Part shown: piece by piece, positions 1-64,000 of the stretch | How positions within the stretch are numbered: position 1 is the stretch's first letter | Layout: every line of letters begins with the position of its first letter | Assembly (NCBI RefSeq): GCF_002087085.1 | Contig: NZ_MWQY01000018.1 | Location: 1-64,000, forward strand | Length of the DNA: 64,000 nt | Direction of reading: 5' to 3' | Position numbers and translations under genes: made by a program | Notes under the pieces: generated by a model | The model's input: only the letters and a program-made list of their open reading frames with translations | Told to the model about the DNA's origin: nothing | The model's database searches: none

Positions 1-1
1 C

Positions 2-115
2 TTTTTCTCACGGACTGCCCGGCTCTCTGTCAGTGACAGGCTGATCTGGCTTAAGAGGATCAGTACTCCGTTAAAACAGGCGGCGGACTACCTTCCGGCC
101 TATGCATGGGCCTGA
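2..115 (+). CDS. Probable 3' end of a gene running in from the left edge, product unknown
   Basis: Frame 2 is open from the edge (FFSRTARLSVSDRLIWLKRISTPLKQAADYLPAYAWA) to TGA at 113-115; convergent with the next gene. Confidence 0.4.
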   Translation, partial: FFSRTARLSVSDRLIWLKRISTPLKQAADYLPAYAWA

Positions 116-141
116 GGTATCCCCAGGGTTCGGGACACTAG

Positions 142-630
142 CTAATACTTGTACCCAAATTTTCGTAACAACTCGCGGCGCTCCCGCTTTTCCTTCTCCC
201 CTTCGACGCCTTTGGGAGAAAATCCGTCCACTACACCGATAATTCCCCGGCCCTGACCGGTCTCGGCAGTCAGGATCTGCAGGGGGTTGGCTGTGGCCGC
301 GTAAATCCGGGCGACTTCGGGGCACTGCTTTATCTGATTCAGGACGTTGATTGGAAACGCGTTCTTAATTATCAGATAAAAACTGTGCCCCGCCGCAGTG
401 ATTCTGGCGCATTCCACAGCTTGTGCAATTAGGTCGGCATTGTTGCCTTCGCTGCGGATAAGACATGGGCCGGAAGCCTCACAGAAAGCCAGGCCGAACT
501 CGATTCCCGGTACGGACCCTGCCATGATCTCACCGAGGTCCTCCACAGTTTTAATAAAATGAGACTGGCCAACTATGATGTTGCAGCCCTCTTCCCACTC
601 AAGCTGGTGAACTTCGATCCTTGCATTCAT
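142..630 (-). CDS. Adenosine-specific kinase family protein (DUF355)
   Basis: Family motifs [41 protein letters not shown]. Confidence 0.85.
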
Positions 631-652
631 TCTTTCCGCCCCCTTCCAACTA

Positions 653-2326
653 TTACTCCACCTGCCGCAGAGCCTGACTTATATTAAGGCTGTAGTCCCC
701 GATATGTTCGAGGTGTCGCACAATATCCCGGAAAATCAGCTCTCCCTTAAGTTCAGAACGTTTCTTCTTGGCCATTTTCCGCCAGGAAATCTTGTTCAGC
801 TGGTCCCGCATTTCGTCTATGGCTTCCTCCAAGCGCAGGGCAGCCTCCAGATCGTAATCCCGGATCGACTTTCCCAGATTGTCGGCATTGAACTTAAGGA
901 AGTCCAGAACTCTTCCGGCATACTCGGCGATCTCTTCGGGACCTTTTTTATGAAGCTGAAGTTCTCCCTCTTTCAGTTTTTTTATCAACATGGCAATGCT
1001 GTAGGCGGAGTCCGAGATGCTCTCTAGTTCGTAGACCACCCTCTGCAGGGCCTGAATATTCCGCGCCTGGTAGTTGCTCAAGGAATCCCGCATGCAATCG
1101 GTAAGAAAATCCGTCAGCTCTTCCTGCATATCATCCAGATATTTTTCCAGGTCGCCCATCTCCATTTCCACCTCATCGATCCGGGAGAAATCCCTGGCTG
1201 CCAGCTGAATCTGCGACATCATTGACCAGGTCTCCCGGGCCATTCTGGCAGCTTCTGCGTGAACGCTGATCAGGTTTGATTCAACCGCATCAGGAATGTT
1301 GGAAGGAACCGCGACAAAACGGTACGCCCCGTATCCGGGCCGGATTTCGTCGTCCTTTACCATGCGTTTGACGAGTTCGGCAATCAGGGGGACAAACCAG
1401 ATCAGCAGCAGGGTATTTGCAATGTTGAAGAAGGAATGAAAAGCCGATAGGTGCAGAGGAATCATGCTGCTTTCCGAGGAGAGTCCAGGTACGAGCTTCT
1501 CGATAAAATCGACGAACGGAAAGAATATAATCAGCATCCAGGTCACGCCGACCAGGTTGAATACCATGTGTGCCCGGGCGGATCGCTTCGCTTCTGCTTT
1601 CATGGGAAGAGAGGCAAGAAATGCCGTGATGGTTGTTCCGATATTCTCGCCGAGAACAATGGCGGCGGCAATCGGAAAATCGATCCAGCCCTTGTAAGCC
1701 ATGGTAAGGGTCAGTGCCATGGCCGCCGAAGAGGACTGAAGGATTACCGTAAGCACGGCTCCTACCAGAACAAAGAGGATAATGGAAAGATACCCCAGGG
1801 AGGTAAAACGGGCAAGAAAGGCCAGGGCCTGCGGACTGCTCCCGATATCGGGGACCGACTCTTTCATCAAGTGCAGGCCCAGAAAAAGCAGTCCGAAGCC
1901 GATCAGGACCTCCGCAATTTCCCGCCGTTTTTCGGAACGGCTGAAATAGAAGGGAATGGCGATCGCCACCGCAGGAAGGGCAAAACCCGTAATTTTGACC
2001 TTGAAACCAAAGATCGAAACAATCCAGGCGGTGAGGGTGGTTCCGATATTGGCGCCCATAATCACCCCGATGGACTGTTGCAGGTTTACAAGTCCGGCAT
2101 TAACGAGGCTGACAAGAATAACCGTCGTTGCGGAAGAGGACTGAACAATACAGGTCGCCGCCAGTCCGGTAATAACCCCCATCAACCTGTTGGTCGTAAG
2201 GGTACCCAACAGGGACTTCAGCTTATCCCCGGACCGTTTGTGAATTCCATCGCTCATGGACTTCATACCGATCAGGAATATGCCGAGCCCTCCCAAAAGA
2301 TTCAGTATCTGAAAAATCGCAGACAT
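653..2326 (-). CDS. Na+/Pi cotransporter family protein with C-terminal PhoU-like domain
   Basis: Two QSSSA repeats, GANIGTT and GENIGTT, multiple TM helices, PhoU-like tail (LEHIGDY). Confidence 0.9.
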
Positions 2327-2466
2327 GATTGCTCCACAGGGAAAAATGTTGGCATTAGTGCAGGATGCCTTTTATGTTTTAGCATACATTTCGGCATTTT
2401 TGGAATAGGAAGCAGGAATAGCCTTCTTCCTTCATGCCGGATAATGCTATACTTTTTTAACTGCAT

Positions 2467-3345
2467 ATGAAAACAAAAGCCCTGGTAGTATCGGCCGTGA
2501 TCCTCTGTTTCAGTGTGCTTGTAAGCGCCGAGGGAGCCCGGGAGGGTACTGGAAACTCCTCCCCAATATTACAGCGGGAAGTGCGCCTGATAATCTCCGG
2601 AAATGCAGGAAGTACCCAGGACCAGCTGATAAGAGCCGTCCTGCCTGTTCTGGAAGACAGCCTTCCCTTTCCCGTTCTGGTGGAATACGGAATCGATTCG
2701 TCCCGCTCTCCAGGGGATCGGTACAGCTGGATAGCCGGAAACATCAGCAAGCATGTAGATAAACCGTCACCGGATGTGCATGTATTTGTTGCCTTTGAGA
2801 TACCGGTTGTACTGGCCGCCTCTCCGGTATCTCCCGTGGTCAGTTTTCCGGATATTTTTCTCATCCCGCGGGATTCCTCCTTTCTTGAGTGCCCGGTAAC
2901 ACCCGGAGCCATGAGAAGAGAAAGCACTGCATCCCAGAAGCTCAGCCATATCCACTTCAGGGAAACGGAACCTGTCTCCGCCCTGAAAGCTGCAATCGAA
3001 GCACGGGTCCCCATGATGGCCGCCCTATCGGTGGAGCTGACCGAAGTTCTTCGAACCGGAAAGCTGAAGGCCCTCGCGACCTTCTCCTCCTCTCCCTTGC
3101 GGATAGAAGGCTACGGAACGGTCCCTCCCGTGGCTTACTGGGAGAAAGGCTATTCGCCGAAACCGGACTATTTTGGTATATTATTACCCGATACTGTGTC
3201 GCCGGAAATTCTGGAGATGCTTACAGAAATCTGGATGAAGGATATCGGTGGTTCCGGGGACTTACGGGCCTACGCCGCTGAAAGAGGTCTCATTTTCAAT
3301 CCCGTGGTAAACCCTGGAGAGACCGGCACGCCTTCCCCGCGGTAA
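2467..3345 (+). CDS. Exported protein, divergent TctC/Bug-like tripartite tricarboxylate transporter substrate-binding protein
   Basis: Signal peptide; C-terminal GKLKALATFS..VPPV..YFGILLP..PEIL resembles TctC. Confidence 0.55.
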   Translation: MKTKALVVSAVILCFSVLVSAEGAREGTGNSSPILQREVRLIISGNAGSTQDQLIRAVLPVLEDSLPFPVLVEYGIDSSRSPGDRYSWIAGNISKHVDKPSPDVHVFVAFEIPVVLAASPVSPVVSFPDIFLIPRDSSFLECPVTPGAMRRESTASQKLSHIHFRETEPVSALKAAIEARVPMMAALSVELTEVLRTGKLKALATFSSSPLRIEGYGTVPPVAYWEKGYSPKPDYFGILLPDTVSPEILEMLTEIWMKDIGGSGDLRAYAAERGLIFNPVVNPGETGTPSPR

Positions 3346-3373
3346 TGATTTTATTTAGGAGAAAAGAACGCCG

Positions 3374-3688
3374 ATGGACCGGCACTACGATGAATTTTCA
3401 CGTTTTTTCAAAGCCCTGGGAGATCCCAGCCGGCTCCAGCTGGTGCATATTCTGCTCCAGTCTGAAGGCAGCCTCAGCGTCAGCGCCCTGGGGGAGCAGG
3501 TCAGCATAGGCCAGTCGACCGTAAGTCAGCACCTGCGGATACTGAAGGACGCCGGAGTCATCCGGGCGGAGCGCCGCGGGGCATCGATCTTTTATCAGGT
3601 AGATCGGCCCCGTCTGCGCGAAATGGGACACCGGTTCCAGGCCCTATTCGGTTCACTCCTCTTCGAAGGGGAGGCTACTCCATTTTAA
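3374..3688 (+). CDS. ArsR/SmtB family transcriptional regulator
   Basis: FKALGDPSRLQL, QSTVSQHLRILKDAG; SD AGGAG upstream. Confidence 0.9.
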   Translation: MDRHYDEFSRFFKALGDPSRLQLVHILLQSEGSLSVSALGEQVSIGQSTVSQHLRILKDAGVIRAERRGASIFYQVDRPRLREMGHRFQALFGSLLFEGEATPF

Positions 3689-6125
3689 GGGGATAGCCCG
3701 CCTTCTCTGTTGCCGTGATAAGCTGTTTCTGGGCCTGTTCGAGAAAATCCCCGCTCAGGGTCTTTTCCGGATCAAAAAAGGTCGCCCGTACGGTAATCGC
3801 CCGACGGCCCGCTCCCATATCAAAGACATCAGCCACCGAACAACCGCTGAGTTCCTTAATCCCGGCCTTTTCCGCGGCACGCAGAATGTCCGCGGCCCGG
3901 TCATCCGGTCCGGCTATGACGGTAAAGTCGAACACAGAATGGGGAAAGCGGGGAAGGGGTTTGTAGACCGTCTTGTCGGGCCGTGAATCCTCCTCGAACA
4001 GAGAAAGGTCCAGCACGATCAGAGTGCAGTAGCCCTTAGCCTTGAATTCCCGCATGGTAAGAGGGTGCACCGTGGTAATCATCCCCGCGGGTTTCCCCTT
4101 TATATGGATATCCAGGCTCTCAAAAGGGTGAATCCCCTGCCAGTCCCGGGGTATCGCCGGATTGGGAAGTTTGTTTCCCTTTCCGCTCTTTTCTTCCTTC
4201 AGCTCCACCAGCCGGCCGGGGAGCCTCAGGTAGTTCATCAGGCGATCGGCGGTATTGGCGGCATCCATAAAGCGGGATACCTGACGGTCGTAGAATGCCG
4301 CCGCAAAGAGGTTCCGTTCCCGGGAGAAACCCTCATCATCTGAGGAATAGCCCCGGCCTATCTCGAACATGGCGAAACGGTTGTAGTGCCTGCTGTTGTC
4401 TGCGGCGGCTTCCAGAAAGCCCGGAACCAGGCTGGGGCGCATGCGGCCCATTTCCTTGCTCAGGGCATTGGCGAGCTGCAGATTCTCATTCTTCTCAGGC
4501 CATCCGACCTTCTCCAGCAGGGCTTCTCCGATCAGGGGATAGGTAATGACCTCATGGGCGTTCCCGTGGAGCACCATGAAGTCCTGAATCGAACGTTCCA
4601 GACGTTTCGGATTCGGCAGGCGCACAGCCTCTATCTTCCATTTCGGCGGCTGGGCGGGAATGGCGTTGTAACCGTACATTCGGCCGATCTCTTCTATCAG
4701 ATCCGCATCGCACTCCACATCCTTCGTTGCCCGGAAGCTGGGAACGCTGACTGAGAAGCCTTCCGCTGTTCCGCTGACACCGAAGTCCAGGGCCTCCAGG
4801 ATCTCCTGTACCCGGGACTTCTCCAGGGTACAGCCCAGCAGTGACTCAATCTTGCTGTGCTTGAGATCGATCACAGGCGTCTGTATTTCCGAAAGATCGA
4901 TCCCATCGTATTCCAGCTTTCCCTCCACCTCGGCGCCGGGATTAAGTTCCAGCAGAAGTTCGAGAATTCGCAGGGCTGTTGGCTCCAGCATCATCGGATC
5001 CAGACTCTTTTCGTAGCGAAGGGAGGAATCGGTCCTGAGGCCGATTCGGGTGGAACTCTTCCGTATTCCCGCATCCACAAAGTTGGCCACCTCGACGAAG
5101 ACTTCGGTGGTATTCTCCGTGACTCCGCTGTTCAAGCCCCCCATGATGCCGGCGATAACCAGAGGCTTCACCCCGTCGGCAATCACAGTGTCCTCCGCCT
5201 CGAGACGGCGGGTCTGCTCGTCCAGGGTGATAAACTCCTCCTCCCTGCCGACTTGTCGCACAATAATGCTGCCTTTCTCTATGCTCTTTTTGTCGAAGAT
5301 ATGGTTCGGCTGTCCCATCTCCAGCATTACATAGTTCGAAATATCGACGATACTGTTGATGGGGCGCAGGCCGCAGTCCAGCAGCCGCTTCTGCATCCAT
5401 TGGGGACTCTCTCCCACGGTGACCCCTTTTACGGTGTATCCATAGTAGGCCCTGCAGTAGGAGTCGGGATGTACAGTAACGCTGACCGGGGATTTTCCTG
5501 TTCCGAAGCGGGAGAGCATCTCCCTGCGCCATTCAGGATTAAAGGGACGCTTGAGGGGTACCTGAAAAGCTGCGGCAAACTCCCGTGCCATTCCGTAGTG
5601 ACCCCATAGGTCCGGACGGTGGGTTATGGACTTGTTGTCGATATCAAGTACCACCGTTGGCGTTGAATCCAGGTATTCTGCCATGGTCATGCCGATTACC
5701 GCCCCGCCGTCGAGTTCCATCAGTCCTTCATGGCTGTCCGAGAGTCCCAGCTCGTCCTCGGCGCAGAGCATTCCCTCCGAAAGGATCCCCCGGATCTTCT
5801 TGGGCTCCAGGGTAAACCCCAGGGGCAGGGTCGTGCCGACGGGCGCATAGGGGACCTTCATGCCGATGGCGCAGTTGGGCGCACCGCATACAACCCGACC
5901 CCTGCCTGCGGCGCCCGCATCGAAGGATACCAGCTGGAGCTTGTCCGCGTCGGGGTGGGGTTCGATACCGGTAATCGTCGCCACATAGGTTTCTTCCAGA
6001 ACCTTGCCGCTTTCAAGAACCTCCTCAACCTCGCAGGTACTGAGGGTAAAGCGCTCGGCAAGATCGTGAGAACTCATCGCCGGCAGTTCTACATAATCAT
6101 GAATCCAGTCCATGGAAATCTTCAC
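3675..6125 (-). CDS. pheT: Phenylalanine--tRNA ligase beta subunit
   Basis: HPDADKL and VVCGAPN (OB domain), THRPDL, RPINSIVDISNYVM, DLIEEIGRMYGY, C-terminal anticodon-binding domain. Confidence 0.97.
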   Translation of the reverse strand: MKISMDWIHDYVELPAMSSHDLAERFTLSTCEVEEVLESGKVLEETYVATITGIEPHPDADKLQLVSFDAGAAGRGRVVCGAPNCAIGMKVPYAPVGTTLPLGFTLEPKKIRGILSEGMLCAEDELGLSDSHEGLMELDGGAVIGMTMAEYLDSTPTVVLDIDNKSITHRPDLWGHYGMAREFAAAFQVPLKRPFNPEWRREMLSRFGTGKSPVSVTVHPDSYCRAYYGYTVKGVTVGESPQWMQKRLLDCGLRPINSIVDISNYVMLEMGQPNHIFDKKSIEKGSIIVRQVGREEEFITLDEQTRRLEAEDTVIADGVKPLVIAGIMGGLNSGVTENTTEVFVEVANFVDAGIRKSSTRIGLRTDSSLRYEKSLDPMMLEPTALRILELLLELNPGAEVEGKLEYDGIDLSEIQTPVIDLKHSKIESLLGCTLEKSRVQEILEALDFGVSGTAEGFSVSVPSFRATKDVECDADLIEEIGRMYGYNAIPAQPPKWKIEAVRLPNPKRLERSIQDFMVLHGNAHEVITYPLIGEALLEKVGWPEKNENLQLANALSKEMGRMRPSLVPGFLEAAADNSRHYNRFAMFEIGRGYSSDDEGFSRERNLFAAAFYDRQVSRFMDAANTADRLMNYLRLPGRLVELKEEKSGKGNKLPNPAIPRDWQGIHPFESLDIHIKGKPAGMITTVHPLTMREFKAKGYCTLIVLDLSLFEEDSRPDKTVYKPLPRFPHSVFDFTVIAGPDDRAADILRAAEKAGIKELSGCSVADVFDMGAGRRAITVRATFFDPEKTLSGDFLEQAQKQLITATEKAGYPLKME

Positions 6126-6135
6126 AGCAGTCCTC

Positions 6136-7179
6136 CTAGTAAGCCTTGAACTGGGAGACGAAGCGCAGGTCCCCAGAACGCAGATGGCGAATGTTGTCGA
6201 TGCCGTAGCGCATCATAACCAGACGGTCCCAGCCCATTCCGAAGGCGAAACCGGAGTAAAGATCCGGATCGATGTTGCCGTAGCGCAGCACCCGGGGATG
6301 CACCATACCGCAGCCCAGGGCCTCGACCCATCCAACCTGCTTGCAGACAGAGCAGCCCTTGCCGCCGCAGAGCAGACACTTGTAATCCAGCTCAAAGCCG
6401 GGCTCAACAAAGGGAAAGTACCCGGGACGCAGCCGCACCTCGAGTTCTTTATGGAAAATCTCCGAGAGCAGAGTCTTGAGAAAATGGACCAGGTGAGCTA
6501 CCGAGACCCCTTCTCCAACCATCATCCCCTCTATCTGCCGGAAGGCCGCCTCGTGGGAGGCGTCGATGGCCTCGTTCCGAAAGACCTCCCCGGGACCGAC
6601 AAACTTGAAAGGTGGCCGGTGTTTTTCCATTCCCCGCACCTGGATCGGAGAGGTATGGGTCCTCAGCAGGTGGTGCATATCGGAAAACCAGAAGGTGTCC
6701 TGCATATCCCGGGCGGGATGATTGGCGGGAATATTCAGGGCCTCGAAGTTATAGTAGTCGCTTTCGATGTGGGGACCGTCGAGTATATCGAATCCCATGG
6801 AGATAAAGATGTCCTCCACTTCCCGCCCGATGGCGGTGAGAGGGTGGTATCCGGCGCTGCCGAGGCCCCGGTCGCGGAGGGAATCCAGCAGCGAAATGTC
6901 CTGCCGTTCCGATGCCAGCCTGCGGTCGATCTCTTCCCGTTCGATCCGGACAGCGGCCTCATCAATTTCCGAAAGGATCTTCTGCTTAAGTTCGTTGGAA
7001 AGGGGACCCAGGGTTTTCCGCTCTTCCGGGGTCGCATCCTTGAGGCTTTTCAGAATCTCGTTGAGCCTGCCCTTTTTGCCAAGGTACTCCGCTTTGATGG
7101 TGGCCACCTCGGCACCGGTAGAGACAGCGCCGATTTCGCGGGAAAACTCGGCGTACAGACTTTCTAAGCGTTCCTCCAT
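6136..7179 (-). CDS. pheS: Phenylalanine--tRNA ligase alpha subunit
   Basis: HPARDMQDTF, LRTHTSP, YFPFVEP, GFAFGMG; SD AAGGAG. Confidence 0.98.
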   Translation of the reverse strand: MEERLESLYAEFSREIGAVSTGAEVATIKAEYLGKKGRLNEILKSLKDATPEERKTLGPLSNELKQKILSEIDEAAVRIEREEIDRRLASERQDISLLDSLRDRGLGSAGYHPLTAIGREVEDIFISMGFDILDGPHIESDYYNFEALNIPANHPARDMQDTFWFSDMHHLLRTHTSPIQVRGMEKHRPPFKFVGPGEVFRNEAIDASHEAAFRQIEGMMVGEGVSVAHLVHFLKTLLSEIFHKELEVRLRPGYFPFVEPGFELDYKCLLCGGKGCSVCKQVGWVEALGCGMVHPRVLRYGNIDPDLYSGFAFGMGWDRLVMMRYGIDNIRHLRSGDLRFVSQFKAY

Positions 7180-7194
7180 GGAATAACTCCTTTT

Positions 7195-7238
7195 AAAAAC
7201 AAAAAAGCGGGTCCCTCCTCTTTCAAGGAGAAACCCGC
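7195..7238 (-). terminator. Attenuator terminator upstream of pheS
   Basis: Minus strand GCGGGTTTCTCCT-TGAAAG-AGGAGGGACCCGC followed by TTTTTTGTTTTT. Confidence 0.9.
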
Positions 7239-7263
7239 CGCATTTACGCTGATCACACCACGA

Positions 7264-7341
7264 TCATGGCAGCCCGGGTCCCTCCTGGGTGCTAAAAAAG
7301 AAAAAAAAGAAGGAAAAAAATATGCCCTGCATACCTGTCAT
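7264..7341 (-). CDS. pheM: pheST operon leader peptide MTGMQGIFFSFFFFFFSTQEGPGLP (25 aa; alternative start 7332)
   Basis: Hand translation: 8 Phe codons within 9 consecutive codons; lies between the promoter and a terminator directly upstream of pheS. Confidence 0.9.
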   Translation of the reverse strand: MTGMQGIFFSFFFFFFSTQEGPGLP

Positions 7342-7350
7342 GGTGGCTTT

Positions 7351-7378
7351 ATTATAGCGACGAGGACGATACTGTCAA
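7351..7378 (-). promoter_or_regulatory. Sigma70 promoter of pheMST
   Basis: Perfect hexamers TTGACA (7378-7373), 16-nt spacer, TATAAT (7356-7351). Confidence 0.85.
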
Positions 7379-7404
7379 GGCGCAGATAGAGCTCACTGGA
7401 TTAG

Positions 7405-7523
7405 CGCTACAAGGAGAGGAGGTCCTTCACTAGGTGAACAACGTTACGGACCTCCTCTCCAGTAGCGGCATAATTTGTGCCATCTCTCCGTGCGGACAGT
7501 TTCGTCCTCGCACTTGATGGCGC
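7405..7523. other. Two long intergenic stem-loops; candidate structured RNA or palindromic element
   Basis: GGAGAGGAGGTCC (7413-7425) / GGACCTCCTCTCC (7448-7460) perfect 13-bp stem with nested TTCAC-TAG-GTGAA; second stem GTGCCATC/GATGGCGC plus GTGCG/CGCAC. Confidence 0.45.
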
Positions 7524-7573
7524 CTATGGTTCGGGGTGGACAGTACGGCCTCCGTGGGCGTAATAATAGTACC

Positions 7574-8911
7574 ATGGCGAACAAAAAGAATACGTATTGC
7601 CTGGTCCTCGGCGGAGGCGGCGGCCGGGGTGCCTATGAAATCGGGGTCTGGCGGGCCCTGCGGGAACTGGGCATTGGTTTTCACGCTGTAGCGGGGACCT
7701 CTGTCGGGGCCCTGAATGCCGCCTTCGTTGCCCAGAACGATTACGAAGGAGCCATGGAGCTTTTCTCCTTTGCCACCATCAGGGACATTGCGGACGTTCC
7801 GGAGAAATTTCTCAAGGACGGCAGGATCAATCGTGATCTGAACAATCTTCGTCGTCTCAGCAGTTATGTTCTGTCCCGACGGGGACTTGATACATCCCCC
7901 ATGAAAAAGCTCATTAATCACTATCTCCGGGAAGAGACGATCAGAAAGTCCGGGATCGATTTTGGCCTTGTTACCTTCGATCTGTCACAATTCAGACCCC
8001 GGCATCTCTTTCTCGAAGACATACCGGACGGTCAGCTGGCTGACTATCTCCTTGCCAGCGCTTCCTACCCCCTGTTCCGCAGTCCCGTTATTGACCAGTC
8101 AAAACTGACCGACGGTGGCGTAGCCGACAATATGCCCTACAACATGATGAAGGAACGGGGTTACCGGCGCATCATTACTGTCAACCTGTCCGGAGTGGGA
8201 CGTACCAGGCGTCCCCAGACGGAAAACACCCAGACCGTATACCTGAAAAACTCCCAGCCCCTGGAGGGAGCCCTGGAAATCTGTCCGGAAAATTCCCGCA
8301 GGGCAATGGATCTTGGATACCTGGATACGCTGCAGAGCTTCGAGGAGATAGACGGCATACGCTACTTTATTCAGAACGACCTGCCTCTCTTCCGCTCCCT
8401 GGAGGAGCATTTCTTTAACGAGAGGAACCTCCCCTTGATGCGATCCGCTGCCAAAGGGCTGATAAAAACGGAAAAAGGCGCCCCGTCGAAACCTGAACAC
8501 CTGGTGCGGAAGCTCCTGCCCAGGGACCTGGCAAAATACCGCTTCCCGGTGATTCCTGCCATCGAATGTACCGCCATCTGTCTGGGAATTCCCCGGGAAC
8601 CCCTCTATTCCCTGCCTGAACTTATCCGGCTTATCAGGGAAGAGGAACAGAAGCTCGGTAGCATCGAACCCTTTACTGAACAGGAGAATTTTCCGGGACT
8701 TGTCCGGCGTCTGCGCGGTGAACTTGATTCCCTGAAAACCGCAGGGCTTCTGCAACTGCCCCCCGCACGTTACGTAACGGCTCTTCGAACAGTTACAGGC
8801 ATGAGCGACGGGAACTTCGCCGTGCGAATGCTGCACCCCCTGTTCCCGGAGCTTCCCGTCGCGAATCTGATGCTCCGTATTATCCAAAGCAGTACCGGTT
8901 TTTTCTATTGA
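7574..8911 (+). CDS. Patatin-like phospholipase
   Basis: GGGGRG, GTSVG nucleophile motif, DGG; start moved to ATG 7574, where the domain begins. Confidence 0.9.
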   Translation: MANKKNTYCLVLGGGGGRGAYEIGVWRALRELGIGFHAVAGTSVGALNAAFVAQNDYEGAMELFSFATIRDIADVPEKFLKDGRINRDLNNLRRLSSYVLSRRGLDTSPMKKLINHYLREETIRKSGIDFGLVTFDLSQFRPRHLFLEDIPDGQLADYLLASASYPLFRSPVIDQSKLTDGGVADNMPYNMMKERGYRRIITVNLSGVGRTRRPQTENTQTVYLKNSQPLEGALEICPENSRRAMDLGYLDTLQSFEEIDGIRYFIQNDLPLFRSLEEHFFNERNLPLMRSAAKGLIKTEKGAPSKPEHLVRKLLPRDLAKYRFPVIPAIECTAICLGIPREPLYSLPELIRLIREEEQKLGSIEPFTEQENFPGLVRRLRGELDSLKTAGLLQLPPARYVTALRTVTGMSDGNFAVRMLHPLFPELPVANLMLRIIQSSTGFFY

Positions 8912-8936
8912 CCTGAATGAAGGGTGACCATACAAT
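8908..8936 (+). promoter_or_regulatory. Sigma70 promoter of the nucleoside ABC operon
   Basis: TTGACC-N17-TACAAT. Confidence 0.65.
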
Positions 8937-8974
8937 CATACTACACGGAATCATAATCCTTAAGGAGAAAAGAT

Positions 8975-10060
8975 ATGAAAAAGATTTTAGTATCTGTCAT
9001 CGCCATCGCTCTTATTTTCACCCTTGTTACCTCGTGTTCCAAGAAGGAAGAAGGCGCCGCGGCAGTGGATCAGGCCATGAAAGTCGGAATGGTGACCGAC
9101 GCCGGAACAATCGACGACAAATCCTTCAATCAGGGTACCTGGGAAGGTATTCAGGCAGCCCAGGAGGACATGCCCATCGACATCAAGTACCTTAAACCCA
9201 CCGGTACTACCGAAGCGGATTATCTCAAGGAAATCGGGAACCTCTACGACGCGGGTTACAAGTTTGTTGTTACCCCGGGGTTCAAGTTTGAAACCGCCAT
9301 CTACCAGGCTCAGCAGAAATATACCGACGCGAAATTCGTCCTACTGGACGGCGTTCCCCACCCCGGCGATTACAACACGGAGGTCGGTCCCAACACGGTA
9401 TCCATCTTCTTTGCAGAGCACGAGTCAGGATTTCTCGCGGGAGTTGCCACAGCGCTGGAACTCAATGAAGGCGAGGTCGCCTTTATCGGCGGTATGGAGA
9501 TTCCCCCGGTCCAGAAATTCAACTGGGGATTCCAGCAGGGTGTTACCTACGCCAACGAAAACCTCGGAACATCCATCAGCATCAATCCGGACAATGTCGT
9601 CTACCAGGGCTCCTTCGACAATGTAGCCGCGGGACAGCAGCTGGCCGCCCAGATGTTTGAGAAAGGTGTTGACGCAATATTCTGCGCCGCCGGCGGCGTC
9701 GGCGTCGGAGCCATCAACGAAGCAAAGGCCAGGGCCAAGTCCGGTGAAAAGGTCTGGATTGTCGGCGTAGACGTAAATCAGTATACCGAAGGAATCTACG
9801 AGGGCGAGAAGTCGGTTATTCTGACCTCGGCCATGAAGCGGATTGACCAGGCGGCCTACGACATGATCAAGGCTGAAATAGACGGGAACTTCCCGGGTGG
9901 ACAGATCCTGACCCTCGACGCAACCAACAACGGAGTCGGAATCCCCGAGGAGAATCCCAACCTCTCCGCCGATACCCAGTCACAGATGGACGAAGTTTTC
10001 TCTGACCTGCAGGCTGGAAAAATAACCGTATCCGCAGAGCAGGGCTCTCTGATTAAATAA
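8975..10060 (+). CDS. BMP family nucleoside-binding lipoprotein (PnrA/TmpC/BmpA-like)
   Basis: Lipobox LVTSC, DDKSFNQ, AAGGVG, IVGVDVNQ, LTSAMK. Confidence 0.93.
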   Translation: MKKILVSVIAIALIFTLVTSCSKKEEGAAAVDQAMKVGMVTDAGTIDDKSFNQGTWEGIQAAQEDMPIDIKYLKPTGTTEADYLKEIGNLYDAGYKFVVTPGFKFETAIYQAQQKYTDAKFVLLDGVPHPGDYNTEVGPNTVSIFFAEHESGFLAGVATALELNEGEVAFIGGMEIPPVQKFNWGFQQGVTYANENLGTSISINPDNVVYQGSFDNVAAGQQLAAQMFEKGVDAIFCAAGGVGVGAINEAKARAKSGEKVWIVGVDVNQYTEGIYEGEKSVILTSAMKRIDQAAYDMIKAEIDGNFPGGQILTLDATNNGVGIPEENPNLSADTQSQMDEVFSDLQAGKITVSAEQGSLIK

Positions 10061-10071
10061 ACCGAAACCTT

Positions 10072-10110
10072 AAACAGGCGTTTCCCCCGGGAGGCGCCTG
10101 TTTTTATTTT
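10072..10110 (+). terminator. Intra-operon terminator or stabilising hairpin after the binding-protein gene
   Basis: AAACAGGCGTTTCCC-CC-GGGAGGCGCCTGTTT followed by a T-tract. Confidence 0.7.
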
Positions 10111-10128
10111 CCCGGTCCGGAGGCGCCG

Positions 10129-11652
10129 ATGGAACATGTTGTCGAAATGGTGAATATCCGCAAGGAGTTTCCCGGTATTGTTGCCAATGACCGAGTCTCG
10201 ATAGATCTCAGAAAAGGAGAAATTCTGGCCCTTCTGGGGGAAAACGGGGCCGGTAAATCGACCCTCATGAGTATTCTTTTCGGCCTCTACAGGCCGGATG
10301 AGGGGTTCATCAAGGTCCGGGGAAAGGAGGTACAGATTACCAACCCCACCCAGGCCAGTGCCCTGGGAATTGGTATGGTACACCAGCATTTCAAACTGGT
10401 TCACAACTTCACCATCACCGAAAATATCGTTCTCGGTATGGAACCCAGGAAAGGACTCAGCCTCGATCTGGCATCCGCGGCAAAGCGGATTCGCGAACTG
10501 TCCCGGCACTACGGACTCAACGTCGATCCCGATGCGATTATCGAGGATGTCTCCGTAGGAATGCAGCAGCGTGTTGAGATTCTGAAAATGCTCTACCGGG
10601 ACGCTGAGGTCCTGATCTTCGATGAACCCACCTCCGTCCTGACGCCCCAGGAAATTCAGGACCTGATGGAGATAATGCGGAACCTGATCAGGGAGGGTAA
10701 ATCGATTATCCTGATTACCCATAAACTGAAGGAGATCAAGGCAATAGCCGACCGTTGTACCGTAATCCGCCGGGGCAAGGTAATCGGTACCGTGGATGTC
10801 AAATCCACCAGCGAATCGGAAATGGCCCGCATGATGGTCGGCCGGGAGGTCTCCTTCACTGTGGATAAGGAAAAACGCGAGCCCGGCGAGCTGATTCTGG
10901 AGATAGAGGACCTTTCGGTCCGGAGCGGACGGAATATCCTTGGGGTCAAGAATTTTTCCCTGCAGGTCAGGGCCGGAGAGATCCTCGGACTGGCCGGGGT
11001 GGACGGCAACGGACAGACCGAACTTGTGGAGGCCCTGACCGGACTTCGGAGCATAGAGAGCGGACGGATCCTGCTGAAAGGAAAGGACATAAGTTCCGAC
11101 GGTATCCATCAGCGGATACGGGCGGGGATAGCCCATATCCCGGAGGACCGGCAGAAGCGCGGCCTGGTCCTGGATTACAGTGTCGAAGACAATCTTGTTT
11201 TGGAAACCCACAGCAATGAGCCCTTTGCAAAACACGGTTTTCTCCAGCGTGAACCGATCCGGAAACACGCCCGGAAGATCATGGAAGACTTCGACGTCCG
11301 GGCAGGAGAAGGTGCCGTCACCAGAGCCCGGGCACTTTCGGGAGGAAATCAGCAGAAGGCCATTGTCGGCCGGGAGATAGACCTGGATCCGGATCTGCTG
11401 ATTGCCGTACAGCCCACCAGGGGTCTGGATGTCGGATCCATCGAATACATTCACCGCCGGCTGGTCGAACAGCGGGACAGGGGCAAAGCAGTACTCCTCG
11501 TGTCCCTGGAACTGGATGAAATCCTGGACCTTTCGGACAGAATCGCCATTATCAGCCGGGGTGAACTGACAGGGATTGTCCGGGCCGACGAAACAGACGA
11601 AAACGAGGTGGGCCTCATGATGGCCGGAGTCAGGCAGGGAGAATCGGCATGA
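10129..11652 (+). CDS. Nucleoside ABC transporter ATP-binding protein (two NBDs)
   Basis: GENGAGKS, DEPT, LSGGNQQK, QPTRGLD. Confidence 0.95.
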   Translation: MEHVVEMVNIRKEFPGIVANDRVSIDLRKGEILALLGENGAGKSTLMSILFGLYRPDEGFIKVRGKEVQITNPTQASALGIGMVHQHFKLVHNFTITENIVLGMEPRKGLSLDLASAAKRIRELSRHYGLNVDPDAIIEDVSVGMQQRVEILKMLYRDAEVLIFDEPTSVLTPQEIQDLMEIMRNLIREGKSIILITHKLKEIKAIADRCTVIRRGKVIGTVDVKSTSESEMARMMVGREVSFTVDKEKREPGELILEIEDLSVRSGRNILGVKNFSLQVRAGEILGLAGVDGNGQTELVEALTGLRSIESGRILLKGKDISSDGIHQRIRAGIAHIPEDRQKRGLVLDYSVEDNLVLETHSNEPFAKHGFLQREPIRKHARKIMEDFDVRAGEGAVTRARALSGGNQQKAIVGREIDLDPDLLIAVQPTRGLDVGSIEYIHRRLVEQRDRGKAVLLVSLELDEILDLSDRIAIISRGELTGIVRADETDENEVGLMMAGVRQGESA

Positions 11653-12722
11653 AGGTGAGAGTTTCACGGGAGATAATCGTCGCCCTGACCGCGGTAGTAC
11701 TCGGGCTTGCCGCCGGGGCTCTTTTCATGCTGATAACCGGCCATAATCCCTTTGAAGGTTATACCTACCTTTTTCGCGGCGGATTAATGAACGTTGAACG
11801 AATCGGGAACTCCCTGGCCACCGCCACTCCCCTGATCATGACCGGACTTTCGGTGGCCTTCGCCTTCCGTACCGGGCTGTTCAATATCGGCGCCTCGGGG
11901 CAGATGCTCATCGGCGGACTCTGTGCCACCGCCGTGGGCCTGACACTTGTTCTGCCCCAGCCGCTGCTCCTTGCACTTATGCTTCTGGCCGCTGTCTGCG
12001 GCGGAGCCCTCTGGGGACTGGTCCCCGGCTTCCTCAAGGCCAGGTTCAACGTCCACGAGGTAGTAGCCACCATCATGATGAACTGGATCGCCTACTGGAC
12101 GGTCTACTATACGGTCCCGGCCTATTTTAAAGGACCCTACCTTGAGACCGAATCCCGCAAGATTCCGGAGTTCGCCTCGTTGAAGGTTCCCTGGCTTACC
12201 AGGATATTTGAAGGTTCCTACGTCAACCTCGGCCTTTTTGTGGCCCTTGCGGCGATTGTTGTTATTGCAGTTATTCTGAACCGTACCGTACTGGGGTATC
12301 AGCTCAAGGCCGCCGGTTTCAACCGTTACGCCTCGGAATATGCGGGTATGAATGTTCAGCGCAACATCATCCTTTCCATGACAATTGCAGGCGCCCTGGC
12401 GGGAATCGGCGGAGCGACCCTCTACGTCGGGTATGCCTCAAACATGCAGATAGGAGTCCTGCCCAGCCACGGCTTTGACGGAATCGCCGTCGCTCTCCTT
12501 GGATCAAACACCCCCATCGGGGTTCTGGGCTCGGCACTCTTCTTCGGTATTCTCCACTCCGGGAAGGGCTTTATGAACGCCATGACAGAGATTCCGCCGG
12601 AGATAGGAGACACCATCATCGCGACAATCATCTATTTTGCCGCCACCAGCGTCCTTATCGAGAACGGGCTGAACGCTCTTCAGCGCCGCCTGGTCAGACG
12701 CAAGGGACAGGAGGAAAGCTGA
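11649..12722 (+). CDS. Nucleoside ABC transporter permease
   Basis: GLFNIGASGQ, HEVVATIMMN, GFDGIAVALLG; TM-rich. Confidence 0.93.
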   Translation: MKVRVSREIIVALTAVVLGLAAGALFMLITGHNPFEGYTYLFRGGLMNVERIGNSLATATPLIMTGLSVAFAFRTGLFNIGASGQMLIGGLCATAVGLTLVLPQPLLLALMLLAAVCGGALWGLVPGFLKARFNVHEVVATIMMNWIAYWTVYYTVPAYFKGPYLETESRKIPEFASLKVPWLTRIFEGSYVNLGLFVALAAIVVIAVILNRTVLGYQLKAAGFNRYASEYAGMNVQRNIILSMTIAGALAGIGGATLYVGYASNMQIGVLPSHGFDGIAVALLGSNTPIGVLGSALFFGILHSGKGFMNAMTEIPPEIGDTIIATIIYFAATSVLIENGLNALQRRLVRRKGQEES

Positions 12723-12723
12723 T

Positions 12724-13671
12724 ATGTGGGCTATCATAACGCAGATATTCCCCTATGCCGTCGCCTTTACGATCCCTCTGCTGATTACCTCCCTGGGGGG
12801 CCTCTTCAGCGAACGCTCCGGCGTCGTCAATATCGGACTGGAAGGTCTCATGGTAGTGGGATCCTTTACCAGCGCTCTGACAATTTCCAGCCTTTATCCC
12901 GTCATGGGCAGCGCGGCGGTCTGGATGGGGCTTGGTGCGGCGGTTCTGGCGGGTGCCGCTTTTTCACTGCTCCATGCCTTTGCCAGCATCAACCTCAACG
13001 CAAACCAGGTAATCAGCGGGACGGCCATCAATATGATCGCCGGCGCTCTTACGGTTTTCTTTGCCCGCAATATCACCGGTTCGGGAAACATCCAGATCGT
13101 TTCAGGACTCTCCCGCCGCAGCATACCCCTTTTGAAAGACCTGCCGATTGTCGGCCCCCTCTTCTTTACCCAGACCTATACCACCACATGGCTGGTCCTG
13201 CTGATCCTCTTTGGTGCCTGGTATCTGATCTACAAGACCTCCTTCGGCCTCCGGCTCAGATCCTGCGGGGAACATCCCCAGGCCGCGGATGCCGCCGGGG
13301 TAAATGTCTACCTGATCCGCTATATCGGGGTACTCTTCTCGGGGGCCTTCGCGGGTCTTGGGGGAGCGATTATCCTGGTAACCTACTCTGGAGAGTTCAA
13401 CGGCTCTGTCGCGGGACTGGGATTTCTCGCCCTCGCTTCGCTGATCTTCGGTCAGTGGAAACCCCTGGGGATTCTCGCCGCAACCTTCTTCTTCGGCTTC
13501 GCCTCGACCATCGCCAATGTCTCCCAGGTAATCCCGGCCCTGGCCCTGATTCCTGGACTTGTTCTGAAAGCTTTTCCCTATGTGGTTACCCTGATTGCTC
13601 TGGTTATCTTCTCCAAATCCTCCCAGGCTCCCCGGGCGGCGGGAGAACCCTTTGATCACGGGAAGCGCTAG
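12724..13671 (+). CDS. Nucleoside ABC transporter permease
   Basis: ERSGVVNIGLEG, GLRLRSCGEHP, GFLALASLIFG. Confidence 0.93.
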   Translation: MWAIITQIFPYAVAFTIPLLITSLGGLFSERSGVVNIGLEGLMVVGSFTSALTISSLYPVMGSAAVWMGLGAAVLAGAAFSLLHAFASINLNANQVISGTAINMIAGALTVFFARNITGSGNIQIVSGLSRRSIPLLKDLPIVGPLFFTQTYTTTWLVLLILFGAWYLIYKTSFGLRLRSCGEHPQAADAAGVNVYLIRYIGVLFSGAFAGLGGAIILVTYSGEFNGSVAGLGFLALASLIFGQWKPLGILAATFFFGFASTIANVSQVIPALALIPGLVLKAFPYVVTLIALVIFSKSSQAPRAAGEPFDHGKR

Positions 13672-13676
13672 ACGAT

Positions 13677-14084
13677 ATGGAAAAAGAACCGGATATTGAA
13701 CAGCTTGTAACCGCCGCCGCTGCCGCCAGGAACAACGCCCATACACCCTATTCCCGGTTCAAGGTGGGCGCCGCCCTGCTCCTGGCGGACGGCAGCATCC
13801 GCGACGGGTGTAACATAGAAAACGCCAGCTACGGCGCCACGGTCTGTGCCGAGCGTGTGGCCATCCTGAAAGCCCGAAGCGAAGACCCTGAGATGCAGAT
13901 TCAGGCAATCGCGGTGGTAACCCAGAGCGAGACCCCCTCCCCCCCCTGTGCACTCTGCCTGCAGGTCATGGCTGAATTCTGCTCTCCCGAAACCCCGATA
14001 ATCCTCGCAAACACTTCGGGAAAGCGCCTGCACTACCGCTTTGACGAGCTGCTGCCCCATCCCTTTACCCAATCCTTATTGTAA
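13677..14084 (+). CDS. cdd: Cytidine deaminase
   Basis: PYSRFKVGAA, NIENASY, CAE and PCxxC zinc motifs. Confidence 0.95.
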   Translation: MEKEPDIEQLVTAAAAARNNAHTPYSRFKVGAALLLADGSIRDGCNIENASYGATVCAERVAILKARSEDPEMQIQAIAVVTQSETPSPPCALCLQVMAEFCSPETPIILANTSGKRLHYRFDELLPHPFTQSLL

Positions 14085-14136
14085 ATTCACCCCCCGTTAA
14101 CAGAAAACTCACACACCGGTATTTACATATATACCG

Positions 14137-16530
14137 ATGGCAAAGGTAGATTTACACGTACATTCAAAGTATTCCGATCACCCGTCGGAATGGTTCCTTC
14201 AGCGTCTTGGTACCTCCGAGTCCTATACCGAACCGGAGTATATTTACACCACCGCAAAACAGCGGGGCATGAACCTGGTTACCATAAGCGATCATAACAG
14301 CATCCAGGGAGCATTGGAGCTGAAGAAGCAGCACCCGGAAGACTGTTTTGTCAGCGTGGAGTCCACGGCCTACTTTCCCGAGGACGGCTGCAAGATTCAC
14401 ATTCTGCTCTTCGACATAACCGAAGAGCAATTCGAACACATAGAAGCTCTCAGAAAGGATATTTACCTCCTCAGGGACTACATCAAAGAGGAAAATATCG
14501 CCTATTCGGTGGCTCATGCGACCTATTCTGTAAACGGTGCGGTTACGGCAGAGCATCTGGAAAAACTGATTCTCCTGTTTGACGTTTTCGAAACTATTAA
14601 CGGGGGCCGGAACGAACGCAACAACAATGAGTGGACCCGTTATCTCTCGTCCCTTACCCGGGAAGACATCGAAGGGCTGCAGCAGCGTCACCGGATCGAA
14701 CCCATGAGTGTTACCCCCTGGATCAAGGGCTTCACCGCAGGGTCGGACGACCACGCGGGAATCTTTATCGGGAAAACCTGGACCTCCAGCGAAGCTTCCA
14801 CGGTGGAGGAGTTTATCCACAGCATACGGACCAGGAAAACCGCTGCCCACGGGCGGCATCACAATTTCCACTCCATGACCTTCATGATCTACAAGATCGC
14901 TTTTGATTTTTTCCGCATCAGGCATAACGGCTCAGTCCCCGGACCGGTCTCTCTGGTTCTTGACGGTCTTTTCAACGAAAAAGAGCTGAACCTGAAACGC
15001 GCCTTCGCCCTGAAGCGGATACAAAAGAAAAAGAAGAAGAGTGCCAACCAGCGAATCCTGGTCGATCTCATCGAACAGGTTCGAAGCGTGAACTATCACG
15101 AAATCGATGCCCGTCTGGATATTGTCTATGAAAAGGCTTCGGAGCTTCTGGATGCAATTATCAAGGATTTTATCGATTCCTTCGGAAAGCACCTGCGTAA
15201 GGGCAACTTCGACAAGCTGATGCGGAACTTTTCCTCCCTGCTCCCGGCCCTGTTTCTTACGGTTCCCTTTATCAGTACCTTCACTCACATGTTCAACAAC
15301 CGCAAGCTGGTTAACGAAATGTTTCTGCGTCTTGGCAAGGAACCTCCCCGAAAGGAGAAAAAGATCCTCTGGTTTACCGATACCCTTACCGAGCTGAACG
15401 GGGTGGCCATAACGGTGCAGGAGATCGGATGGATCGCCCATACAATGAAAAAGGAGATCCGCATTGCAGCTGCAGTCGGGAGTGAGAACCTGGGGGAACT
15501 TCCTCCCAATTTAATGAACATTCCCATCGTCGGCAGCCTGCCCCTTCCCCATTACGAAAAGCTCAACTTGAAGGTCCCGAGTCTGCTGGCCACCTTAAAG
15601 CTGATAAACGACTACGATCCGGACGAGATCTACATATCCACCCCCATGACCATCGGGCTCACAGGACTTGCCGCCGCACGGCTTCTGAATATACCCGCCG
15701 TCGCGATTCACCATACCGACGGAACCATGCAGGTACGTAAAATTGTTGATGATATAACCATTACCAATTACGTTGAATCCTACATGAAGTGGTTTCACTC
15801 AGCCTGCGACAAGACCCTGGTCAATACCCGGGAATACGCGGAAATATTGAAGAAACGGGGCTACCGCATGCCAGAGGTGGGTCTCTTTCACCGGGGGGTG
15901 GATACAAATCTGTTCAAACCTCATGCCGGAGCCCGGAGGGTCCTGGGGGAGAAATACGGAATCAGAAAAGGAATCAATCTCCTCTATGCAGGACGTATAT
16001 CCCGGGACAAGAGTGTGGACATCGTTGTTGACTGCTTTCTTCATCTGAAAGAGGAGTTTCCGGAACTGAACCTGATTATCGCCGGGGAAGGCCCGTATAC
16101 CGATGAGATGCTGCGCCGGGTACAGAGGGAGGAGCGGGTCCATTTTCTCGGCAGGGTCGACCACGACCTGATGCCCATCGTCTACGCCGCCTCGGACCTG
16201 TTCCTCTTTCCCAGCGTAACCGACACCTTCGGCAGGGTTGTAGCCGAAGCCCAGTCCTGCGGGGTACCGACCATCGTAAGCAACGCAGGGGGCCCCCAGG
16301 AGATAATCGCGGACGAACGAACCGGCTGGATTGTCCGCACCCAGTCCGGAGAGGACTGGATCACAGCGACCAGGAAACTTCTTCAGAACCTGAAGGAAAA
16401 CCCGGAAGAGTATAACCGCATGGGACTGGAGGCCCGCTCCCATATCATTGAAGAGTACAGCATGCAGCATTTTATTACCGGATTGTTTAGAAAACACCCC
16501 CGGGAATCCAAACTCGCTGAATCAGCATGA
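14137..16530 (+). CDS. PHP phosphoesterase domain fused to a GT4 glycosyltransferase
   Basis: N-terminal DLHVHS, ISDHN, AH, GSDDH; C-terminal FTDT..NGVA, YAGRISRDK, FPSVTDTFGRVVAEAQSCG. Confidence 0.88.
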   Translation: MAKVDLHVHSKYSDHPSEWFLQRLGTSESYTEPEYIYTTAKQRGMNLVTISDHNSIQGALELKKQHPEDCFVSVESTAYFPEDGCKIHILLFDITEEQFEHIEALRKDIYLLRDYIKEENIAYSVAHATYSVNGAVTAEHLEKLILLFDVFETINGGRNERNNNEWTRYLSSLTREDIEGLQQRHRIEPMSVTPWIKGFTAGSDDHAGIFIGKTWTSSEASTVEEFIHSIRTRKTAAHGRHHNFHSMTFMIYKIAFDFFRIRHNGSVPGPVSLVLDGLFNEKELNLKRAFALKRIQKKKKKSANQRILVDLIEQVRSVNYHEIDARLDIVYEKASELLDAIIKDFIDSFGKHLRKGNFDKLMRNFSSLLPALFLTVPFISTFTHMFNNRKLVNEMFLRLGKEPPRKEKKILWFTDTLTELNGVAITVQEIGWIAHTMKKEIRIAAAVGSENLGELPPNLMNIPIVGSLPLPHYEKLNLKVPSLLATLKLINDYDPDEIYISTPMTIGLTGLAAARLLNIPAVAIHHTDGTMQVRKIVDDITITNYVESYMKWFHSACDKTLVNTREYAEILKKRGYRMPEVGLFHRGVDTNLFKPHAGARRVLGEKYGIRKGINLLYAGRISRDKSVDIVVDCFLHLKEEFPELNLIIAGEGPYTDEMLRRVQREERVHFLGRVDHDLMPIVYAASDLFLFPSVTDTFGRVVAEAQSCGVPTIVSNAGGPQEIIADERTGWIVRTQSGEDWITATRKLLQNLKENPEEYNRMGLEARSHIIEEYSMQHFITGLFRKHPRESKLAESA

Positions 16531-16630
16531 ACACAACCGAAATTTCGTGCATTTTTTCTTTATGGCGCTATAATTTAACTAGAAAAGCATCATCGTGTTG
16601 CACCGACTGATTTTCTTCAGGAGGTTCAAA

Positions 16631-17146
16631 ATGAAAAAAATCTTGGTCTTGCTGCTTGTTGTTACTCTCGGGGCTGCATATGTCAACGCCCAGGACCAGA
16701 AAACGGGCTCCGTCGGCCTGGTTCTCACGAATTCCATTGCCTTTGCCGGTATCGGCGGAGAACTCTTCCTTGGCAACCTCGGCCTGGGTGCTACCTTTAC
16801 CTTTCTGCCCATCGGGGGCGGAGGCGATATGGTCATCTTCTATGAACCCGGAGCCTATGCCCGCTTCTATTTCGGTAACCCCGCGAGCGCCATGTACCTG
16901 ATGGGCGGCATGAGTTACTTTACCGCCGCGGGAAGTTCCGGGGACAGCGGACTAAGCAGCTTTGACGGAGGGATTCTCAACATTAATGGGGGCTTCGGTT
17001 ACAACTCCATGTTCGGAGATAATAACGCAACGCGATTTTACATCGAGGTTGGTCCGCGCTATACTAGCCTTGTTGTAGACAGTGACGAGGAGATTTACGC
17101 CGGATTCTTCCTCCACTTTGCCTTAGGATTCGGCGCCACATTCTAA
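16631..17146 (+). CDS. Exported protein, probable small outer-membrane beta-barrel
   Basis: SD AGGAGG before ATG 16631; signal peptide; amphipathic beta pattern; C-terminal Phe. Confidence 0.6.
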   Translation: MKKILVLLLVVTLGAAYVNAQDQKTGSVGLVLTNSIAFAGIGGELFLGNLGLGATFTFLPIGGGGDMVIFYEPGAYARFYFGNPASAMYLMGGMSYFTAAGSSGDSGLSSFDGGILNINGGFGYNSMFGDNNATRFYIEVGPRYTSLVVDSDEEIYAGFFLHFALGFGATF

Positions 17147-17161
17147 GAAAGGGATTCTTTA

Positions 17162-17692
17162 ATGGGAGACTACTTCGTTTTTACCGCCATCGGGACCGAC
17201 CGGGTCGGAATCGTGGACGAGATCGCCGCGGTTCTGGAAGCCGAAAACTGCAACATCGAGGAGAGCCGCATGGCCGTGCTGGGAACGGAGTTCTCCGTGA
17301 TGCTGCTGGCCTCCGGCGGTCAGGGGATTGTTCAGATCCTTGAAAAAGACCTCCCCGATATAGGCGACAAGCTGGGACTGCACGTGCAGATCCGCCCGAC
17401 GAGGGCTCCCCGCGGGTCCTCTGAAGGGCGTCCTTACAGCATCGAGGCAATCTCATTGGATGCCCCCGGTATCATGCACGCCGTTACAGCCGTACTGAAG
17501 AGAGCGGGAGTAAATATCGAGGAGATATCCACCGAAACAACATCGGCTCCCTGGACGGGGGCAACAATGTTCCAGATGCGGGGCACCCTGATCGTGCCCC
17601 GGGAGGTTCACATTGCCGAGCTTCGAGACCAGCTGGAAAATCTGGAACATGAACGGGACATAGACATTGTACTCAAGCCCCTGAACAGATAA
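17162..17692 (+). CDS. GcvR-like tandem ACT-domain protein
   Basis: TAIGTDRVGIV..CNIEESRM and a second ACT repeat, LDAPGIM..VNIEE. Confidence 0.85.
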   Translation: MGDYFVFTAIGTDRVGIVDEIAAVLEAENCNIEESRMAVLGTEFSVMLLASGGQGIVQILEKDLPDIGDKLGLHVQIRPTRAPRGSSEGRPYSIEAISLDAPGIMHAVTAVLKRAGVNIEEISTETTSAPWTGATMFQMRGTLIVPREVHIAELRDQLENLEHERDIDIVLKPLNR

Positions 17693-17945
17693 GGGACAGC
17701 TCCAAAAACTGCTATTTTACACATATCCTGCGCCGTCAAGATCGCCCGCGGACCCCAACTCTCGCTATGGCCAGAGTTTACTGGAGCTACAAAATCTTTC
17801 CTCCCTGACCAGGGTAAAACTTCCACGTTTATAAAGGTGCCCTGAGCAAACATTACAAAAGTGTAATCTTCCTGTAAGGATACGGTAATCAGGATTCTGT
17901 ATTGTATGTATGTACGGAAAAAATACAGTGAGGAGGAATCCTGTT

Positions 17946-19409
17946 ATGAAACGAAAAATATTTTCCCTTTTAATACTGCTTCTTTTTGCCCTGGGAATGT
18001 CAGCGGCGGCTTTCGGCCAGTCCGAAGGTTATTCCCGGGCACTCTACAGCACATCGAACGGTGCAACCCAAAACCTGAAAGGTTTGCAGAACGATTTTCG
18101 CCGGGTTGCCCAGGAGGCACTTCCGGTAGTTGTATCCCTCGATGTGGTTGATGTAATTGAGCAGCAGGTACGATCACCCCAGTCACCCTTTGAGTTCTTT
18201 TTCGGCCGTCCGGACAACCGCGAACAGCAGCAGGGAGAACCTGAAACCCGGGAGTTCCGGCAGGAAGGACTCGGTTCCGGTGTGATAGTTCAAAAAACCG
18301 GACGAACTGTCTATGTCCTGACGAACCATCATGTCGCCGGTAAGGCTGACGAAATTACCGTCAACCTCTACGACGGACGCAGTTACTCGGGAACCCTCGT
18401 GGGAAGCGATGCACGAAAAGACCTGGCCCTGGTCAAGTTTGAGACGGCGGAAAATATTCCCGTGGCAAAACTGGCAGATTCGGACCAGACCCAGGTCGGA
18501 GACATCGTATTTGCCGTCGGAAACCCCCTGGGATTTGAATCGACCTTTACCTACGGAATCGTGAGTGCTGTGGGGCGTACCGGAGGTCCCGGCGTGGAGG
18601 GCAATCTTACGGATTACATTCAGACCGACGCCGCCATCAACCGCGGCAACTCCGGCGGAGCCCTGGTCAATATCGATGGAGAGGTAGTAGGCATCAACAC
18701 CTGGATAGCCTCTCAGACCGGCGGCAATATCGGGATCGGTTTTGCCATCCCCATAAACAACGCCAAAAAAACCATCCAGGACCTGATTGAATCCGGAGAG
18801 GTTCAGTACGGATGGCTCGGTATATCCATGGGAAATCCCTCGGAGAACATTGCCAAAGAGATGGGATTCGAAGGTCAGAAGGGGTCCTTTGTCTATAATG
18901 TCTACAAGGAATCCCCCGCCATGAAGGGCGGAATACGCCCCGGAGACCTGATAACCTTTATTGACGGACGCCGTATAGAAAGCAGCGACAAACTTCTGCA
19001 GGAGGTCGCAGCCCTGGAGCCCGGAAAAACCTACAGCTTTGGAATTATCCGCGACGGTTCCTCCATGAATGTACGGGTTCGCATAGCCACCCGGGCACCG
19101 GAAGACGCCATTCGATCGAACGTGGAAAACCTGTGGCCCGGCATGACCGTCGTCGGTATAACCGATGAAATCCGGGAGCGTCTGGATCTTCCCAGAAACA
19201 TGGGCAATGTAATGGTCGGAGCAGTAGAGCAGGGATCCCCCGCCTACAATGCGGGTTTCAGGTCCGGCGACATCATCAAGGAGGTCAATCGCACCAGGAT
19301 TGAATCCTCCCGGGACTTTTATCGTGTGTTCAATTCCGAGGAGAGTGACGAGCTTATCTTCAAAGTGAATCGTCAAGGAAACGACATGATCCTCGGACTT
19401 GTACGGTGA
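17946..19409 (+). CDS. degP: HtrA/DegP (Do family) serine protease with two PDZ domains
   Basis: GLGSGV, LTNHHV, DLAL, QTDAAINRGNSGG; SD GAGGAGG before ATG 17946. Confidence 0.92.
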   Translation: MKRKIFSLLILLLFALGMSAAAFGQSEGYSRALYSTSNGATQNLKGLQNDFRRVAQEALPVVVSLDVVDVIEQQVRSPQSPFEFFFGRPDNREQQQGEPETREFRQEGLGSGVIVQKTGRTVYVLTNHHVAGKADEITVNLYDGRSYSGTLVGSDARKDLALVKFETAENIPVAKLADSDQTQVGDIVFAVGNPLGFESTFTYGIVSAVGRTGGPGVEGNLTDYIQTDAAINRGNSGGALVNIDGEVVGINTWIASQTGGNIGIGFAIPINNAKKTIQDLIESGEVQYGWLGISMGNPSENIAKEMGFEGQKGSFVYNVYKESPAMKGGIRPGDLITFIDGRRIESSDKLLQEVAALEPGKTYSFGIIRDGSSMNVRVRIATRAPEDAIRSNVENLWPGMTVVGITDEIRERLDLPRNMGNVMVGAVEQGSPAYNAGFRSGDIIKEVNRTRIESSRDFYRVFNSEESDELIFKVNRQGNDMILGLVR

Positions 19410-19443
19410 CGCGTTGCGTCATCTAATGTTCCCTTCCTTCGTT

Positions 19444-19475
19444 CCCCCGGTCTTTCGAGACCGGGGGGCTTTTTT
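19444..19475 (+). terminator. Rho-independent terminator of degP
   Basis: CCCCCGGTCT-TTCG-AGACCGGGGG followed by GCTTTTTT. Confidence 0.85.
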
Positions 19476-19550
19476 GTCCTGTGATGTTTTCGGCATTTGA
19501 TGGAATACAAAAAAACAGGTACTATTTACCTGAAGGTAACGAGGAAAAGC

Positions 19551-20183
19551 ATGGCTGCATCGAATGATTTTTTCAGAGGTTCTGACCCGGAAAATACGAA
19601 TCGCGGGTCTCTGGAAGGACATTTCCTGATCTCAGAAACCGAACTTACAGATCCAAACTTCATTCAAACCGTCGTCTATCTGGTTGAACACAATGATAAT
19701 GGTGCTTTGGGTTTTGTCGTTAACCGGAAAAGCGAAACAGCCCTGAAAGACGTTATTCCGGATTTTACCGATAGCCCCGCAGGGGAGCTCGAGGTGTATA
19801 TAGGCGGACCGGTGGAACAGATGTTTCTATTTACCCTCCACTCCGGACTTCCAGGGGACAAGCGATCCGACGCAGCCAGCTCATCCCTGCAGGGGGTAAT
19901 TCTGGAACCGGATTTTGAACTGATACGCCGCTTTCTCAGCGAGCAGTGGCCTGACCTCAACCCGGAGCACCGGCCGGAGATCCGTTTCTATGCGGGATAT
20001 GCCGGATGGGCTCCCGGCCAGCTGGAAAACGAGCTTCGTCACGGAGCCTGGGTTGTTATTCCGGCAACACCGGGAATAGTATTCGCCCCGGAACCGGAAG
20101 AGTCCTGGCGAAACGCCCTGAGAAAAAAAGGCGGTATCTACTGGGTTGTGGCGGAAACCGGATTCAAACCCTCCATGAACTGA
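19551..20183 (+). CDS. YqgE/AlgH family protein (DUF179)
   Basis: DPNFIQTVVYL, GALGFVVN, GGPV, GYAGWAPGQLENE; start uncertain (19497 or 19551). Confidence 0.9.
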   Translation: MAASNDFFRGSDPENTNRGSLEGHFLISETELTDPNFIQTVVYLVEHNDNGALGFVVNRKSETALKDVIPDFTDSPAGELEVYIGGPVEQMFLFTLHSGLPGDKRSDAASSSLQGVILEPDFELIRRFLSEQWPDLNPEHRPEIRFYAGYAGWAPGQLENELRHGAWVVIPATPGIVFAPEPEESWRNALRKKGGIYWVVAETGFKPSMN

Positions 20184-20224
20184 AAAAACCCGGCCGCCCC
20201 CGCTTCAGGGACGGCCGGGTAAAA
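20183..20224. terminator. Hairpin terminator between convergent yqgE and hsp20
   Basis: ACCCGGCCG...CGGCCGGGT; the A-tract on the left gives a U-tract for the minus strand. Confidence 0.75.
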
Positions 20225-20247
20225 CAAAGCGTACCCTCCGAGGGCTG

Positions 20248-20682
20248 CTATTTTTCCTGTCTGATCTCAATCTGACGGGGTTTGGCCTCAGGTCTTTTTT
20301 CCATCGTCAGGGTCAGTATACCGTTACTGAAGCTTCCGCTTATCTTCTCGTTATCCACATCCTTGGGCAAGACGAAGCTGCGACTGAACTCCCGGATCTT
20401 TCTTTCCCGGACCAGGTAGCGGGCTTCGGTTTTCCCGGAGTTTTCCACGTTCACGGATGAAATAGTCAGCAGATTATCATCCACCTTTACATCCACATCC
20501 TTCTCGCTGAAACCGGGTATTTCTGCTTCCAGCAGATAGCGTCCCTCTTCTTCACGCACATCTACCCGGGGAGCATAAAAACCGTCCTGGGGCAGGTCTT
20601 CAAAGAAGTTGTTGAAAAGTCGGTCCATATCGTTCCACAGGCTTGCATTGCGGGGTCTGGTATGTCGTACAATAGCTCTCAT
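20248..20682 (-). CDS. Hsp20/alpha-crystallin small heat-shock protein
   Basis: PRVDVRE, AEIPG, FSRSFVLP, NGILTL; SD GAGGAG before ATG 20682. Confidence 0.93.
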   Translation of the reverse strand: MRAIVRHTRPRNASLWNDMDRLFNNFFEDLPQDGFYAPRVDVREEEGRYLLEAEIPGFSEKDVDVKVDDNLLTISSVNVENSGKTEARYLVRERKIREFSRSFVLPKDVDNEKISGSFSNGILTLTMEKRPEAKPRQIEIRQEK

Positions 20683-20733
20683 AATTGTCTCCTCTTCTTC
20701 CCTGGGGGAAGATAATATTTCTATCATAATACA

Positions 20734-20750
20734 AGCATTTTTCATGCCAA
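20734..20750 (-). promoter_or_regulatory. Sigma54 (-24/-12) promoter of hsp20
   Basis: TTGGCATGAAAAATGCT, exact GG-N10-GC spacing, about 50 nt upstream of the start. Confidence 0.7.
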
Positions 20751-20965
20751 TTTATATATTTCATTGCATAATAACAAGTTATGCATATTTTGCCCTGTGG
20801 TACCTGTCAGCCGAATGCTATCTTGTGTGTCGTTTTTACACATGTCCCATTTTAACGATACATGTAGTGTTATTTTGACTCATCAACAGGCTCCTGGGAT
20901 CCCGATACGACACAAACCGCTGCAGCCTTGATTCACCCTGACGAGATCGTTAGAATCCTCAGTCA

Positions 20966-21493
20966 ATGGAAAGCAGGATTATCTGCGGGCTCGGCAATCC
21001 TGGAAGGGAATACGCACGGAGCCGCCACAACATCGGATGGATGCTCCTTGAGGCCTGGCAGCCGTCCCTCGACTACCGCAGCAAATTCAAGGGTGAATAC
21101 GCCCTTATACACAGCCCTGTAAAACTGATAAGCCTGAAACCCATGACCTTCATGAATAAAAGCGGCGAAAGTCTCAGATCCTGCGCGGACTTTTTCTCCG
21201 TCTCACCCGGGGACATCCTGGTAATTCATGACGATCTGGAGCTCTCCTTTGGAGATGTTCAGATAAAGAAGGGGGGCGGCCTGGGAGGACACAACGGACT
21301 CAAGTCAGTCAGGCAGCACCTTGGGACCCCGGATTTTTACCGGCTGCGTTTCGGTATAGGACGCCCCCGGAGGGGCAGTGTTTCGGACTTTGTCCTTTCC
21401 CGGTTCTCCAAAGAAGAGGAAGCGGAGCTGCCGGATCTGCTTCTCAAGGGAGTTCAGATTCTGGAAGAGTTCATTCGCAAGGAGAAACAATGA
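20966..21493 (+). CDS. pth: Peptidyl-tRNA hydrolase
   Basis: GLGNPG, RHNIG, KPMTFMNKSG, HDDL, GGHNGLKS, RLRFGIGRP. Confidence 0.96.
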   Translation: MESRIICGLGNPGREYARSRHNIGWMLLEAWQPSLDYRSKFKGEYALIHSPVKLISLKPMTFMNKSGESLRSCADFFSVSPGDILVIHDDLELSFGDVQIKKGGGLGGHNGLKSVRQHLGTPDFYRLRFGIGRPRRGSVSDFVLSRFSKEEEAELPDLLLKGVQILEEFIRKEKQ

Positions 21494-21978
21494 ACCACGA
21501 ATTATCCCTCAGGGTAATCGAGTATTTTGGAACCGACTCCAGAAGAATTCACCACGCCATGCAGGTCTACGGTTTTGCCGAGACAATTCTTCTTGCAGAA
21601 GGGATTGTCGGCAAGGAAAGGCAGGTCATTGAAACAGCAGCCCTTATCCATGACATCGGGATTCCTGAGGCGGAACGAAAACACGGCTCTTCCGCCGGCA
21701 ATTACCAGGAGCTCGAAGGACCTCCCCTGGCCCGGACAATCCTTGAAGGACTCTCATACCCGGAGGAGGTAATCAATCGCGTCTGCTTCATAATAGCCAA
21801 CCACCACAGCTACACTAAAATTGACGGCATCGACTTCCGCATACTCGTGGAAGCCGATCTTATCGTCAATATCTACGGCAACACCATGTCCCGGCAAGCC
21901 GCAGACACCCTGATCAGCAAACACTTTGTCACTGCCGCCGGGAGGCGAATCGCCGAAGGGATGTATCAGGGGTATTGA
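21490..21978 (+). CDS. HD-domain phosphohydrolase
   Basis: RIHH, AALIHDIG, NHH, EAD. Confidence 0.88.
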   Translation: MNHELSLRVIEYFGTDSRRIHHAMQVYGFAETILLAEGIVGKERQVIETAALIHDIGIPEAERKHGSSAGNYQELEGPPLARTILEGLSYPEEVINRVCFIIANHHSYTKIDGIDFRILVEADLIVNIYGNTMSRQAADTLISKHFVTAAGRRIAEGMYQGY

Positions 21979-22883
21979 GCTCCCGCGACACCAACATATA
22001 CCGAGTACACAGCATGGGTTCCCATGATGAACAGCTGATTTCGTTTCTTTCCGCCAAAGGTGAGGTTGGCAACGACATCAGGGACCAGGATCTTACCGAG
22101 AAGCTCTCCCCCGGGAGAATAACAGTGAACACCGTCAGCTGCACTGCTCCAGACATTTCCGTCGATATCAACCCTGAATCCGTCGGAAATCCCCGGATTC
22201 ACTTCGACAAAGACCGTGTTCCCGCTTAACTCATTTCCATCTTTCACTTGGAAACGACGAATATGGTGGGCTCCATTCTTGTCGTGGGTAGCTCCCGTAT
22301 CCGAAATATAGAGGTATTTTTCATCGGGAGAAAAGGCCAGACCGTTGGGCATCTGGAAATCATCGGCCACGACCGTCAGCTTCTCTTCCTTCGGGTCATA
22401 CCGAAATACATAGTTCTTTCCTGTTTCGCTGGGGCTGCGCTTTCCCTCGTAATCAGACATGATGCCGTAGGGAGGATCGGTGAACCAGATTGTACCATCC
22501 GATTTAACAACGACATCATTCGGAGAATTAAGACGTTTCCCTTCATAATTATCAACCAGCACGGTTATCGATCCGTCTATTTCCGTGCGGGTAACCCTCC
22601 GGGAAAGATGCTCGCAGCTTATAAGGCGTCCCTGTCTGTCCCGGGTATTGCCATTGGAATTATTCGATGGCGACCTGAATACGCTCACCCCCAGACCATC
22701 AACCCAGCGCATCATGCGGTTATTGGGAATATCACTCCAGACAAAATAGTCCCCATCGGAAAAATAGACCGGACCTTCGCACCACTTCATTCCGTCATGA
22801 ACCAGTTCCAGGTCACAGTTTCCCAGCAGATAATACCGGAACCGTTCATCAAAAATTTCATAATCCCGAATACGTTCTCCCAT
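21966..22883 (-). CDS. SMP-30/gluconolactonase family protein
   Basis: WCEGP, SNG, LNSPND, FTDPPYG, PNGLAFSPD, DGFRVD. Confidence 0.92.
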   Translation of the reverse strand: MGERIRDYEIFDERFRYYLLGNCDLELVHDGMKWCEGPVYFSDGDYFVWSDIPNNRMMRWVDGLGVSVFRSPSNNSNGNTRDRQGRLISCEHLSRRVTRTEIDGSITVLVDNYEGKRLNSPNDVVVKSDGTIWFTDPPYGIMSDYEGKRSPSETGKNYVFRYDPKEEKLTVVADDFQMPNGLAFSPDEKYLYISDTGATHDKNGAHHIRRFQVKDGNELSGNTVFVEVNPGISDGFRVDIDGNVWSSAADGVHCYSPGGELLGKILVPDVVANLTFGGKKRNQLFIMGTHAVYSVYVGVAGAQYP

Positions 22884-22899
22884 ACCTTGCTCCTTGTCT

Positions 22900-23898
22900 T
22901 TACGTACTCTTCAGCTGCCGAATAATACTGTCCAGCAATACAGAAAAGATGATGACCACACCGACGGCGGCTCCCTGCCAGAAGGGTGATACCCCGAGAA
23001 GATTTAATCCATTGTTAAGAACCGTAATAATGGCTATACCTATAAGCGTTCCCAGGAGCCCCCCCTTGCCGCCGGCAAGACTTGTTCCTCCGATGACGAC
23101 TGCAGCAATGGCATTCAATTCAATATTTATGCCCGTATCAGGATCGACTGCTCCCAGGCGGGATGTAAGAATCAATCCGGAAACAGCGCAAAGAAAACCG
23201 GTAATTGCATAGGTCAGCGCCGTATAAAAACGGACGCGTACGCCCGAAAGATGAGCGGCCTCTTCGTTGCTTCCGATGGCATAAATATATAAACCGACCT
23301 TCGTCTGTTTCAGCATGAAATAGGCCATTCCAAACAACACAATGAACACAATAAGGTACAAGGGAACGCTTCCGATCTCTGCATTTCCGAAAAAGCGATA
23401 CGCCTCAGGAAGTCCCACCAGCGAACGGCCATCCGTCAGCAGATATGTGGCCGATCGCCCTATGGATAAAAAGCCCAGGGTGACTATAAACGCCGCCAAC
23501 CGCGCATATGCCACAAGAAAACCCTTAATGACACCGACAAGGGTTCCCAAAAGCAGCATGGCAACAACGCCCGGAATTACACCGAACTGCTGCATTACGA
23601 TTCCACCGAACATTGCTGCCACCGCGGCGTTACTGCCTACGGACAGATCTATACCCCCCGTCAGGATTACAAGGGTTTGACCTATGGCAATAATCCCCAG
23701 AAATGTTGCCTGCCAGAACAGGTTTCGAAAGTTGCGAATGGTAAGGAACCTCGGGGTCAGTATCGTCAGTACCAGACAGAGAAGGATGAATGCAATTGTC
23801 ATGACAATCTCAACCTGGGATGTGTAGGACAGCAGCTTATTCCCTTTCTCTTTCCATTTCTGAATTAAATTTGGCGACCCGTACATAGTCTCTTTCAT
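22900..23898 (-). CDS. Monosaccharide ABC transporter permease (RbsC family)
   Basis: GGIDLSVG, FIVTLG, IGSNEEAA, IAAVVIGGTSL. Confidence 0.93.
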   Translation of the reverse strand: MKETMYGSPNLIQKWKEKGNKLLSYTSQVEIVMTIAFILLCLVLTILTPRFLTIRNFRNLFWQATFLGIIAIGQTLVILTGGIDLSVGSNAAVAAMFGGIVMQQFGVIPGVVAMLLLGTLVGVIKGFLVAYARLAAFIVTLGFLSIGRSATYLLTDGRSLVGLPEAYRFFGNAEIGSVPLYLIVFIVLFGMAYFMLKQTKVGLYIYAIGSNEEAAHLSGVRVRFYTALTYAITGFLCAVSGLILTSRLGAVDPDTGINIELNAIAAVVIGGTSLAGGKGGLLGTLIGIAIITVLNNGLNLLGVSPFWQGAAVGVVIIFSVLLDSIIRQLKST

Positions 23899-25451
23899 GA
23901 ATTTTCTACCTCGTTTGTTGATGCACTGGACGCATAGCGTATTATTTTCTCCTCATCTGCCTCTGACCAGTCCAGTTCTTTTACAATTGTGCCGGAATTC
24001 ATAACCAGTATTCGATCGCTTAAGGCCAGGATTTCCGGTAATTCCGAGGATATCAGAATGATTCCCTTGCCTTCCTGCACAAGCTGATCGATCAATGTAT
24101 AGATTTCGTATTTCGCACCAATATCTATTCCCCTGGTCGGTTCATCGAGGATAAGGATATCAGGATCCAGGGTCAGCCATTTTGCGAAGACGACCTTCTG
24201 CTGATTCCCCCCGGAAAGAGAATCCACGGGGTCCGAGACTTCACCAATACGAATTCGCAGATCATCCACCCGTTTTCTGACAATCCGATCCCCCTCCCGT
24301 TTAGCAAGAATCATCCCTGAACCAAGGGCATAATGGGCAAGCAGCAGGTTATCCTGGATGCTCATGTTGACAATCAAACCGTGACTCTTTCTGTTTTCCG
24401 GAAGCATGCCGATACCCTGCTGAATCGCTTTTCTCGGGGATCGGAAGATCTGGGACCGACTGCCTGTTGATACAGCACCTTCCTTCAGTTTATCTGCACC
24501 AAAAATCGCCCGGGCAAATTCGGTTCGGCCGGCGCCGACCAATCCTGAAAGTCCGACAATCTCGCCCCGACGCACGGTAATGTCACAGCCGCGGCAACGG
24601 GGTCCATTGTTTACATTCTGCGCCTGCAACAGGATTTCTCCAGGTTCACGTCTTTTCCGAATGGAAAAAAGGTCCCCGATCTCCCTTCCAACCATCGAGG
24701 CAATCAGTTCATCAGGAGTTGTTTCTGCTGTTACAAAATCGTTAGTTTTTTCTCCGTCCCGTAAAACGACGATACGATTGGAAAGTTCAAATATCTCTTC
24801 TATTTTATGGGTAACAAAAACAACCGTTGTACCATGATTTTTTTGCAGGCGTCGAACTAATTGAAACAGCTTATCTACTTCCCTGGGACTCAGGGCGGCG
24901 GTAGGCTCATCCAGAATCAAAAGCCGGGCTTCGTATGCGATACCTTTCAGAATTTCCAGAATCTGCTGTTCCGCGACAGACAGATTGGAAACGAGAATAT
25001 CGGGATCGACCGGAAGATCCCAGCCAATCTGACTGTAGAGCTCAAGGGCTCTTTTACGCATATCCTTTCGGTTCAAGAGGGTTTTTGTCGTCCCCCTGGC
25101 GCAGTCGGAAAGATACAGGTTTTCCGCAATTGAAAGGTCCGGCACAAGGTTGAATTCCTGAAGAACAATCCCTATACCTGAATCAATTGCCTCGTTTGTA
25201 TCCCGAAACGATACACGCCTGCCTTCAAGCAGAAGCTCTCCACTGTCATACCCCTGAACCCCGGCGATTATTTTTGCCAGTGTTGATTTTCCAGCACCAT
25301 TTTCACCTACAAGTGCCAGGGTATCACCTTTTTCGATGGTCATGCTGACATTATTCAGGGCCTGGATTCCACCAAAGCGTTTGCTTATCTCTTTTACTTC
25401 AATTAACGGATACACATCATCCCCTATGCTATGCAGAAGCACTGCGGACAC
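23895..25451 (-). CDS. Monosaccharide ABC transporter ATP-binding protein (RbsA/MglA family)
   Basis: GENGAGKS, DEPTAAL, GLVGAGRT, LSGGNQQK, DEPTRGID; start approximate. Confidence 0.94.
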   Translation of the reverse strand: MSAVLLHSIGDDVYPLIEVKEISKRFGGIQALNNVSMTIEKGDTLALVGENGAGKSTLAKIIAGVQGYDSGELLLEGRRVSFRDTNEAIDSGIGIVLQEFNLVPDLSIAENLYLSDCARGTTKTLLNRKDMRKRALELYSQIGWDLPVDPDILVSNLSVAEQQILEILKGIAYEARLLILDEPTAALSPREVDKLFQLVRRLQKNHGTTVVFVTHKIEEIFELSNRIVVLRDGEKTNDFVTAETTPDELIASMVGREIGDLFSIRKRREPGEILLQAQNVNNGPRCRGCDITVRRGEIVGLSGLVGAGRTEFARAIFGADKLKEGAVSTGSRSQIFRSPRKAIQQGIGMLPENRKSHGLIVNMSIQDNLLLAHYALGSGMILAKREGDRIVRKRVDDLRIRIGEVSDPVDSLSGGNQQKVVFAKWLTLDPDILILDEPTRGIDIGAKYEIYTLIDQLVQEGKGIILISSELPEILALSDRILVMNSGTIVKELDWSEADEEKIIRYASSASTNEVENS

Positions 25452-25460
25452 AATAACTGA

Positions 25461-25494
25461 TCCTGTTGCCCGGCTTTACGGCCGGGTAACAGGA
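25461..25494 (-). terminator. Intercistronic stem-loop after the sugar-binding protein gene
   Basis: TCCTGTTGCCCGGC...GCCGGGTAACAGGA inverted repeat. Confidence 0.6.
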
Positions 25495-25525
25495 ATGTAT
25501 ATATGTCCTGCCGAGACACCCTCGT

Positions 25526-26527
25526 TTATTTCTGAGCTTCCAATTCCGCAGGAAAGACATTATCTGCCAGCTGGTCTTCCACATCGAGCACGTTTTCGCG
25601 GGTGACCAGAATGGTCGGAACGAGAACTCTCTCCTCCGGAGTCTCACCATTCAGGTATTTCCACATTGCCTTGAAGGACTCCCGGCCCATAAGCACAGGC
25701 TGCTGCATGGAAGCCGCGGCAATCCTGTCACCTGATTTTATTGCTTCAACCGTTTCAGGGCTGCCGTCGAATCCGACGTGGGCTATGTTCTTGTAGTCTC
25801 CGGTATTTTCAAGAGCAGACAGGGCGCCAAGGTTTGCTTCATCGTGCTGGGTAAACAGGCCGTGAAGGTTCTCATGCGCAGCCATCAGATCCTGAGTAAA
25901 GTTGAATGATTCTCCCCGGGTATACTGATTGCACTGCAGCAGATTAACGACGTTGATTCCGGCTTCGGTCATGGCTTTTTCGAATCCTGCGGTGCGGTCA
26001 CGTCCATTCTGCCGGGCCTGGGAGATAGCAATCTGAGCGACGTCTCCGTTCTCCCATCCTTTTTTCTTCATGATCCGGGCCAGATACTCGCCTGCCTGAT
26101 AGGCACCTTCAAAGTTGTCGGAAATGATAAAGGATACGTATTCACCGGAGTCGGTTCCAATGTCACTGATAACTACGGGGATACCGTCGGCCTTTGCCAG
26201 TTCAAGAACCGGAGGACAGGAGGCACTGTCGGTGGGTGAAATGATAATTCCATCCACTCCTCGCTGAATCAGATCCTGCACGTTCTGCAGCTGAGTTGCA
26301 GCATTCAATTCGGAATCCGAATCAATTATGGTTACCTTCTGACCGAGCTTTTCCGCTTCCTGCTTTATTCCATCGGACACATTTTTCCAGAACGGAACAT
26401 GAAGCGCGGGGGTTACATAAGCAATGGTTATTCCTTCGGAATCACCAGTCGCCTCCTGTTCACCGGCAGAAAAGACAGCTCCCACCAGAAAACAGCTTAC
26501 AATAAGACACAACAATAGTTTCTTCAT
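25526..26527 (-). CDS. Monosaccharide ABC transporter periplasmic binding protein (RbsB family)
   Basis: Signal peptide, PFW..GI, GVDGIIISP, GFDG, QQPVLMG; SD AAGGAG before ATG 26527. Confidence 0.93.
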   Translation of the reverse strand: MKKLLLCLIVSCFLVGAVFSAGEQEATGDSEGITIAYVTPALHVPFWKNVSDGIKQEAEKLGQKVTIIDSDSELNAATQLQNVQDLIQRGVDGIIISPTDSASCPPVLELAKADGIPVVISDIGTDSGEYVSFIISDNFEGAYQAGEYLARIMKKKGWENGDVAQIAISQARQNGRDRTAGFEKAMTEAGINVVNLLQCNQYTRGESFNFTQDLMAAHENLHGLFTQHDEANLGALSALENTGDYKNIAHVGFDGSPETVEAIKSGDRIAAASMQQPVLMGRESFKAMWKYLNGETPEERVLVPTILVTRENVLDVEDQLADNVFPAELEAQK

Positions 26528-26552
26528 ACTATTTCTCCTTTCAGTTTTTATG

Positions 26553-26568
26553 AGCAATATTTATGCCA
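26553..26568 (-). promoter_or_regulatory. Sigma54 promoter of the sugar ABC-lactonase operon
   Basis: TGGCATAAATATTGCT, near-consensus GG-N10-GC; divergent sigma54 activator adjacent. Confidence 0.85.
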
Positions 26569-26640
26569 CATACAGCATATCTTTGAGATACTATCAATAA
26601 TCTTTTTCCCAGCAAGGATTTATCAATAATACACTTTATG

Positions 26641-26670
26641 TTGACAGAAATATTCCGGCCGCCGTATAGT
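26641..26670 (+). promoter_or_regulatory. Sigma70 promoter of the regulator-kinase pair
   Basis: TTGACA-N18-TATAGT. Confidence 0.6.
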
Positions 26671-26676
26671 CAAAGG

Positions 26677-26726
26677 TGTGCATTTTGAAAACAATGAAAC
26701 TACACAGTGTGTGAAATTATGATACA
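26677..26726. promoter_or_regulatory. Tandem candidate upstream activator sequences (TGT-N11-ACA, two copies)
   Basis: TGTGCATTTTGAAAACA (26677-26693) and TGTGAAATTATGATACA (26710-26726), 33 bp apart. Confidence 0.5.
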
Positions 26727-28071
26727 ACAATTGGAAAAGAAATGCTCTGTCCTTGTTGTGGATGACAGGGAAAAGGTCTGCCAGACACTTGTCAAGAATT
26801 TTGTAAAACTGGGTTACGAGGCAGACTTCGTTACTTCCGGATCTGAAGTTCTTCGCACAATACGCAAAAACCGGCCGGATACCGTCCTTCTGGACATTAT
26901 GCTCGGAAGCGACGATGGTATCGAAATCCTGAAAATGGTAAAGCATGAAAACCCTGATCTTCCGGTCATAATGATAACCGGATACGCATCCATTGATTCT
27001 GCTGTACAGTCTCTCAGATGCGGCGCCTATGATTATGTTCAGAAACCCCTCGAATTTGAGGAACTGAGAGAGATTGTCGACCGTGCAGTCAGGGAAAATT
27101 CATCCGGGATGTCACAGCCCGGTCAGGAAACTTCATTTCCAAAGATTGTTACCCAGAGTAAAGAAATGCTCTCCATAATCAAGCAGATTGACAAGCTGGC
27201 ACCCAGCGATCTTCCCATCCTGATTCTCGGAGAAAACGGGACAGGGAAGGAACTGATTGCTGATCGAATTCATCGAAAGTCAAAGCGAAGCTGCCGGCAG
27301 ATGCTGAAAATAAACTGCGCGGCTCTGCCCGAATCGCTTCTTGATAACGAGCTTTTCGGACATGAGAAAGGGGCCTACACAGGAGCAGAGTCGACCTTTC
27401 AGGGTGTCTTTGAGAAGGCCGACGGAAGCAGCCTGATGCTGGATGAAATCGGAGACATGTCGCTGTCCATACAGGCCAAGATTCTCAGGACTCTGCAGCA
27501 TAACGAAATCAGGCGTATCGGAGGAACAGAAACCATATCCATAAATGTCCGATTCATTGCGGCTACCAACAAGGATATCGAAAGTCTCATAAAAAAAGGA
27601 GACTTCCGGGCGGACCTCTTCTATCGACTCAATACCGCTATTATTCGAGTCCCCCCCCTGAGAAACAGACGGGCCGATATCCTTCCCCTGGCACAAACGT
27701 TTCTGGAACAATACTCTCTGAAAAAGGGGATACCCGCAAAGTCACTGACGGACAAAGCTGCCGATATTCTGATGGAGTATCACTGGCCGGGCAATATACG
27801 GGAACTGAAGAATATTGTCGAGTACAGCGCAGCTATTACCGAGTTCTCCGACACCATCACCGACCGCGATCTTCCTCCGCAAATTATGGGAAAAGAAGAT
27901 CTGTTCTCTTCAGATGACGATCCACTCAATATACGTGAAACCATGGAAAGAGAACTTATACAGAAAACCCTGCACAATACCCTGTTCAATAAAAGCGAAA
28001 CTGCACGAATCCTTAAAATGAGCCGTCGAACCTTATACAATAAAATCCAACGCTACAATATTGATATATAA
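26719..28071 (+). CDS. NtrC-family sigma54-dependent response regulator
   Basis: Receiver VVDD/LLD/ITG/QKP; AAA+ GENGTGKE, GAYTGA, LDEI, FRADLFYRLN, WPGNIREL; Fis-type HTH. Confidence 0.95.
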   Translation: MIQQLEKKCSVLVVDDREKVCQTLVKNFVKLGYEADFVTSGSEVLRTIRKNRPDTVLLDIMLGSDDGIEILKMVKHENPDLPVIMITGYASIDSAVQSLRCGAYDYVQKPLEFEELREIVDRAVRENSSGMSQPGQETSFPKIVTQSKEMLSIIKQIDKLAPSDLPILILGENGTGKELIADRIHRKSKRSCRQMLKINCAALPESLLDNELFGHEKGAYTGAESTFQGVFEKADGSSLMLDEIGDMSLSIQAKILRTLQHNEIRRIGGTETISINVRFIAATNKDIESLIKKGDFRADLFYRLNTAIIRVPPLRNRRADILPLAQTFLEQYSLKKGIPAKSLTDKAADILMEYHWPGNIRELKNIVEYSAAITEFSDTITDRDLPPQIMGKEDLFSSDDDPLNIRETMERELIQKTLHNTLFNKSETARILKMSRRTLYNKIQRYNIDI

Positions 28072-28076
28072 AGACC

Positions 28077-29918
28077 ATGCCGGAAGTACCATTAATTGAG
28101 CTTAAAAATATCAATCTTGACTACGGAGACATTCCCGCCCTCCGTGACATTAACCTGTCCCTGCTGCCCGGAGAAGTGCACGGAATCGTGGGAGAACACG
28201 GTGCAGGCAAATCATCCCTGGGAAAAGTAATCAGTGGAGTAATCCGCCCTCAATCCGGTACTCTCTTATATAAAGGAAAACACTACGGAAACACATCTTT
28301 AAAAGAGGTAATGAAGCTCGGCATTCAGATGGTGTATCAGCATACACCGCTCATAGAAGATTTTACGGTGATAAAAAACCTGTATTTTGCTCATCAGCCT
28401 TCCGCTTTTTTTCGACGCCGCCAGCTGAATACCATCGCCGAAGAAGTGGATACCATAAAGAAAAAATATGGAATATCGATCGATACCAGTGCCCGGGTCC
28501 AGGACTTGAACCTGTCGGATAAAGCCGTGGTTGATATCATCAAACACGTCATATCCAGGCCCAGCCTGCTGATCCTTGACGAAGCGCTGGAAAAAATCGA
28601 AACAAAAAACCTGGGGCCGGTTATTGAACTCCTTCATGCCTTGAAAGACAATGGAATGTCGATTTTATTTATTACCCATCGAATCGATGATCTTTTTGAG
28701 TTTGCCGACCGGGTCAGCATTATACGAAACGGAACCGTTCTTCTAAGTGAGTATGTATACAATATAGATAAAATAAACCTCATCCGTATGACATATACGC
28801 AGATCAATAAAAAGAAATACCCGGGGGTATACAGCCAGGAATTCTATCGTCTGTTAAAGTATAATGAAGCCATTTTACGCAAATTGCCCATTAACCTTAT
28901 AGTGATCGATACGAAGGAACATGTCCGCCTCGTAAACGAGTACTGTAAGGAGTATTTCGGCATTGACGACAATGCAAATATCGAATTGACCCTCGATCAG
29001 ATCATCGACCGGGGATCAGAATCTTTTCGCTCATCCATGCAAAGCGCACTCAAAAAGCGAAAAGAGGAAGTCTTCTATCATCTTCCTCTTAGAATAGGAA
29101 ATCGCGAAATCGTAACAAACCTGCGTGTTCTTCCCATCTTTGATAAAACCTCATTTATCGGTTCCATTATAATAATTGAAGATATAACTGAATACGATAA
29201 GCTGCAGAAGCAATATGTCTTATCGGAAAAACTGGCCTCCGTCGGACTGCTGTCTGCCGGAGTTGCTCACGAAATCAACAATCCCCTTGAAATAATGCTC
29301 AATCAACTCAACTATATCAAGCTTTCTTTCCAGAACCAGGAACTCATCAGTCTGATTGATGATGTTAAAGAGGAAGTTACATTCATCGCAAAGATCGTAC
29401 GAAATCTGCTCTCCTTTACTGATAACCGAAAAGTTGAGGAAGACAACATAGAAATAAATCATCTTATAAACGAGGTGATACGTTTTGTACGATTTTCCGC
29501 CAAAAAGCGCTCTGTTCAGATAAGTGTGCATAATGCCCGGGATCCTCTTTATATCAAAGCGAATGCTGATGAGATACGACAGGTCTTTCTCAACCTCCTG
29601 AAAAACAGCTTCGAGGCAATGCCCGGAGGCGGAAAAATCAATATCAAGATCCAGTTTACAGAAATTAACGATAAGCACTATATTGAGGTGCGCCATTGTG
29701 ATACCGGCCATGGGATTCAGACAGAAAACCCGGATGATATTTTTCTTCCCTTCTTTTCCACAAAAGAGAGTAATGGATTAAATAACGGCCTGGGGCTTTC
29801 CGTCAGCTATGGAATCGTAAGCAAATATAATGGAATAATACAGGCGGAAAATGATCCCAATGGAGGTTGCATCTTTGTCATAAGATTACCGCTCCAACAA
29901 CCCGATGCAAAGGAGTAA
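28077..29918 (+). CDS. Soluble sensor kinase: sugar-ABC ATPase domain, PAS, HisKA, HATPase
   Basis: Walker A GEHGAGKS, Q-loop MVYQ, Walker B LLILDE, H-loop FITH; PAS-like LIVID..VN; H-box AHEINNPL, N-box NLLKNS, DTGHGI, PFFSTK, GLGL; no TM segment. Confidence 0.9.
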   Translation: MPEVPLIELKNINLDYGDIPALRDINLSLLPGEVHGIVGEHGAGKSSLGKVISGVIRPQSGTLLYKGKHYGNTSLKEVMKLGIQMVYQHTPLIEDFTVIKNLYFAHQPSAFFRRRQLNTIAEEVDTIKKKYGISIDTSARVQDLNLSDKAVVDIIKHVISRPSLLILDEALEKIETKNLGPVIELLHALKDNGMSILFITHRIDDLFEFADRVSIIRNGTVLLSEYVYNIDKINLIRMTYTQINKKKYPGVYSQEFYRLLKYNEAILRKLPINLIVIDTKEHVRLVNEYCKEYFGIDDNANIELTLDQIIDRGSESFRSSMQSALKKRKEEVFYHLPLRIGNREIVTNLRVLPIFDKTSFIGSIIIIEDITEYDKLQKQYVLSEKLASVGLLSAGVAHEINNPLEIMLNQLNYIKLSFQNQELISLIDDVKEEVTFIAKIVRNLLSFTDNRKVEEDNIEINHLINEVIRFVRFSAKKRSVQISVHNARDPLYIKANADEIRQVFLNLLKNSFEAMPGGGKINIKIQFTEINDKHYIEVRHCDTGHGIQTENPDDIFLPFFSTKESNGLNNGLGLSVSYGIVSKYNGIIQAENDPNGGCIFVIRLPLQQPDAKE

Positions 29919-29921
29919 AGG

Positions 29922-31073
29922 ATGCAGCACTCCGAACTCTCAGCCGAAACCCTCAGCTTCATGAAGAACCTCGGATTCCCCAGGCTCAAGGTACATCACT
30001 CCTATAACCACTTCGATTTTACCGAAGGGGCACGCAGGATTCTTGTAATCGGACCCATGGGTTCGGGAAAAACGGAATTCTCCGCCCGGGTATGGCGGGA
30101 CGCCCGTATAGCCAGGCAGAAATCCGGCGCCGTGGCGGAGCAGACAACCAGCGGAAGGGCGGACCGTCGTATCGTCTATTTTGTCCGTTCCGTAATGGAC
30201 AAACTGCGCTTCCCAGACTATCCCGCCGACGCCCTGGCCTATCGCGGCGGCTACGAACGCTGCGGCGAGAATATCTGCTATATATCCAACTCCTTCGAAC
30301 TGGAACAGGCCATTCACGACCACCCGGACGCGGGAACCTGGATTGTCGATGAAGCGAGTTTCTACGATGAGCGGACCGCCTACGTCGTCAAGGAGGCCTC
30401 GCTGCGGAACGATCTCGTCTTTATATTCCCCACCCTGGTGCTGAATTTCCGGCGGGACATATTCAACCGGACGACCCAGTTCCTGCTGGAAAACTGCACG
30501 GATATCTTTCCCCTGACAGCCTACTGTGAACACCCGGACTGTATCGAAGACTCCTTTTACACCTACCGCTATTACCGGATCGACGGAGAGGAGTGCCCCG
30601 CCCTCTACTTTGATCCCCTGATCGTCATCGGCGGGGATACAACGAAGGACGATCCCCGCCAGCCCAACTACTGCACCCGTTGCGACCGGCACCACTACCT
30701 GCCGGGGAAGGAGTACACCTATCTGGTGCTGAAACCCCTGGGAGAGAGTGCTTCCCGGGGTGATCTTGCACCCCTCCGCCGGGAACTTGAACTGATCAAA
30801 TCGGATATTACCCGATCCCGGCTGCACAGCCACCTGGAGAACCGTTTTCTTCAGGGAGAATCCCCGGAACCGGTTAATCTGAATGCCCTGAAGGTCCCCT
30901 GTATCGCCGAAAAGGCGCTGATCTTCCTCTTTGCCGAACAGAACCTGATCTCAGAAGACCAGATGCGCCTCCTGGTCGGGGAACTGGATCTCGACCGGGA
31001 ATACATGCAGCAGACCCTCCGGGACAACGGCCGTCCCCTGGACCTGGATCAGTTTACCCTCTCCTTCAAGTGA
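29922..31073 (+). CDS. tdk: Thymidine kinase (long form with C-terminal extension)
   Basis: GPMGSGKT, VDEASF, zinc-type motifs YCEHPDC and CTRCDRHH. Confidence 0.85.
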   Translation: MQHSELSAETLSFMKNLGFPRLKVHHSYNHFDFTEGARRILVIGPMGSGKTEFSARVWRDARIARQKSGAVAEQTTSGRADRRIVYFVRSVMDKLRFPDYPADALAYRGGYERCGENICYISNSFELEQAIHDHPDAGTWIVDEASFYDERTAYVVKEASLRNDLVFIFPTLVLNFRRDIFNRTTQFLLENCTDIFPLTAYCEHPDCIEDSFYTYRYYRIDGEECPALYFDPLIVIGGDTTKDDPRQPNYCTRCDRHHYLPGKEYTYLVLKPLGESASRGDLAPLRRELELIKSDITRSRLHSHLENRFLQGESPEPVNLNALKVPCIAEKALIFLFAEQNLISEDQMRLLVGELDLDREYMQQTLRDNGRPLDLDQFTLSFK

Positions 31074-31082
31074 GGTTTTAGG

Positions 31083-31673
31083 ATGATAATCAACAGCGCC
31101 CTGTTTTTGACAGCCCTGATCAACCCCATCAGCAAGATAGCTGTAATTTCCATGCTGCCGGAATCGGCCAGCATGAAAGACGTGGAAAAGATTGCCCTGA
31201 GATCCAGCCTGGTGGCCTTCGCGATGCTGATCGTCTTTGCCCTGGGGGGAAACCTGCTTTTTAAATCGGTATTCCATATCGAGCTCTATTCCTTCCAGAG
31301 CGTCGGGGGATTCGTCGTTTTCTTTTACGGTTTCATGGCCCTCAGGCAGGGGGTTTTCTTTGAGGTCTCCTCACAGCAGAAGCTTCTTGACCTCTCCATC
31401 GTCCCCATTGCGAGTCCCCTGATTGCAGGACCCGCGACAATAACCGCAGTGATTACACTCTCCGCCGAGCATCATATCAGTACGGTTATCATCGCCCTTG
31501 CACTGGCCCTGGGCCTGAATCTGGCGGCAATGCTGCTTTCGCGGGTCATAGCAAAGCCGCTTATCAAGTTCAATGTGATGGGCGCCCTGATCCGGATCAC
31601 CGGTCTTTTTGTCGCCTCCATCGGAGTCGACATGATGTTCACGGGAATCCGCTCATTCGTTCAAACGCTGTAG
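31083..31673 (+). CDS. MarC family membrane protein
   Basis: INP, VPIASPLIAGPATI, RITGLFV. Confidence 0.9.
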   Translation: MIINSALFLTALINPISKIAVISMLPESASMKDVEKIALRSSLVAFAMLIVFALGGNLLFKSVFHIELYSFQSVGGFVVFFYGFMALRQGVFFEVSSQQKLLDLSIVPIASPLIAGPATITAVITLSAEHHISTVIIALALALGLNLAAMLLSRVIAKPLIKFNVMGALIRITGLFVASIGVDMMFTGIRSFVQTL

Positions 31674-31674
31674 A

Positions 31675-33870
31675 TCAGTCCAGGCGGGCGAGTTTCTTCA
31701 ATACCCCCCGCAGGGATCTCCATCCTTTTACATGATACTTCGCCTTCGACAGGGTCATTCCAACCTTTATTGAATATGCCGTATCGGGCACAACATCGAA
31801 GAGGTCCTCATCCGTGTAGTCGTCTCCCACGGCGAAGATAAAATCAAACTCCTCTCCCCGGAGCCACTCGGAAGCTGCTATACCCTTGTTTACGAAGGAA
31901 TCCTTTACCTCAAGGACCTTGTTGCCGTCCAGCAGCCCGATATTCATGTTCTCGATAACCGAATAGAGGGAATCCTTCAGTTCCCCGACCCTCAAGGCCG
32001 CCAGATCCGGTTCGCAGCGGCGGTAATGCCAGGCCAGGGAGAACTCCTTCTCCTCGATAAAGGAACCGGGAGTACGGTCGGTATAGCTTTCCAGAATGGG
32101 ACGGATGCCTTCCTTCCATTCGGTGGAGAAAAGCTCCGCTTTTTCCCACTCCCTGCCCTTCATCTTGACCCAGCTTCCGTGACCTGCAGCCATTTCTATG
32201 GGAACTCCGCTGAAGAAGCTTTCCAGGTCCTTCGGTTCCCGACCGCTTATAACAACGACCCTGTTTCCCCTGGACTTGCAGAGGGCCGAGACAATATCAA
32301 GAAGTTCCGCGTCGGGGCGGGCCTTTTCCGGCTTGTCCCGGAAACCCACCAGGGTACCGTCGTAATCGAGAAAAAATATGGCTTTCCTGGACTTTTCATA
32401 GTCCGCCAGCATTTTCGATTCCACGGAATCGATCATGTTCCTCGCCGATTGGGAACGCTGGTATTCATGGACCTCTTCCAGTTTCCTGACGAAGTCCCTG
32501 GCCCAGAAACGGACGTTATAGCGGGAAATCCTTCGCTTCATGATGGAATTCTGCCGTTTCTGATCCTCCACGTCCATCTTCAGTCCGGTATCGATGGCAT
32601 CGGCGATACCCTGCAGGTCGTTCGGATTGATCATCAGCGACTCACCCAACTCGTGGACGGCACCGGCGGTTTCGCTGAGAATCAGGACACCCGTATCGTC
32701 CCTGCGGGCCGCCAGGTACTCCTTGGCAATCAGGTTCATCCCGTCCCGCAGGGCTGTAACCAGAAGCAGGTCAGCCTCCATGTATAGGGCGGTCAGGTCT
32801 TCAAAGGAGAAGGAGCGGTAAAAGAAATGAATCGGCGTCCAGCCCAGGCTGCCGTGCCGTCCATTGGTTGCGCTTACCAGTTCCCGGATCTCCTTCAGGA
32901 GGTCCTGATACTCCTCAACTTCGGTACGGGAGGGAGCGACTATCAGGAAAAGTTCCACCTTTTCATGATATTCCGGGTGCTGGTCCAGAAAAAGGGCGAA
33001 GCTTTTTATGCGCTCCGGGATTCCCTTGGTGTAGTCCAGCCGGTCCACCGAAAGGATTGTCCTCTTTCCCGACAGTTCCCGCTTTACCTCGGCATGAGCG
33101 GAGATAACCTCCGGTGTATTGTCCGCCTGATTGTACTTTTCGTAATCGATCCCCATGGGAAAGACATCCGCCCGCACAAGCCGCTGCCCCGCGGTCAGAT
33201 ATCCAAGACTGAACTCGTAGCCCAGAAGCCTGCGGGCGCTGGAGATAAAGTGGCGCACGTAGTCATAGGTATGAAAACCCAGCAGGTCCGAACCCATCAG
33301 GCCCTCCATGATCTCCTCACGCCAGGGCATCAGACGCATGATTTCGTAGGAAGGAAAGGGAATATGCAGAAAAAAGCCCACAAGGGCTTCGGGAAACTCC
33401 TCGCGGATCATCTGTGGCAGCAGCATGAGCTGGTAATCATGGACCCAGATTGTATCTCCCGGTTCAATATATGGTTTGAGCTCTTCAAAAAAAAGCCGGT
33501 TCACCCGGAAATAGGCCTCCCACTGGTCGGTATGGTAGTGGGCCCGGTTGGGAAAGTAGTGGAACAGGGGCCAGATGGCCTCGTTGCAGAAGCCTAGGTA
33601 GAAATCTTCAAAGTCCTTCCTGGACAATTGAAAGGGTACGCAGCTCTCCTCCCGCATCAGGAGGCGCTTCAGCTCCTCCGCGTCGGAACCGGATACATCC
33701 TCCTCGTGGAGGCCGCTCCATCCCACCCAGAGGCTTCCGCCTTCGTTGTGAACGGAACTCAGTCCCGTTGCCAGCCCGCCGATACTGCGGGTAAAACTGT
33801 ACTCTCCGCTTTCGGGATTACGATTAATCGTTACCGGAAGCCGGTTTGATACATAGATAATTTTTGCCAT
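31675..33870 (-). CDS. otsAB: Bifunctional trehalose-6-phosphate synthase/phosphatase
   Basis: VSNRLP, WPLFHY, WVHDYQL, DRLDYTKG, RDGMNL; HAD DYDGTL and GDDYTDED; SD GAGGAG before ATG 33870. Confidence 0.93.
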   Translation of the reverse strand: MAKIIYVSNRLPVTINRNPESGEYSFTRSIGGLATGLSSVHNEGGSLWVGWSGLHEEDVSGSDAEELKRLLMREESCVPFQLSRKDFEDFYLGFCNEAIWPLFHYFPNRAHYHTDQWEAYFRVNRLFFEELKPYIEPGDTIWVHDYQLMLLPQMIREEFPEALVGFFLHIPFPSYEIMRLMPWREEIMEGLMGSDLLGFHTYDYVRHFISSARRLLGYEFSLGYLTAGQRLVRADVFPMGIDYEKYNQADNTPEVISAHAEVKRELSGKRTILSVDRLDYTKGIPERIKSFALFLDQHPEYHEKVELFLIVAPSRTEVEEYQDLLKEIRELVSATNGRHGSLGWTPIHFFYRSFSFEDLTALYMEADLLLVTALRDGMNLIAKEYLAARRDDTGVLILSETAGAVHELGESLMINPNDLQGIADAIDTGLKMDVEDQKRQNSIMKRRISRYNVRFWARDFVRKLEEVHEYQRSQSARNMIDSVESKMLADYEKSRKAIFFLDYDGTLVGFRDKPEKARPDAELLDIVSALCKSRGNRVVVISGREPKDLESFFSGVPIEMAAGHGSWVKMKGREWEKAELFSTEWKEGIRPILESYTDRTPGSFIEEKEFSLAWHYRRCEPDLAALRVGELKDSLYSVIENMNIGLLDGNKVLEVKDSFVNKGIAASEWLRGEEFDFIFAVGDDYTDEDLFDVVPDTAYSIKVGMTLSKAKYHVKGWRSLRGVLKKLARLD

Positions 33871-33880
33871 ATACTCCTCG

Positions 33881-34783
33881 TTATATCGTCGTAACCGGCT
33901 CCCGGGTAAGGATGTACTCACGCATCAGCTTCGCCGCCCCGGAAGGCAGGGAGGCGCCGAGGCTGACAATTCCGAGCTCCCTGTCGGGCAGGGCCGGTTC
34001 TGTATTAATAATAAACAGCTCCCCTGCGGAAACTGCCCGTTGAATACTCATCTCTTCCACGTGGGCAATGCCGAATCCTATCTTTGCAAACTCCTCCAGC
34101 AGATCCATGCTCTCGAGTTCTATGGCGGGAACGACCTTTATTCCCCGGGACTGAAGAAAGTGATCCAGCAGCTTGCGGGTGGTACTTTCACCGTTCAAAA
34201 GGAGCAGGGGATATTCCGCCAGGTTCTCGATTCTGCAGCGCCCGCCCCGCAGTTCTTCAAAACGCCGGGAGGCCACAAAGACATCCCTGACCCTTCGGAA
34301 GGGCTGTATCGTATACTGCCCCGATCCTGCAGGAAGGGAGACTATACCGAAATCGATGCTGCCGTTTTTCAGCAGAGAGAGGATTCCGGAGCTTGTCCGG
34401 TTCTTTACCTGGATCCTGATCCCCGGATACTCCTCGGCAAAGCTCTTGAAGATGGGGATCAGATGATAGCGGCAGATGGTATCCCCCACGCCGATTCTCA
34501 CCTCCCCGGAATCAAAGCCCGCCATCTCCTTGAGACTCCGCTCACCGGCGGAAAAATTGAGGATACCCTGGGAAATATGACGGAACAGGACCTCTCCCTC
34601 ATGACTGAGGCGTATGCGCCTTCCGTCCCGCAGGAACAGGGGAGTCCCGAGCCGGGATTCCAGGTTCTTGATCGCCTGGCTTACCGCCGACTGGGTAATG
34701 TGCAGTTCCTCCGCACCTTTGGTAAAACTGCCCGCACCGGCGACACGATGGAAGATTTTATATAGTTCGTAATCGATATCCAT
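33881..34783 (-). CDS. LysR family transcriptional regulator
   Basis: SFTKGAEELHITQSAVSQAIKNLE HTH plus a substrate-binding domain. Confidence 0.95.
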   Translation of the reverse strand: MDIDYELYKIFHRVAGAGSFTKGAEELHITQSAVSQAIKNLESRLGTPLFLRDGRRIRLSHEGEVLFRHISQGILNFSAGERSLKEMAGFDSGEVRIGVGDTICRYHLIPIFKSFAEEYPGIRIQVKNRTSSGILSLLKNGSIDFGIVSLPAGSGQYTIQPFRRVRDVFVASRRFEELRGGRCRIENLAEYPLLLLNGESTTRKLLDHFLQSRGIKVVPAIELESMDLLEEFAKIGFGIAHVEEMSIQRAVSAGELFIINTEPALPDRELGIVSLGASLPSGAAKLMREYILTREPVTTI

Positions 34784-34880
34784 TAGTATAACTTATCTTA
34801 TAAATAAATAACATTAATTTTACTAAAGTTCAAGATTCCGCTATCATGAGCGCATAGTCCAGATTATGCAGGAGGCCCCC

Positions 34881-37800
34881 ATGGTCCGACGGGTTTACGT
34901 CGAAAAATTGTCCCCCTTTGCCCACGAGGCGCAGCACACCCTCAAAGAGATTTCCGGGAGCCTCGGAATCAGGGGAATCCACGCCGCCCGTCTGCTTCAC
35001 CGTTACGATATCGACGGCCTCTCGGAACCGGAGTTCCGATCCGCTGCGGAGACAATTCTGGCTGAGGCTCCGGTGGACAGGGTCCATTACGAGCTTCCCG
35101 TCTTGAGCCCGAAAGACCATGTCCTCGCCATCGAAGCCCTGCCCGGGCAGTATGACCAGCGGGCGGACTCCGCCACCCAGGCGATTCAGCTGATGACCCA
35201 CGCTGCTCCGCCGGCGGTCAGCGCTGCCGGGGTCTGGATCTTCACCGGCGACATCTCCCCTGAGAATATGACGGCCATCCGGGAGTACCTGATAAACCCC
35301 GTGGAGTCCCGGGAGGCTTCCCTTGATCTGCCGGAATCCCTGGAACTGAAAGCCCCGGAACCTGCTCAGATCCCCCTGGTGGACGGCCTGATGGATGCCG
35401 ACGGAGAGACCCTGAGGAACATCATGAACCGTTACGGCCTTGCCATGTCGGAGGCCGACCTGGCCCTCTGCCGGGACTACTTCCGTAACACGGAGAAGCG
35501 GAACCCCACCGAGACGGAACTGAAGGTACTGGACACCTACTGGTCCGACCATTGCCGGCACACAACCTTCCTGACCAGTCTGGAAGAAATCAGTTTCGAA
35601 GACAATCCAATATCCCGGCGCATCGAAGCCACCTACCGGGAATACCTGGAACTGAAGAAGCTCTGCTCCCCCAAAAAGCCGGTATCCCTTATGGACCTGG
35701 CGGTAATCGTCATGAAGGAGTTCCGGGGAGACGGCAGGCTGGAGGATCTGGAGGTCTCGGAAGAGATAAACGCCTGCAGCATCCGGGTGGAGGCCCGGGT
35801 GAACGGCAAACCCGAGCCCTGGCTAGTGATGTTCAAGAACGAGACCCACAACCACCCCACGGAGATCGAACCCTTCGGCGGGGCCGCCACCTGCCTGGGC
35901 GGGGCAATCAGGGACCCCCTCTCCGGCCGCTCCTATGTCTACCAGGCCATGCGCGTCAGCGGAGCGGGAGACCCCGGGACAGCCCTTGCGGACACTCTGC
36001 CGGGAAAACTTCCCCAGCGGAGCATCTGCACCACAGCGGCCCGGGGCTACAGCTCCTACGGCAACCAGATCGGGATAGCCACCGGGAAGGTCCACGAGTT
36101 CTATCATCCCGGTTACATCGCCAAGCGCATGGAGATCGGAGCGGTTATCGGCGCAGCCCCGGAACGCAACGTCAGCCGTCTTGAACCGGCCCCGGGAGAC
36201 CTGATCCTCCTGGTAGGCGGCAGGACCGGTCGGGACGGCATCGGCGGGGCCACCGGCTCATCACGGGAGCACTCCCAGGATTCCCTGGCAAGCTGTGGTG
36301 CGGAGGTCCAGAAGGGCAATCCCCCCACGGAGCGCAAACTGCAGCGCCTCTTCCGGGATCAGGAATTCTCCCGGCGCATCAAGCGCTGCAACGACTTTGG
36401 CGCGGGAGGGGTTGCCGTCGCCGTGGGAGAACTGGCCCCGGGACTGGAGATAAACCTGGACGCGGTCCCCAAGAAATATGCCGGTCTGGACGGCACGGAG
36501 CTCGCTATCTCCGAGTCCCAGGAACGCATGGCCCTGGTAATCGAGGCCGGGGACCTGGATTATTTTATCCGACGGGCAGCGGAGGAGAACCTCGAGGCCA
36601 CAAGGATCGCCGAGGTTACCGACTCCGGGCGTCTCGTGATGCGCTGGAACGGCAGTACCGTCGTCGATCTTTCCCGGGACTTTCTTGACACCAACGGAGC
36701 GGAACAGCAGAGCAGTGCTTGTATCGAAGGGCCCCTGACTGAGGAACCTCCCTTCGATCTCGATAAGCGGTCCCGCAGCTTTTCTGAACAGCTCCTCTCT
36801 GTTCTTTCCGGGCTGGACTCTGCCGGCCAGGAGGGGCTCGGCCAGCTCTTCGACTCCACCATCGGGGCTGGCAGCCTCCTGATGCCCTTCGGCGGAAGGA
36901 CCCAGACCAGCCCCTCCGACGGTATGGCGGCCCTCCTCCCCCTGGAGGAAGGTGAAACGGACACGGCCACCCTGATGAGCTTCGGCTTCGACCCCAGGAT
37001 CAGCTCCTGGAGCCCCTATCACGGAGCCGTCTACGCGGTACTGCAGAGCGTCGCCCGCATTACCGCCATGGGGGGAGACTACCGCAGAACCCGGCTTACC
37101 CTGCAGGAGTATTTCGAACGGCTGGGGAAGGACCCGAAGCGCTGGGGAAAACCCCTGGCGGCCCTTCTTGGTGCTTTCCACGCCCAGCGCGCCCTGGGAA
37201 CACCCGCCATCGGAGGCAAAGACAGCATGTCCGGCTCCTTCGAAGAGCTCGACGTTCCCCCGACCCTTGTCTCCTTTGCAGTCGCCCCCGTCACGGCGGA
37301 GCGGGTAATTTCCCAGGAGCTCAAGGTGGCCGGCAGTACGCTGCTTCTGTTGAGCATTCCCCGGGACGACGATTACCTGCCGGACCTGAAAATCGCGGCG
37401 GAAACCTACGGCAGGATTCACGCAGCGGAACCCGGAATTATCCGCAGCGCCAGAAGCATTGGGGCCGGAGGTATCGCAGCTGCCCTTGCGGAGATGGCCT
37501 TCGGCAACGAACTGGGCGTGGAGATCGACGGAAGCGTCGCGCGGGAGGACCTCTTCCGCCTGGAATACGGCAGCATAATCCTGGAGGTATCCACGGACAG
37601 CCCATGGCGGGAGCTTTTCCAGGGTCTCCCCTGCCGGGAAATCGGCCGGGTAATCGCCGGGGGAGAACTCAGGTTCGGAACGGAGGTTCTGCCCCTCGAC
37701 ACCGCTCTGGAGGCCTGGAGGAATCCCCTCCTCAAGGTATTCCCTATCGCCCCTTCGCCGGCGGAAGCATCAGGGAAGGTGGAAGTCCGCGGGGAGAAGA

Positions 37801-38639
37801 AATCCGCGGTGACTGCAGCCCGCAGCTACACAGGTCCAAAGGTTTCCCCCCGGGTCCTGATTCCCGTGTTCCCCGGGACGAACTGCGAATACGATTCAGC
37901 CGCCGCCTTCCGCAGGGAGGGGGCGCTCCCTGAGTTTGCCGTCGTTCGCAACCTGAACCCCCGGATGGTAGATGAATCCATCGCCCGGATGGCCGCAGGG
38001 CTCAAGAAAGCCCAGATCCTGATGATCCCCGGCGGCTTCAGCGCAGGAGACGAGCCGGAGGGGTCGGGAAAGTTTATCGCCGCCTTTTTCCGCAACCCCG
38101 AGCTGACAGACGCGATCCATGAGTTCCTGGACAGGGACGGGCTTGTCCTGGGAATCTGCAACGGCTTTCAGGCCCTCATAAAGCTGGGGCTCCTTCCCTG
38201 GGGACGGATTACTCCCCTGAAGGCGGACAGCCCCACCCTGACCTTCAACACCATCGACTCCCACGTCAGCCGCTTTGTGGTAACCAGGATCGACAGCGCC
38301 TCCTCTCCCTGGCTGACGCATACAAAACCCGGAGAACTTCACTGGATACCCGTATCCCACGGGGAAGGCCGCTTTGTGGCAGCTCCGGAGGTTCTGAAGA
38401 AACTGGAAGATTCCGGGCAGATCGCCGCCCGTTACGCCGACCAGTCGGGAAGGCCGACCATGGAAGGACCGGCCAATCCCAACGGTTCCATGGGAGCGGT
38501 GGAGGCCCTGGTAAGCCCCGACGGAAGGATCCTGGGCAAGATGGGACATTCCGAGCGCTGGCGCCCCGGGCTTTATCGGAACATACCGGGGAACAAGGAC
38601 CAGGGGCTGTTCAAGGCGGGTGTGGAGTACTTCGGGTAA
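34881..38639 (+). CDS. purL: Phosphoribosylformylglycinamidine synthase (large, fused form)
   Basis: WSDHCRH, ETHNHPT, DFGAGG, SESQERM, PGGFS, GICNGFQ, SHGEG, MGHSER; SD AGGAGG before ATG 34881. Confidence 0.96.
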   Translation: MVRRVYVEKLSPFAHEAQHTLKEISGSLGIRGIHAARLLHRYDIDGLSEPEFRSAAETILAEAPVDRVHYELPVLSPKDHVLAIEALPGQYDQRADSATQAIQLMTHAAPPAVSAAGVWIFTGDISPENMTAIREYLINPVESREASLDLPESLELKAPEPAQIPLVDGLMDADGETLRNIMNRYGLAMSEADLALCRDYFRNTEKRNPTETELKVLDTYWSDHCRHTTFLTSLEEISFEDNPISRRIEATYREYLELKKLCSPKKPVSLMDLAVIVMKEFRGDGRLEDLEVSEEINACSIRVEARVNGKPEPWLVMFKNETHNHPTEIEPFGGAATCLGGAIRDPLSGRSYVYQAMRVSGAGDPGTALADTLPGKLPQRSICTTAARGYSSYGNQIGIATGKVHEFYHPGYIAKRMEIGAVIGAAPERNVSRLEPAPGDLILLVGGRTGRDGIGGATGSSREHSQDSLASCGAEVQKGNPPTERKLQRLFRDQEFSRRIKRCNDFGAGGVAVAVGELAPGLEINLDAVPKKYAGLDGTELAISESQERMALVIEAGDLDYFIRRAAEENLEATRIAEVTDSGRLVMRWNGSTVVDLSRDFLDTNGAEQQSSACIEGPLTEEPPFDLDKRSRSFSEQLLSVLSGLDSAGQEGLGQLFDSTIGAGSLLMPFGGRTQTSPSDGMAALLPLEEGETDTATLMSFGFDPRISSWSPYHGAVYAVLQSVARITAMGGDYRRTRLTLQEYFERLGKDPKRWGKPLAALLGAFHAQRALGTPAIGGKDSMSGSFEELDVPPTLVSFAVAPVTAERVISQELKVAGSTLLLLSIPRDDDYLPDLKIAAETYGRIHAAEPGIIRSARSIGAGGIAAALAEMAFGNELGVEIDGSVAREDLFRLEYGSIILEVSTDSPWRELFQGLPCREIGRVIAGGELRFGTEVLPLDTALEAWRNPLLKVFPIAPSPAEASGKVEVRGEKKSAVTAARSYTGPKVSPRVLIPVFPGTNCEYDSAAAFRREGALPEFAVVRNLNPRMVDESIARMAAGLKKAQILMIPGGFSAGDEPEGSGKFIAAFFRNPELTDAIHEFLDRDGLVLGICNGFQALIKLGLLPWGRITPLKADSPTLTFNTIDSHVSRFVVTRIDSASSPWLTHTKPGELHWIPVSHGEGRFVAAPEVLKKLEDSGQIAARYADQSGRPTMEGPANPNGSMGAVEALVSPDGRILGKMGHSERWRPGLYRNIPGNKDQGLFKAGVEYFG

Positions 38640-38641
38640 TC

Positions 38642-39823
38642 CTATGAATTATATTCAGTGAATACTCTCTTTAATGAATCATAATCATCGAGAAATTTAT
38701 CAGCATATTCTTTTGCCCATTTCTGCCATTCAATTGAAGAAGCATACTCATTGTCTTTATTTTTCTTAAAATTGCCAATTCCACTACTATTCGTGGTTCG
38801 CCAAAGGTACCAATAGTCATTTGGGTTTAATTCATCACAAGGTATAGATTTCTTGTTCACGATATGCTCAATTCTATCCTTCACGTTCTGATCTGTGGTT
38901 CCAGGTGAGACAGGCTGTAATCCTGTCCCTAAGCGATAATTACCATTATTCCAGTTAAACTCAACCACCCAATTATACTGTTCGGACATTGTAACGCAGA
39001 ACCCATAATCATCACCTTCAATAGCACTTTGTTTGATTTCATTTACGTCTGTTTCGATTTTTAAGCCACGTTGTTGTAGCTCCTGCATCAGTTCTTGTAA
39101 AAACATTACATGACATCTCTTTTGTGATGCATTCAGTACATAGCGTGTCTGATTCGGTTCTATTGAACCCTCCTCGAAAACAGCACTTGCCGCTTCTCTT
39201 TCATTAAAGGAATCATTAACCATTTCTTCTATCATCTCCCTGTATAATCGTATATTGCAGCGGATATTGTCATTACCAAAAGCTTCAGGCGTATCATCAC
39301 AAGTCTGCAACCACTTAATAATATGCTCTTTATAAGAACATGGCGTTATCGGTCCCGTATAATCTCCGATGGAATCAACTGATGGATCCCAGCCTAATGG
39401 AGTAAGATAGACAACGTGTATCGATTCTTCTTTATAGTTGTATTTCTCCCCTTTTAAAGTTTTTACATAGTTACTAATTTGAGCAGGCTGATCGCGGGCA
39501 TCAACTTTGTTTTCGATTATTATTGCAGTCTTCTCATTCAATAATTCTATAAGAATATCTATATTATCTGTTTCTCTTGAAACTATGATCGATTTTGGAT
39601 CTTTTAGTGAATAATTGGGGAATTCTTTAATTTGAAGACACCTAAATAGAAGTCTGACTCGTTCCAGACTGCCATCATAATTCGTATCTATAAGCTTAGC
39701 TATAATGTCTGAATGAAGAAGTTCTCTCCGGAGTACATTACTGGAAAGAAGTAAATTGAGATTATCATTTTTTAAGGTATATAGTTTTCCTGAGATATCG
39801 ATTATTGTCTTCAATACAGACAT
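38642..39823 (-). CDS. PD-(D/E)XK nuclease family protein
   Basis: E..HS..IA, IDILI...IIIENK...DQPAQISNY, YLTP; AT-rich; SD GAGGA. Confidence 0.8.
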   Translation of the reverse strand: MSVLKTIIDISGKLYTLKNDNLNLLLSSNVLRRELLHSDIIAKLIDTNYDGSLERVRLLFRCLQIKEFPNYSLKDPKSIIVSRETDNIDILIELLNEKTAIIIENKVDARDQPAQISNYVKTLKGEKYNYKEESIHVVYLTPLGWDPSVDSIGDYTGPITPCSYKEHIIKWLQTCDDTPEAFGNDNIRCNIRLYREMIEEMVNDSFNEREAASAVFEEGSIEPNQTRYVLNASQKRCHVMFLQELMQELQQRGLKIETDVNEIKQSAIEGDDYGFCVTMSEQYNWVVEFNWNNGNYRLGTGLQPVSPGTTDQNVKDRIEHIVNKKSIPCDELNPNDYWYLWRTTNSSGIGNFKKNKDNEYASSIEWQKWAKEYADKFLDDYDSLKRVFTEYNS

Positions 39824-39962
39824 AGATAATTCCTCACAAGAAATATTTTAATATGACCATAAAGCAACTTCCTCTGAATATGCTGTCAATAATCTTCATC
39901 AACTTTCAACTTGGATTATTCAAAGACATTCAGTATTGGTGCACCATCCTTTAGAAATCTCA

Positions 39963-40673
39963 TTAATTATTGCTCTGTCTCGGTCGAACTGAATCTTCCT
40001 CATTTTCTTGAGTTATAACATCGTTTCGGAGATCGAGATATATTCTGGATAAACCTATAGGGACTGATAAATATTTGGCAAGTAGATCAAGATATTTTCG
40101 GTTTATAATGTTTGAATTTGCGACTACGTACTTATCGTTGCTTTGCTTGTATAAGATTAAAACAAAGGAAATGAATTTTTCTTTTACAAATCTTTTTACA
40201 TCCTGAATTCTTCTAATACTTTCAGGTTTTGAAAAAACCAAGAAATATGATTTTCTATCATAAATGGCCCCTCCTGCTTTAGTTATCCTATGAAAATGAC
40301 AAGGCTGGAAATTCCCGGTTCTTAACCTATGAACATCAAGAGCACACATAGCAGACAATAAGTCCATCATAATCGCATCTGCGGATTGATTTATGCTAAT
40401 AACCAGGCATGGAATTTTCTTCGTTATTGATAATCTCTTTAAAAATTCCATTGTTGGCAATTTCTTGTACAACATTTTCGATACATAATCATCCTTACAT
40501 TCTTCTCGTCCGCATATATATTCAATTTTGCCATATGTCTCCTCGATATCAAATGCTGGATAATTAACTTCTTGAGAACGATTATGATATCTCTTTTCAA
40601 TTAATTCCATACACTCAGTAAGAGCCTCGCTATACATTAAAATTCGATAAATTGTGGGAACACTGTCTGACAT
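39963..40673 (-). CDS. Degenerate DnaB helicase C-terminal-domain-like protein (236 aa)
   Basis: Colinear DnaB-like blocks MELIEKRYHN, KIPCLVISINQS, LDVHRLRTG, FHRITKAGGAIYD, LAKYLSVPI; catalytic motifs absent; SD AAGGAG. Confidence 0.65.
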   Translation of the reverse strand: MSDSVPTIYRILMYSEALTECMELIEKRYHNRSQEVNYPAFDIEETYGKIEYICGREECKDDYVSKMLYKKLPTMEFLKRLSITKKIPCLVISINQSADAIMMDLLSAMCALDVHRLRTGNFQPCHFHRITKAGGAIYDRKSYFLVFSKPESIRRIQDVKRFVKEKFISFVLILYKQSNDKYVVANSNIINRKYLDLLAKYLSVPIGLSRIYLDLRNDVITQENEEDSVRPRQSNN

Positions 40674-41111
40674 ACATTTCTCCTTTATCAATTACTCTGT
40701 TAGCCCAGAGTGGGTATTTATAAACAAGGCTCTCGACCGATTTTTCCGGGCGTTTGTGCTGTTTTCACTACTGCTAAATGCCATGAAGAAAAGAGATTTT
40801 TATAAATTAAAGATACTCTACTCATGACGCTCCACTGCAACTGAAACAATGAAAATAGGCGGTCCGAAAGTGTGTAATGAGAATGGCGGATTGGTAGCGG
40901 CATCATATCCGATCCTGATCATTTTCAGCCAGGTCCGGAACACCAAATTAGTGAAGAGTAGTCATTCCAAAAAGCAAACCTTTCAATTAGCCGGGCATAC
41001 ATTTTCAATCAGACGCTTGGGTACGTGTAATCTGTATGCAAACTGCACTGTGCTAAAAGCCGGAATTCGGCAATGGATATTCCTCTTCAGCCAGCTACAA
41101 TAAACCTGCCT

Positions 41112-43148
41112 TTACACAGCCGCCTTCAAACTCACCTTCTGCATCAGATACACCCCAGCGTATACAGCCAGACCCGCAGGGTAGAGCATGAAGCGCAGTT
41201 CATGGGCAATCCCGAATAATCCGGCAAAAAAACCGGGATTAAAGAGAATAAAGGAAGCCAAAAGCAGAACAGGGATTTCGTACCAGCGGTTCTGCCGCAG
41301 AAACCAGCCCTGCACGGCATTGGTAAAGGCGAAGGCCCCGAAGATCGCCATGACGAAGATCAGCATGGATACCGGCCAGCCCCGCACTCCCTGGAGTACC
41401 AGGTCGGGATTGAAGATGAACATGAAAGGGATCACCGCCGTCCGCAAGTCGTAGATAAAGCCCTGAATACCCGTTTTTATGGCGTCGGACCCGGCAATGG
41501 CGGCGGCGGTATATGCCGCAAGACCCACCGGCGGGGTATCGTCGGCGAGAATCCCGAAGTAGAAGCAGAAGAGGTGGGCGGCGATGGCGGGGATAATGAT
41601 TCCCATGCCGCCCCCCAGCTGGAGAATGATCGGTACGGTAATGGAGGCCATAACGATGTAGGTGGCGGTTGTGGGCAGCCCCATGCCGATAATCAGGCTC
41701 GCCACGGCGGTAATAAAGAGCAGCAGGAATATGTTTCCCATGGCCATATACTCCACCACCTGGACGATCATGCTGCCGATTCCCATATTCACGATACCCA
41801 CAACGATTCCCGCCGTGGCGGTTGCAAGGGCCACGGTCAGCATGTTACGGGAACCTTCGATCATTCCCTTTCCCACAAGAAGGACCACTGCCCAGGATGC
41901 CTTTAAGGGGGATTCTTTTTTCCTGACCGCCAGGAATATCTCCCGTGCAAGATGCACGACAAAGAGGGTCACAATTGCGGTAAAAGCCGAGAGCTTCGGA
42001 CTGTGGCGCATTATCATCAGTTCGTACAGAAGAACAAAGAGGGGAATCAAATTATGGAAGCCCCCTTTCAGGACGGTCCAGAAGGGAGGACACTCCTCCT
42101 TCGGCAGCCCCTCCATACCCCGCTTTGAAGCCTCAAGATGGGTAATATAAAAGAGGGCGAAGTAGGAGACAAAAGCGGGGATTGCCGCAGCCCTGACGAC
42201 CTCCATATACGGCAGACTCAGGTATTCGGCAATAATAAAGGCGGCGGCTCCCATTATCGGAGGCATGAGCTGCCCGTTGGTACTGGCGGCCACTTCAGTG
42301 GCGGCGGCAATACGTCCGGGATACCCGACCTTCTTCATCAGCGGAATTGTAAAGGTCCCGGTGGTAACAACATTGGCGATACTGGACCCGGAAACAAGCC
42401 CGGTAAGTCCTGAGGAGACCACTGAAGCCTTGGCGGGTCCGCCCTTGTAACGCCCGAGAAGGGAGATTGCCAGATCGTTAAAATAGAAGCCCGCGCCGGT
42501 CCGGTTCAGAAGCGCCCCCAGAAGCACGAAGAGAAAGACCGTGTTCGCCGAAACATCCAGGGGAATTCCGAAAATTCCCTCCGTGGAGAGGGCAATCTGG
42601 CTCAGGTACTTGCTGACGCTGACCCCCCGGTAGGCGATAAAGTGAGGCAGATAGGGCCCCAGAAAAGCGTAGGCGGTAAAAAGCACGGCGATGGTCCCCA
42701 GGGGCATCCCGATAACCCTCCGGGAAGCCTCCAGCACCAGAAGGATCATCACAAAACCGAATACCAGGTCCCGCCCGATGGGGCGTCCCGCCCGGGAGGC
42801 GATTCCTTCGTAATCAAACACCACATAGAGCACCGCCGTAACCGCCGCGGCGGCCAGAAAGAAGTCGATTATGGGTATCCGGTCCACGGCATGGAGAAAC
42901 TTGATTCGCCTTTTATGTTTGGAAATCGGGTAACCGAGATAGACCAGGGCCACCGCGAAGGCAAGGTGGATTGCCCGGACAGTAACGCTGTCCAGAACCA
43001 CAAGCCTGGGCAGAGCAAGCTGGAAGAGGGCCCATAATACCGCGATGGTACCGAAGAGGATCCTGTCTATGGGCCGCTTATCACGGATAAGACCCAGTTC
43101 CTCTTTTAATAATTCTTCCGCGGTTTCGTTTTCCCACTCCTTGGACAT
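41112..43148 (-). CDS. TRAP transporter fused permease (4TM/12TM, TAXI type)
   Basis: GGPAKASV, SGSSIANV, GQLMPPIMGAAAF, GMGLPTTATY, TPPVGLAAY. Confidence 0.94.
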   Translation of the reverse strand: MSKEWENETAEELLKEELGLIRDKRPIDRILFGTIAVLWALFQLALPRLVVLDSVTVRAIHLAFAVALVYLGYPISKHKRRIKFLHAVDRIPIIDFFLAAAAVTAVLYVVFDYEGIASRAGRPIGRDLVFGFVMILLVLEASRRVIGMPLGTIAVLFTAYAFLGPYLPHFIAYRGVSVSKYLSQIALSTEGIFGIPLDVSANTVFLFVLLGALLNRTGAGFYFNDLAISLLGRYKGGPAKASVVSSGLTGLVSGSSIANVVTTGTFTIPLMKKVGYPGRIAAATEVAASTNGQLMPPIMGAAAFIIAEYLSLPYMEVVRAAAIPAFVSYFALFYITHLEASKRGMEGLPKEECPPFWTVLKGGFHNLIPLFVLLYELMIMRHSPKLSAFTAIVTLFVVHLAREIFLAVRKKESPLKASWAVVLLVGKGMIEGSRNMLTVALATATAGIVVGIVNMGIGSMIVQVVEYMAMGNIFLLLFITAVASLIIGMGLPTTATYIVMASITVPIILQLGGGMGIIIPAIAAHLFCFYFGILADDTPPVGLAAYTAAAIAGSDAIKTGIQGFIYDLRTAVIPFMFIFNPDLVLQGVRGWPVSMLIFVMAIFGAFAFTNAVQGWFLRQNRWYEIPVLLLASFILFNPGFFAGLFGIAHELRFMLYPAGLAVYAGVYLMQKVSLKAAV

Positions 43149-43174
43149 GCACTGCTCCTGTAAAAATATAAATT

Positions 43175-43199
43175 CTGCGGTGCAGGGCATGCACCGCAG
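43175..43199 (-). terminator. Intercistronic stem-loop
   Basis: CTGCGGTGCA-GGGCA-TGCACCGCAG perfect 10-bp stem. Confidence 0.55.
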
Positions 43200-43209
43200 T
43201 CACGTTCGT

Positions 43210-44214
43210 TTATTTCTGTATAAGCGCCGGGTTGATGTATTCGGTCAATCCCGCTTCTTCATAGTACCTGAGGGCACCTTTGTGAATCGGGGCGGAGAGA
43301 CCTTTGAGCATACTCTCCCTGGTCAGGTTCTGGTATGCCGGATGCAGTTTTTTAAAATCGTCGAAGTTTTCGAAAACCTCTTTGGTAATGGCATACACTA
43401 CATCCTCCGGAACCTTGGTCGAGGTAACAAGGGTAGCCGTTACTCCCACGGTAACAGGATCGGAGGTGTTGGCCGCCATGGGATACTCCTTGCCGGGAAG
43501 AACAGCCTTGGCATAATAGGAGTACTTGTCCGTCAGGGCCTTGAGAACGTCTCCGTCGATATTGACAATGCGGACCTTCACCCGGCCGGCGGTTGCTTCC
43601 TTGACGTTCCCGTTGGGGTGTCCGACGGTATAGAAAAAGGCGTCGATACGACCGTCATTCAAAAGCCCCGGGGCTTCCACGGCGTTTACGTTTTCCGCCT
43701 GCACATCAGCCTCGGAGAGTCCCGCCGCGGCGAGAACATCCAGGGCGTTCTGAAGGTTTCCGGAACCGGGATTACCCAGGTTGACGCGTTTTCCCTTAAG
43801 GTCCGCCACCGATTCAATCCCGCTCTCAACGCTGGCCACCAGGGTAACCGCCTCGGGATGAATGGAGAATACCGAGCGCAGCTCCTTCTGGGGACCGCTC
43901 TCTTCCCATTCAGCAAGACCGGTGTAGGCCTGGAACTGACGGTCGGACTGGGAAATCCCGAAATCCAGGTCGCCGCTTAGAACTGCGTTCACGTTATATA
44001 CCGAACCGCCGGTGGACTCCACCGTCGCTTTGATGCCGTATTCATCGTACTTCGCATTTACCATACGGCTTATGGCACCGCCGGTGGGATAATAGACCCC
44101 TGTTACTCCGCCGGTACCGATGGTGACAAACTTGCTCTGCCCCTGTCCGCCTGCAAAGACCTGAGGCGCAGCCTGCAGAAGCACAAGCAGGGAGAAAACG
44201 AGGATTTTTTTCAT
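43210..44214 (-). CDS. TAXI family TRAP transporter solute receptor
   Basis: IGTGGVTGVYYPTGG, STGGSVYN, QSD, LKGKRVNLGNPGSG, PIHKGA. Confidence 0.95.
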   Translation of the reverse strand: MKKILVFSLLVLLQAAPQVFAGGQGQSKFVTIGTGGVTGVYYPTGGAISRMVNAKYDEYGIKATVESTGGSVYNVNAVLSGDLDFGISQSDRQFQAYTGLAEWEESGPQKELRSVFSIHPEAVTLVASVESGIESVADLKGKRVNLGNPGSGNLQNALDVLAAAGLSEADVQAENVNAVEAPGLLNDGRIDAFFYTVGHPNGNVKEATAGRVKVRIVNIDGDVLKALTDKYSYYAKAVLPGKEYPMAANTSDPVTVGVTATLVTSTKVPEDVVYAITKEVFENFDDFKKLHPAYQNLTRESMLKGLSAPIHKGALRYYEEAGLTEYINPALIQK

Positions 44215-44236
44215 ATGATTCTCCTATAGAATAATA

Positions 44237-44252
44237 ATTGTGGATATACAAT
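44237..44252. promoter_or_regulatory. Palindromic operator candidate upstream of the TAXI operon
   Basis: ATTGT-GGATAT-ACAAT, overlapping the -10 of a minus-strand TTGTAA-N17-TATTGT promoter. Confidence 0.35.
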
Positions 44253-44386
44253 ACTGGATTTTTGAGGATATTACAAGTTTCAACTTGATTCTTTTCATTT
44301 TCTCATAAATTGCCGGTGTTTATTCAGAATCTGATAATACCCTGCTTTACTTGACCTAAACAGCTGCAGATGGGTAGGGTTTCTTC

Positions 44387-45220
44387 ATGACAGATCAATT
44401 TGCCTCCGCCGTATTCTATCTGCTTGCGGCTGTGCTTGTATTCAACATGACCCAGAGAAAGTATCAGGACCTGGGGGAACAGAAACGTTTCGCCAGTCTT
44501 TTTATCGCAGTGGGAATTCTGCTTTTTATGGTGGGACTGCAGATTATCCGGCATTTCGCTCTCCCCCCCGTCAGCTATCTGCCCCTTGGACTGGCCGTGG
44601 CTGCCTACCTGGGGATGCTTCGGGAAAAGATCTTCATCTTTTCGCCCCGCTGCCGGGAATGCGGAAAACGCTTTTCTCTGAAGGAGATCCTCTATATCGA
44701 TTCCCCGGATTGCAGCTGCGGTCCCCGCAGCGTGGATGATATAGACTGGGACACCTGGGAGCCCACCGAACATGCGGTACTCTGCTTTATCGTCTCCGAA
44801 GGCCGGGTGCTGATGATTCATAAAAAAACGGGTCTCGGAAAGGGAAAGATCAACCTCCCCGGGGGACGTATCGAAGCGGGGGAGACCCCCAGAGAAGCGG
44901 CGATACGGGAGACCCGGGAAGAGACAGGTCTTACCCCTCTGGACCCGGAAGAGCGGGTTGAGCTCTCCTTTGTTTTTACCAACGGGTACTCCCTTCACGG
45001 CAGGGCATTTTTTGCCGCATCCTTCGAGGGCGAGATGACGGAAACCGATGAGGCCGATCCGTTCTGGTGCGATCTGGATAAAATCCCCTGGGACCGCATG
45101 TGGGAGGATGATCCTCTCTGGATTCCCAGGGCATTGAAAGGAGAAAAGCTCAAAGGGGTATTCGTATTCGATGAAGATACGATGCTGAGCCACAGAATTA
45201 CCAGCCTGGATGGAAAGTGA
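44387..45220 (+). CDS. Nudix hydrolase (MutT/MTH1-like) with N-terminal membrane domain and Cys motif
   Basis: Nudix box GGRIEAGETPREAAIRETREETGL, MWEDD; about three N-terminal hydrophobic segments; CRECG...CSC. Confidence 0.85.
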   Translation: MTDQFASAVFYLLAAVLVFNMTQRKYQDLGEQKRFASLFIAVGILLFMVGLQIIRHFALPPVSYLPLGLAVAAYLGMLREKIFIFSPRCRECGKRFSLKEILYIDSPDCSCGPRSVDDIDWDTWEPTEHAVLCFIVSEGRVLMIHKKTGLGKGKINLPGGRIEAGETPREAAIRETREETGLTPLDPEERVELSFVFTNGYSLHGRAFFAASFEGEMTETDEADPFWCDLDKIPWDRMWEDDPLWIPRALKGEKLKGVFVFDEDTMLSHRITSLDGK

Positions 45221-45284
45221 TTATTATTTGATCCTGATACAAAAATTCCCTATGCTATACTTGAGGGGTAAACAGAGGTAGCTG

Positions 45285-45863
45285 ATGTTAGTTGAAGCCG
45301 AAATATGGACAATTGCCAGAACAGACCAGGGCAACGCCGTTCTGGTCCGTCCCATCGGCAGCGAATCCGCTGTTCCGATCTTTATCGGTCAGCTGGAGGC
45401 GCAGTCCATCCTTATCGGGCTTGGAAACGTCCCCATGCCCCGTCCCCTTACCCACGATCTGTTCATTACCCTTTTTTCCATGCTCGGCGCCGAGCTGCAG
45501 CGTATCGAGATAACCGCCCTCAAGGAGGGAACCTTTTACGCCCAGATAATCCTGAGTAAAACGAACGGCGAGGAACTGATTATCGACGCCCGGCCCTCCG
45601 ACTCCATCGGAATAGCCGTACGGGCCAAATGTCCAGTCTATATTGACGAATCCGTGGTTGATGAAGCCGGGATTTCCGTATCCGCCGTAAGCACTGGCAG
45701 CGAAGAGGTGGCATCCAACCCCTACGAACAGGAGAAGCGGCGTCTGGAAGAGGAGCTGAACCGGGCCGTGGAGGTCGAAAACTACGAGGAAGCCGCGAAG
45801 ATCCGGGACAAGCTGCAAAGACTGTCGGAAACCTTCCCCCAGGGGGATGAAGAAGCAGAGTAG
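45285..45863 (+). CDS. Bifunctional nuclease family protein (DUF151) with UVR domain
   Basis: PIFIGQLEA, RPLTHDL, DARPSDSI; AVEVENYEEAAKIRD. Confidence 0.92.
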   Translation: MLVEAEIWTIARTDQGNAVLVRPIGSESAVPIFIGQLEAQSILIGLGNVPMPRPLTHDLFITLFSMLGAELQRIEITALKEGTFYAQIILSKTNGEELIIDARPSDSIGIAVRAKCPVYIDESVVDEAGISVSAVSTGSEEVASNPYEQEKRRLEEELNRAVEVENYEEAAKIRDKLQRLSETFPQGDEEAE

Positions 45864-45895
45864 CTCTCCTACAGGCAGAGCGAAAGGAGGCGATC

Positions 45896-46237
45896 ATGAG
45901 AATTTCACAACTGGACTGGGAAGCGAAGATGTTTCTCGCCGGCTGCATCAAGAGCGCCATCATGGCGGACGGCCGCTTTGGCGATGATGAACTTGCGGAA
46001 CTAGAAGAGCTCGAATCTGATCTCCCCTTCCGGGACTTTCCTGCTGCCCTGGAGGAGTTTGAAGCGGTTGTAAAAGACAGCGAATCCTTCTGGGAGATGG
46101 CGGAGGAGATCCAGAAGAAGGACATTCAGGAGCTGATTCTGTCCATCCTGCGGGAGATCAGTCTGCGGGAGGGTTTTCCTGACGAACATGAACTCGAACT
46201 TATCAGCGACCTGGAAAGGGTCTGGAATTTCCAGTAG
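45896..46237 (+). CDS. Small acidic TerB-like protein
   Basis: ADGRFGDDE and EG..DEHE repeats; SD AAGGAGG. Confidence 0.55.
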   Translation: MRISQLDWEAKMFLAGCIKSAIMADGRFGDDELAELEELESDLPFRDFPAALEEFEAVVKDSESFWEMAEEIQKKDIQELILSILREISLREGFPDEHELELISDLERVWNFQ

Positions 46238-46720
46238 TCAGGCGCTTATGGCATACCCGCTGCCTATGGTATCCAGCGCTCCGTGGAGGAGGACCCGGGC
46301 AATATGCCCTTCGCTGTTGATTATCCGCTCCCGAAAGGCTGCCAGGTGCAGGTACCGGGAAAGCACCGCAAGCATATGAAGATACACTCCCTGCATGGAA
46401 GGCGGATTGGCCGCCACAAACAGAAGACGCACAGGCTCACCGTCGTAGGAACCGTATTCAATACCATGCATGGATATTCCGAGGCACAGAAAAATATCCG
46501 TCAGACTCTGCAGTTTTCCGTGGGCCATGGCGACGCCATGCCCGATACCCGTATTTCCCTCGAGTTCCCTGCGAAGGACTGCCTCCTTGAGACCATGTAT
46601 CCGGTCCAGGGTCCGCAGCATGCTGATCCCTGCAAAGAGTTCGTCAAAGGCTTCCTGCTTGGTTTCGGCCCGAAGGGGAACAAGTACCGACGAAGGGGGG
46701 AGGAGGTGATGGTAGTCCAT
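46238..46720 (-). CDS. PTS EIIA (Ntr/fructose-type) domain protein
   Basis: RRE..NTGIGHGVAMAHG, DGEPVRLLF; SD GGAGG before ATG 46720. Confidence 0.85.
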   Translation of the reverse strand: MDYHHLLPPSSVLVPLRAETKQEAFDELFAGISMLRTLDRIHGLKEAVLRRELEGNTGIGHGVAMAHGKLQSLTDIFLCLGISMHGIEYGSYDGEPVRLLFVAANPPSMQGVYLHMLAVLSRYLHLAAFRERIINSEGHIARVLLHGALDTIGSGYAISA

Positions 46721-46813
46721 GGCTGAATCCTCCATACCTCTAGTATCGTCCGTTTTGTACCAGCTTCTTACGCTTAAATATAGAAACAACTACACGTAAA
46801 CAGGATCAGGAAG

Positions 46814-47863
46814 ATGAGCAGCGAAGATCGGAGCTTAGAACAGATAAAGGCCGGGTACGAAAAAAAGATTTCCGATCTTAAAAAGCTTATACGCATAAGC
46901 CGGGATTTTAACGCAACCCTGGAGTTTCCAATCCTGATCGAGTCGATTCTCTTCGTCTTTATGGGACATCTGCGGCTTCTTCAGGTGGGCCTTTTTATTC
47001 GGGACCAGTTTGACCAGGGAGATCTGAGTCTCTACCGGAATTACCGGGGCTTTCAGATTGACCACCGCGTTGACTATACCCTGAAGGGAAAATCTCCCTT
47101 TATGCAACTGGTGCAGGAGCAGGCCTGTCCCTGTACCCTTGAAGAACTCAGCACCCTTCTGCCCGCCGGAGAGGATAGCCTCACCGTTCTCGAAAAGCTG
47201 ACCCCCGGACTGATTGTACCCCTGACAGCCAAAAATACGGTAATGGGTATCCTGGTCCTGGGACAGGGGACATCCCCGGGGTTAATCTCCCCGGAAATTC
47301 TGGAACAGATACGGATTATCGGCCCCTTTGCGGCCATGGCAATCTACAACGCCCTGCTCTACGAAATGGCCATTACCGACATGATGACCAAACTAAGGCT
47401 GCGCCACTATTTTCTCTCCTCCATGAACGAGGCCTTTGAAAAGGCCTGCAGGAACAAGAGCAGTCTGTCGCTTCTGTTTCTGGACATAGATCATTTCAAG
47501 GCCTTCAATGACTCCCATGGTCACAGCTGCGGGGATTTTGTGCTGATCAAGGTGGCTGACCTGATCCGGGGCAGTATACGACGGGGGGATATTGCCGCCC
47601 GCTACGGAGGAGAGGAATTTACCGTTCTTCTGCCGGATACGGACAGTAAAATGGCCCTTCTTGTTGCCGAGAGAATCCGCAGAAAAATCAGCCAGGAAGA
47701 CTTCGCATATGAAGGGGAAACCGTCAAAACCACGATTTCCATCGGTGTTGCGGAGCTTGAGACTGAACGGGATTTTACCAGCGAATCCCTTATCAAACGC
47801 GCCGATACAGCCCTCTACCAGGCCAAGGAACAGGGTCGGAACCAGGTTGTACTGGCACAGTAA
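46814..47863 (+). CDS. GAF-like plus GGDEF diguanylate cyclase
   Basis: DIDHFKAFNDSHGH, I-site RRGD, RYGGEEF, ADTALYQAK. Confidence 0.93.
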   Translation: MSSEDRSLEQIKAGYEKKISDLKKLIRISRDFNATLEFPILIESILFVFMGHLRLLQVGLFIRDQFDQGDLSLYRNYRGFQIDHRVDYTLKGKSPFMQLVQEQACPCTLEELSTLLPAGEDSLTVLEKLTPGLIVPLTAKNTVMGILVLGQGTSPGLISPEILEQIRIIGPFAAMAIYNALLYEMAITDMMTKLRLRHYFLSSMNEAFEKACRNKSSLSLLFLDIDHFKAFNDSHGHSCGDFVLIKVADLIRGSIRRGDIAARYGGEEFTVLLPDTDSKMALLVAERIRRKISQEDFAYEGETVKTTISIGVAELETERDFTSESLIKRADTALYQAKEQGRNQVVLAQ

Positions 47864-47884
47864 TTCAACACTTCAGGAGAAACC

Positions 47885-48172
47885 ATGGCCAGACTGACCG
47901 TACAGCCGGAAAACAGGAGCTATCCCCTGTCTGCGACAGTGTCCCTGCTGAATACCCTTCTCAGGAACAGCCATCCGATTCAGCACAAATGCGGAGGCAA
48001 AACCCAGTGCGGAACCTGCAGGATTCGCATACTGGAAGGTTCCCGCTTCCTGAATCCCGTGGGAGAAAACGAGCTCAACAGGCTGGGGCAGGAAAACCTG
48101 GCCGCCGGCCTGCGTCTCGCCTGTCAAACCTTTGCCTACGGGGATGTCAGCATCGAGATCCCGAAGGATTAG
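47885..48172 (+). CDS. 2Fe-2S ferredoxin
   Basis: CGGKTQCGTC...RLACQ. Confidence 0.9.
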   Translation: MARLTVQPENRSYPLSATVSLLNTLLRNSHPIQHKCGGKTQCGTCRIRILEGSRFLNPVGENELNRLGQENLAAGLRLACQTFAYGDVSIEIPKD

Positions 48173-49614
48173 AGCCGGGCCAGGAGTTCCTTCAGGAAGG
48201 ACCAGAAGGCTTCCGTTGAGGGAATACTGACCCTCTCGTCCGGGCTGTGGGCCCCTTCAAGGTCCGGTCCGAAGGATACCATGTCCATGCCGGGTACCTT
48301 GTCGGCGATCACTCCGCACTCGAGCCCCGCGTGTACCGCGGTCAGGTGGGGTTCCTTTTTCCGGACCTCCCGGTATACCTCGGCGGCAAAGCGCAGCAGA
48401 GGAGAGTCCGGATTCGGTTCCCAGGAGGGATACTCGCTCTCGTACTCCACGGTGCAGCCCATGAGTTCCAGCTGTGCCTTTACCCTGCGGCTGATAATAT
48501 CCCGCTTGTAGCCGGCGGCTGAACGCTGACTTGTCAGCACGTAAAGCTTCTTATCATCCATGGTGACAGCCGCAAGATTGGTGGAGGTCTCCACCATTCC
48601 CGGCACAACCGTACTCATCTCCTGGGACCCGTGGGGCATGGCAAGGAGCCCCCGGATTATCCGGATTCCGTCCTTCAGGACCCGGGAAGGCTTCTCCTTC
48701 AGCTCTTCCACAACAACCCGTACGGGCTTGTCCTCGGTGTAGAGTCCGCGGGCATCCACTTCCACCTTCGCCGCAGCCTCTTTCAGCCGCGGAATATCCC
48801 CGGGGGCCAGGGCAAGAATAAACTCCGCCTCCCGGGGAATCGCGTTGTGCTTTCCGCCGCCCCTGAGCGAGACAATCTCCATGGATTCTGCCTCGGCAGA
48901 ACAGATGGCCAGCGCCCCGAGCTGAAGGGCGTTTCCCAGGCGCCGATGAATCTCTCCCCCGGAGTGTCCCCCGGAGAGCCCTTCCACCCGAAGTCGCAGC
49001 ATCCGGCTGCCGGATCGGGGAGATGCAAAGGAGGGCACCAGGCTTCCCGAGGTGTTCCTGCCCCCGGCGCAGCCGAAGTAGAAGACCCCCTCCTCCTCGG
49101 AGTCCAGATTGATAAGGCGACGGCCCTCGATCAGGTCGGGGGTAATCGCCATGGCCCCGTTCAGGCCGGTCTCCTCGTCGACGGTAAAAAGTGCTTCCAG
49201 GGAAGGATGCTTCAGATCCGGATTGTCCAGCACCGCCAGAGCAGCTGCCACGCCGATGCCGTTGTCCGCCCCCAGGGTCGTGCCGTCCGCCCGGAGCCAG
49301 TCTCCGTCTATTACGGGCCGGATGGGGTCTTGTTCAAAATCGTGGACGGTCCCGTCGTTTTTTTCGCACACCATGTCTATATGTCCCTGAAGCACCACCG
49401 GGGGATGATCCTCGTAGCCCGGAGAGGCGGGCTTTTTTATAATGACATTCCCCGCCGCATCGATACGGACAGGGAGTTTCCGCTCCTGTGCAAAGGAGCG
49501 GATATATTGCGCCAGGGCCGCCTCGTTTCCGGAGCCATGGGGAATCGCGAGCATCTCTTCAAAGAATTTCCACAGCGGAGCAGTACAGCCTGCTCCTTCG
49601 TTCAGTACAGCCAT
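48169..49614 (-). CDS. pepD: Aminoacyl-histidine dipeptidase (M20)
   Basis: LQGHIDMV, TTLGADNG, DEETG, NLDSE, HAGLECG, HSPDE. Confidence 0.95.
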   Translation of the reverse strand: MAVLNEGAGCTAPLWKFFEEMLAIPHGSGNEAALAQYIRSFAQERKLPVRIDAAGNVIIKKPASPGYEDHPPVVLQGHIDMVCEKNDGTVHDFEQDPIRPVIDGDWLRADGTTLGADNGIGVAAALAVLDNPDLKHPSLEALFTVDEETGLNGAMAITPDLIEGRRLINLDSEEEGVFYFGCAGGRNTSGSLVPSFASPRSGSRMLRLRVEGLSGGHSGGEIHRRLGNALQLGALAICSAEAESMEIVSLRGGGKHNAIPREAEFILALAPGDIPRLKEAAAKVEVDARGLYTEDKPVRVVVEELKEKPSRVLKDGIRIIRGLLAMPHGSQEMSTVVPGMVETSTNLAAVTMDDKKLYVLTSQRSAAGYKRDIISRRVKAQLELMGCTVEYESEYPSWEPNPDSPLLRFAAEVYREVRKKEPHLTAVHAGLECGVIADKVPGMDMVSFGPDLEGAHSPDERVSIPSTEAFWSFLKELLARL

Positions 49615-49722
49615 TCATCTTCCTCCAGTCAAATCCGTATCCTACCATGCATGCCTCATTGTGCCCATACGGAAGTTTTGTGCTTGACGTATTCCCCGCT
49701 TAGCCGTAAGGTTTTCTACACT

Positions 49723-50826
49723 ATGCAGCGCACTATCTTAAGCATTACCACCGATCCCATCGACACGGAAGAGCTGATCTCCGTTCTTGACAGTGTCGGT
49801 CTGGGCAGTTTCCGTATCATCAGCGCCGCTTCCATGGAAGAGGCGGAGCCTCACTTTTATGTACAGGAAATCTATCTGGTAATTGCGGACGAGCGCGTTC
49901 CCCAGGCGCTCGAAGTCCTGCAGGAGATGAAGCAGGACGAAATGTTCGCCCATGTCCCGATTCTGCTGCTCATCGAAAAGAGGACCAAGGAGCGCATACA
50001 GGCGGCCTTCCGGATGGGCTTTGATACCTGCGTGGCCCTGCAGGAGGTCTCCGCCCTGCTTGCACACCAGGCCATACCGCTTATCCGCAACCACCTGAAC
50101 AACGACGATACCATGGAGAAGATTTCCGTCCTTCAGGAAAAGGCCATTCAGGATTTCATACTCCTCGATCTCATCAAGGATTACATTCCCCGGACAATCT
50201 GGAATGTCGCCAAAGAGTACGCTCACGAACAGCGGATTGAAATCCCCGAGGAAGAGCGGATCCTTACCATCGTATTCGGGGACATCAAGGATTTTACCCC
50301 CCGAACTCAGAGAATGGAACCGAAAAATGTTATCCGTTACCTGAACAGCGCCTTCGACGTTGTCGCCCGCCTGGTATACGCCCATGACGGAGACATCGAC
50401 AAATACATCGGGGACGCCTTTCTCGCGGTCTTCAACGATCCGGAAAAGGCCGTTGCCTCCATGCTCAGAATCCAGAAGGAGTTCGAGAAACTCAACAGTG
50501 AGCGCTCTTCCCGGGGCGAAGACACCATCGTATTCCGGGTGGGTATCCACACCGGACCGGTGATCCGGGGCAACGTGGGGGGAAACCAGCGCTTCGACAA
50601 TACCCTTATCGGAGACACCGTCAACACCGCCGCGCGCCTCGAGGCTATAGCCCCTCCCGGAGGAATCCTGATTTCCGAGGCAACCCGCAGAGAACTGGGG
50701 CTGGAGCTGCCCGAGGCTTGCGGCCGGACGGAAAACCTGAAAGGCCGGGTCGGCGACGAGAAGGTCTGGGAGATCTACAAACACCTGAAAGACTCCTCCT
50801 TAGCCAATGAACCTGCTGCTCTGTGA
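49723..50826 (+). CDS. Class III adenylate cyclase with a degenerate receiver-like N-terminus
   Basis: FGDIKDFT, DKYIGDA, GIHTG, GDTVNTAARLE; the upstream part of ORF 48631 is pepD antisense. Confidence 0.88.
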   Translation: MQRTILSITTDPIDTEELISVLDSVGLGSFRIISAASMEEAEPHFYVQEIYLVIADERVPQALEVLQEMKQDEMFAHVPILLLIEKRTKERIQAAFRMGFDTCVALQEVSALLAHQAIPLIRNHLNNDDTMEKISVLQEKAIQDFILLDLIKDYIPRTIWNVAKEYAHEQRIEIPEEERILTIVFGDIKDFTPRTQRMEPKNVIRYLNSAFDVVARLVYAHDGDIDKYIGDAFLAVFNDPEKAVASMLRIQKEFEKLNSERSSRGEDTIVFRVGIHTGPVIRGNVGGNQRFDNTLIGDTVNTAARLEAIAPPGGILISEATRRELGLELPEACGRTENLKGRVGDEKVWEIYKHLKDSSLANEPAAL

Positions 50827-51514
50827 ACCTGACGAGGTCGACTCCGGCGGACAGGCGGAACTGAAGGGTCCCCGGGCGGAACACCTGAGAAAAATTCTCA
50901 GGCTCAAAGCGGGGGACTCCGTCGCCGCAGGGATCATCGGTCAGGGGACAGGGAAAGGACGCATCGAAAGTCTCAGCCCCGGATACGCCCTCCTCACCAT
51001 ACACGTTACGGATCCGCCCGAACCTCTCTATCCCTTGAGCCTTGCCGTCGGCATGGTCCGCCCCATCCAGACCAGACGCATACTGAAAACCGCCGCCTCC
51101 TTCGGCATCCGGGAAATCTGCTTCGTACCCACCGCCCTGGGGGAAGCCTCCTATCGGGAGGCGAAAATCTGGGACAGCTACCGGGACTTCCTGGTGGAAG
51201 GAGCCTCCCAGGGAGGAATATGCTCCCTGCCGGAGGTCCTTCGCTTCGCTTCCCTGGAAGAGTTTCTGGAAGAGACACGCCGCCGTGACGGGCGCATCCT
51301 CTTTGACCTTGCTGATACAGCTGCCGCCCCCCCGGAGAAGAGCAGGGAGGCGCTAATACTGATAGGTTCGGAACGGGGATGGACGGGGAAGGAACATCGC
51401 GAAATACTGGATGCGGGCTTTCAGCTCCGGGGTCTTGGCAGACGCATCCTGACCACAGAAACCGCCTGTACCGCAGCGACGGCCCTTACGCTGCGGGAAC
51501 TCGGCCTTTTTTGA
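50807..51514 (+). CDS. rsmE: 16S rRNA m3U1498 methyltransferase
   Basis: HLRKILR, EGASQ, LIGSERGW, LGRRILTTETA. Confidence 0.9.
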   Translation: MNLLLCEPDEVDSGGQAELKGPRAEHLRKILRLKAGDSVAAGIIGQGTGKGRIESLSPGYALLTIHVTDPPEPLYPLSLAVGMVRPIQTRRILKTAASFGIREICFVPTALGEASYREAKIWDSYRDFLVEGASQGGICSLPEVLRFASLEEFLEETRRRDGRILFDLADTAAAPPEKSREALILIGSERGWTGKEHREILDAGFQLRGLGRRILTTETACTAATALTLRELGLF

Positions 51515-53729
51515 GCCCCATAAGATAGAGAAAGAGGTAGAGGCCCCCGAAAAAGAGGACCGGCGCCGCCATCCAGGCAAACTGATGCCCCTCTGCCGCC
51601 TGGTAGAAGAGGGTTGCCACAATCCAGGCCATCAGAGTGTGGTAGGTAACGAAGAGTACCGTGTAGGGTCCGCCGATCTCCCTGACCACCGTGGCGACCA
51701 CCGCAAGACAGGGAAAATAGACCAGAACGAAGAGCAGATAGGCATAGGCCTGGGCGGGGGTAAAGTGCTGCCTGAGAAGCTGAAAACTTCTGGGGTCCTC
51801 TTCCGCCTCGTCACCAAAGCCCAGGGCTGCAGCCAGCCCGGCGGGAATGGAGAGCAGGGAATCCCGGATTCCCGAAACAAGGGAAAAGCCTTCATCCTCC
51901 TCACCTTCTGCCGGATTTTCCGAGGATTCGCTAAGCTGGGAATAGAGGCCGTTGATTGTTCCTACAATCGATTCCTTGGCGAACATACCGGTAAAGAGTC
52001 CCACCGCGGCGGGCCAGTTGTCCCGCTCGACCCCCATGGGAGCAAAAACCGGCGTCAGGCCCTTGCCCATCAGGGCCATGACGGAGTTTTCGTTGTCCTG
52101 ATTGCCGATGCTGCCGTCAAGGCCAAAGCTGCTCAGGAAACCCAGGACCAGTACCGCCAGAATAATCACCTTTCCTGCCCGGAAGATAAAATCCTTCAGC
52201 CGCAGCCAGGTGTGCAACATGATGTGTCGAAAGCGCGGAGCATGGTAGGAGGGGAGCTCCATGATCAGGTGGCTTGTCTCTCCCCGGAAGGCGGTGGTCC
52301 GGAAGATCAGCCCGGTAAGAATCGCCAGGACAATACCGATCAGATAGAGGGAAAACACCACGAGTCCCGCCTGTTCTCCGAAGAAGGCCGCCGCAAAGAG
52401 GGCGTAGACCGGCAGCCGCGCCCCGCAGGACATCAGGGGAGACATGAAGATAGTCATAATGCGGTCTTTTCTGGAATCCAGGGTACGGGTCGCCAGGATC
52501 GCCGGCACCGTACAGCCGAAGCCCACCAGCATGGGAACAAAGGCCTTTCCCGGTAGGCCTATCCAGCGCATAAAACGGTCCATAATAAAGGCCGCCCGGG
52601 ACATGTAGCCGGAATCCTCGAGCAGGGAGAGCATGAGAAAGAGAAAAAAGATAACCGGAATAAAGGTCGCCACCGTCTGAATACCCGCGCCGATTCCGTC
52701 CGCCAGCAGGGCGATGAGAAAACCAGGGGTGCCGAGGGTCCGCAGCAGCAGACCGAAGCCGTCGACAAAGATTGTGCCGGTAAGAATATCGAAGAAATCG
52801 ATAAAGGCCCCGCCCAGGGATATGGAGAGCCAGAAGACCAGATACATGGCGACTGCGAAGAGAGGAACCCCGAGAACGGGATTCATGACAACCCTGTCGA
52901 TCTTTTCGGTCATGCTCTCCCGGGTGATTGTTCTGGTAACAACCTCCCGTACCACACCGCGGATCAGTCCGTAGCGGGCGTTGGCCACCACCACGTCCGG
53001 CCGGTCCTTCAGGATGCCCGAAACCCGGAGAATCTCCGCTTCCAGCTCCTCCCGGGTAAACCAGCCCTCCCGCAGTATTTCAGGAGTTACGGTTTCATCC
53101 TCTTCCAGGAGTTTAACCGCCGTCCAGCGGGGCCGGGGATGCTCGGGGTCGGCCCTTTTTATCCGCTCCATCATCGAAGCCAGGAGGTCCTCGATCTCGT
53201 TGGGATAGCGTACCAGTTTCTGGGGGACCCGGGGAGGTTTCTCCAGGGATGAGCGCACAGCCCGCATGACCTCCGCGGCGGCGTCCGGACGTGTAGCCGA
53301 AACCTCCACGGCGGGATACTGAAGATGGGTGCTCAGATGCCCCACGTCCACATTCAGGCCCTGTTCACTGGCCAGGTCGTGCATGTTCAATACCATCAGG
53401 CTCGGGATCCCCATCTCCATGAGCTGGGTGGTCAGGTAGAGGTTCCGCTCCAGGTTGGTGGAATCCAGGATATTCACCGCCAGGTCGTACTCACCGGCAA
53501 GCAGAAAGTCCCGGGCCACCCGTTCGTCCTCGGTTTTTGCCGAAAGACCGTAAATACCCGGCAGATCGACAATTCGGAAGCTGTCGTCCCCCTCCCTGCG
53601 GTGGCCCTCGACCAGATCCACCGTAACTCCCGGCCAGTTTCCGATCCGCTGGGAACTGCCGGTGAGGGCGTTAAAAAGAGTCGTCTTGCCGCTGTTCGGG
53701 TTTCCCACCAGGGCTATCGTATATTTCAT
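51486..53729 (-). CDS. feoB: Ferrous iron transporter B
   Basis: GNPNSGKT, GNWPGVT, DLPG, LERNLYL, GFGCTVPA, MSCGARLP. Confidence 0.97.
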   Translation of the reverse strand: MKYTIALVGNPNSGKTTLFNALTGSSQRIGNWPGVTVDLVEGHRREGDDSFRIVDLPGIYGLSAKTEDERVARDFLLAGEYDLAVNILDSTNLERNLYLTTQLMEMGIPSLMVLNMHDLASEQGLNVDVGHLSTHLQYPAVEVSATRPDAAAEVMRAVRSSLEKPPRVPQKLVRYPNEIEDLLASMMERIKRADPEHPRPRWTAVKLLEEDETVTPEILREGWFTREELEAEILRVSGILKDRPDVVVANARYGLIRGVVREVVTRTITRESMTEKIDRVVMNPVLGVPLFAVAMYLVFWLSISLGGAFIDFFDILTGTIFVDGFGLLLRTLGTPGFLIALLADGIGAGIQTVATFIPVIFFLFLMLSLLEDSGYMSRAAFIMDRFMRWIGLPGKAFVPMLVGFGCTVPAILATRTLDSRKDRIMTIFMSPLMSCGARLPVYALFAAAFFGEQAGLVVFSLYLIGIVLAILTGLIFRTTAFRGETSHLIMELPSYHAPRFRHIMLHTWLRLKDFIFRAGKVIILAVLVLGFLSSFGLDGSIGNQDNENSVMALMGKGLTPVFAPMGVERDNWPAAVGLFTGMFAKESIVGTINGLYSQLSESSENPAEGEEDEGFSLVSGIRDSLLSIPAGLAAALGFGDEAEEDPRSFQLLRQHFTPAQAYAYLLFVLVYFPCLAVVATVVREIGGPYTVLFVTYHTLMAWIVATLFYQAAEGHQFAWMAAPVLFFGGLYLFLYLMGLKKGRVPAA

Positions 53730-53758
53730 TATCTTCCTGTCCCCTTGATTCGGGTTCG

Positions 53759-54046
53759 TTAATTCTGTTCCTCCGGCGGGTCTTCAGAAGACGAGAGGCT
53801 TACGAGTATGTGTCGAACGATACCATGGCCCAGCATGATCTTTGAGGTTTTTACCATAAGCACATGGGGCATCCCCCTGCCGCCGCGGATTACCCGGATC
53901 TTCTCGCCGGGGACAACCCCCAGATCGAGCAGACGCTGCCGCATTCCCCTTCCGCCCCGCAGGGATCGTATACGAACCTCTGCTCCGGGAGGAACATCTG
54001 CAAGAGAAATGAGCTGATGGTCAGGGTGATTGATACCGGATTCCAT
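53759..54046 (-). CDS. feoA: Ferrous iron transport protein A
   Basis: QRLLDLGVVPG SH3-like motif; directly upstream of feoB. Confidence 0.9.
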   Translation of the reverse strand: MESGINHPDHQLISLADVPPGAEVRIRSLRGGRGMRQRLLDLGVVPGEKIRVIRGGRGMPHVLMVKTSKIMLGHGIVRHILVSLSSSEDPPEEQN

Positions 54047-54050
54047 AAAA

Positions 54051-54064
54051 TTAGGCCCGCCTAT
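54051..54064. promoter_or_regulatory. DtxR/IdeR-family-like operator candidate
   Basis: TTAGG-CCCG-CCTAT near-palindrome just upstream of the feoA start. Confidence 0.4.
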
Positions 54065-54182
54065 CTTGATTCGGATATGCTATTATCTCTAATCTTGCCA
54101 TATCTTGTCAATTATCTTTCCCTCCAGTTGATCTTCAGATATACTGAAACTCTCACTTTTATACACGGGAGTATGGAGAAAC

Positions 54183-55358
54183 TTGAGTACCTTTCGTCCG
54201 CAGCACACCGTCGATCTGACGGAGCGTAAAACGGAGTCCACAATAAACCTCCAGCGCCGGCGGCTTCTGAGCCTGGACAGCCAGTTAATCGAGCCCGTCA
54301 CCAGATTTATCCGGGAAGGGCTGGTCATTCTGAATACAGAGCTGCAGATTCTCTTTGCCAACCCCTCATTTATCGCCCTTGCCCAGGCTTCAGGCGAGGA
54401 GGAGCTTATCGGAAAGAGGATCGGAGAAGCCATCAACTGCATTAACGCCACCCTCTCTTCCGAAGGTTGCGGCACCTCCAGCGAGTGCTCAGCCTGTATG
54501 GTCCTCTCCTCCCTGGTAAACCTGGGGGAACAGCGCCAGGATACCTCCGCAACGGTCTTCAGGAAGGCAAAAGAGGCCCTGCACCTGAAGGTAAGCTCCA
54601 TCAGGATACACATCCAGGAGGAAGACTACGTCATAAGCGTACTGCGGCCGGTAAACCAGGAGGAGCGCAAGATCTCCCTGGAGAGGATTTTTTATCACGA
54701 TATCCTGAACTCCGCGGGGGTTTTGAAGGGCCTTATTGAACTCCTGCACGAGAACTATCGTCAGCTTCCCGGCTCGGCGGAAACCGGAGGGAACAGCGAG
54801 ATGGAGGAACTCTGGAACGCCACAATACTCTCATCGGCCCGTATTGTGGAGGAGATCCAGGCCCAGCGTGACTTTTCGAAGGCCGAACGCAACGAGCTTG
54901 CCCTGAACATCTCAGCCATACATACAGCCAGCTTTTTCCGGGAACTGCGGAACTGGTTTACCGCCTACGAACTCTCAGAAGAAGGACAGATCAGGCAGGC
55001 CGAAGGTTTTGAGGAACTCGCATTTTCCAGCGATCCGGTCATACTGAGGCGGGTCTTTATAAACCTGATAAAAAACGCCCTGGAGGCGGCCCCCAGGGGA
55101 TCTGTGGTCGTTATCGATGCCAGGGGGAATCCCGGGGGTGTGACCATAAGCGTCCAGAACCAGGGTGTCATGCCCCGGGAGGTGCAGAGGAGTCTCTTCC
55201 GCCAGACCTTCAGTACCAAAGGGTCCGGTCGCGGTTTCGGCAGTTACAGCGTTAAACTGCTTACCGAGCAGTATCTTCAGGGGTCGGTGAGTTTTCTCTC
55301 CGATGACGAACACCAGACCATATTCAAGGTTAGACTTCCATGGAAAATCAATTTGTAG
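54183..55358 (+). CDS. Soluble PAS sensor histidine kinase
   Basis: PAS ILFANPSF with a Cys cluster; FYHDILN, NLIKNALEA, FSTKG.GRGFG; start uncertain. Confidence 0.88.
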   Translation: MSTFRPQHTVDLTERKTESTINLQRRRLLSLDSQLIEPVTRFIREGLVILNTELQILFANPSFIALAQASGEEELIGKRIGEAINCINATLSSEGCGTSSECSACMVLSSLVNLGEQRQDTSATVFRKAKEALHLKVSSIRIHIQEEDYVISVLRPVNQEERKISLERIFYHDILNSAGVLKGLIELLHENYRQLPGSAETGGNSEMEELWNATILSSARIVEEIQAQRDFSKAERNELALNISAIHTASFFRELRNWFTAYELSEEGQIRQAEGFEELAFSSDPVILRRVFINLIKNALEAAPRGSVVVIDARGNPGGVTISVQNQGVMPREVQRSLFRQTFSTKGSGRGFGSYSVKLLTEQYLQGSVSFLSDDEHQTIFKVRLPWKINL

Positions 55359-56647
55359 TATCCCTGCTGGCCGTACCGGCCCTCTGGAAAATCGGACTCT
55401 CCCTGGCCCTGATTCTGGTGGTTCAGAAGTTTTCCCGCTCCCTTCTGGCGGGGGTAATCGCGGGATCGGCCCTGCTGGCCTTCTGGGCGGGACACAGTCC
55501 CCAATCTGCCCTGGACATCATGCTGGAGAGTACCTTCACCTTCGACGGCATGATGCTGCTGGCGGTAATCGTGCTGGTTATTCTCCTCTCGAGCCAGATG
55601 GCCAACAGCGGCATGATGGCAGAGCTCGTCGCGGCGGTGCAGAAACGCCTCAACCGCCGGGCCTCGGTGGCCCTGCTCCCCGCACTGATCGGGCTTCTGC
55701 CCATGCCGGGAGGGGCCCTCTTCTCCGCACCATTAATCGACGACTGCGACCGGGACAAAGCGCTCCCCCCCATGGAAAAAACCCGGGCCAACTACTGGTT
55801 CCGCCATATCTGGGAGTTCTGGTGGCCCCTCTACCCGGGAGTGCTTCTGACCATCGAGCTCTCGGGGCTTAAAATCTGGCAGCTCATGGTGGTCATGTTT
55901 CCCCTTACCTTGATCTCGGTGCTTTCCGGGTACCTCTTTATCCTGCGCAGGATTCCAAAAGATCATGCCATCCACGTCAGCGAAGAGGGCCACCACGCCG
56001 CCGGACAGATTCTTCCCCTCCTGAGTCCGGTACTCATCGTCATAGCCACATATCTTGGCTTTATGCTGCTTCTGCCGGGCACGGAAGTTTTCAGCAAATA
56101 CCTTCCCATGGTCTGCGGCCTGAGCCTGGCGGTGTTGTTTGTGCAGGTCCGCCGTCCCCTGGACCGGAAAACCTGGAAAACGATGATCCTATCCCGGAGG
56201 ATCATCTCCATGGTGGCCATTGTGGCGGTAATCCGCATCTACGGAGCCTACATAGAGAGCCCCCTTCCCGACGGCTCCTCCCTGATCGTGCTTCTCCGGA
56301 GCGAACTCGCAGCCCAGGGGATTCCCGCAGGACTCCTGATTATCCTGCTGCCCTTTATCGCCGCCCTTACCACCGGCCTTACCATCGGTTTTGTGGGAGC
56401 CAGCTTTCCGGTGGTCCTGAGCCTGCTGGGGCCGGAACCGACGGCATTGCAGATAATGCAGATTCTGCCCTTCGCCTACGGAGTCGGATTCATGGGAATG
56501 ATGCTCTCCCCGGTGCACGTCTGTCTGCTGGTAACAAATAAACACTTCAATACCGGGCTTACCAGCAGTATAAGGGCCCTGATAGCTCCGGTTGCCTTTA
56601 CGGCCCTGGGCATCATTCTGGTAGGAGGGCTGTGGATGATGGTGTAG
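55340..56647 (+). CDS. DUF401 family membrane protein
   Basis: PALIGLLPMPGGALFSAP, NYWFRH, WPLYP, SPVHVCL. Confidence 0.88.
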   Translation: MENQFVVSLLAVPALWKIGLSLALILVVQKFSRSLLAGVIAGSALLAFWAGHSPQSALDIMLESTFTFDGMMLLAVIVLVILLSSQMANSGMMAELVAAVQKRLNRRASVALLPALIGLLPMPGGALFSAPLIDDCDRDKALPPMEKTRANYWFRHIWEFWWPLYPGVLLTIELSGLKIWQLMVVMFPLTLISVLSGYLFILRRIPKDHAIHVSEEGHHAAGQILPLLSPVLIVIATYLGFMLLLPGTEVFSKYLPMVCGLSLAVLFVQVRRPLDRKTWKTMILSRRIISMVAIVAVIRIYGAYIESPLPDGSSLIVLLRSELAAQGIPAGLLIILLPFIAALTTGLTIGFVGASFPVVLSLLGPEPTALQIMQILPFAYGVGFMGMMLSPVHVCLLVTNKHFNTGLTSSIRALIAPVAFTALGIILVGGLWMMV

Positions 56648-56714
56648 GAGGGATGGAATACTAATTCAGCTTCTGTTATATGGTTTGAAAGTCTGATTTA
56701 ATGAGAAAGCATTT

Positions 56715-59700
56715 ATGATAACATCAGGATTATATGAATCCCTCATCACCCGCATGCTTCAGGAACGTCTGGAAGAGCTTGACGGGTCCTTTTACATAGC
56801 AAAACAGTCCGTGGACTCCGCAGAGGCTGCCGGATATTTATCCCGATTTTTATCCCGGATTCTTTTTTTGTCTTTGAATCTCTGCCTGATCATGAAGATC
56901 GCCTGCTGACTCAAGTAGATCTTGCCAACGCTTTAGTAAAATGGCTGGCTGAGTATTTAAACAAGGCAGAACTCTCTGAAAATTTACTTGTGTCTCAGGG
57001 AGAGATTCTCACAGCTTTGTTTGAAACCCAGAACCCGCTTGCCAAAGATTTGAAAGCATATGTTTCCAGGATTACTCCACAGACCGGCCTGGTTCAAAGC
57101 GAGCTGTTTACCGGAAGCAATGCCGGTCTATCCCTTGAATCGGAACTGAAACGTGAAATCCTCTCATCCAATGAAATATGCTGGCTTGTATCCTTTATAA
57201 AATGGACAGGGATTCGGATTTTCTCGGATGTGCTTAAAGAGGCTGCGAGCAATGGAACAAAGTTGAGAATAATCACGACTTCATATATGGGAGCAACTGA
57301 TCAAAAGGCTGTAGACTTTCTTGCGGATCTTCCCAATACGGAAGTGCGTCTGAGTTATAATACCGAAAGGGAACGCCTGCATGCAAAAGCTTATCTGTTT
57401 TTGCGAAACACCGGTTTTAATACCGGGTATATCGGTTCTTCAAATCTCTCCCGATCTGCTTTAACAAACGGACTCGAGTGGAATCTTAAGGTTACAACCG
57501 GGGAAATTCCACATATTATAGAAAAGTTCAAATCAACCTTTGAAACCTACTGGGTTTCTTCTGATTTTGAACAATACAATAATCAAGATAATTCACATCG
57601 CTCGAGGTTGAAAAAGGCGCTTCAATTCGAGCGCGGTGGTGAATCCTTAGACCCGGACGACCCGGTCTTTTTTACCATTGAACCTCACTCATACCAGAAG
57701 GATATTCTTGAACAACTGCATGTAGAGCGGACTGTACATAAGCGTTACCGTAACCTTGTGGTGGCTGCAACAGGGACAGGAAAAACGGTTATATCTGCCT
57801 TTGATTTTCGATCGTATTACAGGAAGAATCCTTCGGCTCGCCTGCTTTATGTCGCGCATCGCGAAGAAATCCTTCGCCAGGCACGTGCGACATTCAGAGC
57901 AGTTCTGGGTCTGCACTCTTTCGGTGAACTATGGGTCGGGAGTCATGAGCCGGATAACTTCAGACAGCTTTTTGTCTCAGTTCAGACTCTAAACAACAGG
58001 ATTGAAACCCTAAACTTTGATTCCGATTATTATGACTTCATTATCATTGACGAAGTTCATCATATTGCAGCAGAAAGCTATCGGCCCATATTATATCAGT
58101 TCCAGCCGGGAGTTTTACTGGGATTAACAGCCACCCCGGAACGCCATGACGGCACGGATATTCTGGAAGATTTCTGTGGAGTTATTGCCGCAGAACTCCG
58201 GCTTCCGGAGGCAATCAACCTTCGATATCTTTGCCCTTTTCAATACTTCGGAATCGACGATCCTGTTGATCTGTCAAATGTACAGTGGGTCAGAGGAAGA
58301 TACTTACCATCAGAGTTGACCAATATTTACATGGCCAATGATCAGCGGGTCGACCATATTCTTCGTTCCATGAAAGATATTCTGGTTAATCTGAAGGCAA
58401 TTAAGGCGCTGGCATTTTGCGTTTCCCAGGAGCATGCGCAATTCATGGCGGAAAAATTCGTTCTCAATGGAATCAAGGCGGCTGTTTTAACGAGCAGGAA
58501 TTCACCCGATCGTACCAGGCTTCGCGATCAGCTGGTTCAGGGCAAAATAAATATTCTCTGTGTGGTGGATATATTCAATGAGGGTGTGGACATTCCGGAA
58601 ATCGATACGGTACTTTTTCTTCGCCCAACGGAAAGTCTTACAATCTTCCTTCAACAGTTGGGCCGGGGGCTTCGCCTGGTTAATGACAAGGAATGTTTAA
58701 CGGTTCTCGATTTTGTCGGAAATGCCCACGCTGAGTATGACTTTTCCAGAAAATTTCGAGCCCTGGTCGGAAAATCCCATATTTCAATCATCGATGAAGT
58801 GGAAGAAGGTTTTCCGCATCTGCCCCTGGGGTGCTCAATCGTTCTACAGAAGCAGGCGAAAGAAATAATACTTCAAAATATCAAAAACGCAATTGTGAAT
58901 CAGCGTAAAATTATTTCATGGATTCGAAGCTACCCGCTGCATACATCACAGAATCTGACCATCACCAATTTCTTGCGGCTCTTTCCGCAGGTATCAATCG
59001 AGGATATCTATAAAAATAAAATTGATGGTGGAGGCGGATGGTCACGCCTCTGCGTCAAGGCCGGATTTACCGAGGATACTCTCAATAAAAAGCTCGAACG
59101 GGCGATCTTCCGAGGTATATCAAACCGGCTTCTTCAATGCACTTCACAGTCATATCTATCCTTTGTCAGGAAATTAATCATAAACGGTTCCTGGGATACA
59201 ACAAATCCCATTGAAAACCAGATGGCTCTGATGGCCCACTATGATTTCTGGCAGAAGCCGGGGAGTGAACTCGGGTTTTCATCTTTACAGGAATCCCTGG
59301 GCGCTCTGTTGCAGGATTCCCGCCTGAAGATAGAATGTTTTGATGTAATCAATCATCTTCTCGAGCGCCTGAAAACGGATGAAAAACCTATGATCATTGG
59401 ATTTCCAACGGCCCTGCATCTCCATTCCCGTTATACCCGGGATGAGATTCTATCGGCCTTTGGAATACACCGGTTTGGGAAGAAAAGCAGCAGCCGTGAA
59501 GGCGCAGTAGAAATAAAAACTTTGAATTGCGAACTTCTCTTTGTAACCCTTAAGAAAACGGTAAAAAATTTTTCACCCACCACGCTCTACCACGACTACG
59601 CAATCAGTGAAGATCTTTTTCACTGGCAGTCACATAATGCTGCCCGGCCTGACAAAGGGAGAGGATTATCCTATGTTCAGCACCGTATACGTGGGAAAAA

Positions 59701-59884
59701 AATCATCCTTTTTGTGCGGGAGCAGATTCTGGATGAATACGGCCGGGCTATGGGTTTTATAAATCTTGGACCTGTTAATCTGGAATCCTGTCATGACAGC
59801 CGGCCGATGAACATAATCTGGCGTCTGGAAGAACCTCTTCCGCCATATCTCTGGAATGACGCGGCAAAAATGGCGGTGGGATAA
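56715..59884 (+). pseudogene. SauUSI-like PLD nuclease, SF2 helicase, DUF3427 protein, interrupted by a -1 frameshift at T7 (56863-56869); about 1056 aa if restored
   Basis: LHAKAY..GSSNLS (PLD), ATGTGKT, DEVHH, TATPER, QQLGRGLR, FHWQS; the 5' ORF 56715-56909 continues in the main frame after the T run. Confidence 0.8.
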
Positions 59885-59995
59885 GCAACCTGCGTAACGC
59901 CACCAGAAATGATTCCCGGTAGAATCTGCTCATCCTATTCTGGTATATGAAATTGAAGAAGATCTGATAAGGATCATTGCCTGCAGTTTTCATTA

Positions 59996-60538
59996 TTAGG
60001 TCTGGAACGCCTCTTCCCCCACCCGCAGCTCGAAGATATCCACGTCAATGTAGCGGCCGAACTTGCAGCCCACCTCCCGCAGGGTTCCCACGTGGCGAAA
60101 GCCGAAACGCCGGTGAAGGGCAAGGCTCGCGGCGTTGCCTTCGGCTATGCGGGAGATCAGCATATGCAGTCCCTCCCGGCGGGCGATCTCAATAAGCTGC
60201 TCCAGCAGACGGCCTCCCAGGCCCCGCTTCTGATGCGCCGGGTCCACATAGATGGAGACCTCCGCCGTGCTGTCGTAGGCTTTTTTTTCCGACCAGCGGG
60301 AAAGAGACCCCCAGGCGGCGACATCCCCGGATTCCTCATGAAGGACTGCAAAAACCGGGTGGGAGCCGTCATGGGCTGCCAGCCAGGCGCGGCGCTCTTC
60401 CAGGCTTTTTGGTTCGGTGTCGAAGGTGGCGGTGCTTGTCTCCACGGCCTGGTTGTAGATGCGCCGGATTCCCTCCAGGTCGCCCTCTTCAGCGGCGGCG
60501 CAGCGGTATCCTGCGGGAAGGCTGATTTCAGATCCCAT
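59996..60538 (-). CDS. GNAT N-acetyltransferase (phosphinothricin acetyltransferase/YncA-like)
   Basis: IYNQAV..TATFD, EVSIYV, GLG, NAASLALH, VGCKFGR. Confidence 0.9.
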   Translation of the reverse strand: MGSEISLPAGYRCAAAEEGDLEGIRRIYNQAVETSTATFDTEPKSLEERRAWLAAHDGSHPVFAVLHEESGDVAAWGSLSRWSEKKAYDSTAEVSIYVDPAHQKRGLGGRLLEQLIEIARREGLHMLISRIAEGNAASLALHRRFGFRHVGTLREVGCKFGRYIDVDIFELRVGEEAFQT

Positions 60539-61787
60539 AGATCAGCCGCAGCTCCTCTGCCATTATCTCGATGCCCCGGCGCACGTCTTCACTGTTCTGG
60601 GCGTAGCTTACCCGCAGGCACTGGTCCCGGTGGGGCCAGGGGTCGTCGTTACCGAAAAAGAAGTAGGAGCCGGGAATAACCAGGACGTTTCGTTTTTTCA
60701 GGCGCCGGTAGAGTTCGATGCTGCTGACGGGCAGATCCTTGAACCAGAGCCAGAGAAAGATGGACCCTTCGCTCACGTGGATCGAATAGGGAAGCCCGGC
60801 AAAGGCTTCGTCCATTAGCTTCATGGTTTCCCGGGATTTTTTCAGGTAGAAGGGCCGCACCACCTCGCTGCTCAGGCGCAGCAGCTCGCCGTTTTCCAGG
60901 AGCGGGGCGGTTATCACCTGGCCGATGCTGGAATTGGCCAGGCTCAAAATGGCGTTTACCCCCGACAGGGCCTCGATAATCTCCGCGGAAGCCACGATAA
61001 TACCGGTGCGGGATGCGGGGAGTCCGATCTTCGAGAGGCTCATGCTTAAGATTATATGCTCGTCCCAGATCAGGTTGGCGTCGGTAAAGATGATATTCGG
61101 AAAAGGCGCTCCATAGGCATTGTCCACGATCAGGGGAATCCCCTTCTCCGCGGTCCGCTCAGAAAGCACCGCAAGCTCCTGGTCGGTTATTACGTTTCCC
61201 GTGGGATTCGTGGGCCGGGAGACGCAGACCGCCCCGATATCCGGACCGATCTCCAGGTTGTCCAGGTCGGGATGGTATTTGAACCTGTTGCCCGGCAGCT
61301 CCTCTATGCGGGGCTTCCGGGCGGTAAAGATGCCCTCCTCAATGGCCTGGTCGGCGTAGCCGATGTACTCAGGCAACAGCGGGAAGAGGATCTTCCTCAT
61401 CTTCCCGGATTCATCGGTTCCGCCGAACATGTTCAGAAGGCAGAAGAAGGCGCTCTGGCTGCCGTTGGTAATGGCGATGTTTTCAGGGCCGATTTTCCAG
61501 CCGTACTCCCGGTTCAGCATCCCCGAAAGGGCCTTGAGAAAGCTCTCCTTTCCCTGGGGAGTGTCGTAATTGGCGACCATGCGCTCGTATTCGCTGCCGT
61601 TGGACAGGATATGCTCCATGCGTTCCCGCCAGAGGGCGTTGACCTCAGGAATGTGGGCCGGATTCCCGCCCCCCAGCATATAGACCTTCTCGTCGGTCTG
61701 CAGGGCTTCGCCCATGTCCTTCATCAATCCCGAAATACCGGATGGAGAGGTAAATTTTGTTCCGAACCTGGATAAAGGGTACTTCAT
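60528..61787 (-). CDS. avtA: Valine--pyruvate transaminase
   Basis: [45 protein letters not shown]. Confidence 0.93.
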
Positions 61788-61920
61788 GGCCGTTATCTCC
61801 CTTTCTTCATCTGCATGTCGAGGTGTTGCGGCATCCTATCACAATTCCCGCCTTTTGAGTACCGCGGAAGCCCCGGTCAAAACGCTTGACCGTCTTCCCC
61901 GGGACGGGTATTTTGCCTGT

Positions 61921-63078
61921 ATGTACAGAGTTTACCCCTTCTCGGCCCTGGTCGGTCAGGAAGACCTTAAAACAGCCCTGCTTCTCTGCGCCGTCGACCC
62001 CGGTATCGGGGGGCTCCTTATCCAGGGAGACAAGGGAACAGCCAAGACAACCGCAGTCAGGGGCCTTGCGGCCCTGCTGGAAGAATATAGACCCCTGCCC
62101 AGGGAGGAGAGCCTGGTACTGGAGGGCGACATGCCCGGCAGTGTTCCCCTCCGGGGATCCATTCTGACGGAGCTTCCCTTGAACGCCACGGAAGACCGTA
62201 TAACCGGCTCGATTCACCTGGAGAGTATCCTGAAAGAGGGCACCCGCCGCTTCGAACCGGGTCTTCTGGCCCAGGCCCACGGGGGAATCCTCTACGTTGA
62301 CGAAGTCAATCTGCTGGAAAGCCATCTTGTGGATATCCTGCTGGATGCAGCTGCCACCGGTATCAACCGGGTGGAACGGGAGGGGATCTCCATAAGCCAC
62401 CCCTCGCAGTTCATCCTGGTGGGTACCATGAACCCCGAAGAGGGGGACCTGCGACCCCAGTTTCTGGACCGCTTCGGGTTCACCATCTTCATAAGCGGCC
62501 TCCATGATCTGGAGGAACGTAAGGAGATCGTCAGCCGACGTCTGGATTTTGACGCCGATCCCGAGGGCTTTTGCGACCGCTGGCTGGAAGACGATGCCCT
62601 GACGGCAGAGATGCTCAGGAAAGCCCGCGAGAACCTTACGGACATAGAAGTACCCGAATCCTCCCGTCACCTTATCGCGGAGCTCTGCAGCCGTGCCGGG
62701 GTCATGGGACACCGGGCGGACATTACCCTTACCAGGGGAGCCCGCGCCCTGGCGGCCCTGGTGGAGGCTCCCGCAGTTACCGGAAACCACGTAAAAGCCA
62801 TGGCCCGCTTTGTACTCCCCCACCGGATTCCCCACTCCGGCGTTGAGGGCTTCAAGGACCTGGCGGACAGGACCGAGCAGCTTATCGGCGGTGCAGGCGG
62901 CGGGGGAAGCGCGCAGGTCGAGACCGGCAGCTTTGTCCCCGGAGACGACGGTTCCCTGGATGATCCCTACGACAATACCGAGATCCCCGGAGGTGCCGCC
63001 GCGGGGAGCCTTGTTTTCGATCACTTTAAAAAAAAACGGCGGACGAGCCCCGGGATACCTCAGGGCTCACCGAAATAA
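61921..63078 (+). CDS. ChlI-like chelatase AAA+ ATPase (385 aa; unshifted product of a frameshifted chlD-like gene)
   Basis: [45 protein letters not shown]. Confidence 0.92.
63028..63068 (+). other. -1 frameshift signal: A9 run plus downstream hairpin
   Basis: TTT AAA AAA AAA followed 8 nt later by GAGCCC-N12-GGGCTC. Confidence 0.8.
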
Positions 63079-63875
63079 GCCTTCCTGAAAACCTGGAGGT
63101 CTTTCACGGTCGCTTTGCCGCCAAGGGACAGCGCATGGAAGAGAGCCCCCGTGGCCGGGGGCGCCAGGTACGGAGCCGGAAGGCCCGGGACCTGAAAGGG
63201 GGCATCGCCCTGCGGGATACCATCTACCGGGCGGCCCTGGAGGGGATCAGCGACGCGGCGGGAAAGCTGCATATCGGCCCTGAGTCCCTGCGCGAGGCGG
63301 TGCGGGTCGAGCCTTCGGGATTCACGGTCATCTTTACGGTGGATGCCTCGGACTCCATGGGTTCGGTTGAGCGCCTGGCCGCGGCCAAAGGAGCCGCCCT
63401 CTACCTCTTGAGCCAGGCCTATGTACGGCGCCTCAAGGTCGGCATGGTTGTCTTTCGGGGAGAATCGGCCTATACGGTCCTGGAACCCACCTCCAGCCTC
63501 TCCCTGGTTCGCCGGCAGCTGGCAGCTCTTTCCATCGGCGAAGCCACCCCCCTGGCGGCGGGACTGGTAAAAAGCCGGGAGCTTGCGCTGCAGGTTCTGG
63601 ACCGGGACGGTTCCGGCACGGCCCTTATCGCGGTCCTTACCGACGGGGAGGCCAACGTACCCCTCACCCGGGGCCGGATGACCCACGAGGAGCTCTACGA
63701 AATGGCGCCGTCCCTTGTTCATCCCCGCATCCGGTACCTCTTTCTCGACACATCCCCGGGAGAACCGGGGGCCCTTATCCGCCGCCTTGCAGCTCAGACG
63801 GGGGGACGATACCTGCACCTGAACACCGGAGAGAGCGGCGATCTGATCAAGGCCCTCAAAGGGCAGAAAGGCTGA
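63030..63875 (+). CDS. vWA domain of a ChlD-like subunit (-1 frame continuation; fusion 61921..63875 about 651 aa)
   Basis: [29 protein letters not shown]; frame open from the A9 run to 63875. Confidence 0.85.
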
Positions 63876-63939
63876 AAGTTTTCCCGGGAAAGCAGTGGCC
63901 GCCTTGTACCATCCGGCCCCGCCATGACAGAATGGGAGC

Positions 63940-64000
63940 ATGGACCAGGAACTGCTGCGACAATGGATACTCGAACACGGAGAGGAGCGCTTCGCCCGCT
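63940..64000 (+). CDS. 5' end of a gene truncated by the window edge (MDQELLRQWILEHGEERFAR); possibly ArfB/YaeJ-like
   Basis: ATG 63940, open to the edge; 'ERFAR' resembles the segment before the SGGPGGQ motif, but the motif itself is outside the window. Confidence 0.35.
   Translation, partial: MDQELLRQWILEHGEERFAR

Follow-up and report, generated by a model that had tools for sequence, protein, structure and literature searches.

Introduction

Sensing of the cargo of an importer is known, to our knowledge, for only a few cases, in all of which the components are separate proteins: MalK-MalT, Pst-PhoU-PhoR, BceAB-BceS and the membrane kinases that depend on a binding protein. In MalK-MalT and PstB-PhoU-PhoR, the state of the cytoplasmic nucleotide-binding domain (NBD) of an ABC importer is relayed to the transcription system, and it is the working NBD of the transporter that binds a separate regulator. 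In the Bce modules, the kinase has no ligand-binding sensor domain and is believed to take its signal from the ABC transporter, and the two-component system controls the operon of that transporter; BceAB is an exporter-type transporter, the Bce regulator is not known to be a sigma-54 activator, and BceS is a membrane kinase that touches the transporter within the membrane. In AtoS/AtoC and NtrB/NtrC, a PAS-HisKA-HATPase_c core is found together with an AtoC-like regulator and a –24/–12 target promoter, the inputs being membrane or PAS sensors. RbsB-type binding proteins (Peripla_BP_4/Peripla_BP_1) are the primary receptor in LuxQ-LuxP, TorS-TorT, LytS-XylFII, VirA-ChvE and HptS-HptA, LytS-XylFII induces a sugar ABC operon, and the kinases of this kind sit in the membrane and contact the binding protein directly through an extracytoplasmic domain (PMC8050422, a review that nowhere uses the word 'ATPase').

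The locus described here lies in a window of 64,000 nucleotides (positions 1 to 64,000 of contig NZ_MWQY01000018.1, assembly GCF_002087085.1) and resembles each of these systems in part. Its sensor kinase shares the core, the type of regulator and the type of target promoter with AtoS/AtoC and NtrB/NtrC, but its N-terminal input is an ABC NBD. Unlike BceS it is soluble, the NBD being covalently fused to it, and the transporter beside it is a binding-protein-dependent CUT2 importer accompanied by an NtrC-type regulator. It has no domain with which to dock a binding protein outside the cytoplasm, as the LuxQ, TorS, LytS and VirA types do, and in place of the transporter's working NBD it contains a dedicated, degenerate NBD copy. 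No description of a histidine kinase fused to an ABC NBD was found in a search of the openly accessible literature. A first-pass annotation had proposed a transporter-docked flux sensor, an interpretation that is partly supported by the analysis reported here, the wording "flux sensor" going beyond the evidence. The kinase probably reads the transporter itself and turns on the uptake genes.

Domain organization of the kinase

The kinase is encoded on the forward strand by a single reading frame of 613 codons (28077..29918), with an ATG start and zero internal stops. It comprises an ABC NBD of the CUT2 first-NBD type (residues 1-245; 28077..28811), a PAS domain (residues 268-372; 28878..29192) preceded by a helix at residues 251-268, a HisKA/DHp domain (residues 391-449; 29247..29423) with the phospho-acceptor H398, and a HATPase_c catalytic domain (residues 496-607; 29562..29897) with its N, G1, F and G2 boxes. 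In Pfam, residues 22-171 match ABC_tran (E 1.5e-20), 268-372 PAS_4 (E 1.2e-06), 391-449 HisKA (E 1.3e-04, at 22.4 bits below the cut-off of 26.9) and 496-607 HATPase_c (E 6e-20). In NCBIfam, residues 6-250 match the first half of the CUT2 (TC 3.A.1.2) ATPases YtfR, AlsA, AraG, XylG, RbsA and MglA (E 5e-45 to 6e-38), and residues 256-610 match AtoS (223 bits), all of these matches being below the equivalog cut-offs and those to the CUT2 ATPases far below. The likeness to the CUT2 ATPases covers a complete ABC NBD fold; these ATPases have two NBDs, whereas the kinase has one, which lacks signature and D-loop and is fused to the PAS and kinase domains. H398 is found in 124 of 124 representatives and, like the boxes N506/N510, D542/G544/G546, F556/F559 and G571/G573, is invariant or at least 90% conserved among 123 family members.

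No membrane segment was found in the kinase, the highest 19-residue Kyte-Doolittle mean being 1.48, and neither a signal peptide nor a periplasmic domain was found by Pfam, hydropathy or the AlphaFold2 model. The model (mean pLDDT 90.0, pTM 0.69) predicts a wholly soluble fold with a full NBD at residues 1-244, a low-confidence linker at about 245-250, the PAS domain, a long DHp helix and the CA domain. The NBD, modelled at a pLDDT of about 95, is the best-conserved portion of the input half; in Foldseek searches it resembles ABC NBDs (LptB with a TMt of 0.87; MalK 3puv with an rmsd of 2.4 over 223 columns), while the kinase half resembles LOV/PAS kinases (4gcz, E 4e-24).

Contigs of two other assemblies cover the region without gaps, one of 99,289 nt (run X4) spanning 25400-30000 with 36 substitutions and one of 10,417 nt (run X2) spanning 25749-30000 with 24, so that misassembly does not account for the frame. 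The fusion of NBD, PAS, HisKA and HATPase in one frame, free of transmembrane and periplasmic parts, which had been read from the letters at first pass, is thus borne out by the reading frame, Pfam, hydropathy and these contigs. Contigs of RNA libraries match portions of the binding-protein gene (X17 and X18) and the 3'-most 250 nt of the kinase gene (X18, depth 2.1), the rest being uncovered; RNA-library matches about 33 nt long correspond to conserved motifs of other organisms.

Motifs kept and lost in the nucleotide-binding domain

The Walker A (GEHGAGKS, G39-S46), the Q-loop (Q88), the Walker B (LLILDE, L164-E169) and the H-loop (H201) can all be read in the kinase NBD and are intact, as had been claimed. 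The D-loop (A170-I174) is indeed altered: its sequence is ALEKI, where the first NBD of the neighbouring ATPase, 30% identical to the kinase NBD, has PTAAL and 26 cognate first NBDs have the consensus PTsaL. The signature position (L144-K149) is occupied by a degenerate LNLSDK. The earlier statement that LSGGQ is missing from the kinase NBD holds; as a mark of difference from the neighbouring ATPase it needs correction, the first NBD of the latter being non-canonical too (LSVAEQQ).

Conservation across 124 representatives of the kinase NBD follows the same pattern. The Walker A lysine (K45), the adjacent G44 and the Walker B aspartate are each present in 120, the catalytic glutamate in 110, the Q-loop glutamine in 94 and the H-loop histidine in 85; Walker A and the Walker B D-E pair occur together in 106, and a signature-like motif in one. 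Relative to the cognate first NBDs, the greatest loss of conservation is in the D-loop and signature regions, and the Q-loop with the helical subdomain, the parts through which ABC NBDs contact permeases, is also relatively less conserved (z difference –0.23). Judged from these alignments, the kinase NBDs have kept the elements that bind ATP in cis and lost the motifs of the NBD:NBD interface.

The regulator, the promoters and the neighbouring operon

Directly upstream of the kinase gene, with 5 nt between stop and start, lies the gene of an NtrC/AtoC-type response regulator (26707..28071, forward strand), the likely true start of which is the ATG at 26719. It consists of Response_reg, Sigma54_activat (the sigma-54-interaction AAA+ domain, E 2.5e-65) and HTH_8, carries a GAYTGA loop and the sequence GENGTGKE, and resembles AtoC at 423 bits, below the equivalog cut-off. 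A sigma-70-like promoter (TTGACA-18-TATAGT, 11/12; 26641..26670, forward strand), both hexamers of which are conserved in an 87%-identical relative, precedes the regulator-kinase operon.

The operon on the reverse strand encodes a complete CUT2 importer, all scores of which are below the equivalog cut-offs: an RbsB-like periplasmic sugar-binding protein (Peripla_BP_4) with a lipoprotein-like signal (25526..26527, the start being corrected to the ATG at 26527), an ABC ATPase with two NBDs (23895..25451) and an RbsC-like permease (BPD_transp_2; 22900..23898), a sequence search for which found no related solved structure; its final gene encodes a protein of the SMP-30/gluconolactonase family (21966..22883). 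Both NBDs of the ATPase can be read, in agreement with the claim that the transporter has a complete ATPase of its own: the first with Walker A GENGAGKS and signature LSVAEQQ, the second with GAGRT in Walker A, signature LSGGNQQK and no H-loop histidine. A canonical signature together with an arginine in Walker A and no H-loop histidine is likewise the pattern of the second NBD among the 26 cognate ATPases.

A sigma-54-type –24/–12 promoter (TGGCAT-N5-TTGCT; 26553..26568, reverse strand) lies 25 nt 5' of the ATG of the binding-protein gene. Of the 32 upstream regions compared, 27 carry a motif of this type on the strand of the transporter and none (0/32) on that of the regulator, the background rate being 0.045 per region; a targeted look added 2 further regions. 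The gene order and the motif agree with the earlier description of an NtrC-type regulator preceding the kinase, both divergent from a sigma-54-promoted operon, and rpoN was found in the same genome (contig C65). A direct repeat, TATCAATAAT (26592-26601 and 26621-26630), was considered as the binding site of the activator and rejected for lack of conservation in the 87% relative.

The arrangement recurs in related loci, counted with the KSB3 and Desulfobacterota members left out. The NtrC-type regulator gene is directly 5' of the kinase gene on the same strand in 31 of 31, and genes for a CUT2 permease, ATPase or both adjoin the locus in 28 of 31 (26 divergent, 2 co-directional). Two of the three exceptions are at a contig edge, which makes the linkage 28 of 29 assessable loci; at the remaining one, L145, no ABC gene lies within 9 kb. 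These counts bear out the proposal that homologues sit beside CUT2 operons and NtrC genes. A complete two-NBD ATPase is encoded in 25 of the 28 loci with a transporter, and single-NBD ATPases are found at L032 and L147. The idea of sensor-only operons without an ATPase (L031, L002) was dropped because tblastn found an ATPase at both.

Spread of the family and origin of its input domain

The fusion is not unique to this assembly, which would have spoken against the proposal: at least 120 near-full-length homologues are found in Spirochaetota, KSB3 and Desulfobacterota, and the 120 listed are 44-100% identical to the kinase, 586-642 aa long and contain PF00005 and PF02518 in every case. Identity goes as low as 26% among the best 150 representatives, mostly of about 600 aa, and the PAS domain is present in every aligned member. 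A scan of genome contigs gave 13 loci, 2 of them full-length, and a metagenome scan, the pattern of which was a generic H-box, gave 79, of which 2 (L040, L041) belong to the family and 77, being other kinases, were left out. Partial or stop-containing matches (G316 C3, G316 C14, G178 C44, G151 C49 and G151 C136) were likewise left out of the counts. Clusters with ABC_tran, GAF_2 and HisKA in Actinomycetota, an Atlas lead only, are NBD-kinase fusions with another middle domain.

All 31 kinase NBDs included in a tree form a single clade (SH-aLRT 99), which joins the first NBDs of the transporters (support 95) and leaves the second NBDs outside (99). The tree indicates that the kinase NBDs arose once, from a first NBD of the CUT2 ATPases.

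Co-divergence of the input domain with the transporter

Distances between kinase NBDs were compared with distances between the neighbouring permeases at 24 loci, controlling for the regulator, the kinase core and the PAS domain. The partial correlation is 0.36, a value reached by 1 of 1000 permutations; it is 0.38 after five near-duplicates are dropped. Four distance measures give values of 0.29-0.37, and a jackknife gives 0.29-0.40. These effects are modest in size, and Mantel-type permutation tests are liberal on related sequences. The corresponding partial correlations with the permease are –0.10 for the PAS domain and –0.09 for the kinase core. Among the parts of the kinase and the regulator, then, only the NBD co-diverges with the neighbouring permease and ATPase, an observation that is new here; the regulator gene lies between the transporter and the NBD and yet shows no such signal, which argues against simple linkage.

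The signal resides in the RecA-like core and is weakest in the Q-loop and helical subdomain (0.15, 37/1000). Since the genuine first NBD ranks its regions alike, the weak conservation and co-divergence of the Q-loop and helical parts are not decisive against docking on the permease. An attempt to tell the permease apart from the ATPase as the partner was not successful: Kimura-corrected distances favour the permease, which p-distance, BLOSUM and rank measures do not. With the correction, the residual correlation of the kinase NBD is –0.00 with the first NBD of the ATPase and 0.07 with the second, and 0.18 (17/1000) with the permease; with uncorrected or BLOSUM distances and the permease controlled, it is 0.07-0.20 with the first NBD and 0.17-0.21 with the second. 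The transporter of the window is 53-60% identical to that of loci L033 and L034, their kinases representing the two deepest kinase subclades, and no special likeness of the NBD in the window to the L033 and L034 NBDs was found (30-31% identity).

Proposed mechanism and alternative readings

The system is best explained as a transporter-coupled two-component switch in which the kinase NBD associates with the neighbouring transporter, a reading to which we assign a probability of roughly 0.5. We infer physical contact, a contact site, a direction of the signal and an action of the regulator on the divergent promoter, as follows. The regulator-kinase pair would be transcribed from its own sigma-70-type promoter, and the kinase would be a soluble dimer, each subunit with a captured, ATP-binding and probably non-cycling copy of a CUT2 first NBD. 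This NBD would join the neighbouring transporter at its cytoplasmic face, in the simplest model on the coupling sites of the permease, like an ordinary ABC NBD. Being soluble, the kinase has no direct access to the periplasmic binding protein and, as it lacks any membrane or periplasmic part, a signal from the binding protein must go through the permease. Engagement of the permease by the sugar-loaded binding protein may move the two NBDs or change the distance between them, and this change may be transmitted to the PAS-DHp core by way of helix 232-244, the linker and helix 251-268, so altering autophosphorylation at H398. The phosphorylated NtrC-type regulator would then switch on the sigma-54 promoter of the binding-protein, ATPase, permease and lactonase operon.

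Docking on the permease gains indirect support from the origin of the NBD, from the motifs that it has kept and lost and from its specific co-divergence. On the other side, most of the transporters come with a complete two-NBD ATPase and thus offer no obvious vacancy, L145 has no nearby ABC gene, and the NBDs of the window and of L033 and L034 show no special likeness in spite of a shared transporter type. The neighbourhood by itself would also be expected were the transporter operon merely a regulatory target. A possible, though doubtful, arrangement is an ABC "transceptor", in which the permease would be shared between the transporting complex (binding protein, permease dimer and tandem ATPase) and a signalling-only complex, the kinase dimer would provide both NBDs of the latter, and docking of the sugar-loaded binding protein would lead directly to histidine phosphorylation without transport; the ATP-bound kinase NBDs could not close, because they have neither signature nor D-loop.

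The same observations can be read without any contact with the transporter. The NBD could gate the kinase by ATP/ADP as a cytoplasmic nucleotide or energy sensor, the adjacent operon being a mere regulon. The strong conservation of the cis ATP-site residues (Walker A with the Walker B D-E pair in 106/124) and the presence of a full ATPase in the transporter agree with this, as does L145 with no adjacent transporter, and target operons commonly adjoin their two-component systems. This reading leaves unexplained, however, the descent of the input domain from a CUT2 first NBD in particular, the nearly exclusive linkage to CUT2 operons (28/29) and the tracking of permease and ATPase by the NBD alone, which would not be required of a generic ATP sensor; it is considered unlikely. 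Conservation of the nucleotide site and of the NBD as the best-preserved portion of the input half, with its high pLDDT, speaks against the NBD being a relic or scaffold, that is, a structural or dimerisation leftover beside a PAS domain that reads the imported sugar or a metabolite in the cytoplasm. PAS domains often bind small ligands, every aligned member has the domain, and induction of an operon by the imported substrate is a common logic; yet PAS distances co-vary neither with the binding protein (0.01-0.07) nor with the permease (0.12, 92/1000), although the class of substrate should vary by locus, and this is the least probable of the readings considered.

If the NBD does contact the transporter, its partner might be the ATPase rather than the permease, the kinase NBD pairing head-to-tail with a signature-bearing NBD and sensing the nucleotide cycle. 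Such pairing is conceivable because the residues supplied by a first NBD to the consensus ATP site (Walker A, Walker B, Glu, Q and H) are just those that the kinase NBD keeps. The catalytic glutamate and H-loop histidine are retained in 110 and 85 of 124 representatives, which lack a signature of their own, and the second NBD of the 26 cognate ATPases has the canonical signature, the Walker A arginine and no H-loop histidine; candidate mates would be this second NBD (LSGGNQQK) or a single-NBD ATPase, as encoded at L032 and L147. The residual correlations with both NBDs under uncorrected or BLOSUM distances point the same way, but they vanish with the Kimura correction while that of the permease stays. 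Moreover, in a tandem ATPase the second NBD is joined to a first NBD of its own, which makes access hard to picture, and the D-loop, an element of the NBD:NBD interface, is lost. An ATPase partner is for these reasons considered quite improbable.

Implications

In this family the kinase itself contains the coupling element, with a degenerate copy of a transporter motor domain as its input. If docking is true, the ABC NBD would join the list of input domains of two-component systems, and sensing of an extracellular sugar by a soluble kinase would be explained. The locus would offer a simple and widespread genetic system for the cytoplasmic readout of conformational changes in an ABC importer and, in the combination of NBD, cognate permease and binding protein, a modular part for sugar-responsive circuits. 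Were the transceptor arrangement to hold, NBD-kinase fusions with other middle domains, such as those of ABC_tran, GAF_2 and HisKA, would suggest a general principle.

The Kinase Fusion and Its Surroundings

The kinase is encoded by an open reading frame at 28077–29918 of the forward strand, 613 codons long and without interruption, in which Pfam places an ABC_tran domain (residues 22–171), a PAS_4 domain (268–372), a HisKA domain (391–449, slightly below the gathering score) and a HATPase_c domain (496–607). In NCBIfam, where all matches fall below the equivalog cut-offs, each of the CUT2 sugar ATPase models (YtfR, AlsA, AraG, XylG, RbsA and MglA) aligns through its first half to residues 6–250, and the AtoS model aligns to residues 256–610. 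The fusion is not an assembly error, since contigs of two other public assemblies span the gene from end to end with substitutions but zero indels, and the protein has no membrane segment, its highest 19-residue hydropathy mean being 1.48. In the AlphaFold2 model (pLDDT 90.0, pTM 0.69), a complete nucleotide-binding domain (NBD) is joined by a short linker of low confidence to the PAS domain with its N-terminal helix, and a long DHp helix leads on to the catalytic domain; by Foldseek, one half of the model resembles ABC NBDs and the other LOV/PAS histidine kinases.

The kinase NBD shares 30% identity (E 4e-33) with the first NBD of the neighbouring transporter ATPase and 22% with the second. 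It retains Walker A (GEHGAGKS), Q88, Walker B (LLILDE, including the catalytic Glu) and H201; LNLSDK stands where the signature would be, and ALEKI in the D-loop. The single frame, the four intact motifs, the altered D-loop and the lack of a transmembrane segment, all proposed in the first-pass annotation, are borne out. The absence of LSGGQ from the kinase NBD stands too, with one correction: the neighbour's first NBD also departs from the canonical motif (LSVAEQQ), and LSGGNQQK is confined to the second.

Upstream of the kinase lies an NtrC/AtoC-type regulator (26707–28071, probable start ATG 26719) with REC, sigma-54-interaction AAA+ (GAYTGA loop) and HTH_8 domains, whose stop is 5 nt from the kinase start; a sigma-70-like promoter 5′ of it (TTGACA-18-TATAGT, 26641–26670) is also conserved in the relative of 87% identity. 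On the opposite strand, a –24/–12 element (TGGCAT-N5-TTGCT, 26568–26553) stands 25 nt before the start codon (ATG, corrected to 26527) of the gene for an RbsB-like binding protein of lipoprotein type. Next in line are genes for a tandem-NBD ATPase, an RbsC-like permease and a protein of the SMP-30/gluconolactonase family; rpoN was found in the source genome. The first reading of this region, an NtrC-type gene before the kinase and a divergent sugar ABC and lactonase operon with a sigma-54-type promoter and its own two-NBD ATPase, was correct. The palindrome ACACAnTGTGT at 26702–26712, which sits just 5′ of the regulator ATG and at a distance of about 140 nt on the upstream side of the –24 element, is conserved in the close relative and is a candidate activator binding site.

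Downstream on the forward strand, a 383-aa protein (29922–31073) begins 4 nt past the kinase stop; its one recognisable feature is a stretch weakly resembling thymidine kinase (Pfam TK, E 1.2e-06; PDB 1xx6, E 0.004). It is followed by a MarC-family membrane protein (31083–31673, forward). Both genes are retained in the 87% relative and absent from the other related loci, and no terminator-like site was seen between the kinase and them. Next lies a fused trehalose-6-phosphate synthase/phosphatase (31675–33921, reverse; Glyco_transf_20 and Trehalose_PPase, 748 aa). The window contains one more ABC importer, which is of the Bmp/PnrA type (8975–13671, forward; binding protein, tandem-NBD ATPase, two BPD_transp_2 permeases) and has no adjoining kinase or regulator. 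The window also holds a type IV methyl-directed restriction enzyme (56990–59884, forward; PADLOC mREase_IV, 725 bits) with PLD nuclease, ResIII helicase and DUF3427 domains, and a PD-(D/E)XK protein (38642–39823, reverse) with a 137-bit match to PDC-S26, a candidate defence family.

An Old Family Linked to Sugar Importers

The fusion is not unique to this assembly. The best 120 matches in a 90%-clustered protein collection are all 586–642 aa long, with at least 94% query coverage and both PF00005 and PF02518; named sources include Marispirochaeta sp. (87% identity), Spirochaetia, candidate division KSB3 (Vecturithrix, Moduliflexus) and Desulfomarina. Among the matches listed when representatives at 50% identity were searched exhaustively with HMMER, full-length relatives reach down to 26% identity. 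Full-length matches occur in 13 of 41 genomes of the same class, source genome included (three in one genome), and 14 of 401 genomes in an even sample of the phylum match at E ≤ 1e-55; the family is patchy but old. Several members are reported with a single in-frame stop (TGA, TAG or TAA) in the matched stretch (genome G036 contig C2, G086 C4, G316 C2 and C3, G178 C44), which may reflect a sequencing error, an edge effect or decay of the copy. One 851-aa relative, P0212, has two HisKA stretches. Other NBD-kinase architectures, the ABC_tran + GAF_2 + HisKA Atlas clusters of 166 and 64 members, mostly Actinomycetota, scored 0.83–0.84 and are a lead only.

The neighbourhoods of 31 related loci in 27 genomes or contigs, all from Spirochaetota, were compared by tblastn and Pfam. 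An NtrC-type regulator lies directly 5′ of the kinase on the same strand in every one, and CUT2 permease and/or ATPase genes adjoin in 28 (26 divergent from the regulator, two downstream on the same strand), so the fusion is linked to sugar transporters beyond the source genome. At 25 loci the adjoining ATPase carries a pair of NBDs and at two a single NBD; one locus is cut off. Of 32 upstream regions, 27 have a –24/–12 motif (up to two mismatches) on the transporter-side strand and none has one on the regulator strand, at a locus-wide background of 0.045 per region; in two more loci it lies just beyond the part scanned or ahead of the operon that runs in the same direction. Two of the three loci lacking CUT2 genes stop at a contig edge. 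The third, L145 (genome G180, contig C31, locus coordinates 7664–16132), is alone in the family in lacking any ABC gene within 9 kb; on its downstream side are a LacI-type gene, an FGGY kinase/ribulokinase, a class II aldolase/araD and an L-arabinose isomerase/araA, and its –24/–12 motif is directed away from the regulator.

When 89 NBDs are placed in a tree, those of the 31 kinases form a single clade (SH-aLRT 99) that joins the transporters' first NBDs (95) and excludes the second (99), a topology that points to one ancient capture rather than repeated local duplication. Of 124 representatives, 120 keep the Walker A Lys and 120 the Walker B Asp, 110 have the catalytic Glu, 94 the Q-loop Gln and 85 the H-loop His; one still shows a signature-like motif. 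Compared with 26 cognate first NBDs, relative conservation has fallen most around the D-loop, around the signature and in the helical subdomain, and is higher in the C-terminal strands and the helix into the linker. In the second NBD of the cognate ATPases the signature is canonical, Walker A contains an Arg and the H-loop His is missing. Judged from these motifs, the kinase NBD retains the first NBD's share of the consensus ATP site and has lost its share of the partner's site.

Known Systems

MalK–MalT and Pst–PhoU–PhoR use a working NBD and separate regulators, in contrast to the NBD-fused kinase. The system would work in the manner of the Bce-type modules but differs from them in that the kinase here is soluble, an importer adjoins and the regulator is NtrC-type. 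The binding-protein-dependent kinases that one review lists (PMC8050422) all use extracytoplasmic domains, unlike the present kinase. Full-text searches of openly accessible journals turned up no account of an NBD-fused kinase.

Co-divergence and a Possible Mechanism

The interpretation with the best support, to which we give a probability of about 0.5, is that the kinase dimer reads the neighbouring importer via its NBDs and turns on the importer operon through the sigma-54 activator. Pairwise distance matrices from 24 loci with all parts form two modules, one of kinase NBD, kinase core and regulator (r 0.83–0.88), the other of the permease and both ATPase NBDs (r 0.74), and the kinase NBD stands out across the two. 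Once the regulator, the kinase core and PAS are controlled for, the kinase NBD and the permease show a partial correlation of 0.36, reached by 1 of 1000 permutations, where the corresponding values are –0.10 for PAS and –0.09 for the kinase core. The NBD value is 0.38 without five near-duplicates, 0.29–0.37 over four distance measures and 0.29–0.40 by jackknife, in tests that are liberal for related sequences and with modest effects. Plain linkage is argued against because the regulator gene, between the transporter and the NBD, carries no such signal. With the permease controlled, divergence of the NBD does not follow that of the binding protein (–0.01 to –0.21). The signal is not focused in the Q-loop and helical subdomain, and the genuine first NBD behaves alike.

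Against docking on the importer, the transporter already has its own complete ATPase, L145 is an exception, the helical subdomain is less conserved and one transporter type is paired with kinases from both deep subclades. The kinase NBD might instead be a free cytoplasmic nucleotide sensor, which we consider unlikely; the wide retention of the nucleotide motifs would fit it, the co-divergence of the NBD with the permease would not. That it pairs with the ATPase's signature-bearing NBD seems more doubtful still; one distance measure favours the permease over the ATPase as the closer partner, and three do not separate them. Least probable is that the NBD is a scaffold and the PAS domain the true sensor: PAS shows no co-divergence with the permease, and its correlation with the binding protein is 0.01–0.07. 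If the kinase does read the importer, the dimer would bind its cytoplasmic face by the two NBDs, a conformational change driven by the binding protein would lead to phosphorylation of the sigma-54 activator, and the phosphorylated activator would then turn the importer operon on.
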